Source: Psychrobacter sp. DM4 (GTDB lineage: Bacteria > Pseudomonadota > Gammaproteobacteria > Pseudomonadales > Moraxellaceae). From it: a stretch of 32,000 nt of DNA. The notes below the pieces were generated by a model. That model saw only the letters and a program-made list of their open reading frames with translations, was not told the origin of the DNA and did not search any database. This document shows, in pieces, positions 1 to 32,000 of the stretch. The position numbers were made by a program, and so were the translations under genes. Each line of letters begins with the position of its first letter. Position 1 is the first letter of the stretch. The stretch is from positions 1,110,001 through 1,142,000 of the forward strand of contig NZ_CP195536.1 of assembly GCF_051307035.1 (NCBI RefSeq). The letters are read 5' to 3'.

Positions 1-487
1 CTTTATGGGACCTGTCGTGGATGACAAGCAGCTCGCCTCAAATATGGACTGGGTCGAAAAGGGCAAGCAGGAAGGCGGTAATTTAGCCTTTGGCGGTGAG
101 CGCCTAGAGATGGCCAATGATGGCTATTATATGTCGCCAACTTTGTTCACAGAAACTGATAACAGCTGGGATATTAACCAAGAAGAAGTGTTTGCGCCGC
201 TGGCTTGCGTTATGCGCGCCAAAGATTTGGAAGAAGCAATTGCCATGACTAACGATACGCGCTTTGGTTTGACAGGTAGCATCATTACCCAGAGTCTGCG
301 TAATAGCGCGATGTTTAAAGAGCAAGTGCAAGCGGGCTGCGTCATGGTTAATCTGGCGACGGCGGGTACGGATTATCATGTGCCTTTTGGTGGCCGTAAA
401 GAGTCAAGCTTTGGTCCGCGTGAGCAAGGTCAGTATGCCAAAGAGTTTTATACCATCGTCAAGACCGCTTATCAAAAAGCGTATTAA
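1..487 (+). CDS. NAD(P)-dependent aldehyde dehydrogenase, C-terminal fragment (gene starts upstream of the window)
   Basis: The frame is open from base 2. The translation carries typical ALDH C-terminal motifs (EEVFAPL, GLTGSIIT, VMVN, PFGG.K.S.FG). It ends at the TAA at 485-487. Confidence 0.85.
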   Translation, partial: FMGPVVDDKQLASNMDWVEKGKQEGGNLAFGGERLEMANDGYYMSPTLFTETDNSWDINQEEVFAPLACVMRAKDLEEAIAMTNDTRFGLTGSIITQSLRNSAMFKEQVQAGCVMVNLATAGTDYHVPFGGRKESSFGPREQGQYAKEFYTIVKTAYQKAY

Positions 488-504
488 TAAGATAAGGCGT
501 AGAT

Positions 505-619
505 GTAGGGTGGGTTAGTTTTTCAAGCTCTTGTAAAGAGTGCTGACAAAACGTAACCCGCCACTTTAAATGTAAATTGCTAAATGTCGGCGGGTTACGC
601 TGTCGCTAACCCACCCTAC
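505..619. repeat. REP/MITE-like nested palindromic intergenic element
   Basis: The outer 14-bp arms are perfect: GTAGGGTGGGTTAG (505-518) and CTAACCCACCCTAC (606-619). The inner 11-bp arms are also perfect: CGTAACCCGCC (552-562) and GGCGGGTTACG (589-599). It lies just after the ALDH stop. Confidence 0.6.
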
Positions 620-662
620 GTCAGAATTAAGTTTAAGAATGAGTCATAAGAGGGATATCAAT

Positions 663-1652
663 ATGTACCAAGATCATATCGTCATCGACGGTTTGCAGTA
701 TAGCCACTGGGATCGCGACTACTTCAAGATGCTAAAAAATAGCGGTATCAATGCGATGCACGCCACCTTGGTCTATCACGAAGATGCGCGTCAGACCATA
801 ACCCGTTTCGCTGAGTGGCACACTCGCTTTGAGCAAAATTCTGATTTGATTATGCCTGTATATTCGGTCAACGATATCCAAACGGCAAAAGAGCAGGGCA
901 GGGTCGGTATCTTCTTTGGCGCGCAAAATTGCTCGTCTATCGATGATGAGATTGGTCTGATTAGCGTTATGCGCCGTTTAGGTTTACTCATCATGCAGCT
1001 GACGTATAACAATCAAAGCCTGCTAGCGACAGGTTGTTATGAGTCAAAGGATAGTGGGGTCACGCGTTTTGGTGAACAAGCGATAGCGGAGATGAATCGC
1101 GTCGGTATGATTGTCGATATGTCACACAGCGCTGAGCAGTCCACGCTTGAGGCGATAGAAGTATCGTCGCGTCCGATTTGTATCAGCCATGCCAATCCAA
1201 CTACCGCTCACGATGCGCTGCGTAATAAATCAGATACCGTTATTAGTGCTTTAACCAAAGCGGGCGGATTGCTTGGTTTTAGCTTATATCCCTTTCATTT
1301 GCCAAACGGTAGCGATTGTACGCTTGATGATTTTTGTACCATGATTGCCAACTGTGCGGATAAATACGGCGTAGAGCATTTAGCGATTGGTAGTGATCTA
1401 TGCCTAAATCAGCCCAAATCTGTACTTGAATGGATGCGTAACGGGCGCTGGTCCAAAGCGATGGATTATGGTGAAGGTAGTTCAAATAATTCAGGATGGC
1501 CGGATAATCTGCCTTGGTTTGCAGGTAAAAAAGGCATGGAAAATATCTATAACGGTCTGCTCAAGCATGGTTTTAACGAGTCTGACGCGGGCAAGATCAT
1601 CGGTCAAAACTGGTTTGACTTTTTGGAGCAAGGGCTTAAGCCTGCGCCTTAG
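663..1652 (+). CDS. Membrane-dipeptidase (peptidase M19) family protein
   Basis: The ORF is 639-1652. I prefer the ATG at 663 because GAGG at 650-653 lies 9 nt upstream. The translation is M19-like (VIDGLQYSHW, GIFFGAQN, DMSH, ISHANP, IGSD). Confidence 0.8.
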   Translation: MYQDHIVIDGLQYSHWDRDYFKMLKNSGINAMHATLVYHEDARQTITRFAEWHTRFEQNSDLIMPVYSVNDIQTAKEQGRVGIFFGAQNCSSIDDEIGLISVMRRLGLLIMQLTYNNQSLLATGCYESKDSGVTRFGEQAIAEMNRVGMIVDMSHSAEQSTLEAIEVSSRPICISHANPTTAHDALRNKSDTVISALTKAGGLLGFSLYPFHLPNGSDCTLDDFCTMIANCADKYGVEHLAIGSDLCLNQPKSVLEWMRNGRWSKAMDYGEGSSNNSGWPDNLPWFAGKKGMENIYNGLLKHGFNESDAGKIIGQNWFDFLEQGLKPAP

Positions 1653-1760
1653 CATTAAGAACCTTGCAAGCATAGCTATTTACTACCGTTAAAAGTCACT
1701 TCGCTATAAAGCACCTGCTGCTTCATAGCGCTCATTGTCATTTAGAGATACAGATTTTAG

Positions 1761-1774
1761 AGGATAATTATCCT
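1761..1774. promoter_or_regulatory. Perfect 14-bp palindrome AGGATAATTATCCT, a candidate operator upstream of the BCCT gene
   Basis: The sequence is self-complementary and sits 64 nt upstream of the preferred BCCT start at 1838. Confidence 0.4.
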
Positions 1775-1837
1775 ATTTAGACTCTCATTTGATTTGTACC
1801 TTAGTTAATTTTGATGCAACAGGACTGGAGCCATACC

Positions 1838-3517
1838 ATGGCCGATTTAAAAGGATTTAACGATAAAGAGCAGGGACGCTCACACAATCCAAGCTCAACT
1901 TCGGGCAACTTAACTCGCACGGAAGTCTCAACAGATACTTTAGGTCTCAAAAACCCAGCCTTTTGGTACAGCGGCGGTTTTATTACCCTCTTTGTATTGA
2001 TGGCAATATTTGCAGAAGAGCAACTAGCCGTCGTCGTAAATACCGCTTTTGCTTGGTCAGCCAATATCTTTGGCCCCTTTTGGCAGATATTACTATTAGC
2101 GACTTTTGTGATTGCACTCGCCGTTGGTGCTGGTCGTACGGGACGAGTTATTTTGGGCAACCTGCCTAAGCCTGAGATGGATAATTTTAAGTGGATGGCT
2201 ATTTTGTTTTGTACGCTGCTTGCAGGTGGCGGAGTGTTTTGGGCAGCGGCTGAACCTATCGCGCATTTTGTCTCAGCGCCACCTTTATATGGTGAGTCGC
2301 CAGATTTGCAACAACGTGCTTTTAATGCTTTATCCCAGTCCTTTATGCATTGGGGCTTTTTGGCGTGGTCGATTGTCGATAGTTTAACGGCGATCGTCGT
2401 GATGCATTTGCATTATGACAAGGGTCTACCGCTCAAACCGCGTACGCTCTTGTATCCTGTGTTCGGCGAGCGCGTGCTCACCGGTCAGACCGGCGCTATT
2501 ATCGATGCTTGTTGTATTATCGCAGTAGCGGCAGGCACGATTGGACCTATTGGATTTTTGGGATTGCAGACGAGCTATGCATTAAATGAGCTGTTTGGCA
2601 TTCCTGATACTTTTATCACTCAGCTCCTCATTATTGTCTTCGCTATTATTCTCTATACGATTTCTGCGATCAGTGGTCTGGCTCGGGGTATGCAGCTGCT
2701 CAGTCGATTTAACGTCATATTAGCCGTTGTACTTATGGTCTTTATCTTAGCGTTTGGACCGACCAACTTTATTGTCAACGGCTATATCCAAGGCGTGGGT
2801 ACTATGGTTGACAACTTCATTCCAATGGCGACTTTTCGCGGTGATGAGGATTGGCTTGGCTGGTGGACGGTATTCTTTTGGGGTTGGTTCTTAGGGTATG
2901 GTCCTATGATGGCAATCTTTATCGCGCGCATCTCGCGTGGTCGTACCATTCGCCAGCTGATAACGACCGTTTGTATTATCGCGCCACTCGTGACTTGTTT
3001 TTGGTTCACCGTCGTTGGCGGTTCAGGTCTAGCTTTTGAGATTGCCAATCCGGGTAGCGTGAGCGCCGCTTTTGAAGGCTTTAACTTGCCAGGCGCGCTC
3101 CTTGCGGTCACCCAGCAATTACCGTTCCCTCTAATTACCTCGATATTGTTCTTGATTTTGACCACCGTCTTTATCGTGACCACAGGCGATTCGATGACTT
3201 ATACCATCAGTGTCGTTATTAGCGGCGAGCATGAGCCAAACGCTATGATACGTACCTTTTGGGGCGTAATGATGGGGATTACCGCTATTGTTTTGATCTC
3301 CTTGGGTGCAGGCGGCGTCAGCGCATTACAATCCTTTATCGTGATTACCGCAGTGCCCGTGTCCTTTATTTTACTACCGTCACTCTGGAATGGACCACAA
3401 ATCGCTCAGCAAATGGCGCGAGATCAAGATCTGTACCGACCTAACCGTGTAGAAACCAATCATAAAATCGCTGAGGAGCAGCTTGCTAAAGAAAGACAAG
3501 CTAAGAATATTAAGTAA
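1838..3517 (+). CDS. BCCT-family (betaine/carnitine/choline) transporter
   Basis: The ORF is 1811-3517. I prefer the ATG at 1838 because GGAG lies 7 nt upstream. The protein is polytopic and carries the BCCT signature WTVFFWGWFLGYGPMMAIFIARISRGRTIRQL. Confidence 0.9.
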   Translation: MADLKGFNDKEQGRSHNPSSTSGNLTRTEVSTDTLGLKNPAFWYSGGFITLFVLMAIFAEEQLAVVVNTAFAWSANIFGPFWQILLLATFVIALAVGAGRTGRVILGNLPKPEMDNFKWMAILFCTLLAGGGVFWAAAEPIAHFVSAPPLYGESPDLQQRAFNALSQSFMHWGFLAWSIVDSLTAIVVMHLHYDKGLPLKPRTLLYPVFGERVLTGQTGAIIDACCIIAVAAGTIGPIGFLGLQTSYALNELFGIPDTFITQLLIIVFAIILYTISAISGLARGMQLLSRFNVILAVVLMVFILAFGPTNFIVNGYIQGVGTMVDNFIPMATFRGDEDWLGWWTVFFWGWFLGYGPMMAIFIARISRGRTIRQLITTVCIIAPLVTCFWFTVVGGSGLAFEIANPGSVSAAFEGFNLPGALLAVTQQLPFPLITSILFLILTTVFIVTTGDSMTYTISVVISGEHEPNAMIRTFWGVMMGITAIVLISLGAGGVSALQSFIVITAVPVSFILLPSLWNGPQIAQQMARDQDLYRPNRVETNHKIAEEQLAKERQAKNIK

Positions 3518-3698
3518 CAGACGCTAAGTTATAGACAATAGGTCACTGGTAAATTATTAATAAAACCAGTAGTTTATAAGGGTATATTTTCATTTTAAAT
3601 GAGGATATACCCCAAGTGCATGAAACAGGTAAAAGAGGTTGTTTGTCGCAACGGTTGACTGTTTTTAGGGTCAACCCTTTATATAAGGTAGTGTCATT

Positions 3699-5459
3699 AT
3701 GAATGTGATTCAGGCAAGTAATAATAGTCTTGACGTAGTGGCACAGCCTTTACGCAGCCCTGATACAGTGATGAGTGCTCAAAGGCTAGGTGCTATGCAT
3801 CAAACGCGCATCAGCTTTGTGCGCACACTACTGCGTAAAATTGATAAGGAGCAATGGACGCTGACAACTCATCTTTGGGATTTGGACGAGGGCGGCTATG
3901 GGCAAGTGATTTATCGCTTGCAAACGCCTGAGCACACTTACCATCTCGTCGTGTTTTGCCAAGCGCTTGCCGATGATGAGCGTAACGATCGCGTCATAGC
4001 GCAAAAGTGGGATGTTACCTTCGGTCTGGTATTTGGCGAGATCAGCCAAGAGCTGCTCGACAATCTAAAGGCTAACGTGCCGCTACAAGAAGCGGGACGC
4101 AACTCCAACATGGTTATGGTATTGGCGCGCGCCAACAAAAGCGTGCGCGTCTTTGATCATATTGTCTCATCATTAGCCGAGGGTCAGCAGCCTGATCTCG
4201 ATATACTCGCGCAAGTCGGTTATATCCTGCGTACCACGGCGGTCTATGGCAATGGTAAGTTTGGCATTTACGACTTTAAGCCACTGGATCACAGCGAGGA
4301 TTTTAATCAGTCGTTTCGCGCGCAGATGTGCGCCGTTTATTTGTTACGTGAATTTAGCCTAGATTGGGTAGATTTTTTGGCGAAGAAAAAAGGCGGCAGC
4401 AAAGCGGTCACCTTGCATCCAGAGATCAAGCGGTATCTAGGTATTGGTAATGCGACGGGATTAGGTATGGCGCCTTATCTGATTAATCATCCTTGTATCG
4501 TTGATCAATGGCTGACCACGCGTGAAGAGGCGCTACAATCTGTTCTAGTCTGTACGATTGAGCCTGAAAGGCTTGCTTATTTTTCAAGTTTATTGAGCCG
4601 CGCCATTCAGCATTTCACTGAAATTATCACTATTAATGAGCAGCAAGTGACGTTGAATGAAACTGTCGTCGCAGAGCTTACGCTATTACAAAATAACATG
4701 CTCATGACAATGAAGGGCTATAAGCGTTGGGGTGATTTTTTGCAAGATCATGAGCATCTCAATTATGAGAGCCAAGAGGTGATGATCTCTTGCTTAATTG
4801 AGCTGTATCCTGAGCGCGTGGATAACTTTCAAGAAAAGGTCAATGCCGATGAGACCCTATCGCTGCCTAAAGGCAAAACCGTTCAAGACTTAATAACAGT
4901 GCTTGAGACTCGCTATCAATGGGCCATTACGATAGATTTCAGTGTGCCTGATAACCGCTATTGGTTTTGGTATCGCTCAGTGGACAAAGAGGAGCCACGT
5001 ATGGGCGTACGCGGACAAGAGCAGGGCGATGATCGAGAGTTATTCTTAGATATTGCCCGCCAAACCAACAAGCTATACTTGACGCTAAAACAGGCTGATT
5101 CCGAGCAGCTTATCTCGCAGTTTATCTTAGGTGCGCCCAAGTATCGCGCTATCGCCAGACGCGTCTGGACGATGGGGCATAAGCCTATGGGCGATATCCA
5201 AATCAATGTGCTCAAAAAGGACACTTTGCCTATTCATCTACTCCGCTGTAAGCTTTCTATGTTTGGCGCAACCAAATTTGACCCCAGATCCGATCGCTGG
5301 GTACGTGTCACTTTGTTCCAAGGCGCGCCTTTATTTTATGAAGTACATAGTGATGAGTGGCTGTTTCCGCTATTGCCTAAGCTTGACGAGTCTGCGGCAG
5401 AACCCAAGAATACAGCTGTACTAAAGGTATCGGCGTCAGATCAGGAGGCGGCGCTATGA
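3699..5459 (+). CDS. Hypothetical cytoplasmic protein, 586 aa, no family recognised
   Basis: A long ORF with no competing frame. AAGG lies upstream of the ATG. I see no signal peptide, TM segment, Walker A motif or obvious catalytic motif. Confidence 0.75.
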   Translation: MNVIQASNNSLDVVAQPLRSPDTVMSAQRLGAMHQTRISFVRTLLRKIDKEQWTLTTHLWDLDEGGYGQVIYRLQTPEHTYHLVVFCQALADDERNDRVIAQKWDVTFGLVFGEISQELLDNLKANVPLQEAGRNSNMVMVLARANKSVRVFDHIVSSLAEGQQPDLDILAQVGYILRTTAVYGNGKFGIYDFKPLDHSEDFNQSFRAQMCAVYLLREFSLDWVDFLAKKKGGSKAVTLHPEIKRYLGIGNATGLGMAPYLINHPCIVDQWLTTREEALQSVLVCTIEPERLAYFSSLLSRAIQHFTEIITINEQQVTLNETVVAELTLLQNNMLMTMKGYKRWGDFLQDHEHLNYESQEVMISCLIELYPERVDNFQEKVNADETLSLPKGKTVQDLITVLETRYQWAITIDFSVPDNRYWFWYRSVDKEEPRMGVRGQEQGDDRELFLDIARQTNKLYLTLKQADSEQLISQFILGAPKYRAIARRVWTMGHKPMGDIQINVLKKDTLPIHLLRCKLSMFGATKFDPRSDRWVRVTLFQGAPLFYEVHSDEWLFPLLPKLDESAAEPKNTAVLKVSASDQEAAL

Positions 5460-6181
5460 TCGTCTCACGTAACGAGATCGTCTCTATGGTATACAAGGCG
5501 TTCTCAGGCTTGCACCGTGAAGTCGGTGAGGCAGATTTAGTCGCTACTATGGTCGCTGAATTGCAAATGGCAGGGCTGGATGGTGTGGGCCAATTTAACA
5601 ACGCTACGCCTTTTATTCTAAAAGAACAAGACACGCCTATAGAGATTATTCATCAAGATATAGGTGAGGTTAGTCTAAATTTGCATAACAGTAGTCTGGC
5701 CTGTCACCTGCCCGCGGTTATGGACTATGCACTTGAGCTGATGGACAATCGCGATCATTTCAAAATGACCTTGCAAAACTGTCATAATCGCTGGCTTGCA
5801 TATAGCGAGCTTGTGAGTTTGGCGGCAAAAGGCTTAGCTTGCCTTGCAAAATGGGACAACGGTCATGCGCCTAAGCATACGCTATTTACTTTAAATCAAG
5901 GTTTTGTCTATCCAGATATCTACTTTTTTGATGAGAGGCAAACGCGTCACGATACCAACGATATGGTCATTGAGCTTGCCACTAGCAATTTTGACATTGA
6001 GCAAGAGATTGAACACTTTAGTCATAAGATATCGACCGATGAGCTGTTTGAAACCCATCAGCGCGCATGGAAGCAAGGCATCTACGTTGATGATGAACAG
6101 TGGGCGATACTCAAACAGACGGCCGCTGCGATACTGGTCGAGAACAGTGAAGCTTCAAGTAAAGGCGCAGGCGGCGTCTAG
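5456..6181 (+). CDS. Hypothetical acidic protein, 241 aa, translationally coupled to the 586-aa ORF
   Basis: Its ATG overlaps the upstream stop (ATGA, 4-bp overlap at 5456-5459). A terminator follows downstream. No family could be confidently recognised. Confidence 0.7.
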   Translation: MIVSRNEIVSMVYKAFSGLHREVGEADLVATMVAELQMAGLDGVGQFNNATPFILKEQDTPIEIIHQDIGEVSLNLHNSSLACHLPAVMDYALELMDNRDHFKMTLQNCHNRWLAYSELVSLAAKGLACLAKWDNGHAPKHTLFTLNQGFVYPDIYFFDERQTRHDTNDMVIELATSNFDIEQEIEHFSHKISTDELFETHQRAWKQGIYVDDEQWAILKQTAAAILVENSEASSKGAGGV

Positions 6182-6238
6182 TATGGCAAACATCGAAGCA
6201 AAAGCATAAATAATCTATAAAACTTATAAAGCATACAG

Positions 6239-6271
6239 AGCGGTTTGTTATGATAACTAGCCGCTTTTTTG
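6239..6271 (+). terminator. Rho-independent terminator after the 586/241-aa pair
   Basis: AGCGG (6239-6243) pairs with CCGCT (6261-6265). The stem extends inward imperfectly and is followed by a T-run at 6265-6270. Confidence 0.6.
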
Positions 6272-6485
6272 TGATGATCTGATTATGCTAGTCTGATTTT
6301 TTACCCAAGATAGTAAACATTGGAAAGTAAGCTGATTAGGGCTATAACTTACGCTTGTTATAATGATCTATTTGGCGCACTATAGAGCCTAACTAGGCGA
6401 TAAGGCTATGATTTTATTGATAGCTTTGAGTTAGATTTAAGCCCAAGGATAGGGCACCATACCAACGATTTATATTGGCGTTTTT

Positions 6486-7526
6486 ATGACACGCAATTTG
6501 TCAGCTCATTCACTCAAAGCATCGATAGTCATACTGGTTTTGGTATTACACGGCGCTACAGTGTGGGCGATGATGTCTATAGAAACGCCTACGCGCGCTG
6601 AGATAATACCTGTCACCAAACCGATTCAAATAGAGCTGATCACACTGGAGGCGGCTACGAAAAGTGTAAACACAGACTCAAAACTTGTCACGCCTATACC
6701 TGAAAACGTAAAAGTAGCCGAGCCTCAATCAACACCAAAGTCAGTTGCACCAAAACCAGCAGTCTTGCCAGCCAAAGACAAACCTGTGCTAGCAGTCAAA
6801 GAGTCTAATAAATCATTACAGATAGCTGATTCCAAGATAGAAGAAACACAAGATAATATATCATCAACGGATACTCCCAATACAGAGTCTAGCCAAGAGC
6901 GTACCTCTTCAGCGCTACAAAGTGCGACAATAACAGAGTCCAGAACTTCATCTAGCGATGCCACTCAAACAGAAGACTCCGAATTTGATCTTGCTGCTAT
7001 GATTAGAGCAATCAACGCGCAGCACAAGCGCGAGCAAGCAGAGCAGCGTCGGTCTTTGGCCAGACAGACCGATAGGAAGCTCAAACAGCAAGAAGAATGG
7101 CGATTACAGGCTGAGAATGAAACCATTACTAAGATGCTTGCTTTAGCGGCTGAGCAAGCCGCGCAGCAACAAGAAGATATGGACAAGGTTGATAAGTCAG
7201 TGACCAAAAGCGATGAGATAACGCCTTTTATCGCAGATTATGGCAGCTGGCAGGATGAACGCGAACCGATTACTAGCCTGTCTTCAGTTGTCTGGAGAAG
7301 TATCGATAGAGATTTGGGGGATGTATTTATCGTATTACTAGAGTTGCATGTCACTAAAGAGGGCGATATCACCGAGGTACAAATACTTGAGACGTCAGGT
7401 AGTCCAATCATCGATGCTATATCAACCACGCAAGTCAGAGGCGGGCAACTTAATCCAATACAACAACAAGGTATCAAGGTCGATGCTATTGTGCCGATGT
7501 CTTTGATATACGAGCGACCATCCTAA
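6486..7526 (+). CDS. TonB-like energy-transducer family protein with a long low-complexity/coiled-coil linker
   Basis: It has an N-terminal TM anchor (IVILVLVLHGATVWAMM), a Pro/Lys-rich stretch (PKSVAPKPAVLPAKDKP) and an S/T/Q/E-rich linker. The C-terminal roughly 80 aa resemble a TonB C-terminal domain (VTKEGDITEVQILETSGSPIIDA). Confidence 0.6.
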   Translation: MTRNLSAHSLKASIVILVLVLHGATVWAMMSIETPTRAEIIPVTKPIQIELITLEAATKSVNTDSKLVTPIPENVKVAEPQSTPKSVAPKPAVLPAKDKPVLAVKESNKSLQIADSKIEETQDNISSTDTPNTESSQERTSSALQSATITESRTSSSDATQTEDSEFDLAAMIRAINAQHKREQAEQRRSLARQTDRKLKQQEEWRLQAENETITKMLALAAEQAAQQQEDMDKVDKSVTKSDEITPFIADYGSWQDEREPITSLSSVVWRSIDRDLGDVFIVLLELHVTKEGDITEVQILETSGSPIIDAISTTQVRGGQLNPIQQQGIKVDAIVPMSLIYERPS

Positions 7527-7597
7527 CAACAGCTACGCCGCAATTAAGTGGTAAGGCAATGAGCTATGATTAAATAGTCTTTGCACATTGACAAAAT

Positions 7598-7632
7598 AAA
7601 AGCCCTGAACTCACAATGAGAACAGGGCTTTT
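7598..7632. terminator. Bidirectional intrinsic terminator between convergent genes
   Basis: AAAAGCCCTG (7598-7607) pairs with CAGGGCTTTT (7623-7632). A-rich and T-rich flanks lie on both sides. Confidence 0.7.
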
Positions 7633-7665
7633 ATTTTGAGAGTTTGAAACTTGACTGTTAAATGT

Positions 7666-8814
7666 CTAACCAAGCGCCCGCTCAAAGAACCACCATAGCG
7701 CAACAACTATGCTTATAAGCGATCCCAGATAAAAAATACCCCATTTATAAAACTGCGTATGACGCAGTATCAGGGCTAGCGGGAAAACAACGGCGATAAA
7801 TACCAGTTGCCCAAGCTCAATTCCGACATTGAAACTAAGAAGCGCTAGTACGCGGGCACTAGTCGCTAATGGCAAATCGACAAGGACATTGGCAAAGCCA
7901 AAGCCGTGAATCAGACCAAATACAAAGGCCAAATAGACGGCTCTAACTCTAAGTAACGGTACCAGATTGTTCAGCGCAGCAAAGGCAATAGATAGCGCAA
8001 TGATAGATTCAATAATTTGCGCAGGTATACTGACAACTTGCAAAGCAGCCAGGCTAAGCGTGATTGAATGCGCCAAGGTGAATGACGTTGCAATCCAAAA
8101 TACCTCTAATAGTGCTGATTTTGGTTTGCTCACCGCCACCAATTGTTTTTGTTTACGTATATACACCGCTGGTATTAACAATACAAACAAGAATAGCAAA
8201 TGATCCCAACCAATGAGCAAATGATGTATACCACTTTTTAAAAAGTTAAACGCCATAGCCAGCATGCCTGTATCAGCTTGCGAGCCAAGCGGACTTTGTC
8301 CCACTGACAATACCTGCAGTGAAGTATCGTCACTTGCTTCGGTCAACAGCAGACGGTGATTGGCATCAATACCTGCCAGTGTCTGATAGTCAAGATTATC
8401 TAAAGTAGAGGCACAGGCCACTTTAAAATCAGTATATAGATAATTGAAGCCGCCGCGAGTATTGATAGCTAAAGGCGCAAATGTGGTGACTTGGCAGGGT
8501 TGTCCTACGCTTTGCAAGCTAACTTGCGAGGCAATTAGCGCCTCTATGAGCGGCGCTTGTGCTTTAACCTCCGACCAACTCACTTCACTATCTTGGTTTG
8601 GGTCTATATCTATGAGCAGCGCTAAATCTCGTAGAGACAACTCATATTGAGCTGCGTACTGAGACTCAGAATCAATAGCATTTAAGTTCAAATAAGCGGT
8701 ACTAGACTCATGTGCTTGTACTAGAGTAGCTGTCATTGCAAGCAGCATTGTTAGCAGTGAGAGTATCAAATAGCGATAAGTGCGCCGCCAATGTAGTCCG
8801 TTATAAGTGCTCAT
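7666..8814 (-). CDS. Long-form HupE/UreJ-like membrane protein (periplasmic N-domain plus C-terminal permease domain)
   Basis: It has a signal peptide ending LVQA, a soluble domain of about 190 aa and then multiple TM helices. The TM region carries the HupE/UreJ-type motif GIHHLLIGWDHLLFLFVLL. Confidence 0.72.
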   Translation of the reverse strand: MSTYNGLHWRRTYRYLILSLLTMLLAMTATLVQAHESSTAYLNLNAIDSESQYAAQYELSLRDLALLIDIDPNQDSEVSWSEVKAQAPLIEALIASQVSLQSVGQPCQVTTFAPLAINTRGGFNYLYTDFKVACASTLDNLDYQTLAGIDANHRLLLTEASDDTSLQVLSVGQSPLGSQADTGMLAMAFNFLKSGIHHLLIGWDHLLFLFVLLIPAVYIRKQKQLVAVSKPKSALLEVFWIATSFTLAHSITLSLAALQVVSIPAQIIESIIALSIAFAALNNLVPLLRVRAVYLAFVFGLIHGFGFANVLVDLPLATSARVLALLSFNVGIELGQLVFIAVVFPLALILRHTQFYKWGIFYLGSLISIVVALWWFFERALG

Positions 8815-10001
8815 TAAGACTTATCCTTATTCATCGCTTGCGTCGCAGTACAGTTTAGACACTCCTCAATTTTGCCTAAGATTAAAGCGCGCTCAAGCGT
8901 AGGGTACTCAAACTGCGTATCGCTGATAAATTGACGAATAATGTTAATGTCCTTTTTGCTATCCGCTTTTATGGCAGTGGTTGCATATAGCACGATATCA
9001 GCGGTTTCGCGCTGCTGCTGCCAGTTGTCCTGCGCTAAGTTGAGCGCGTCATCATTTTGCTTAGCAAGCAGAGCGTACATTGCTTGCTCACGCGTGTGGG
9101 CTTTTTCGCCTCGCAATTGCCAAACGTCGATACGCTCTTTCATTAATGCAAGGTTTGCATCCGCTTTAGGGTCGCCCATCTTCATTTGCGCCTCGATAAG
9201 GCGCAGCAGCAGCGCGTCTTTATCGGTATGATTTTGTAGCAAATCGATTACTTGCTGGTATTTACCGATACTGAGTAACCAATCCGCGCGCGCCATCAGT
9301 GCTGGTACTGTTTGATCATCTATGACCGCAAACACTTGATTAGCAAGGGTGGTATCAGAGCTACGCAGGGCTGCATCTGCTTGAATTAAGTATATCCAAA
9401 GCGCGGTTGACGCATCTAAACGCGGCGCTAAGCTAGCAAGCGAATTGAGCGTCTGCTTAGCTTGACTTAGCTTCCCTGTCATGCTTTGAATTTGAGCGAT
9501 ACAGGCCGCCTGATACACCTCTAATGAAGGATCGTTTAGCTGGTCGCAATAATCCATAGCCTCATCGAACTGTCCTTGCACAACCAGCAGCGAGGATAGC
9601 GTTAATAAGGCATCTGGGTGCGCGGGGTCTTGATTGAGTATTTGCGCTAGTATCTCTTTTGCCTGAGTAAATCTATGGTCGGATTGGAGTGCTCGCGCTC
9701 GTAGCATCAGCGTCTCTATGCTTTGATCTTCGCTTTGATCTAATTGTGCGCGTGCTTGCCCGAGCGCGCGCGGGTCGCCTTCTAAATAAGCGCGTTCTAG
9801 TAGCTGCTTGGCATTGTCCGCACTATTAAGAGTAGTAGTGGCGGTTAGATCAGATACGCTGCTATAGCGAGGAGAGGGGGAGTCTGTTGGCAAAGTCTCA
9901 AGTATTTGCAAATCATCTGTCGGTATAAAGGGCGCAGCATATAATGGCTGGCTACTAAGTATTGCTAGTAGTAAGCCGATAGAGAGCTTGATCCATAGCA
10001 T
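8814..10001 (-). CDS. Secreted tetratricopeptide-repeat (TPR)-like protein
   Basis: It has an N-terminal signal peptide (LLLAILSSQPLYA|AP). The body is a helical repeat with recurring A/L/Q-rich 34-aa-like units. AAGGAG lies 8 nt upstream. Its stop overlaps the next ATG (TAATG). Confidence 0.7.
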   Translation of the reverse strand: MLWIKLSIGLLLAILSSQPLYAAPFIPTDDLQILETLPTDSPSPRYSSVSDLTATTTLNSADNAKQLLERAYLEGDPRALGQARAQLDQSEDQSIETLMLRARALQSDHRFTQAKEILAQILNQDPAHPDALLTLSSLLVVQGQFDEAMDYCDQLNDPSLEVYQAACIAQIQSMTGKLSQAKQTLNSLASLAPRLDASTALWIYLIQADAALRSSDTTLANQVFAVIDDQTVPALMARADWLLSIGKYQQVIDLLQNHTDKDALLLRLIEAQMKMGDPKADANLALMKERIDVWQLRGEKAHTREQAMYALLAKQNDDALNLAQDNWQQQRETADIVLYATTAIKADSKKDINIIRQFISDTQFEYPTLERALILGKIEECLNCTATQAMNKDKS

Positions 10002-10028
10002 AAAAGTGCTCCTTGCAAAACGTAAAGA

Positions 10029-10058
10029 AGCACCTGATCAGTAACCCGATTAGGTGCT
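10029..10058 (-). promoter_or_regulatory. Intercistronic stem-loop between the lipoprotein and TPR genes
   Basis: The 7-bp stem is perfect, AGCACCT (10029-10035) with AGGTGCT (10052-10058), and has a 16-nt loop. On the minus strand it is followed by a partly T-rich tract and then the TPR gene SD. Confidence 0.4.
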
Positions 10059-10077
10059 GGCTGTCTCTTATACTACA

Positions 10078-10365
10078 CTATAAAGAAGCGTTAGCATCTT
10101 CAATAGCGATAGGCTCTGCCCGATTGGCTTCAGGCAATACAATACGATCTATGTCTTGCGGTTCGGCAGTGTTGACACCGTTTACATCTGGGCTAGCATC
10201 AATTACATCAGAGGTTCTATCTACTGCCAATTGAGCATTGTTTTGATCTCTTATCAGGTCATTATCAACCTGATTTTGAGTATCGAAATTATTATTATCA
10301 CTGTCGGAGCAACCAATAAGAGCAGCTGATCCGGCGAATACCATTGCTAAAAGTACATGGCGCAT
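10078..10365 (-). CDS. Small acidic Asp/Asn-rich lipoprotein
   Basis: The lipobox LIGC follows a hydrophobic leader (MRHVLLAMVFAGSAALIGC). I prefer the ATG at 10365 because AGGAG lies 7 nt upstream. The track ORF starts at 10371. Confidence 0.65.
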   Translation of the reverse strand: MRHVLLAMVFAGSAALIGCSDSDNNNFDTQNQVDNDLIRDQNNAQLAVDRTSDVIDASPDVNGVNTAEPQDIDRIVLPEANRAEPIAIEDANASL

Positions 10366-10392
10366 TGTCATTCTCCTTGAGTTAGCGTCAGC

Positions 10393-11907
10393 TTATCGAC
10401 TATCTGAATCTGAACCTGAGTTTCCACTACCAGCATTAGGGGTAGTTAGATAAGGGAACACTGAGTCAAAGTCATTCGCAGTTTTGAGAGTAGCGCGATC
10501 GGTGAGCAATGCTTTACCCGCTTTGGCATCAGCTGGTACACAAGTCACCGCAGCTGGTAGACCGGCGTGACACAGTGCACCCATAGAGACTCGAAGCGCA
10601 ATATCAGTTACATCATCACCCGGGCGTCGACCATTTGGAAATCCAGCAGTATCTACACCAGTACTAGGTCGTCCATCAGTTTGAACGCTTTGAATAAGAC
10701 TAAGTAGTCCTAAGTCGTTTTGATTGCCAGCGGCCACAGCAGCAATGTTGGTGTTTAAGCGCAACATGTCGGCTGGAACTTGATTGGCATTAGCAGGTTT
10801 GTTAACCGTTGGTACGCCCGTCAAAAACGCAGTCACAAGATCCTGACGTGGAAAGTTGGTCGGCGCAGGTGCTGCAAATAAAGTCTCAATAAGTTTTGGA
10901 AGCGTTGGATAAAAGACATAATCTTTAAAGTTTGCCACATCATCTTTTGGCTCTGAAGCATTGAACTTATCTTTGTCTTTTAGACCGATAACCACTTCAT
11001 TAACTAGCGGCATACCTAGTCGTGAAACTTGCGTCCAAGCGCCGCCTTTTTTGGCAGTAGTACTAATGCCTGAAGCAGGATTGCCATTTACCAAGGTTGC
11101 TTGACGCACACTTGCTGTCGTCCAAGCACCGATGACAGGGTCAGAACCAGCAACTAAACAAGCTTTTGGCACTTCCATTGCAATAGAGGTGACGTTCTTA
11201 TCTGCTAATATATTAGTTCCACCAGTACGCGACAGTGTAGGATCAAGATTAATTAGATCAAATACTTTACCTAGATCAATCGAAAAGCCTTCAGCACGTT
11301 GACCGACGAATACTTTACCCTTAGCATTACAGCCTGGAATGGTTAAATCGTTAATAAATCCTCTTGCATAAGTAGGGTAGTCAGCGAAAGATTTGGTACC
11401 AATATAATCAAACGGCTTATCAAAATTACCTAATGACGTACGGTTGCCACTACGGCGATCACCCTTGACCATGGTTACTTCATATTTTTCACTAGTTTGT
11501 AAATTATTTTTGATCGACGCATCACCAGCATTGGATAAAGGAATAGCGACTTTTGATGGACCGCCTGAATCGATCTCAATGCTATTTAGGTCTTGAGTAA
11601 AATCAAACTGAAAGGTGATATCTTCAACAGCATCGCCATCGTTATCGATGTGAATCTCATACAGCGCATCTGGGTCAAGAGCGAAATAATTAGGCCCGCC
11701 GTATGCATCCTGTAATGGCAGATAGTTTGCGATAATCGTGACGTAATCACTACGGTTGTTCTCGTAACTATTGAACATATAAAAGTCAGAGGCATCGACT
11801 TTTGGAGTTTTGGTAATTGAAGGGGCTTCGCGGTGACTTGAAGCGACTGCACTTGCACTCATGCTTAGAGCTATCGCTGCTATCAGTGCTTTTGTCGTGT
11901 GTTTCAT
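10393..11907 (-). CDS. Secreted DUF4331-like protein (uncharacterised family)
   Basis: The track ORF (to 12072) has an implausible N-extension. The ATG at 11907 has AAGGA upstream and yields the signal peptide MKHTTKALIAAIALSMSASAVA. The SSHREAPSITKTPKVDASDFYMF motif that follows is, as I recall, the hallmark N-terminus of DUF4331. Confidence 0.72.
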   Translation of the reverse strand: MKHTTKALIAAIALSMSASAVASSHREAPSITKTPKVDASDFYMFNSYENNRSDYVTIIANYLPLQDAYGGPNYFALDPDALYEIHIDNDGDAVEDITFQFDFTQDLNSIEIDSGGPSKVAIPLSNAGDASIKNNLQTSEKYEVTMVKGDRRSGNRTSLGNFDKPFDYIGTKSFADYPTYARGFINDLTIPGCNAKGKVFVGQRAEGFSIDLGKVFDLINLDPTLSRTGGTNILADKNVTSIAMEVPKACLVAGSDPVIGAWTTASVRQATLVNGNPASGISTTAKKGGAWTQVSRLGMPLVNEVVIGLKDKDKFNASEPKDDVANFKDYVFYPTLPKLIETLFAAPAPTNFPRQDLVTAFLTGVPTVNKPANANQVPADMLRLNTNIAAVAAGNQNDLGLLSLIQSVQTDGRPSTGVDTAGFPNGRRPGDDVTDIALRVSMGALCHAGLPAAVTCVPADAKAGKALLTDRATLKTANDFDSVFPYLTTPNAGSGNSGSDSDSR

Positions 11908-12243
11908 ACGTATCCTTGTAGAGAAACTAAAATAAGAGTGAAGTAAATTATTGAAACTACAGTGATTTTTATTATCAATAACCATAGTTGTTACAAAGTA
12001 TACCCTTAAATTTCTGTAGCTGTTTGTCTTTCTATCGGCAATATTGCTACGCTCGTCAGATGTTACAAACATTTACACTTTTGAGATACTTATACTCTGG
12101 TAGAAATTAATTAAGTTTTACTCGCGAACGTTGCAATCATAAACATTAACGACCGGTCTCATTCGGAATTAGAGGAGTGAACAAAGTGATTTGCACAATT
12201 CCTTCATCATTGGCAATAAACAATATATCTAAAGTCTGTTTTA

Positions 12244-13077
12244 TCAAAGTACATAAAGGTTGCTTTCAATATTATGTTTCATATGCAAGAGCCTTGGGGC
12301 GATATCCTCTTCAAGCGTTTTGCGACTCAGCACAAAACTTGGCGCGCCGCAATTAAAAGTGAGTAAGCCCTCAACGGGGTGCATAATAGCCGTAGCAACC
12401 GCATTGACATCCTTTTGCCAGTCCCCAAACGAAAAACAATACCCAAAGTCCTCAAAGTCTTTAAAGGCTAGATCTAAGCTACGTTTTATTTTTGACCAGT
12501 CTTTATCATGCTTACTCCGAATCGCATTCATAATAAAATCCTGTTCAGGGGTAGGCATGCTCGCTAGGCAGGCGCGTCCCATCGCACTAGAGTGCATAGG
12601 TAAATAGGAGCCGACATTACGGCGCATCGTTGTGGTACTAGAGCCTTGTACCACGTGAAGATAGACCATCATTAGCCTGTCACGAGTCGCCATGGCAACC
12701 GCACTACCAGCGTAGTTCGCAAGCTCCTCCATATGCGGCGTGACTAGATTGTTGATAGAGATGTTCGCCATCATCGTATAGCCAAAGCCTAATACGCCAA
12801 CCGCTAGCTGATATTTGCTACTTGTGGTGGATTGTTTTAGGTAGCCCAATTTGACCAAAGTATATGTTAGGCGCGTGATCGTGCCTTTAGGTAGACCCGT
12901 TAATTGGCTCAACTCTTGATTGCCGAGTAGTGGCTGCTGCGGAGTAAAACAGCGCAGTAGCTCAAGCCCGCGAGCAAGAGCGGTCACAAACTGCCGATCA
13001 CTCTGATCTCGCATTTGGGTCATAGGCTCAAGCAGCTCAAAGGATGCACTGCTAGGGGTCGTATCAGATATTGTCAT
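12244..13077 (-). CDS. IclR-family transcriptional regulator (PcaR/PcaU-like)
   Basis: The N-terminal wHTH region reads FVTALARGLELLRCF...ELSQLTGLPKGTITRLTYTLVKLGYL. A C-terminal IclR effector domain follows. Confidence 0.85.
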   Translation of the reverse strand: MTISDTTPSSASFELLEPMTQMRDQSDRQFVTALARGLELLRCFTPQQPLLGNQELSQLTGLPKGTITRLTYTLVKLGYLKQSTTSSKYQLAVGVLGFGYTMMANISINNLVTPHMEELANYAGSAVAMATRDRLMMVYLHVVQGSSTTTMRRNVGSYLPMHSSAMGRACLASMPTPEQDFIMNAIRSKHDKDWSKIKRSLDLAFKDFEDFGYCFSFGDWQKDVNAVATAIMHPVEGLLTFNCGAPSFVLSRKTLEEDIAPRLLHMKHNIESNLYVL

Positions 13078-13101
13078 AAAGAATTGTAGTCTTGGTTGAG
13101 T

Positions 13102-14256
13102 TTATTCACTGACTTCTCTGATCATATTACGAGCGATTATGATCTGCTGAATCTGCGTGGTACCTTCATATAGACGATACAGACGCACATCACGATAGAA
13201 ACGCTCGATACCATAATCTGCAATGTAGCCGGCACCGCCAAGAATCTGTACCGCTCTATCAGCAACGCGTCCACACATTTCAGTGGCGAACATCTTGCAA
13301 CAAGAGGACTCTGTAGCGACATCTTTGCCCTCATCACGCAGGCGTGATGCATCGAGCACCATAGATTTGGCCGCATAAATCTCCGCTTTTGAGTCCGCAA
13401 GCATCGCCTGAATCAGCTGGAAACTAGCAATAGGCTGACCAAACTGTTTACGGTCGACAGCATAACGCAAGGCATCATCGAGCATGCGTGTGGCTGCGCC
13501 CGTACTGGCAGCGGCAATATGTAAGCGCCCTTTATCAAGTACTTTCATCGCGGTCTTAAAGCCGACACCTTCAACACCGCCGATAAGTGCATCAGCAGGT
13601 ACGACGCAATTATCAAAGATAACATCGCAAGTATGCGCACCTTTTTGGCCCATTTTTTTATCCCATTTACCAAGCGTAATACCTGGGGTATCGCTCTCAA
13701 CGATAAACGCTGAGATACCGCCCGCCCGTTTATTCTCAGGATCGGTACGCGCCATCACGGTAAATATACCTGCTTCAGGCGCGTTAGTGATATAACGCTT
13801 GGTGCCATTTAGAACATAAGTATCACCATCTTTGATAGCAGTCGTTCTAAGGGAGGCCGCATCCGAGCCAGACTCAGGTTCAGTCAAACAAAACGAGCCG
13901 ATAATCTCACCGCTAGCGAGCCTAGGCAGGTACTTTTGTTTTTGTTCTTCAGTGCCGTCGATGACTAACCCTAAAGAGCCGATACCGTTGTTGGTACCGA
14001 TGAGCGAGCGAAAAGCGGGGGAGGTGCGTCCCATCTCAAAGGCGACGATGACCTCTTCTTCCATAGTCAGACCAAGACCGCCGTATTCTTCTGGAATAGT
14101 GAGACCGAATAATCCTAATTCGCGCATTTGACTGATGATGTCTTCTGGTAGACGATCGTTTTCGGCAACCCAATCCTCTTTAGGTATGAGCTGATCATTG
14201 ACAAATTGGCGAACGGTGTTGAGGATATGGTCGAGGACTTCTTGATCTCTAATCAT
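13102..14256 (-). CDS. Acyl-CoA dehydrogenase
   Basis: Full-length ACAD pattern (CLTEPESGSDA, YITNA, QFGQPIASFQ, catalytic-Glu region YEGTTQIQ). Confidence 0.92.
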   Translation of the reverse strand: MIRDQEVLDHILNTVRQFVNDQLIPKEDWVAENDRLPEDIISQMRELGLFGLTIPEEYGGLGLTMEEEVIVAFEMGRTSPAFRSLIGTNNGIGSLGLVIDGTEEQKQKYLPRLASGEIIGSFCLTEPESGSDAASLRTTAIKDGDTYVLNGTKRYITNAPEAGIFTVMARTDPENKRAGGISAFIVESDTPGITLGKWDKKMGQKGAHTCDVIFDNCVVPADALIGGVEGVGFKTAMKVLDKGRLHIAAASTGAATRMLDDALRYAVDRKQFGQPIASFQLIQAMLADSKAEIYAAKSMVLDASRLRDEGKDVATESSCCKMFATEMCGRVADRAVQILGGAGYIADYGIERFYRDVRLYRLYEGTTQIQQIIIARNMIREVSE

Positions 14257-14404
14257 GTGACTTCCTTGTCTGATGTGACTGAATAATGTAAATAGTTAGG
14301 ATTGGTCTTAGTACTAGCAATTGATTGCATAACTCATTGTTTTACATAAATGGCTTGTATGAGCTAAATAGCATAATCTATAATAAGGCAGATTACAACA
14401 ATTT

Positions 14405-14428
14405 CGGTTTTGAAAACCGCACTGCGGT
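14405..14428. promoter_or_regulatory. Two overlapping palindromes in the divergent ACAD / enoyl-CoA hydratase promoter region
   Basis: The palindromes are CGGTTTTgAAAACCG (14405-14419) and ACCGCAcTGCGGT (14416-14428). They lie 48-71 nt upstream of the hydratase ATG. Confidence 0.4.
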
Positions 14429-14475
14429 ATTTATTAGTACTATAGATTCGATGAATAACTAACAAGGATATCATT

Positions 14476-15252
14476 ATGGAAGAGTCAATAATCACTTGTG
14501 AGACCTTAGATAGCGGCGTGAGCGTAATAACCCTTAATCGTCCGAAAGTTCGCAACGCTTTAAACGCTGAGTTACGCGAGCAAATGGCAGAGATTTTTAT
14601 TCGATTAAACGATGACCCAAAGACAAAAGCCATTGTACTTACTGGTGGCGATAAAGTGTTTGCCGCTGGTGCGGATATCAATGACTTCTTGACCGCAAAG
14701 ACAGTCGATGTTTATTTGCGTCATAGCGAGCGCTACTGGGATGCTATCACTCATTGCCGCAAGCCCATCATCGCCGCGGTCAATGGTTACGCACTAGGCG
14801 GCGGCTGTGAGCTGGCTATGCACGCCGACATCATCGTCGCGGGCAAGTCAGCCAAGTTTGGACAACCTGAGATTAAAATTGGATTAATGCCAGGAGCAGG
14901 CGGTACGCAGCGGCTGTTTCGTGTGCTTGGCAAGCATAAAGCCATGAAGATAATATTAACGGGTGACATGATAACTGCTGAAGCAGCGGATCAAATGGGG
15001 CTGGTCTCTGAAGTGGTCGAAGATAAGACGACTATTAAGCGTGCTATTGAAATCGCGGAACAACTAGCAGGATATTCGCCGATTGCCTTGGCCCAAATAA
15101 AAGAAGTTGCTAATTTAGGCGTGGATATGCCACTACAAGCGGCGTTGGCTTTAGAGCGTAAAGCCTTTCAGATTTTGTTCGATACCAAAGATCAAAAAGA
15201 AGGCGCAAAAGCTTTTTTGGAAAAACGTGATGCGAACTATACAGGTCGGTAA
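14476..15252 (+). CDS. Enoyl-CoA hydratase (crotonase family, PaaF-like)
   Basis: Crotonase motifs are present (FAAGADI, NGYALGGGCELAM, GLMPGAGGTQRL, EGAKAFLEKR). Confidence 0.92.
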   Translation: MEESIITCETLDSGVSVITLNRPKVRNALNAELREQMAEIFIRLNDDPKTKAIVLTGGDKVFAAGADINDFLTAKTVDVYLRHSERYWDAITHCRKPIIAAVNGYALGGGCELAMHADIIVAGKSAKFGQPEIKIGLMPGAGGTQRLFRVLGKHKAMKIILTGDMITAEAADQMGLVSEVVEDKTTIKRAIEIAEQLAGYSPIALAQIKEVANLGVDMPLQAALALERKAFQILFDTKDQKEGAKAFLEKRDANYTGR

Positions 15253-15331
15253 AGTACTGAATACCGCATATAAATTTTGAAGACATAGCTAGGCAATAGG
15301 GCTATGCAACACGCGTATATAAAGGATTATT

Positions 15332-16909
15332 ATGACTGTTAAATCATCAGATATTCAATCGTTGGCCATTGTTGGCACGGGCATTATGGGCATGGGGATT
15401 GCCCAAATCGCAGCGCAAGCAGGGATTCAAGTAATGTTGTTCGATGCCAAATCAGGTGCTGCTGAGCAAGGACGCCAATCACTTCAAGCTATGCTCGAGA
15501 AACTAGCCGCTAAAGGTAAATTTACCGAGGAGCAGCTACAAGCGACTTTGGCTAATCTGATAGTGATTGAAGATATAGCCAAAGTTGCCAAAGTAGATAT
15601 CGTCATTGAAGCGATTATCGAGAATTTAGAAATAAAAAAACAGCTGTTTAAACAGCTAGAAAGCATTGTTCCTGCCGAAACAATTTTAGCAACCAATACT
15701 TCATCGCTCGCGGTAACCTCAATTGCTTCTGATTGCGAGCACCCAGAGCGCGTAGCAGGATTTCACTTCTTTAATCCAGTACCGTTAATGAAAATTGTTG
15801 AAGTGATTCCAGGGCTCTCTACTGACCACCGTGTTGTAGAGACGCTTACTGATCTAGCCAAACGCATGGGTCATCTAGGCGTCGTTGCAAAAGATACGCC
15901 AGGGTTTATTGTCAATCATGGCGGTAGAGCTTATGGCACAGAAGCCTTAAAAATACTAGGCGAGGGCGTGGCTAGTTTTGAGGACATTGATCGTATTTTG
16001 CGTGATGGCGCAGGTTTTCGTATGGGGCCGTTTGAGCTGCTCGATCTCACGGGTATCGATGTTTCACATCCCGTTATGGAATCAATTTATAATCAGTATT
16101 ACTTTGAGCCGCGCTATCGCCCGCATCCCTTGACCCGTCAAATGCTAGAGGGTAACAAGCTGGGCCGTAAAGTTGGTGAGGGCTTTTATCACTACATCGA
16201 AAACAAAAAACAAGACCGTCAAAAAGCGACCACTGATACGGCTAAAACATCATCCTACAAAACAGAAACTAATTTTGCAAACCTATCAGTTTGGATTGGT
16301 GCAGATCTAGCGGCGAATAAGCAAGAATTAGTTGATTATTTAGGTGCTAGTAACGTAACTATCGATGATAGTGATAAGCCAAACCCTGATAGTTTGGTGT
16401 TACTGGCAATTTATGGCGAGGATACCACCAACGCCGCCATCCGCTATCAGGTTAATCCAAAGCAAGCAGTCGCCATCGATATGCTAACGGACTTATCTCG
16501 TCATCGCACCCTTATGCCAAGTATCGTCACAGAGGATAGATTTGTAGCGCAAGCATATGCTCTATTTGGTAACAGCTCTGATGATACTATCGATGCTACG
16601 ATCATTACTGAAAGCACAGGCTTTGTGGCGCAGCGAGTCGTGGCTATGGTAATTAATTTAGGCTGTGATATTGCTATGCAAGGTATCGCCACACCAAAGG
16701 ATATCGACAATGCCGTCAAGCTTGGCTTAGGATATCCATATGGGCCTATCTCATGGGGTGACGCGCTTGGAGCCGAGCGTATTTTACTTATCTTAGAGCG
16801 TATTTATGGGTTAACCGGTGATCCGCGTTACCGTCCAAGTCCATGGTTGCAACGCCGTGCTAAACTCGGTATCTCCTTATTCACTCAGCAGCGCAATCGT
16901 GAACGCTAG
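15332..16909 (+). CDS. 3-hydroxyacyl-CoA dehydrogenase, long (525 aa) PaaH-like form
   Basis: It has an N-terminal Rossmann motif (VGTGIMGMGIAQ) and the HFFNP motif. The extended C-terminus appears to repeat the HADH C-terminal domain (GFVAQRV...LGLGYPYGP). Confidence 0.9.
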   Translation: MTVKSSDIQSLAIVGTGIMGMGIAQIAAQAGIQVMLFDAKSGAAEQGRQSLQAMLEKLAAKGKFTEEQLQATLANLIVIEDIAKVAKVDIVIEAIIENLEIKKQLFKQLESIVPAETILATNTSSLAVTSIASDCEHPERVAGFHFFNPVPLMKIVEVIPGLSTDHRVVETLTDLAKRMGHLGVVAKDTPGFIVNHGGRAYGTEALKILGEGVASFEDIDRILRDGAGFRMGPFELLDLTGIDVSHPVMESIYNQYYFEPRYRPHPLTRQMLEGNKLGRKVGEGFYHYIENKKQDRQKATTDTAKTSSYKTETNFANLSVWIGADLAANKQELVDYLGASNVTIDDSDKPNPDSLVLLAIYGEDTTNAAIRYQVNPKQAVAIDMLTDLSRHRTLMPSIVTEDRFVAQAYALFGNSSDDTIDATIITESTGFVAQRVVAMVINLGCDIAMQGIATPKDIDNAVKLGLGYPYGPISWGDALGAERILLILERIYGLTGDPRYRPSPWLQRRAKLGISLFTQQRNRER

Positions 16910-16992
16910 ATTGCTGATGCTAAGAGATAGACCAATTTAATAAACTTTATATGTTAATGATGCAAATTCTCTAAACACAACAAGGAAACGTG

Positions 16993-18195
16993 ATGTTAAA
17001 TGCTTATATATATGATGGATTAAGAAGCCCTTTTGGTCGCCATGGTGGCGCGCTTGCAACCGTGCGCCCTGATGACATGATCGCAACCGTGATAAAAGCT
17101 TTGGTTGAAAAGCACCAATTGCCCAGCGACATCTTTGATGAAGTACTCATCGGTAATACCAATCAAGCAGGGGAGGACTCACGTAACATTGCTCGCAATG
17201 CGGCACTGCTCGCAGGATTAGATGTCACAACGCCCGGTCAAACGGTCAATCGCCTATGTGCGTCAGGGCTATCTACGGTCATCGATGCCGCGCGCAGTAT
17301 CACTTGTCATGAAGGTGACATATTTTTGGCAGGTGGCGTTGAGTCCATGACCCGCGCGCCGTTTGTATTTGCGAAGACCGAGCAGCCCTTTAGTCGCGAC
17401 TTTAAAGTATTTGATACCACTATCGGCAGCCGCTTCCCCAATCCTATTTTGATCAAAGAGTTTGGTGGCGATAGCATGCCGCAAACCGGTGATAATGTCG
17501 CTCGCAAATATGGAATTACTCGCGAGCAAGCTGACAAATTTGCCGCCGCTTCGCAAGCGAAATACCAAGCCGCCAAACAATCAGGTTTCTTTGACGATGA
17601 AATAACACCAATTATGGTGTCGCAAGGTAAAAAGTTACCCAACAAAGCGATAGTGGAGGATGAGCATCCTCGCGCCAGCTCTACTGTGGAAGCACTGCAA
17701 AAGCTCAGACCATTAAATGAAAATGGCATAGTCACGGCAGGTAACGCATCAGGTATCAATGATGGCGCAGCGGCGCTTATTATTGGCTCAAAGCAAGCAG
17801 AAGAGCAGCTAGGCTTTAAGCCTATTGCCAAAATTCTATCCTCTGGCGCTATGGGGGTTGAGCCAAATATAATGGGCGTAGGCCCTGTTGAGGCGATTAA
17901 ACTGGCATTGAAACGTGCTGATTTGACCCTTGATGATATGTCCATCATTGAGATTAATGAAGCATTTGCATCCCAAGTACTAGGCTGCCTAAAAGGGTTG
18001 GATATTGATTTTGATGATAAGCGTGTTAATCCGAACGGCGGGGCGATTGCCGTTGGACATCCGCTTGGCGCATCAGGCGCTCGCATAGCGTTAAGTACCG
18101 CGCGCGAGCTACAGCGTACCGGCGAAAGATACGCGGTAGTCAGTTTATGTATTGGTATAGGTCAAGGGCTTGCTATGGTCATAGAGCGAGTATGA
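16993..18195 (+). CDS. Acetyl-CoA C-acyltransferase / 3-oxoadipyl-CoA thiolase-like (PcaF/PaaJ type)
   Basis: Thiolase motifs are present (NRLCASGL, NEAFASQ, GGAIAVGHPLGASG, CIGIGQG). The N-terminus is PcaF/PaaJ-like (RSPFGRHGGALATVRPDD). The ATG at 16993 has AAGGA 6 nt upstream. Confidence 0.92.
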   Translation: MLNAYIYDGLRSPFGRHGGALATVRPDDMIATVIKALVEKHQLPSDIFDEVLIGNTNQAGEDSRNIARNAALLAGLDVTTPGQTVNRLCASGLSTVIDAARSITCHEGDIFLAGGVESMTRAPFVFAKTEQPFSRDFKVFDTTIGSRFPNPILIKEFGGDSMPQTGDNVARKYGITREQADKFAAASQAKYQAAKQSGFFDDEITPIMVSQGKKLPNKAIVEDEHPRASSTVEALQKLRPLNENGIVTAGNASGINDGAAALIIGSKQAEEQLGFKPIAKILSSGAMGVEPNIMGVGPVEAIKLALKRADLTLDDMSIIEINEAFASQVLGCLKGLDIDFDDKRVNPNGGAIAVGHPLGASGARIALSTARELQRTGERYAVVSLCIGIGQGLAMVIERV

Positions 18196-18240
18196 GCTAT
18201 TGAGGTAACTAGTCTAGACTGCTAAAAAGTGTCCATGATA

Positions 18241-18275
18241 AAAGGCTTGACGCATCTGCGAACAGGCCTTTTTTT
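18241..18275 (+). terminator. Rho-independent terminator after the thiolase gene
   Basis: AAAGGCTTG pairs with CAGGCCTTT (one G-U wobble) and runs into a 7-T tract. Confidence 0.55.
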
Positions 18276-18382
18276 ATGATATCCATAGGATGGACCTATA
18301 TTGGGTATAGATAGTTTGAACACTTTTTATAAGGCACGCTCTAAACAGGCTGCTTGATTAAAACACTAGATCAGAAAGATGT

Positions 18383-18418
18383 GCTGATGCTATGCATAAT
18401 GCTGATGTTATGTATAAT
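18383..18418 (+). repeat. Tandem 18-bp direct repeat duplicating a -10-like hexamer upstream of the malic enzyme gene
   Basis: GCTGATGCTATGCATAAT (18383-18400) is followed directly by GCTGATGTTATGTATAAT (18401-18418). The two units match at 16 of 18 positions. Confidence 0.6.
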
Positions 18419-18468
18419 ATGGTGATAGCAAGCTTTTCACTCATATACTTTGATAAGAATATTATATT

Positions 18469-20151
18469 ATGCTAAATCAACGTCCATTATATATCCCCTT
18501 TGCAGGGCCCATACTATTAGAAACTCCATTACTAAATAAGGGTAGCGCTTTTTCCTTGGAGGAGCGTGATAGCTTTAACTTAACCGGATTACTACCTCAT
18601 AATATCGAGACGATTGAAGAGCAATCTCTGCGCGCTTATCATCAAATGAGCTCCTTTACTAGTGATATGGATAAGCATATCTACCTGCGTAATATACAAG
18701 ACACCAATGAAACCTTGTTCCACCATTTGGTTGAGCAGCATATTGAAGAAGTCATGCCGCTCATATATACCCCAACGGTCGGTCAAGCTTGCGAAAAATT
18801 CTCACAAATTTATCGCCGCAAACGCGGTATATTTATCTCTTATCCTGAGCGCCACAAAATCGATGATATGCTGCAAAATGCCACTAAACACAAAGTAAAA
18901 GTTATCGTGGTCACTGATGGTGAACGTATCTTGGGTCTGGGTGATCAAGGTATCGGTGGCATGGGTATTCCTATTGGTAAATTGTCCTTATATACCGCTT
19001 GTGGCGGTATTAGCCCGGCGTATTGTCTACCGATCTTGTTAGATGTCGGTACCAATAATCAACAACTGCTCGACGATCCTATGTACATGGGCTGGAGGAA
19101 TCCACGCATCTCTGGCGATGATTATAACGAATTTGTAGATCTATTTATTCAGGCTGTTAAGAGACGCTGGCCTGAAGCGCTAGTACAGTTTGAAGATTTT
19201 GCTCAAGAAAATGCGACGCCACTATTAAATAGATATCGCGATCAAATCTGCTGCTTTAATGATGATATTCAAGGAACTGCTGCGGTGTCGGTCGGTGCAT
19301 TGATTGCAGCATGTTTGAATAAAGGTGAAAAACTTAGTGAGCAAAAAATAGCATTTCTAGGTGCAGGATCAGCGGGCTGCGGCATCGCCGAGCACATTAT
19401 TCGCCAAATGCAGCGTGAAGGGTTGTCTGAGGCGCAGGCGCGCAGTCAGGTATTTATGGTTGACCGTTATGGCCTGCTCACGGATGACATGACAGAATTG
19501 CAGGCATTCCAAACACCGTTGGTGCAAAAAGAGGTCAACATTGGACATTGGGATAAGAGTCAGAAACTTGGGCTTGCGCAAGTGGTTAGACAGGCGAAGA
19601 TTACCGTATTATTCGGCGTTAGCGGACAAAAAGGTCTGTTTACCCAAGAAGTGATCGAAACGCTATGCGCCAATACTAATAAACCTATTGTACTACCGCT
19701 GTCAAACCCAACATCTCGCGTTGAGGCCACACCGCAAGAGATTACCAATTGGAGTCGTGGTCGCGCTATTATTGCAACGGGTAGTCCTTTTCCTCATACC
19801 ACCTTTGACGGTCGGACCTTTGAGGTGTCTCAGTGTAATAACAGCTATATATTTCCAGGTATTGGCTTAGGGGTGCTCATATCGCGGGCAACCGGAATCA
19901 GCGATAATATGCTCATGGCGGCAAGTCAAGCGCTTGCAGACATCTCGGTAGAGTATGAAAAAGCACCTGGTGCCATATTGCCACCTATCAGAGTCATTAA
20001 AGAGATCAGTGAAAAAATAGCTTACGCAGTAGCATTACAAGCGGTTCAAGACAAACTTTCTCTACCCATAACGATAGAGAATTTAGAACGTCGATTAAAA
20101 TCTAATTTTTGGCTGCCCCAATACCGTAACTACCGTCGTACTTCTTTTTAG
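18469..20151 (+). CDS. maeA: NAD-dependent malic enzyme
   Basis: The N-terminus closely parallels E. coli MaeA/SfcA ([27 protein letters not shown]...IETIEEQ). The length (560 aa) fits, and [10 protein letters not shown] and other malic enzyme motifs are present. Confidence 0.93.
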
Positions 20152-20325
20152 GTTTATAGCCTATAGTATGTATTTGATCTGAATCAATAACCATTAGTAG
20201 GCTAAAAGGGCTATATTTTCGTCATCCTTTGCAGATCTCTAGACAGTACATCTATATTTTCTGCTGAGTTTGTTTTGACTGATAAAAACTTATCTCTGTG
20301 TTCAAAATGAGAACTTGCCCTAGTG

Positions 20326-20364
20326 AAAAAGTCGAATATTACTAGAAGTAGTATCTGACTTTTT
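20326..20364. terminator. Bidirectional intrinsic terminator in the convergent gap
   Basis: A 13-bp stem joins 20331-20343 to 20347-20359 (1 mismatch, 2 G-U pairs) around a 3-nt loop. It is flanked by A5 upstream and T6 downstream. Confidence 0.55.
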
Positions 20365-20504
20365 TATTACATTAACTTTAATAATCCTAAATTCCATACA
20401 ATAAAAAACCTTTACGAGAAGCGATGACTAGGGTCGATAATCAACTGCTGACCCTGCACCATATTCGTATCTATCTGATCTAACAATTTGATTATTAATA
20501 AGAT

Positions 20505-20975
20505 TTAAGTGTCTGTGTTAGACGTCGAAAAATAACGCTCGATATCCGCACGGGTTAACGCTTCAAGTTTATCGGGATGCCACTTCGGTGAGCCATCTTT
20601 ATCAACCAATACCGCACGTACTCCTTCATAGAAGTCAGGGGTATCCATAAAATGAATAGCCATGTTCTTTTCCATCTCAAGGCATTCCTCAAGCGATTTA
20701 TCTTTACCATTGATGAGCTGCTGCAAAGTTACCTTTAACGAAGTTGGTGATTTCAAAAGAATGGATTCTAATGCTAGTACTGCCCATTCATTGCCATTAG
20801 CAGCTCCATCCTCTAGCGATGTCACTATCTCCTCAATCGTGTCATATTGAAAATGATGACTTATGTCATCTTGGTTGGCTTTCAGCTCTGCAATATTTGC
20901 TGATTTAGTAGTATTTGAAGCAAAGAAGGCATTGAGATCTTGATCAATTGAGGCCTGTGACCACGTCTGAGTGAG
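20505..20975 (-). pseudogene. 3-hydroxyisobutyryl-CoA hydrolase (ECH_2/HIBCH type), C-terminal remnant only
   Basis: The translation SPTSLKVTLQQLINGKDKSLEECLEMEKNMAIHFMDTPDFYEGVRAVLVDKDGSPKWHP closely matches the HIBCH C-terminal region. The homologous frame stays open upstream, without a start codon, to an in-frame TAA at 20976-20978. The N-terminal crotonase domain of about 200 aa is absent. Confidence 0.7.
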
Positions 20976-21020
20976 TTATTTTATTTAAGCTATACAGAAT
21001 TAAATTTGTTATAAAAAAAT

Positions 21021-21072
21021 AAAGCATGATGACCGCTACATATCAAAATAAGTATAACGATAACCATGCTTT
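21021..21072 (-). terminator. Possible terminator after the enoyl-CoA hydratase gene
   Basis: AAAGCATG (21021-21028) pairs with CATGCTTT (21065-21072). On the minus strand it is followed by ATTTTTTTAT. The 36-nt loop is large, so this is a weak call. Confidence 0.35.
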
Positions 21073-21101
21073 GGGTTAAGATTACTGACAATTCTAAAAA
21101 T

Positions 21102-21893
21102 TTACCCTTTGAAATCAGGCTTACGCTTTTCCATAAAGGCATTCACGCCTTCGACCATATTTTCTGTCTCAAATAGCTGCACCCATTGCTCAGCTTCAAT
21201 CTCTAAGCCTTTATCCAAAGTGGTTGCCATCCCTTCGTTGACAGCTATAATCGTTGCTTTGACAGATTCGGCGCTTTTGTTAAGAGCAATAGACTCAGCG
21301 AGTTTTTTGGTCTCATCCATCAATTCAGCGAGGGGCACTGATTTATTCACTAGGCCGATTTTTTCAGCCTCTTGACCACCGATAAATCGACCCGTCAGGA
21401 TTAGCTCCAAGGCTTTAGCTTTATTAATAATGCGGGCTAACCTTTGAGTGCCACCGAATCCAGGTATCAGACCTAGATTTAGCTCTGGCTGACCTAGCTT
21501 GGCTTCATCAGCGGCAAGACGCAAATGACAACTCATAGCAAGCTCTAATCCGCCACCCAAACAAGCGCCATTAATAGTGGCGATAACAGGCTTAGTGGAT
21601 GCCTCAATAGTATTCATAACGGCTTGAGCATCTTGTGATAGTTTTTTGCCTTTTTGAGCATCATTAAACGCTTTGGTGAACTCTTTGATGTCTGCACCAG
21701 CGACGAACATTTTACCTGTACCTGTTATGACGATTACCTTGACACTTTGATCAGCTTGCGCAGATTTAAAACATTCAGATAGTCCGTTAAGTGTAGTTGT
21801 ACTTAATGTATTAGCAGGTGGACTATTAATAGATATATAACCTACCTGATTTTCTACACTGAAATCGATATTTTCGAAAGTTTGATTTTGCAT
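21102..21893 (-). CDS. Enoyl-CoA hydratase (crotonase family)
   Basis: Crotonase motifs are present (FVAGADIKEF, NGACLGGGLELAMSCH, GLIPGFGGTQRL, EGVNAFMEKRKPDF). Confidence 0.9.
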   Translation of the reverse strand: MQNQTFENIDFSVENQVGYISINSPPANTLSTTTLNGLSECFKSAQADQSVKVIVITGTGKMFVAGADIKEFTKAFNDAQKGKKLSQDAQAVMNTIEASTKPVIATINGACLGGGLELAMSCHLRLAADEAKLGQPELNLGLIPGFGGTQRLARIINKAKALELILTGRFIGGQEAEKIGLVNKSVPLAELMDETKKLAESIALNKSAESVKATIIAVNEGMATTLDKGLEIEAEQWVQLFETENMVEGVNAFMEKRKPDFKG

Positions 21894-21949
21894 GGTGTTT
21901 TACCTTATTAAAGTTATGTTCAAAAAATTTTACTTATAAAAGACGACTG

Positions 21950-23440
21950 TTAAGTCGGCATAGAGAATTGCTTCTCTTCTCGCAATGCCGCACTAGGCCA
22001 GCGCTGCGTCACTGTTTTACGTCGAGTAAAGAATCTTACGCCATCTGGACCGTACATAGCCAAATCACCAAATAGTGAACGCTTCCAGCCGCCAAAGCTT
22101 TGCGATGCTACAGGTACGGGTAGTGGAATGTTGACGCCAACCATACCGACTTGAATAGTATCGATAAAATGACGCGCAGCTTCTCCGTCGCGAGTATAAA
22201 TACACGTGCCATTTCCATATTCATGGTCATTTATAAGCTGTACTGCCTCATCCATGGTCTGTACACGCATAACCTGTAAGACAGGACCAAAAATTTCGGC
22301 CTCGTAGCTGTGCATCTCTTTGGTGACATGGTCAATAAGAGTTGGACCCACAAAGAATCCTTGCTCGTAGCCTTCTGACGCGGCTTCAGAGCCGTCGATA
22401 ACGAGCTTGGCACCTTGATCGGTAGCACTTTTGATATGCTCTAGGATCTTCGATTTGTGTGCCTCTGTGATGACAGGGCCAAAGTCGTTGTGTTTATCTG
22501 AATGCACACCAAATTTGAGCGCTTCAATAGCAGGTTGCAATGCCGCAATCATTTTGTCAGCAGTCTCATCACCGACTGCAACGGCTACAGACAGCGCCAT
22601 ACAACGCTCACCTGATGAGCCAAAAGCGGCGCCTAAAAGTGATGTCACTACATTATCCAAGTCGGCATCCGGCATGACAATCGCATGGTTCTTTGCACCG
22701 CCAAGTGCTTGGCAGCGTTTGCCTTGTGCAGCGGCTGTCGTATAGATGTATTCAGCGATAGGGGTTGAGCCCACGAAGCTAACGGCTTTGACATCGGGAT
22801 GATGTAAAATAGCATCGACGGCTTCTTTACCACCATTGACGACATTGATGACGCCATCTGGCAAGCCCGCTTCTTGTAGCAGCTGCGCGATAAACAATGT
22901 GGCACTGGGATCACGCTCAGAGGGTTTTAGTACAAAGGTATTACCGCACACAATAGCCATAGGGAACATCCACAGTGGTACCATCACAGGGAAGTTAAAG
23001 GGCGTGATGCCAGCGACGACGCCTAGCGGATGAAACTCACTCCAAGAGTCGATATCAGTACTCACATTGCGACTGTGCTCGCCTTTGAGTAATTCAGGTG
23101 CGCCGCACGCATATTCAACATTCTCAATGCCGCGTTGTAGCTCACCTGCCGCATCATGAACGATCTTTCCATGTTCTTCGCCGACTAGTCTGCATATTTC
23201 AACAGCATTTTGCTCTAACAGTTCTTTGAATTTGAACATGACACGAGCGCGTTTTACTGGTGGTGTTTTGCTCCATGCTGGAAAAGCTGCTTTAGCCGCA
23301 GCAACCGCTTCGCCGATTGTTTTTTCACCGCCTAGTGCCACTTGTTTGCTGATGTCACCTGTGGATGGGTTGTAAACCTCTTGAGCTTGGCTGTCATTAT
23401 TGACTAGGCTGCCGTTAATAAAATGTCCGATCGTTTGCAT
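21950..23440 (-). CDS. mmsA: Methylmalonate-semialdehyde dehydrogenase (CoA-acylating)
   Basis: The N-terminus is MmsA-type (GHFING...YNP.TG...A..A.AAF..WS.TPP..RARVMFKF). The protein is 496 aa and has the ALDH catalytic region GERCMA. Confidence 0.92.
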   Translation of the reverse strand: MQTIGHFINGSLVNNDSQAQEVYNPSTGDISKQVALGGEKTIGEAVAAAKAAFPAWSKTPPVKRARVMFKFKELLEQNAVEICRLVGEEHGKIVHDAAGELQRGIENVEYACGAPELLKGEHSRNVSTDIDSWSEFHPLGVVAGITPFNFPVMVPLWMFPMAIVCGNTFVLKPSERDPSATLFIAQLLQEAGLPDGVINVVNGGKEAVDAILHHPDVKAVSFVGSTPIAEYIYTTAAAQGKRCQALGGAKNHAIVMPDADLDNVVTSLLGAAFGSSGERCMALSVAVAVGDETADKMIAALQPAIEALKFGVHSDKHNDFGPVITEAHKSKILEHIKSATDQGAKLVIDGSEAASEGYEQGFFVGPTLIDHVTKEMHSYEAEIFGPVLQVMRVQTMDEAVQLINDHEYGNGTCIYTRDGEAARHFIDTIQVGMVGVNIPLPVPVASQSFGGWKRSLFGDLAMYGPDGVRFFTRRKTVTQRWPSAALREEKQFSMPT

Positions 23441-23523
23441 AATGTGTTCCTTTAAACGTTTTGGTGATAGGGGGATTAAAAATTAATAAGGACTACCTAA
23501 GTTCGGTGTATCAGCTCTGTGTA

Positions 23524-24714
23524 TCAGCTCGGTGCATTTTCAACCGAGTTGGTGTCATCCCATAGCAAGGTATAAAGCTGAATCATCTCTTCTAAACTAG
23601 GTATGCGAGGGTTATTATTAGGTGACCCTGAGGCGAATGCTTGTTCACACATTGTATCGATGAGCTCATCAAAATCTGCTCTTTGTACGCCAAATTCAGC
23701 GAGTGTCGGCACCTGCAATTCTTTATTTAAGTCTTTCAGATAAGTAACCAAGCTCACGTTTGCCTGATCATCAGTTTCACTAGAATCGGATACGCCCAAT
23801 GCACGTGCACAGTCCGCATAGCGAGCAGGCGCACTAGAGATACCGAACTCCGTGATAGTTGGTAGCAACATCGCATTCGACAATCCGTGCGGCACATGGA
23901 AAAAGGCTCCAATTGGACGACTCATACCGTGTACCAGTGCGACTGAAGAATTACAGAATGCAATACCGGCTAAAGTTGAGCCTAGCATCATTGCCTCACG
24001 CGCCGTCTCGTCTTTGCCATCGTGATAAGCGGTTTGGATATTGGGTCCGATAAGGCGTAAGGCGGCGAGCGCCTGTTGGTCGCTGTAAGCATTACGTTTG
24101 GGGCTGATATACGCCTCAATAGCATGAGTCATCGCATCAATGCCCGTATCTGCCGTCGTGCGCGGTGGTACGCTCATCGTTAGACTGTAATCGATAATAG
24201 CTGCTACTGGCATAAATCCCATACCCACACACAACAGCTTCTCGTTATTAGCGTCATCGGTAATGATGGTAAAGCGGGTTACTTCTGAGCCTGTGCCTGC
24301 GGTCGTGGGTATCGCGACAATAGGTAAGCCTGCCTCGTTCACTTGACGAGGAAATTTATAATCACGCATGACACCGCCGAACTTTCCTAGGATAGAGATG
24401 GCTTTGGCGCTGTCGATAGGACTGCCGCCGCCCAAGGCAATGAGTCCGTCGTAGTCTTGAGCTTTTACTAGCGACACACCTGCCGCGATAGAGCTTTCGG
24501 TAGGCTCTGGCACAGTATCTGAGAAGACATCGGCCACGATATTCATCGCTTTGAGGATAGCTTGTACATTATCAACGTAACCCAGTTTAACCATCATCTC
24601 ATCAGTGACGATAAGAGGTCTTTTTATACCTAAGCTGTCCAATATTGCTGGTAGATTCTGACAAGCATCGCGTCCGATTTCCATGGTTCTTGGTAGCAAG
24701 ATACTGTGTGACAT
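23524..24714 (-). CDS. Iron-containing (group III) alcohol dehydrogenase family oxidoreductase
   Basis: Fe-ADH motifs are present (GGGSPIDSAKA, PTTAGTGSE, DAMTHAIEAY, His-rich metal site HGMSRPIG...HG). Confidence 0.88.
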   Translation of the reverse strand: MSHSILLPRTMEIGRDACQNLPAILDSLGIKRPLIVTDEMMVKLGYVDNVQAILKAMNIVADVFSDTVPEPTESSIAAGVSLVKAQDYDGLIALGGGSPIDSAKAISILGKFGGVMRDYKFPRQVNEAGLPIVAIPTTAGTGSEVTRFTIITDDANNEKLLCVGMGFMPVAAIIDYSLTMSVPPRTTADTGIDAMTHAIEAYISPKRNAYSDQQALAALRLIGPNIQTAYHDGKDETAREAMMLGSTLAGIAFCNSSVALVHGMSRPIGAFFHVPHGLSNAMLLPTITEFGISSAPARYADCARALGVSDSSETDDQANVSLVTYLKDLNKELQVPTLAEFGVQRADFDELIDTMCEQAFASGSPNNNPRIPSLEEMIQLYTLLWDDTNSVENAPS

Positions 24715-24832
24715 AATTACTCATCCTTGTATTAACAGCTATTAATAAGAGTTTAGGTAAGTCGGTTATTCATCGTACAAACCGCATATTTAAATGGCTG
24801 CTTAAGTGACTGATATCAACTTAATAAATTCG

Positions 24833-24920
24833 TATAACGATAAAAATATTATCGATATGTAAAATTTAACAGATTATATTTATAATAGCAAGACGCAAAA
24901 GAATTAGTTTTATCGTTATA
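24833..24920. promoter_or_regulatory. Operator-like inverted repeats in the divergent Fe-ADH / IclR promoter region
   Basis: The 13-bp arms are perfect, TATAACGATAAAA (24833-24845) and TTTTATCGTTATA (24908-24920). There is also a local palindrome CGATAAaaataTTATCG (24838-24854). Confidence 0.5.
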
Positions 24921-24968
24921 ATGAACACATTTATTCGCTAAGAATCAGTTAGAGATTTAGGGTAAGTC

Positions 24969-25739
24969 ATGAGCAATACTAAAAAGAAGGGTTCAAGCGT
25001 TGAGCGAGTACTACAAATAGTAGAGGTGCTTGCTGCCTCACAACGGCCATTAAGTGTCAGCGATTTAGCAGAAACGTTAGAAGTGCCTGTGCCTAGCATG
25101 TATCGGCTATTGGACCAGTTGCAAAGTCTAGATTTCGTTCAATTGGATCTGCCAGGAAAAGTCACTTGCGGAAAACGCACGTACAAGCTTGCCATGAACT
25201 TATTGCAAAACAATGGTTTCAAAAATGAAAGGTTAGCCATACTGAACGAGCTATCAGCAAAAATAGGAGAGACGGTCGGTATTGCGATTTTACAAGACTT
25301 AGATGTGGTTTATATCGACCGCGTCATGTCAGATTGGCCACTACAGATATTTTTGCCTTCTGGCACTCATGTTCCTGTCTGGGCCAGCGCCAGTGGTAAA
25401 TTGTTGTTGTCCCAGTTGTCGGATGAAAAATGCGAGCGCATCGTTGAAAAAATGTCATTACATGCACTAACGACTAAGACTCAGACCGATAAAAAGCAGC
25501 TCATACAAACGATTACCGCAACGCGCGAGACGGGAGTAGGCGTAGATAATGAGGAGTTCATTCCAGGTATGGTCGCCTGTGCTGTCATGATTCCAAATGG
25601 CGATCAACAAGCTTTTGCGACGATATTTACCCATGGTCCGACAGTGAGAAAAAGTCTAGAAGAGCTGCTTAGCTACGTGCCACTAATGCAAGAGGCGGCC
25701 AAAGAGCTGTCCGTTATCTTTAGTCAAGATTATGAGTAG
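24969..25739 (+). CDS. IclR-family transcriptional regulator
   Basis: The N-terminal wHTH region reads VERVLQIVEVLAAS...LSVSDLAETLEVPVPSMYRLLDQL. A C-terminal IclR effector domain follows. Confidence 0.85.
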   Translation: MSNTKKKGSSVERVLQIVEVLAASQRPLSVSDLAETLEVPVPSMYRLLDQLQSLDFVQLDLPGKVTCGKRTYKLAMNLLQNNGFKNERLAILNELSAKIGETVGIAILQDLDVVYIDRVMSDWPLQIFLPSGTHVPVWASASGKLLLSQLSDEKCERIVEKMSLHALTTKTQTDKKQLIQTITATRETGVGVDNEEFIPGMVACAVMIPNGDQQAFATIFTHGPTVRKSLEELLSYVPLMQEAAKELSVIFSQDYE

Positions 25740-25978
25740 ACAAGTAGTTGCACAAACTTTTGACTGTGGTTTCTTGCTAATTAATAGCAGGTTTGTCACC
25801 ATAACATAGTGCTAAAAGCATTGTGCTCTATTGAGTGCTTACCTCTTCGAGTATTTAGACAACTATATTTCTCAAATAAAGAGAATGAAATTTTTCCCTT
25901 CACATCATTAGTTTATTTCTATAGAATACCGACCGTATGGTTTCTTTTATGTTTTAAAAAATTATAGTGGGTTTAAAT

Positions 25979-26323
25979 ATGAGTCCCATCACTGTTGCCT
26001 ACGGTTACTTAGCCATTGCTATCATTTGTGAAGTGGTTGGTACGACTTTTTTGGCAAAGTCAGAGCAGTTTACCCGTTTATTACCGACCTTGATTATGGG
26101 TGTACTTTATGCCATCTCATTTTATTTGTTGACACAAACCCTTAAAACAATACCGCTTGGTATTGCTTATGCATTGTGGGGCGGACTAGGAATTGTGCTG
26201 ACATCACTCGTAGGCTTGATGTTTTTTAAGCAAAGTCTTGATACAGCGGCAGTGGTTGGTATCGCTATGATTGTGGGCGGTGTGGTGGTCATGAACTTAT
26301 TCTCTAATTCTGTGGTGCACTGA
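25979..26323 (+). CDS. EmrE/Qac-type small multidrug resistance (SMR) transporter
   Basis: It has four TM helices and the conserved TM1 Glu (ICEVVGTTFLAKSEQF). It can be aligned to E. coli EmrE by eye along its length (TRL.P...., IPLGIAYALWGGLGIVL). I prefer the ATG at 25979 over the GTG at 25967. Confidence 0.85.
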   Translation: MSPITVAYGYLAIAIICEVVGTTFLAKSEQFTRLLPTLIMGVLYAISFYLLTQTLKTIPLGIAYALWGGLGIVLTSLVGLMFFKQSLDTAAVVGIAMIVGGVVVMNLFSNSVVH

Positions 26324-26324
26324 T

Positions 26325-26897
26325 ATGGAAACAGAAAACGCGTACAAACGTAAAAAACAGCCAGAAGTTGTCCGTCGGGCGCTGCTCGATCAGGCAGCAC
26401 GAATAACGCTAGAGCAGGGGTTGTCTAAAGTGACCTTTCAAGCGGTCGCTGATGCCGTTGGGGTGACCAAGGGCGGGGTGATGCATCATTTCGCGACCAA
26501 GAATGTGCTAATTACCGAAGTGTTTGATGATGCCATGGCAAAGTTTGAGGCCGAAGTAGATATGGCAATGGCTAAAGACCCTGTATCTTATGGCTCTTTC
26601 ACCCGGGCTTACATCGATGCCACCATTAGTCTCGGGCAAAAAGGGCAAGCCGAGTTCGATAATCAAGCGACGTTATATGTGTTGATGTTAGGTGATCGTG
26701 AGCTGCGCGAGCTGTGGGCTAAGTGGGCAAACGAGCAATTACAAAAGCACGAAGCGACTGACAATACCGAAACGCTTTGTATGGTGCGTTTGGTTGCTGA
26801 TGGTATTTGGCTCTCTGATTTTTCAGGCATCAACATATCGGACAAAAAATCGCTACGCGAGCGGTTAATAAAAATGACACAGCGTGAGAACGAATAG
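26325..26897 (+). CDS. TetR/AcrR-family transcriptional regulator (in the position usually held by betI)
   Basis: The N-terminal TetR HTH reads VTFQAVADAVGVTKGGVMHHF. Its ATG begins 1 nt after the SMR stop codon. It is only generically similar to BetI by eye. Confidence 0.85.
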   Translation: METENAYKRKKQPEVVRRALLDQAARITLEQGLSKVTFQAVADAVGVTKGGVMHHFATKNVLITEVFDDAMAKFEAEVDMAMAKDPVSYGSFTRAYIDATISLGQKGQAEFDNQATLYVLMLGDRELRELWAKWANEQLQKHEATDNTETLCMVRLVADGIWLSDFSGINISDKKSLRERLIKMTQRENE

Positions 26898-27028
26898 AGC
26901 TTAGTGATTTACTAAAGAAGTAGACACTTTACAACAGACACCCGTTAAATTTTTAAAACTCAAACAATGACGACATTATTTGGTATTAATTTTTATAAAG
27001 CTTTTGCCAATCGTCTTAAGGAATACCT

Positions 27029-28531
27029 ATGACCATTTCAAACGAAACAAAAAACATCATCGATTTAGAGCAAACCCAAACCGCCTATATCAATGGTCGT
27101 TATCTAGCAGTCGATGACACGTTATCTACTTTTGAAGATATCAACCCTGCGACGGGTGAAGTTTTAGCGACCATCCAACAAACGACCAATGAGCAAATCG
27201 AAGACGCTGTTAAAGCAGCACAAAAAGGTCAAAAAGTTTGGGCAGCACTGACAGCAGTTGAGCGTGGTCGAATCCTATCAAAGGCCGTTGAGATATTGCG
27301 CGAACGCAATGACGTACTGGCATTGCTCGAAACCAAAGATACAGGTAAAGCGTATTCTGAAACCAAGTATGTAGATATCGTCACTGGTGCGGATGTCGTT
27401 GAGTATTATGCGGGTCTGGCACCGATGATTGAAGGTCGTCAGATTCCGCTACGTGATACCAGTTTTGTTTATACTCGCCGTGAGCCACTTGGCGTGGTCG
27501 CTGGTATTGGCGCATGGAACTATCCGATCCAAATCGCGATGTGGAAAGCAGCACCAGCATTAGCCGCTGGTAACGCGATGATTTTTAAGCCATCAGAAGT
27601 CACGCCGTTAACGGCTTTAAAACTAGCAGAAATCTTCACAGAAGCGGGATTGCCAGATGGTGTCTTTAACGTCGTGCAAGGGAACTATGAAGTGGGTCAG
27701 GCATTGACGGATCATCCTGATATCGCAAAAGTATCATTTACTGGCGGCGTACCGACGGGCAAAAAAGTCATGTCAAGCGCGGCAAGCTCCTCGTTGAAAG
27801 ACGTGACACTAGAGCTGGGTGGTAAGTCACCATTAATCATATTTGAAGATGCAGATATTGATACGGCTGCGGACATCGCGATGATGGCGAACTTCTATAG
27901 CAGTGGTCAGGTATGTACCAATGGCACGCGCGTGTTCGTACCCAAGTCATTACAAGCCAAATTTGAAGAAGCTATTTTAACGCGTGCCAATCGTATTAAG
28001 TTGGGTGATCCAATGGATGAGAGTATCAACATGGGACCATTGGTCAGCTTCCCGCATATGCAAAGAGTGCTTGGCTATATCGAGCAAGGTAAAGCAAGTG
28101 GCGCACGATTGCTAACGGGCGGTGACCGTGTGACGACAGGCGAGTTGGCAAGCGGCGCATTCGTTGCCCCGACTGTTTTCACTGACTGCACCGATGAGAT
28201 GACTATCGTACGTGAAGAGATATTTGGTCCAGTGATGTCGATATTGACTTATGAGACCGAAGAAGAAGTCATTCGCCGTGCCAATGATACCGAGTACGGC
28301 TTGGCAGCAGGGGTGGTAACCGCTGATTTGACTCGCGCACATCGAGTGATCGGTCAGATTGAAGCGGGTATCTGTTGGTTAAATACGTGGGGCGAGTCAG
28401 CTGCTCAAATGCCAGTCGGCGGTTACAAGCATTCAGGTGTTGGCCGCGAAAACGGCATTGAAGCTCTTGAGTATTATACGCAGACCAAATCTATCCAAGT
28501 AGAGTTAGGCGCGTTTGAGTCTGTATTTTAA
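27029..28531 (+). CDS. betB: Betaine-aldehyde dehydrogenase
   Basis: An ALDH with catalytic motifs ([21 protein letters not shown]), lying directly upstream of choline dehydrogenase. AAGGA lies 6 nt upstream of the ATG. Confidence 0.9.
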
Positions 28532-28585
28532 TAAACTATATTTTATTAATTCTTATTTTAAACAGACTATATTATGGAGCATTTT

Positions 28586-30283
28586 ATGACATCAACCACA
28601 CCTGAGTATGACTACATCATCGTTGGCGCAGGCTCAGCAGGAAATGTGCTGGCAATGCGTTTGACCGAAGATGCCAACATTAAGGTGTTGCTGTTAGAAG
28701 CGGGTCGTCCAGACCATCGCTTAGACTTTCGCACGCAGATGCCAGCGGCGCTCGCCATGCCGTTGCAAGGCACCACTTATAACTGGGGATACAAAACCGA
28801 TCCCGAGCCGAATATGAATAATCGCGTGATGGACTGCGGTCGCGGTAAAGGTCTTGGCGGCTCATCGTTGATTAATGGTATGTGCTATATCCGTGGCAAT
28901 GCGCTCGATTTTGACGATTGGGCGAAAATCAAAGGTTTAGAAGATTGGACTTATTCAGACTGTCTGCCTTACTTTAAAAAGCTAGAAAACTGCGACGCTG
29001 GCGAAAACGATTATCATGGCGTGGGTGGTCCAGTTGAGATGACTACTTCAAAGCCAGGAGTCAATCCGCTGTTTGAAGCGATGATTGAAGCGGGCGTACA
29101 AGCTGGCTATCCAAGCACTGATGATCTAAATGGCTATCAGCAAGAAGGCTTTGGGCCAATGGATCGCTTTGTGACGCCCAATGGTCGCCGCGCATCAACG
29201 GCTCGCGGTTATCTTGACCGTGCCAAGCCGCGTAGCAATATCACGATTTTGACTGGTGCATTGACCGATGTCATCTTGTTCGATGGTAAGCGTGCTGTCG
29301 GTGTCAAAGTAGAACATCAAGGTCAAACTAAAAACTTTTACGCATCTCGTGAAGTGATTGTTTCATCGGGCGCGATTGCCACACCGCAACTGTTGCAGCG
29401 CTCTGGCATTGGTCCTGGTCAATGGCTTAAAGATGTAGGCGTGACTGAGATTTTAGATTTACCGGGTGTCGGTAATAATTTACAAGACCATCTAGAGCTG
29501 TATATGCAGTATGAATGTAAGCTACCGGTCTCAATTGCACCTGCCAATAAATGGTGGAACAAGCCAGCGATTGGTGCGGAATGGCTATTTAATGGCACAG
29601 GGCTTGGTGCTTCAAATCAGTTTGAAGGTGGCGGCTTTATCCGTACCGATGAGAAATTTACGCATCCTAATATTCAGTATCATTTCTTGCCGTTAGCAGT
29701 GCGCTATGATGGTCGTAGCGCGGTCAAATCACATAGCTTCCAAGCGCATGTCGGTTCATTGCGCTCGCCAAGTCGTGGTCGTGTCAAGCTGACCTCAAAA
29801 GACCCAAGCGCGCATCCAAGTATCTTATTTAACTATATGTCTCATGACCAAGACTGGCAAGAGTTCCGTGCTGCCATGCGCATCACTCGTGAGATTATGC
29901 ATCAGCCAGCGCTTGACCCTTATCGTGGACGTGCTATTGCGCCGACCGATGATCTAGTGACCGATGCGCAGTTAGATGAATATGTCCGTAACCATAGTGA
30001 GACGGCTTATCATCCTTCTTGTACTTGTCCAATGGGCGAAGGTAATGATTCGGTCGTCAATGGCGAAGGGCTGGTACATGGTATCGATGGTCTGCGAGTC
30101 GTTGATGCCTCTATCATGCCCAACATCATCAGTGGCAATCTCAACGCAACCACTATTATGTTGGCAGAAAAAATCGTTGATAAGATGCGCGGCGTACAGC
30201 TGCCACGCTCAACAGCGGACTATTATACGGCCAATGGTGCACCATTGAGAGCTGAGCCGATGCGTGCTTATGGTTCTGTTTAA
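28586..30283 (+). CDS. betA: Choline dehydrogenase (GMC oxidoreductase)
   Basis: The N-terminus [22 protein letters not shown] parallels E. coli BetA, and GMC signatures run throughout. I prefer the ATG at 28586 (GGAG 6 nt upstream) over 28574. Confidence 0.93.
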
Positions 30284-30297
30284 ATTAAATATTAATA

Positions 30298-30327
30298 AGA
30301 AGGCCTTTTTACATAAAGGTCTTTTTT
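30298..30327 (+). terminator. Rho-independent terminator after betA
   Basis: AGGCCTTT (30301-30308) pairs with AAAGGTCT (30315-30322) with one G-U pair, and a T-run extends to 30327. Confidence 0.55.
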
Positions 30328-30449
30328 ATCCGCGCTACTGTTTTAGAAAACGAATACCATTAAAATTGATTTTTTAATGACTTACCTTGTTGCTTAAATA
30401 ATTACCTAAGTGGTCATTACTTGAGCAACAAATTTTTATTTATTGGTAC

Positions 30450-30500
30450 TGCTTTGTGCGTCATGCGGTTATCAGTCATAAAGTTATGACGGACAAAGCA
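30450..30500. promoter_or_regulatory. 15-bp inverted repeat in the betT-like leader/promoter
   Basis: TGCTTTGTGCGTCAT (30450-30464) and ATGACGGACAAAGCA (30486-30500) are complementary at 14 of 15 positions, with a 21-nt spacer. The repeat ends 38 nt before the ATG. Confidence 0.4.
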
Positions 30501-30538
30501 ATATCAGACCCTGTTTAATTTACCTATTGAGGTCTTTT

Positions 30539-32000
30539 ATGTACAGCTCGCCATCAAAAGATGCGACGAAACCCCTGACTCTAAATAAGACGGTTTTTTT
30601 AGGTTCAGCTATTATTTCTATTTTATTAATAATCTGGACAATTGCATTTCCAGATTATAGTGAGGCATTATTAAGCTCAAGTATGGCATGGGTATCAGAG
30701 AGTTTTGGCTGGTATTACATGTTGGTAGTTGCCGCTTATAGTATATTTGCGTTATTCGTTGGCTTCTCCAAGTATGGTGATATCAAGCTTGGTCAAGATC
30801 ATGAAAAAGCTCAGTTTCCCTTTTTAGCGTGGGCCGCGATGCTGTTCTCCGCTGGTATCGGCATTGATTTATTATTCTTTGGTGCGTCTGAGCCGTTGAT
30901 GCATTATCTGACGCCGCATACTGGTTTAGAGCCTGCCAGTGAGGCGGCTATGCGTGAAGCACTTGCGCAGACCTTTTTACATTGGGGTCTACATGGCTGG
31001 GGCATTTATGCGCTAATCGGGATGGCATTGGCGTACTTTGCTTATCGCAAAAACATGCCATTAGCTTTGCGTTCACCACTGACGCCTATCTTTGGCGAGC
31101 GCTTAATTAAAGGCTGGCTTGGTGATGGTATCGATACCTTTGGTGTGGTTTGTACCTTGATGGGTATCGCGACCAGTTTGGGTATTGGTGTATTGCAAGC
31201 CAATGCGGGTTTGACTCATGTGTTTGGGATTGAATCCAGCAAAATGGTTCAAACCTTTATCATCATAGGTGTGGTCGCTGCCGCAGCGATCTCTGCGATG
31301 ACTGGTGTGGAAAGAGGCGTCCGCCGTTTATCCGAATTTAATATGCTATCGTCGATATTGCTATTAATCGCGATATTGGTGATGGGTAACACGGTATATT
31401 TGCTGAATACCTTTACCCAAAATATTGGTCAATACTTCCAAACCATCGTTTTCAAAACCTTTGATGTGTATGCCTATGACGGTACTGCTGGTGCCGATTG
31501 GAAATCAGGCTGGACGATATTTTTCTGGGCATGGTGGGTCGCTTGGGCGCCATTTGTAGGTTTGTTTATCGCGCGTATTAGCCGTGGTCGTACCTTGCGT
31601 GAGTTTGTGTTTGGCGTGATGTTTATCCCACTTGGTTTCATTTTTGCATGGTTCTCTATCTTTGGTAATTCAGCGATAGATTTGGTCGCCAATGGTGCAA
31701 CCGAACTTGGCGAAATCGCTGTTAATGATGCAGCGATGGGTATGTTTGCCTTGTTTGAGTACTTTCCTTACAGCGAAGTGCTATCATTTGCCGGTGTTGT
31801 GATTGGGTTAGTATTCTTTGTGACTTCAGCTGACTCAGGCGCTTTAGTACTCGCGAACCTAAGCTCAAGAGGCATGACCAATGATACCGACGCACCAGTT
31901 TGGTTACGCTTATTTTGGGCAGCAGCGACCGGTCTTATTACCTTAGGCTTATTGTTTGCTGGTGGTTTTGCCTCATTACAGTCAGTATCTGTGATTGCCG
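30539..32000 (+). CDS. betT: BCCT-family choline/betaine transporter, BetT-like, 3' end beyond the window
   Basis: It is missing from the ORF track because no stop is reached. The ATG at 30539 has GAGG 6 nt upstream. My own translation gives MYSSPSKDATKPLTLNKTVFLGSAII... and the BCCT signature WTIFFWAWWVAWAPFVGLFIARISRGRTLREF. The symbol is assigned from its position next to betBA. Confidence 0.85.
   Translation, partial: MYSSPSKDATKPLTLNKTVFLGSAIISILLIIWTIAFPDYSEALLSSSMAWVSESFGWYYMLVVAAYSIFALFVGFSKYGDIKLGQDHEKAQFPFLAWAAMLFSAGIGIDLLFFGASEPLMHYLTPHTGLEPASEAAMREALAQTFLHWGLHGWGIYALIGMALAYFAYRKNMPLALRSPLTPIFGERLIKGWLGDGIDTFGVVCTLMGIATSLGIGVLQANAGLTHVFGIESSKMVQTFIIIGVVAAAAISAMTGVERGVRRLSEFNMLSSILLLIAILVMGNTVYLLNTFTQNIGQYFQTIVFKTFDVYAYDGTAGADWKSGWTIFFWAWWVAWAPFVGLFIARISRGRTLREFVFGVMFIPLGFIFAWFSIFGNSAIDLVANGATELGEIAVNDAAMGMFALFEYFPYSEVLSFAGVVIGLVFFVTSADSGALVLANLSSRGMTNDTDAPVWLRLFWAAATGLITLGLLFAGGFASLQSVSVIA

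Follow-up and report, generated by a model that had tools for sequence, protein, structure and literature searches.

Ang-1 binds Cu2+ with a Kd of 74 nM and Ni2+ with a Kd of 220 nM, and has been proposed to feed a permease (PMC12537917). In anglerase-permease fusions, an Ang-1 or Ang-2 domain is joined to a HupE/UreJ-2 domain (Franco Cairo et al., Nat Commun 2025, PMC12537917). The genes near Ang-1 encode mostly unknown proteins, DUF4198, indigoidine-A-like proteins and PfkB kinases; DUF4331, TPR proteins and ECF sigma factors go unmentioned in that paper, and TonB receptors appear for DUF4198 only (PMC12537917). ZrgA of Vibrio cholerae and PA4063 of Pseudomonas aeruginosa are stand-alone, Zn-binding periplasmic partners of membrane transporters, in their case of the ABC type, and are under Zur control. 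In CopC-CopD and YcnJ, a periplasmic Cu-binding beta-sandwich with an N-terminal His passes the metal to a permease in the inner membrane that is either attached or adjacent to it.

The window analyzed here is a 32,000 nt stretch of the Psychrobacter sp. DM4 genome, and it carries four co-directional minus-strand genes (7666–11907). All four ORFs lie where an earlier note on this DNA had placed them, and its assignments of DUF4331, TPR and HupE proteins were confirmed by Pfam HMM searches. On balance, these genes probably form the central part of a conserved system that spans the envelope and acquires a trace transition metal, the cargo being most likely Cu(II) or Ni(II), with Zn or Co also candidates. 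They encode a DUF4331 protein (10393–11907; 504 aa from an internal Met, the ORF reaching 12072), a small acidic lipoprotein (10078–10365; 95 aa from the second ATG, or 97 aa if 10078–10371), a TPR-like secreted protein (8814–10001; 395 aa) and a 382 aa long-form HupE protein (7666–8814), in which a signal peptide and periplasmic beta-sandwich domain (8266–8814) precede a HupE/UreJ-2 transmembrane permease domain (7666–8265). The stop codon of the TPR gene and the start codon of the HupE gene overlap by one base (TAATG, 8812–8816); the overlap recurs in other loci examined, and the translational coupling that it suggests was counted as support. The 76 nt gap between the lipoprotein and TPR genes holds a minus-strand hairpin (10029–10059; −23.2 kcal/mol, z = −2.0), and a bidirectional intrinsic terminator at 7598–7632 serves both the operon and a convergent gene. 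Its GC stem lies between an A-tract and a T-tract (U-tract in RNA) and folds at −28.1 kcal/mol (z = −6.7), with 0 of 200 shuffled sequences as stable. The earlier note had described this packing accurately except that its 21 nt gap after the DUF4331 stop codon fits the 97 aa lipoprotein start, while the 95 aa start gives 27 nt; a Shine-Dalgarno sequence (AAGGAG) lies 1 nt before the first lipoprotein ATG and 7 nt before the second. It had also regarded the flanking catabolic genes as unrelated to the operon, which is the case for those encoding an IclR regulator, an acyl-CoA dehydrogenase and a BCCT transporter, among others. The convergent gene (6486–7526) is an exception among these flanks, and is TonB-like.

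The 382 aa protein matches the "anglerase" architecture published in 2025. Like the Ang-1 fusions, which also occur in Pseudomonadota, it has a signal peptide (residues 1–34), a mature N-terminal His (His1, the invariant His35; codon 8710–8712, minus strand), an Ig-like beta-sandwich that extends to about residue 183, a flexible linker and a PF13795 (HupE_UreJ_2) domain (residues 191–353, E = 2e-43). Three helices lie between strands 2 and 3 in its AF2 model (pLDDT 89.5), as they do in Ang-1, and His1 is 100% conserved in the subfamily. The fold of the periplasmic domain is that of Ang-1, ZrgA and PA4063: the top PDB match by Foldseek was Ang-1 with Cu (9GCE; E = 3e-5, target TM 0.60), ZrgA (8F1B) and PA4063 (7BGO) were matched at E values of about 1e-4 to 1e-3 (target TM 0.54–0.62), and the matches were to metal-binding proteins only. 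At the sequence level, however, no resemblance of the domain to Ang-1 was detected: the structurally aligned residues are 12% identical, and a profile search against the sequences in the PDB was empty at E ≤ 10. The 382 aa protein therefore probably forms a separate class. Across 46 sequences, the residues A34, H35, C107, C134, D150, H153 and R154 are invariant, the last five being a set of its own in comparison with Ang-1 that includes a second His. The earlier note held that only the permease half belongs to a family of known role; this stands for the other three proteins but not for the periplasmic half, which has its counterpart in a published class of Cu/Ni-binding proteins (PMC12537917).

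In the permease, H198, G202, D204, H205, H249, S250, E269, H303, N329, E333 and Q336 are invariant. Its Pfam model is related to that of HupE/UreJ (PF04955; e.g., HupE of Rhizobium leguminosarum), and the mature N-terminal His, the H-x-x-x-G-x-D-H motif of the first transmembrane helix (HLLIGWDH in the 382 aa protein) and further transmembrane His and Glu residues are common to both. Nevertheless, the protein matches PF13795 and not PF04955, it has an additional periplasmic domain of ~150 aa, and its gene has no hydrogenase or urease genes as neighbors. ZrgA and PA4063 share 12–16% identity with the periplasmic domain, but the operon has no Zur box or ABC transporter. The likeness to CopC-CopD and YcnJ is an analogy of mechanism only, the logic being similar but the folds and families unrelated, and the window contains no CopC or CopD Pfam match. 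Two points about the domain count against acquisition: no sequence similarity to Ang-1 was detected, and its structural neighbors differ in their metal, with Zn bound by ZrgA and PA4063 but Cu/Ni by Ang-1.

The co-occurrence of these gene families, which the earlier note had proposed to examine, proved to be strong. DUF4331 is followed by the small lipoprotein, TPR and long HupE genes, in this order, at 38 of the 51 genome loci with complete flanks and, in an independent sample, at 27 of 33 metagenome loci, covering Gamma- and Betaproteobacteria, Nitrospirota and Myxococcota. Because the identical order is kept across phyla, the arrangement is far beyond chance. A TPR gene lies beside DUF4331 in 42/51 genome and 32/33 metagenome loci, and a long-form HupE gene in 41/51 genome loci; conversely, all six of the long-form HupE homologues looked up were inside a four-gene cluster. 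Two observations count against acquisition: at about 20% of its loci, DUF4331 has no TPR and HupE genes beside it, and a few loci combine DUF4331, lipoprotein and TPR genes with a TonB-dependent receptor (TBDR) gene but no HupE. Unbiased clustering of neighboring ORFs gave TBDR, ECF sigma and RskA as the only frequent further partners. No paper on a DUF4331-lipoprotein-TPR-HupE operon was found in the literature.

Outside Psychrobacter, the cluster is often tied to a dedicated TBDR and a SigK-like ECF sigma/RskA anti-sigma pair. The best-scoring models were SigK-like for the sigma factors and RskA_C for the anti-sigmas. The receptor gene adjoins the cluster in 14/51 genome and 7/33 metagenome loci; in some loci it is co-directional with the cluster, and in others it has its own copy of the promoter motif. 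This motif, TG[CA]ATCC-N15-18-CGT[AC], was detected by a motif scan upstream of DUF4331 at 51 of 80 loci (1.45 expected by chance) and also precedes 13 of 30 receptor genes. The supplement to the ECF re-classification gives DUF4331 as conserved at +2 of ECF18s13 and the ECF18 promoter as TGCATCTT / CGTA, in agreement with the TG[CA]ATCC-N16-CGTA seen here; its ECF18s13 listing names the domain only, and describes no operon, receptor or function there. The plug of the TBDR family has invariant His residues in QHSG, LDHGTD and HAHGQGY. These receptors score below every NCBIfam subfamily cutoff, which counts against acquisition. The Psychrobacter window holds neither sigma genes nor an ECF18-type promoter motif, and no TBDR gene is adjacent to the operon in Psychrobacter. 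In the region upstream of the DUF4331 gene (11908–12243, minus strand), which was aligned with Psychrobacter relatives and scanned for motifs, a −10-like box GGTATACT (TATACT, 11997–12002) and an upstream CCGATA (12033–12038) are kept among the relatives. A Fur-box-like stretch at ~11975–11995 is not conserved in them. Searches of the window revealed no Fur, Zur or NikR-type operator and no riboswitch, which counts against acquisition as well.

Metal-sensing repressors are the usual regulators of uptake systems, and the RskA-type ECF control found instead, with an anti-sigma whose periplasmic domain has no obvious metal ligands, counts against acquisition. Such control raises the alternative of a metal-stress or buffering response, in which envelope metal or redox stress would free the ECF sigma, DUF4331 and the Ang-like domain would sequester periplasmic Cu/Ni, and the permease would pass the metal to cytoplasmic detoxification. 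Control that runs through an ECF18-type sigma and an RskA-type anti-sigma, and not through a metal-starvation repressor, is consistent with such a response, and SigK/RskA pairs are redox-sensitive; the CopC/CopD pair works by the same sequester-and-pass logic inside copper-resistance operons. RpoP of C. metallidurans, an ECF18 member, is reported to affect Ni/Co resistance, but it is placed in subgroup s4, whereas the DUF4331-linked subgroup is s13. Similarly, an orphan DUF4331 gene (L033) adjoins the gene for a P1B heavy-metal ATPase with two HMA domains, but this context is one case. Efflux pumps, multicopper oxidases and other resistance determinants are absent from the conserved neighbors, and a TBDR of the same regulon, being an energy-driven importer, is easier to reconcile with scavenging than with defense; together these points make a stress response unlikely.

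The DUF4331 protein is unusually well conserved over its ~480 mature residues (48–58% identity across phyla) and matches PF14224 over the full model (residues 23–490, E = 9e-141); the copy in the window is 100% identical to a Psychrobacter sp. DM4 protein. Cleavage of its Sec signal peptide (residues 1–22) at the predicted site would leave an N-terminus of Ser23-Ser24-His25 (codons 11833–11841, minus strand), followed by Arg-Glu-Ala-Pro. A signal peptide and then A|SSHREAP open the protein at all 84 loci where its start could be placed, Ala occupies position −1 in 83 of 91 sequences with the strict motif, and many of the distant sequences that fail it still have SSH-x-[ED]-A-P. His25 is the sole conserved His of the protein, which has many conserved Asp but no conserved Cys or Met. 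If cleaved as predicted, the Ser-Ser-His N-terminus fits an X-X-His (ATCUN-type) motif for Cu(II)/Ni(II). That R-E-A-P is also near-invariant hints that the N-terminus does more than a simple X-X-His site would, and the many conserved Asp and Arg residues, as in the motifs DNDGD and NGRRPGDD, might instead mark Ca2+ sites or an anionic ligand.

Of the two remaining proteins, the small lipoprotein is rich in Asp, Asn and Glu, has two conserved Glu-Pro motifs close to its C-terminus and gave no match in a Pfam search; its lipobox (L-I-G-C) had been correctly identified by the earlier note. Phmmer recovered homologues from 27 of 51 genome loci; those at the equivalent position in other taxa are 78–96 aa long with the lipobox Cys and EP...EP. 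The TPR protein has a signal peptide (residues ~1–22), matches TPR_19 (52 bits, cutoff 25) and, in a profile of 110 sequences, conserves His109, Cys152, Cys167 and His302-Arg-Glu; its matches among PDB sequences are generic TPR proteins only.

The DUF4331 motifs bear on a second alternative, namely that this protein acts in the periplasm as an enzyme dependent on Ca2+ or as a binder of a chelate (metallophore or anionic ligand) brought in by the TBDR. It would then release or process this cargo, the His1 domain and HupE permease would import the freed ion only, and the invariant N-terminal peptide would be a docking motif, e.g., for the TPR protein, rather than a metal site. The size and conservation of DUF4331, its DxDxDG-like (HIDNDGD) and NGRRPGDDVxD motifs and several invariant Arg are in keeping with this, as is a conserved N-terminal block that runs four residues past X-X-His, and TPR domains typically bind short peptides. 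The AF2 model (pLDDT 87.8) has neither a fold nor a sequence match in the PDB, which leaves room for an enzymatic function but also provides no fold to argue for one, and no catalytic family signature was found. With the only conserved His at mature position 3, and metallophore biosynthesis or export genes absent from the conserved neighbors, we regard this possibility as quite improbable. An envelope-maintenance or cell-surface module with a non-metal cargo, run by an ECF envelope-stress sigma and with a non-transporting HupE-like protein, is very improbable given the invariant transmembrane His/Asp/Glu of HupE/UreJ, the invariant His1 in a fold that matches metal-binding proteins only, the His-rich receptor plug and the X-X-His of DUF4331, even though ECF18 groups are listed with diverse secreted proteins (e.g., fasciclin, DUF4394) and a fasciclin gene adjoins the receptor in L006.

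Acquisition of a trace metal is thus the interpretation we prefer. In this route, a dedicated TBDR, often present outside Psychrobacter, would take the metal or metal complex through the outer membrane, and secreted DUF4331 would bind it in the periplasm via the ATCUN-type site exposed by signal-peptide cleavage. With the TPR protein and the small acidic lipoprotein acting as a putative scaffold or tether, the metal would move on to the His1 site of the Ang-1-like domain, and the fused permease would carry it over the inner membrane through the conserved His/Asp/Glu transmembrane residues. In most lineages the SigK-like ECF18-type sigma and RskA-type anti-sigma would drive the operon, receptor and sigma genes, with a different promoter probably in use in Psychrobacter. 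The idea of capture, scaffold and import in the earlier note is supported, and is reinforced by the His1-bearing Ang-1-like fold, the TBDR and ECF18-type regulon, and the X-X-His of DUF4331. Only one component belongs to an experimentally tested class of proteins, and the operon is widely conserved.

An ORF search returned the four minus-strand genes of 7666-11907 exactly where the earlier note had placed them, and profile searches bore out its family assignments. The 504 aa protein matches DUF4331 (PF14224) over the complete model (1-421 of 421; E = 9e-141, 470.3 bits against a cutoff of 27), the 395 aa protein scores 52.2 bits with the Pfam model TPR_19 (gathering cutoff 25), and the 382 aa protein matches PF13795 (HupE_UreJ_2; E = 2e-43, 148.3 bits against a cutoff of 24.5) across residues 191-353 only. 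The DUF4331 and HupE-like proteins are 100% identical to proteins of Psychrobacter sp. DM4. The operon-like packing described previously was also recovered, including the TAATG overlap of the TPR stop and HupE start codons (read in the sequence), the 76 nt gap with a hairpin, and the bidirectional terminator, which is very strong (z = -6.7) and common to the operon and a convergent gene. The exception is the gap after the DUF4331 stop codon, revised from 21 to 27 nt because the position of the Shine-Dalgarno sequence points to the second of the two ATG codons in the lipoprotein gene. An Rfam search (E ≤ 1) detected no riboswitch or other RNA element, the sole match being to the ohsC sRNA (7593-7670, minus strand) at 37.7 bits, below the gathering score of 50; this match coincides with the terminator hairpin and probably reflects nothing beyond a terminator-like structure.

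The operon sits among catabolic genes, none of them related to it. These flanks (IclR, acyl-CoA dehydrogenase, beta-oxidation, BCCT and bet-like genes) have catabolic or regulatory roles, the exception being a TonB-like gene (6486-7526, plus strand; TonB_C at 25 bits, just over the cutoff) that converges on the operon. A locus from another Psychrobacter (L090) carries an orthologue of this gene (34% identity) followed by exbB and exbD, both of which are missing in the window. As the adjacency is conserved only within part of Psychrobacter, the TonB-like gene was not counted as part of the system. Also in the window, a 586 aa ORF without a Pfam match and a DUF3726 gene (5456-6181) overlap by 4 nt and look like an uncharacterised gene pair (3699-6181, plus strand), and, besides the BCCT transporter gene (1811-3517), there is a run of genes for a TetR regulator, an aldehyde dehydrogenase and a GMC oxidoreductase (26325-30283) that resembles a choline/betaine oxidation set.

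All six long-HupE homologues examined, which come from unrelated metagenomes and share 42-47% identity with the 382 aa protein, lie in the same canonical order of DUF4331, lipoprotein, TPR and long HupE. The encoded proteins in these loci are of similar size (DUF4331 about 490 aa, small protein 78-84 aa, TPR-like protein 382-413 aa, HupE 382-418 aa), the small proteins have no Pfam match, and the TPR and HupE genes are at most 2 nt apart or overlap by 4 nt. A scan with the DUF4331 profile of one genome per species gave 80 loci, distributed among Gammaproteobacteria (Acinetobacter, Marinobacter, Alcanivorax, Pseudomonas, Solimonas), Betaproteobacteria (Acidovorax, Variovorax, Massilia, Duganella, Janthinobacterium, Rhodoferax, Methylotenera and others), Nitrospirota, Myxococcota and Thermoanaerobaculia. 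When the window proteins were compared with six-frame ORFs of the 51 loci having at least 4 kb on each side, a TPR gene was found in 42, a long HupE in 41 and the canonical order in 38; an independent metagenome scan gave the canonical order in 27 of the 33 loci with enough downstream sequence. The earlier note, which read the operon as a dedicated capture and import module for a metal or other small ligand, would have given up that reading if these families did not co-occur in other genomes; they clearly do, and its interpretation has thus withstood the check that it set for itself. When all neighbouring ORFs were clustered without bias, only three other recurrent neighbours emerged: a TonB-dependent receptor (TBDR, ~700 aa), an ECF sigma factor and an RskA_C anti-sigma factor.

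Several loci depart from the canonical order. In three of them (L011:10004-15136, L096 and L123), including one from Acinetobacter tjernbergiae, the DUF4331, lipoprotein and TPR genes are followed directly by the TBDR gene and there is no HupE-like gene; these loci either can do without the permease or have its gene at another site. Gene order varies as well (L038:9875-16297; L026, L063, L073): Undibacterium has the receptor gene between those for the lipoprotein and the TPR protein, and in Myxococcota the TPR-HupE pair lies upstream of DUF4331. On one contig (L013:6976-11527) the DUF4331 gene and its neighbours occur twice, as mirror images, which is probably an artefact of palindromic assembly. 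DUF4331 loci lacking both TPR and HupE have heterogeneous neighbours, as far as naive ORF calling, which is unreliable in high-GC contigs, can tell. In a single case (L033:5224-11539), an orphan DUF4331 gene with an ECF18-type promoter adjoins a P1B heavy-metal ATPase gene with two HMA domains, and has a gene for an SBP_bac_5 (NikA/Opp-family) binding protein as a further neighbour.

DUF4331 is a family of unassigned function and fold, with 4,584 representative clusters (50% identity) at E ≤ 1e-3. Its N-terminus is strongly conserved: a start could be assigned in 84 loci, and every one of them has a typical Sec signal peptide, an AxA-type site and, directly after it, Ser-Ser-His-Arg-Glu-Ala-Pro (Ala-Ser-His in three). 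The strict motif is retained in 92 of 150 more distant 50%-identity representatives, with many others reading SSH-x-[ED]-A-P; of 91 strict-motif sequences counted, 83 have Ala at position -1. The ATCUN motif for Cu(II) and Ni(II) has a free N-terminal amine and a histidine as the third residue, the first residue being of any kind and the second any but Pro. Cleavage at the predicted site before Ser-Ser-His would yield a free amine and His3, and thereby the sequence definition of this motif. The histidine concerned, His25, is the only conserved one in DUF4331, and there is no conserved Cys or Met. The other invariant residues are many Asp (HIDNDGD and NGRRPGDDVxD motifs) and several Arg, which may form structural Ca2+ sites or a ligand pocket. 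This possibility keeps alive a competing explanation, in which DUF4331 would be a Ca-dependent enzyme or a chelate-binding protein and its N-terminal peptide would dock to the TPR protein.

The 95/97 aa protein matches no Pfam family, and its signal peptide terminates in a lipobox, LIGC (MRHVLLAMVFAGSAALIGC), which agrees with the pattern [LVI][ASTVI][GAS]C. The small proteins of the other loci are genuine homologues, with the lipobox Cys and two Glu-Pro motifs in common. In the TPR protein, further Pfam matches were found to ANAPC3 (32.1 bits, cutoff 27.2) and TPR_14 (29.5 bits, cutoff 23.5), but all TPR matches fall within residues ~60-190 and the remainder is helical without a family assignment.

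The 382 aa protein carries a histidine as the first residue after its predicted signal peptide. The A34/H35 junction is invariant in an alignment of 46 homologues, and conserved in at least 90% of 58 locus-derived sequences. Other residues invariant among the 46 homologues are C107, C134, D150, H153 and R154 in the periplasmic part, and H198, G202, D204, H205, H249, S250, E269, H303, N329, E333 and Q336 in the membrane part. In an AlphaFold2 model (pLDDT 89.5), a beta-sandwich whose strands 2 and 3 are separated by three helices precedes the helical permease, that is, a non-cytoplasmic Ig-like beta-sandwich N-terminal to a HupE/UreJ-2 transmembrane domain. The top Foldseek match of the model in the PDB is 9GCE (E = 3e-5, target TM 0.60), the Cu-bound crystal structure of Ang-1, and further matches are to the Zn-binding periplasmic proteins ZrgA (8F1B, 8EZW) and PA4063 (7BGO). 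Ang-1 and Ang-2 were described as 'anglerases', His1-bearing Ig-like domains fused to PF13795 permeases, with Ang-1 binding Cu2+ (Kd 74 nM) and Ni2+ (220 nM) through a mono-histidine brace, and were proposed to 'fish' metal ions and feed the permease (PMC12537917). Every architectural feature of this class is present in the window protein, but no similarity to Ang-1 can be detected at the sequence level: the structural alignment has 12% identity, the profile of the 46 homologues matched nothing at E ≤ 10 among all PDB chain sequences (a collection that should contain 9GCE, as Foldseek's PDB library does), and a single-sequence phmmer search likewise gave no match. The protein is thus filed as anglerase-like in architecture and, probably, in mechanism, and as probably a class of its own. 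The invariant second histidine, H153, is a candidate part of the predicted metal site and worth testing.

The TBDRs linked to the operon in other taxa form one family (L004:11234-13360 and 26 related receptors). No subfamily (copper OprC/NosA, siderophore, heme or B12) could be assigned with NCBIfam models, as all scores were below cutoff and no copper-receptor model matched; the highest-scoring model was TonB-siderophor, which reached 56-101 bits where 223.5 are required. Sequence matches in the PDB were restricted to the plug (BtuB plug). The family has invariant plug histidines (QHSG, LDHGTD, HAHGQGY) and a GFHSNDARG motif, and the plug histidines are weak but consistent pointers to a metal ion as the substrate. 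A fasciclin-domain gene adjoins the receptor gene in one locus (L006:15054-15608). In mycobacteria, fasciclin proteins are the classic output of SigK/RskA regulons, and their genes have been noted next to ECF18 groups.

Of the 80 genome loci, 51 have a promoter-like motif, TG[CA]ATCC-N15-18-CGT[AC], in the 300 nt ahead of DUF4331, compared with a mean of 1.45 and a maximum of 6 of 80 in shuffled sequences. It also precedes separately transcribed TBDR genes, is absent where the TBDR gene follows the operon co-directionally, and lies ahead of many of the sigma factor genes. The motif agrees with the ECF18 consensus (TGCATCTT / CGTA) given in the supplement of the ECF re-classification paper, where the neighbourhood listing has DUF4331 as a conserved neighbour of subgroup ECF18s13 and its entry gives no function. 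SigK-like models give the best scores for the linked sigma factors, and RskA-type models for the anti-sigma factors; in the periplasmic domain of the latter only generic RskA_C motifs are conserved, and metal ligands are not evident. In most taxa, the DUF4331 cluster is read as a regulon and not just an operon. ECF-type control favours an alternative in which the cluster would deal with metal stress or buffer the metal, as CopCD does within resistance operons; the co-regulation of a TonB-dependent importer and the absence of efflux or oxidase partners argue against this alternative. The window and its Psychrobacter relatives have neither the ECF18 sigma/RskA pair nor a TGCATC..CGTA promoter, and relatives of the Psychrobacter lineage share a -10-like GGTATAGT box with an upstream CCGATNA (CCGATA in the window). 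Downstream of this box, in the DUF4331 5' leader, is a Fur-box-like AT-rich stretch (ATTGATAATAAAAATCACT, ~11975-11995, minus strand); the Fur-box reading was dropped as the stretch is not conserved in six Psychrobacter-lineage relatives.

The preferred interpretation is a relay across the cell envelope. Cargo would enter through the outer-membrane TBDR, be captured in the periplasm by the X-X-His terminus of DUF4331, with the TPR protein and lipoprotein serving as scaffolding, and from there be handed to His1 of the Ang-like domain and reach the cytoplasm by way of the HupE/UreJ-2 permease, under ECF18/RskA control in most taxa. The analysis shows the gene content and its conservation, the regulon motif, the invariant histidines, the fold match and the permease motifs; we infer the identity of the metal, the inward direction of transport and every protein-to-protein hand-off. 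A role in metal acquisition is the reading towards which we lean, with some reserve. Cu and Ni are favoured by the two N-terminal-His chemistries and the published affinities of Ang-1, with Zn and Co as less favoured candidates on the precedents of ZrgA/PA4063 and HupE; that the metal is specifically Cu or Ni falls somewhat short of an even call. Taken as a whole, a complete and so far undescribed trans-envelope metal import system, comprising a dedicated TBDR with a His-rich plug, DUF4331 as a new-fold metallochaperone for Cu(II) or Ni(II) with an ATCUN-type N-terminus, a TPR scaffold, an outer-membrane acidic lipoprotein and a third anglerase class, distinct in sequence, fused to HupE/UreJ-2, mostly controlled by ECF18/RskA, can be put forward only tentatively, and in all its parts it is rather doubtful. 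A non-metal envelope function is hard to reconcile with the invariance of the metal-ligand residues.

Full-text literature searches returned no paper describing a DUF4331-TPR-HupE operon and none mentioning DUF4331 in the paper itself, the two mentions found both being in supplementary files: the ECF re-classification neighbourhood listing, and one of the source-data sheets of PMC12537917, apparently that for the DUF4198 neighbourhood, where it is entered with a count of 2. The neighbourhood analysis of PMC12537917 makes no mention of DUF4331, TPR proteins or ECF sigma factors, and reports TonB receptors only for DUF4198. The anglerase-HupE permease class has been known since October 2025, and only then was it shown to carry a metal-capturing His1 domain (PMC12537917). 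The type of system, with TonB-dependent metal uptake, periplasmic capture and an anglerase-fed HupE permease, is already known; new against the literature found are, as parts of it, DUF4331 with its lipoprotein and TPR partners, the link to a receptor, and the regulon under ECF18.

These results give DUF4331 a precise setting that can be put to the test, namely an operon and regulon that are conserved and centred on an anglerase-type permease, and the invariant Ser-Ser-His N-terminus and the linked receptor offer direct experimental handles. If the relay model is true, it would account for the entry of trace Cu or Ni into the cytoplasm with no need for an ABC transporter in many bacteria of soil, fresh water and the sea, among them Nitrospira, myxobacteria, Marinobacter and Psychrobacter, with two N-terminal-His chemistries, X-X-His and His1, acting in relay. 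It would also provide a new periplasmic metallochaperone fold, a first physiological output for an ECF18 subgroup, and a function for the whole DUF4331 family of more than 4,500 clusters.

Follow-up and report, generated by a model that had tools for sequence, protein, structure and literature searches.

Proteins of the DUF4331 family (Pfam PF14224) very probably begin, almost without exception, with the tripeptide Ser-Ser-His once their export signal has been removed; the cleavage is inferred, and no N-terminus has been measured. Such an end would present a histidine in the third position after a free amine, i.e., the ATCUN-type Cu(II)/Ni(II) motif, whose definition is given in PMC12509749. 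A preliminary description, made from the sequence alone, had proposed this motif for the DUF4331 protein of Psychrobacter sp. DM4, which is encoded in the window (the whole stretch of 32,000 nucleotides analyzed here). The sequence part of that claim held, whereas the free amine, the ATCUN binding, and the physiological metal remain inferred.

The whole proposal, according to which an ATCUN tip on DUF4331 feeds nickel or copper to a permease encoded in the same operon, is in our judgment favored by a narrow margin (probability of about 0.55). It is likely that the family handles copper or nickel, although this judgment is made without binding data; a role in metal handling is well supported because of the conserved tip, the permease with a His tip of its own, and the pairings with NicO and DUF4198 proteins.

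At 50% identity the family falls into 4,584 clusters or more, from many bacterial phyla and some eukaryotes. The literature searched for DUF4331, PF14224, and SSHREAP returned no paper and no function, and no experimental data on the N-terminus or on metal binding were found for any DUF4331 protein; in PMC12537917, DUF4331 appears only as two counts in a supplementary neighbor table. What is new here is the family-wide X-X-His tip, undescribed in the literature searched; ATCUN motifs and anglerases were already known. A very large family without function or structure now has a testable Cu/Ni-chelator hypothesis.

The DUF4331 Gene and Its Export Signal

The DUF4331 gene (10393-11907, minus strand) is the first of the cassette and codes for a precursor of 504 aa, 482 of which would form the mature protein. 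Its translation, which opens MKHTTKALIAAIALSMSASAVASSHREAPS, is identical (100%, full length) to the 504-aa NCBI protein of Psychrobacter sp. DM4. The match with PF14224 (E 9.2e-141, 470 bits, cutoff 27) spans residues 23-490 and is complete (profile positions 1-421 of 421), profile position 1 corresponding to residue 23, the first Ser. The start at 11907 was accepted because the NCBI protein, the homologs, and a ribosome-binding site AAGGA (11913-11917, minus strand, read directly from the sequence upstream of the ATG) agree. On the same grounds, a longer ORF from 12072 (559 aa), which merely reflects an upstream in-frame ATG, was rejected.

The signal peptide inferred from the translation corresponds to residues 1-22 (MKHTTKALIAAIALSMSASAVA; 11842-11907, minus strand); in it, a basic n-region (K2, K6) precedes the hydrophobic core ALIAAIAL and a c-region of the A-x-A type. 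The preliminary description had stated that it ends in A-X-A; this held (A-V-A, residues 20-22), and a small-x-small pattern is kept in most of the family. Export as a lipoprotein was ruled out, the signal peptide having no lipobox Cys, as was Tat export, the twin-arginine motif being absent.

Cleavage after A-V-A would leave SSHREAPS as the N-terminus, as had been claimed; this is supported by the -3/-1 rule and by conservation, the cleavage being inferred and not measured. The predicted mature N-terminus, Ser23-Ser24-His25, is encoded at 11833-11841 (minus strand), and the His codon lies at 11833-11835, exactly where it had been placed. It opens a conserved N-terminal tail, SSHREAPSITKTP (mature residues 1-13; 11803-11841, minus strand), that is predicted to be flexible and that includes the family motif S-S-H-R-E-A-P (11821-11841, minus strand). 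The span singled out in the preliminary description, 11821-11907, encodes residues 1-29 of the protein.

Conservation of Ser-Ser-His and of Its Register

The register of the motif was analyzed in 121 full-length representatives with a pairwise identity of no more than 50%, drawn from the 4,584 found. The His column harbors H in 118 of the 121 sequences; it is preceded by S at His-1 in 113 (D in 4, G in 4) and at His-2 in 111 (A in 7, besides other residues). Position His-3 is Ala, Gly, or Ser in 116/121 (A 103, G 11, S 2), the residue at His-4 varies, and His-5 is small or aliphatic in 119/121 (A 70, V 20, S 9, L 7, T 5, G 5, I 3). These positions are preceded by a stretch rich in P, G, T, and A (His-6 to -8) and, before it, by a hydrophobic one (His-9 to -12). 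A small-x-small site with equal spacing to His is present in 113 of the 121 representatives. From the -3/-1 rule and from this conservation we infer that the pattern is a textbook signal-peptidase-I site placed exactly two residues before His. Pro never occurs at mature positions 1-2 in the 121 representatives, so that the amide-deprotonation requirement of ATCUN is met.

A recount found the His in 112/112 close relatives, in 119/119 profile hits, and in all 80 species-level genome loci, where the tripeptide is SSH in 79 cases and ASH in one. The scan of the 80 loci relied on a second alignment, the first diverse one being too divergent for this purpose; the loci are biased to a subfamily with 52-84% identity, and distant clades were sampled one by one. 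The conservation of Ser-Ser-His is far above chance, and the motif and its family-wide register are shown.

In an alignment of 99 diverse sequences, S23, S24, H25, E27, A28, P29, and P35 are each conserved in at least 90%, which agrees with the claim that the His falls inside the most recognizable motif of the family. His25 is the sole near-invariant His in these 99 sequences, in which no conserved Cys was found. In mature numbering, the near-invariant positions of the tip are Ser1, Ser2, His3, Arg4, Glu5, Ala6, and Pro7.

In two eukaryote-type members a processing site, KR|SSH or PR|SSH, replaces the signal-peptidase site and the register is unchanged. The X-X-His register is conserved across the family, in bacteria as well as in eukaryote-type members, and a lack of such conservation, which would have refuted the original claim, was not observed. 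Variants with SDH, RDH, or LDH in place of SSH were also observed. Of the His-less members, two were examined, and both proved to be tandem duplicates of a canonical SSH copy, beside which they are located.

A cut after A-S-S would instead expose the histidine as residue 1 and make DUF4331 a histidine-brace protein like the permease, CopC, YcnI, DUF4198, or the LPMOs. Such a cut, which counts against our proposal, is formally allowed by the -3/-1 rule (Ala at -3, Ser at -1); some taxa do use Ser at -1 (PMC3509430), and in every operon partner with a metal tip the His is residue 1. However, this alternative would leave the conserved small or aliphatic residue at His-5 (119/121) and the variable His-4 unexplained, is impossible for the SDH, RDH, and LDH variants (Asp at -1), does not fit the KR|SSH and PR|SSH sites of eukaryote-type members, and would require an unusually long c-region (10 residues in the protein of the window). 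We regard it as very unlikely; a predicted cleavage placing His elsewhere, which would have refuted the original claim, was therefore not met.

Predicted Structure of DUF4331

The AlphaFold2 model of DUF4331 has a pTM of 0.83 and a confident core, with a pLDDT below 50 for mature residues 1-13. According to the model, the conserved tip would be conformationally free, as a planar 5,5,6 chelate needs. This tip is also the best conserved segment of the protein, and yet it is flexible in the model, as a wrap-around chelating end requires. No solved relative of DUF4331 was retrieved either by sequence or by fold comparison. The body of the protein, about 480 residues, contains dozens of invariant residues, including many Arg, Asp, Asn, and Trp.

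The Neighboring Genes of the Cassette

Downstream of the DUF4331 gene, the cassette includes three further genes on the same strand. The first one (10078-10371, minus strand) codes for a small lipoprotein of 97 aa with a lipobox, LIGC, whose Cys21 is encoded at 10309-10311; the protein has a linker of low complexity and, toward its C-terminus, two acidic [DE]-x-x-E-P motifs, and searches of Pfam and NCBIfam gave no match. The second one (8814-10001, minus strand) codes for a periplasmic TPR protein of 395 aa with the signal peptide MLWIKLSIGLLLAILSSQPLYA|APFIP (Pfam TPR_19, E 7.7e-14).

The third one (7666-8814, minus strand), whose start overlaps the stop of the TPR gene (TAATG), codes for a protein of 382 aa that joins an Ang-1-type domain to a HupE/UreJ-2 permease. 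The claim that the operon encodes a HupE/UreJ-like permease held (Pfam HupE_UreJ_2, PF13795, E 1.9e-43, residues 191-353). The signal peptide (...TLVQA; 8713-8814, minus strand) is followed by HESSTAYL, so that in translation the mature His1 is residue 35 (8710-8712, minus strand); the periplasmic domain occupies about 8230-8712 (minus strand), and the transmembrane HupE_UreJ_2 domain comes after it. His1 is invariant in 55 homologs, and A-x-A|H is found at this point in about 50 of the 57 partners from the genome loci.

The model has a pLDDT of 90, and the top Foldseek match of the periplasmic domain is 9GCE, the Cu-bound RbAng-1a (E 4e-5, prob 1.00, TM 0.60 on target, 167 columns, 12% identity), in agreement with an Ig-like beta-sandwich of the Ang-1 type. 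Neither phmmer nor a profile of 21 sequences of this domain reached 9GCE, both giving only weak EF-hand-like matches; the kinship with Ang-1 is thus distant, being undetectable by sequence profile. The operon, the permease His1, and the Ang-1 fold are shown, and the fold match supports the view that the permease of the window is an Ang-1-type anglerase fused to HupE/UreJ-2; Cu/Ni binding at its His1 is assumed by analogy with RbAng-1a. The N-terminal-His Ang-1-type domain and its match with 9GCE make the link between DUF4331 and a metal permease stronger than the preliminary description had known.

This permease also bears on a further explanation, in which the tip of DUF4331 does bind metal, though not as a classical ATCUN chelate: an exchangeable site of lower affinity would be built from the free amine and His3, perhaps joined by Glu5 or the Ser hydroxyls. 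This could even be a shared site, completed by the His1 of the permease Ang-1 domain and tuned for hand-over and not for tight capture, and the metal could then be Co, Zn, or Fe as well. In favor of this explanation, Glu5 (E27) matches His3 in conservation, and Ser1 and Ser2 are nearly invariant without being needed by ATCUN; the His1 site of the permease is a two-to-three-ligand "mono-histidine brace" that requires extra ligands (PMC12537917), and the nearest folds to its domain after 9GCE are those of the zinc-binding ZrgA and PA4063. On the other hand, every sequence requirement of ATCUN is met, with no sequence bar to amide deprotonation at positions 2 and 3, and the pairing with NicO, DUF4198, and HupE favors Ni/Cu over Zn/Fe. 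This explanation appears unlikely to us.

Genomic Context in Other Species

The cassette DUF4331-lipoprotein-TPR-HupE_UreJ_2, with DUF4331 in the first position, was found in 53 of the 80 species-level loci; seven more are truncated and could not be assessed. It occurs in Gamma- and Betaproteobacteria, Nitrospirota, and Myxococcota. A similar lipoprotein (70-106 aa) lies between the DUF4331 and TPR genes in most loci, and a TPR homolog is located downstream of DUF4331 in at least 56 of the 80.

In other lineages DUF4331 is independently paired with a Ni/Co permease of the NicO family, whose signal peptide ends in ...PVLA|HPLGNF, and in two loci (L064 and L088) a DUF4198 gene lies directly downstream of it; the recurring pairing with N-terminal-His metal proteins is shown. 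TonB-dependent receptors are present in 20/80 loci and directly follow the TPR gene in Acinetobacter. The locus of Nitrospira tepida has NikR, TonB, and a receptor as neighbors, with a TonB_C gene located after HupE.

Ser-Ser-His is retained even where the TPR and HupE partners are missing, both in some loci and in eukaryote-type members; therefore, the motif serves DUF4331 itself. The same data bear on the possibility that the tail S-S-H-R-E-A-P-x-I serves mainly for docking, as a strand completing the fold of a partner, or as part of an enzyme active site in the large body of DUF4331, the X-X-His being incidental to chelation. This would be in agreement with the conservation of seven consecutive residues and not of His alone, with the large body and its many invariant Arg, Asp, Asn, and Trp, with a tail that AlphaFold leaves unplaced, as for a segment that becomes ordered only on a partner, and with the TPR protein encoded in the operon; TPR proteins typically bind short extended peptides. 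However, docking needs no fixed distance to a free N-terminus, and here the processing site (signal-peptidase or KR|) invariably lies exactly two residues before His; moreover, SSH is kept where the TPR gene is absent (L085, L088, L064, and eukaryote-type members), and the first conserved motif of the TPR partner itself, used as a crude control, varies in its distance from the signal peptide. We therefore hold this explanation, too, to be improbable.

Comparison with Known Systems

Well-known ATCUN examples are human serum albumin (DAH), the hCtr1 ectodomain (MDH), histatin-5 (DSH), hepcidin (DTH), and Helicobacter Hpn (MAH). As predicted, DUF4331 shares with them NH2-X-X-His, with residues other than Pro at positions 1-2, on a flexible end, and, like that of hCtr1, its motif would sit outside the cytoplasm beside a membrane metal permease. 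It differs in that the motif would arise by removal of a signal peptide, is family-wide in proteins of about 480 residues (thousands of clusters from bacteria and eukaryotes), and has fixed residues also at positions 1, 2, and 4-7 (S-S-H-R-E-A-P), with no binding data; unlike hCtr1, DUF4331 has no adjacent His or Met cluster.

The second comparison is with the anglerases (Ang-1/Ang-2 fused to HupE/UreJ-2; PMC12537917; 9GCE). The Ang-1 class binds Cu with a Kd of about 74 nM and Ni with a Kd of about 220 nM, as measured on RbAng-1a (PMC12537917). The predicted tip of DUF4331 would likewise be a periplasmic amine-plus-His exposed by cleavage, and it is encoded in the same operon. In anglerases, however, the His is residue 1 (mono-histidine brace) of a small, permease-tethered domain with an Ig-like fold, whereas in DUF4331 it would be residue 3 of a large soluble protein, whose fold is unrelated and without a solved counterpart.

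DUF4198 proteins are secreted nickel-binding proteins, the binding having been shown experimentally, and are linked to TonB-dependent receptors and NikR (PMC12537917). Like DUF4331, as predicted here, they are periplasmic and have an N-terminal His site exposed by signal-peptide cleavage; they are unrelated to it, their His is at position 1, and nickel binding has been shown only for them. A processed N-terminus also provides an alpha-amine ligand in CopC, YcnI, PCuAC-like proteins, and LPMOs (histidine brace), as well as in the Ni-hook of Ni-SOD; CopC and Ni-SOD are mentioned in PMC12537917. These proteins use His1 together with ligands from a folded domain, whereas the His3 of DUF4331 lies on an apparently unstructured tail.

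A Possible Model for the Cassette

We propose the following model. DUF4331 would be exported via Sec, and signal peptidase I would cut after A-V-A, leaving a mature protein whose flexible tail, about 13 residues long, would open with Ser-Ser-His and its free amine. The alpha-amine, the next two backbone amides, and the His3 imidazole would wrap Cu(II) or Ni(II) in one plane; this binding, like the identity of the metal, is inferred. DUF4331 would be the soluble periplasmic metal-capturing partner of a four-gene envelope system that includes the small lipoprotein, the TPR protein as a scaffold, and the Ang-1/HupE-UreJ-2 permease. It would collect scarce Ni or Cu and hand the metal to the periplasmic N-terminal-His site of the permease, which would then move it through the inner membrane; entry through the outer membrane would, in some species, be mediated beforehand by a TonB-dependent receptor. 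Both the hand-over and uptake rather than sequestration are inferences.

Some observations do not fit this model easily. The strictness of Ser-Ser and of Arg-Glu-Ala-Pro exceeds the minimal need of ATCUN, and therefore chelation is probably not the only role of the tip; the extra constraints could come from docking, catalysis, or another mode of coordination. A classical ATCUN site binds Cu(II) very tightly and keeps it redox-inert, which suits sequestration better than hand-over. The body of about 480 residues, which has no solved fold relative, exceeds the needs of a simple chaperone.

If the model were true, the route to metalloproteins based on an "N-terminal histidine after signal peptide" would extend from His1 to X-X-His, and DUF4331 would be the missing soluble partner of the newly described anglerase permeases. 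The cassette would also amount to a compact envelope system that acquires or buffers Ni/Cu in organisms in which urease, Ni-dependent enzymes, the copper enzymes of nitrifiers and denitrifiers, or other key enzymes are limited by these metals. A bolder reading, which can be entertained only as a possibility, is that DUF4331 is the founding member of a class of exported X-X-His metal shuttles, both widespread and so far undescribed. A soluble periplasmic protein would capture Ni(II)/Cu(II) at an ATCUN tip created by signal peptidase and relay the metal to His1 tips (HupE/UreJ-2, NicO, DUF4198); such a chain of N-terminal amine-His sites would represent a new TonB-linked route of Ni/Cu import in thousands of bacteria, including nitrifiers and Acinetobacter, with secreted eukaryotic homologs using the same tip.

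Regulatory and Flanking Regions

The intergenic promoter region of the cassette, as read from the sequence, corresponds to 11908-12243 (minus strand). No convincing Fur, Zur, or NikR box was found upstream of DUF4331, and an Rfam search of the window gave no match and no riboswitch. None of these boxes is shared with related Moraxellaceae, whose upstream regions are too divergent for footprinting. By eye, a weak Fur-like stretch and a repeated TGTAACA can be seen upstream of DUF4331. The upstream regions of the Psychrobacter loci have in common a TAGTTTA..TT.A-like element to which no function has been assigned.

The commonest regulators near DUF4331 are ECF sigma/anti-sigma pairs (about 29/80 loci). 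NikR is confined to the locus of Nitrospira tepida (0/80 other loci), so that nickel cannot be inferred from it. Since ECF pairs are common, NikR occurs once, and neither a metal-regulator box nor a riboswitch was detected, the metal and the direction of import are not established.

A scan of the minus strand inside the cassette revealed no terminator-like site. A hairpin followed by a T-run (AAGCCCTG...CAGGGCTTTTATTTT; 7593-7632), missed by the scanner (loop >8 nt) and read directly, lies after the HupE stop and is common to the cassette and to a convergent gene (6486-7526, plus strand). The latter codes for a TonB-like protein of 346 aa (Pfam TonB_C, E 2.1e-5, 25.3 bits, cutoff 24.6) and is likely an accessory component; it adjoins the cassette in all three other Psychrobacter loci.

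Predicted N-Terminus of the DUF4331 Protein

The DUF4331 gene (10393–11907, minus strand; translation beginning MKHTTKALIAAIALSMSASAVASSHREAPSITKTPKVD) has the ribosome-binding site AAGGA, read from the sequence, at 11913–11917 (minus strand), and its product is 100% identical to an NCBI 504-aa "DUF4331 domain-containing protein" of Psychrobacter sp. DM4. A longer ORF from 12072 was rejected as the start, being merely an in-frame ATG upstream. The protein matches the Pfam DUF4331 profile (E 9.2e-141), which starts exactly at residue 23, i.e., the first Ser past the A-V-A closing the putative signal peptide (11842–11907, minus strand; cleavage site inferred). The His codon of the predicted Ser-Ser-His mature end (hereafter, the tip) lies at 11833–11835 (minus strand). 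The preliminary description, which read this end as an ATCUN-type (NH2-X-X-His) motif, held in every detail of the sequence (signal peptide, A-V-A, and His codon).

Conservation of the X-X-His Register

Cluster representatives (50% identity) were searched exhaustively with HMMER, which retrieved 4,584 members at E ≤ 1e-3; from the best 150 of these, the 121 with an intact N-terminus were aligned on a separate, independent motif further downstream, D-x-x-D-x-[YF]-x-F, 13 residues past the His. Counting back from the His column, position −1 is occupied by S (113), D (4), or G (4), position −2 by S (111) or A (7), and position −3 by A (103), G (11), or S (2); position −4 varies and is frequently bulky (L, S, Q, G, H, A, F, Y), position −5 harbors A (70), V (20), S (9), L (7), T (5), G (5), or I (3), positions −6 to −8 are rich in P, G, T, and A, and positions −9 to −12 are hydrophobic. 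The residues preceding Ser-Ser-His reproduce the textbook signal-peptidase-I pattern (in cleavage-site numbering, −3 small or aliphatic, −2 any, −1 Ala, Gly, or Ser), AxA being the canonical site in most bacteria (PMC3509430), with a predicted cut exactly two residues ahead of the His. The length of the signal peptide varies (median 26), while the spacing from site to His is constant. The His column itself is H in 118 of the 121, in line with the expectation that His would be third past the predicted cleavage site throughout the family; a recount found the His in all of 112 close relatives, 119 profile hits, and 80 species-level genome loci, the last comprising 79 SSH and one ASH. As a rough control, relying on a crude signal-peptide caller, the TPR protein from the same operons has a conserved N-terminal motif whose spacing from the signal peptide varies.

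In members with another pair in place of Ser-Ser (AS, AG, SG, GG, SD, RD, LD), the gap from the −1 Ala to the His is still exactly two residues. An alternative cleavage after A-S-S, giving DUF4331 a His1 brace (His as mature residue 1), appears very unlikely, since cleavage directly before His is not possible in the four members with Asp immediately ahead of it, and since the residue five before the His is conserved. Two eukaryote-type members also argue against it: they lack a signal-peptidase site there and carry ...SSKR|SSH and ...ISPR|SSH instead, basic pro-peptide sites whose putative processing would likewise expose Ser-Ser-His. This pair (representatives P0222 and P0214) falls in a subgroup marked by S-S-H-S-E-A-P-G-T-A and by short signal peptides of eukaryotic style; one S-S-H-S-E-A-P member (P0161) is from Clydonella sp., an amoebozoan, and a contig carrying one member (locus L086) has a eukaryotic look: its genes are sparse, and ankyrin repeats and PARP are present.

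The His is absent from three of the 121 representatives, and the two that were placed are tandem duplicates adjoining a canonical copy (ALAGA|SSHRDSP and HAEA|SSHREAP). Two members with Pro three residues ahead of the His remain unexplained exceptions to the register. DUF4331 genes frequently occur as tandem or divergent pairs (L091 3712–6994, L092 3269–6195, L087 16–3094, and L022), and one partner has an additional CHRD domain; the rare His-less copies lie beside an S-S-H one, which suggests hetero-oligomers or degenerate duplicates.

The Operon and Its Permease

DUF4331 is the first of four minus-strand genes that make up a single unit, the others being a 97-aa lipoprotein (10078–10371; lipobox LIGC), a periplasmic TPR protein (8814–10001), and a HupE_UreJ_2 permease (7666–8814), whose start overlaps the TPR stop (TAATG). 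A terminator scan found no minus-strand terminator-like site within the unit. Between the permease and a convergent TonB-like gene (6486–7526), which is kept beside the cassette in other Psychrobacter loci, a hairpin flanked by T-runs (AAAAGCCCTG...CAGGGCTTTTATTTT, about 7593–7632) resembles a bidirectional terminator; the scan overlooked it because its loop exceeds 8 nt. The lipoprotein has no family match; it has a low-complexity linker and, near the C-terminus, two acidic motifs (T-A-E-P-Q-D-I-D and R-A-E-P-I-A-I), a faint echo of the R-E-A-P of the DUF4331 tip.

The permease signal peptide ends in ...TLVQA, with His directly next (codon 8710–8712, minus strand); this His1 does not vary across 55 homologues and occurs in about 50 of the 57 partners from the genome loci. 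The structure model is of high confidence (pLDDT 90), and its best PDB match is 9GCE, a HupE/UreJ-2 protein's Ang-1 domain with Cu bound (prob 1.00, TM 0.60 on target), ahead of ZrgA and PA4063, which bind zinc; no similarity between the periplasmic domain and 9GCE was detectable by sequence profile. Ang-1 ("anglerase"), described in 2025, is a periplasmic domain whose N-terminal His binds metal (Kd of about 74 nM for Cu and about 220 nM for Ni) and which was proposed to feed its permease (PMC12537917); DUF4331 is not discussed in that work and appears just two times, in a supplementary count of neighbours. Both proteins also harbor a D-x-D-x-D-G-type loop, HIDNDGDAVED in DUF4331 (11620–11652, minus strand) and IDPNQDSEVSWSE in the Ang-1-type domain (8569–8607, minus strand), the latter with weak EF-hand matches in a PDB profile search; these could be structural calcium sites.

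Distribution of the Cassette and Other Partners

The cassette recurs in 53 of the 80 species-level loci, Myxococcota MAGs included, and seven more loci are truncated immediately past DUF4331; it is also found in Nitrospira tepida and Duganella. In most loci the small lipoprotein keeps its place between DUF4331 and the TPR gene as well as its features, including two acidic x-E-P motifs. In Acinetobacter, a TonB-dependent receptor comes next after the TPR gene. DUF4198, a nickel-binding N-terminal-His family (PMC12537917), lies immediately downstream of DUF4331 in a betaproteobacterial MAG (L064) and in an OLB16 MAG (L088), where the DUF4198 match is truncated (E 6e-4). A Candidatus Dormibacteraeota MAG has the order ECF sigma factor, DUF4331, NicO-family Ni/Co permease (35.5 bits vs. 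a cutoff of 27.7). This permease (L085 8386–9744) belongs to a family other than HupE/UreJ-2, and its signal peptide (...PVLA|HPLGNFTVNRF) would leave a His1 extracytoplasmic domain. It also carries a HHHDHDHEH loop, has the look of an "anglerase-like" fusion, and is followed by SurA-like and sortase genes.

S-S-H is kept in every partner setting, even where TPR or HupE is lacking, so that the tip serves DUF4331 itself rather than one given partner. A docking or active-site peptide, in which X-X-His would be incidental, is unlikely, given that the motif persists without TPR and always lies equally far from the free end.

Proposed Role of the Tip

The tip satisfies all the ATCUN criteria that can be read at the sequence level, the free amine and metal binding being inferred. 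After Sec export, cleavage at A-x-A would leave Ser-Ser-His free on a flexible tail, where it may chelate Cu(II) or Ni(II) through the alpha-amine, two amide nitrogens, and the His imidazole. DUF4331 would then act as a soluble periplasmic partner, delivering metal to the permease His1 site or buffering for it (the identity of the metal, hand-over, and transport direction are likewise inferred), with the TPR protein and lipoprotein as putative scaffolds; entry across the outer membrane may, in some species, be through TonB-dependent receptors. We hold this mechanism as a whole to be somewhat more likely than not (probability about 0.55). Classical ATCUN sites grip Cu(II) too tightly for easy transfer, which counts against hand-over; a non-classical, exchangeable or shared metal site at the tip seems improbable to us. 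As further reservations, the fixed Ser-Ser and Arg-Glu-Ala-Pro are more than ATCUN requires, the DUF4331 body is large with many invariant residues, and the regulators typically encoded nearby are ECF pairs rather than known metal sensors.

Functionally, the tip comes closest to the MDH end that hCtr1, the human copper importer, exposes outside the cell; among bacterial proteins, its closest analogues are the "anglerase" and DUF4198 proteins with their His1. The novelty lies in an X-X-His tip putatively created by signal-peptide removal, conserved over a whole large family in bacteria and eukaryotes, carried by a soluble protein with a fold that matches no solved structure, and genetically coupled to His1-tipped permeases from two unrelated families. 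The literature searched does not mention DUF4331, PF14224, or the tip motif. With N-terminus and metal binding unmeasured, the tip offers a strong hypothesis, inexpensive to test, for a major family whose function is unknown.

Regulatory and Flanking Regions

Among the neighbours in the 80 loci are ECF sigma factors (~29), RskA- or ChrR-type anti-sigma factors (~28), and TonB-dependent receptors (20); NikR is near DUF4331 in none of them (0/80), the sole case being N. tepida. In some lineages, a bacterial globin gene and ECF sigma/anti-sigma pairs lie just upstream of the cassette (L001 7044–7964, L003 3447–3920, and several Comamonadaceae loci); in Nitrospira, the globin is fused to a cytochrome P460 domain.

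No riboswitch was found in the window, and no known regulator box could be assigned in the cassette promoter region (11908–12100, minus strand, and the upstream regions of L004–L006). The former contains a repeated TTTGTAACA and a weak Fur-like stretch, GATAATAAAAATCAC; the Psychrobacter loci L004–L006 share a TAGTTTA..TT.A-like element ~40–100 nt ahead of the start.

The remainder of the window encodes unrelated catabolic enzymes. The flanks (12244–18195 and 21102–28531) hold fatty-acid/aldehyde catabolic genes (acyl-CoA dehydrogenase, enoyl-CoA hydratases, 3-hydroxyacyl-CoA dehydrogenase, thiolase, aldehyde dehydrogenases, and Fe-alcohol dehydrogenase) and two IclR regulators, of which that at 12244–13077 probably belongs to the catabolic cluster rather than to the metal cassette.
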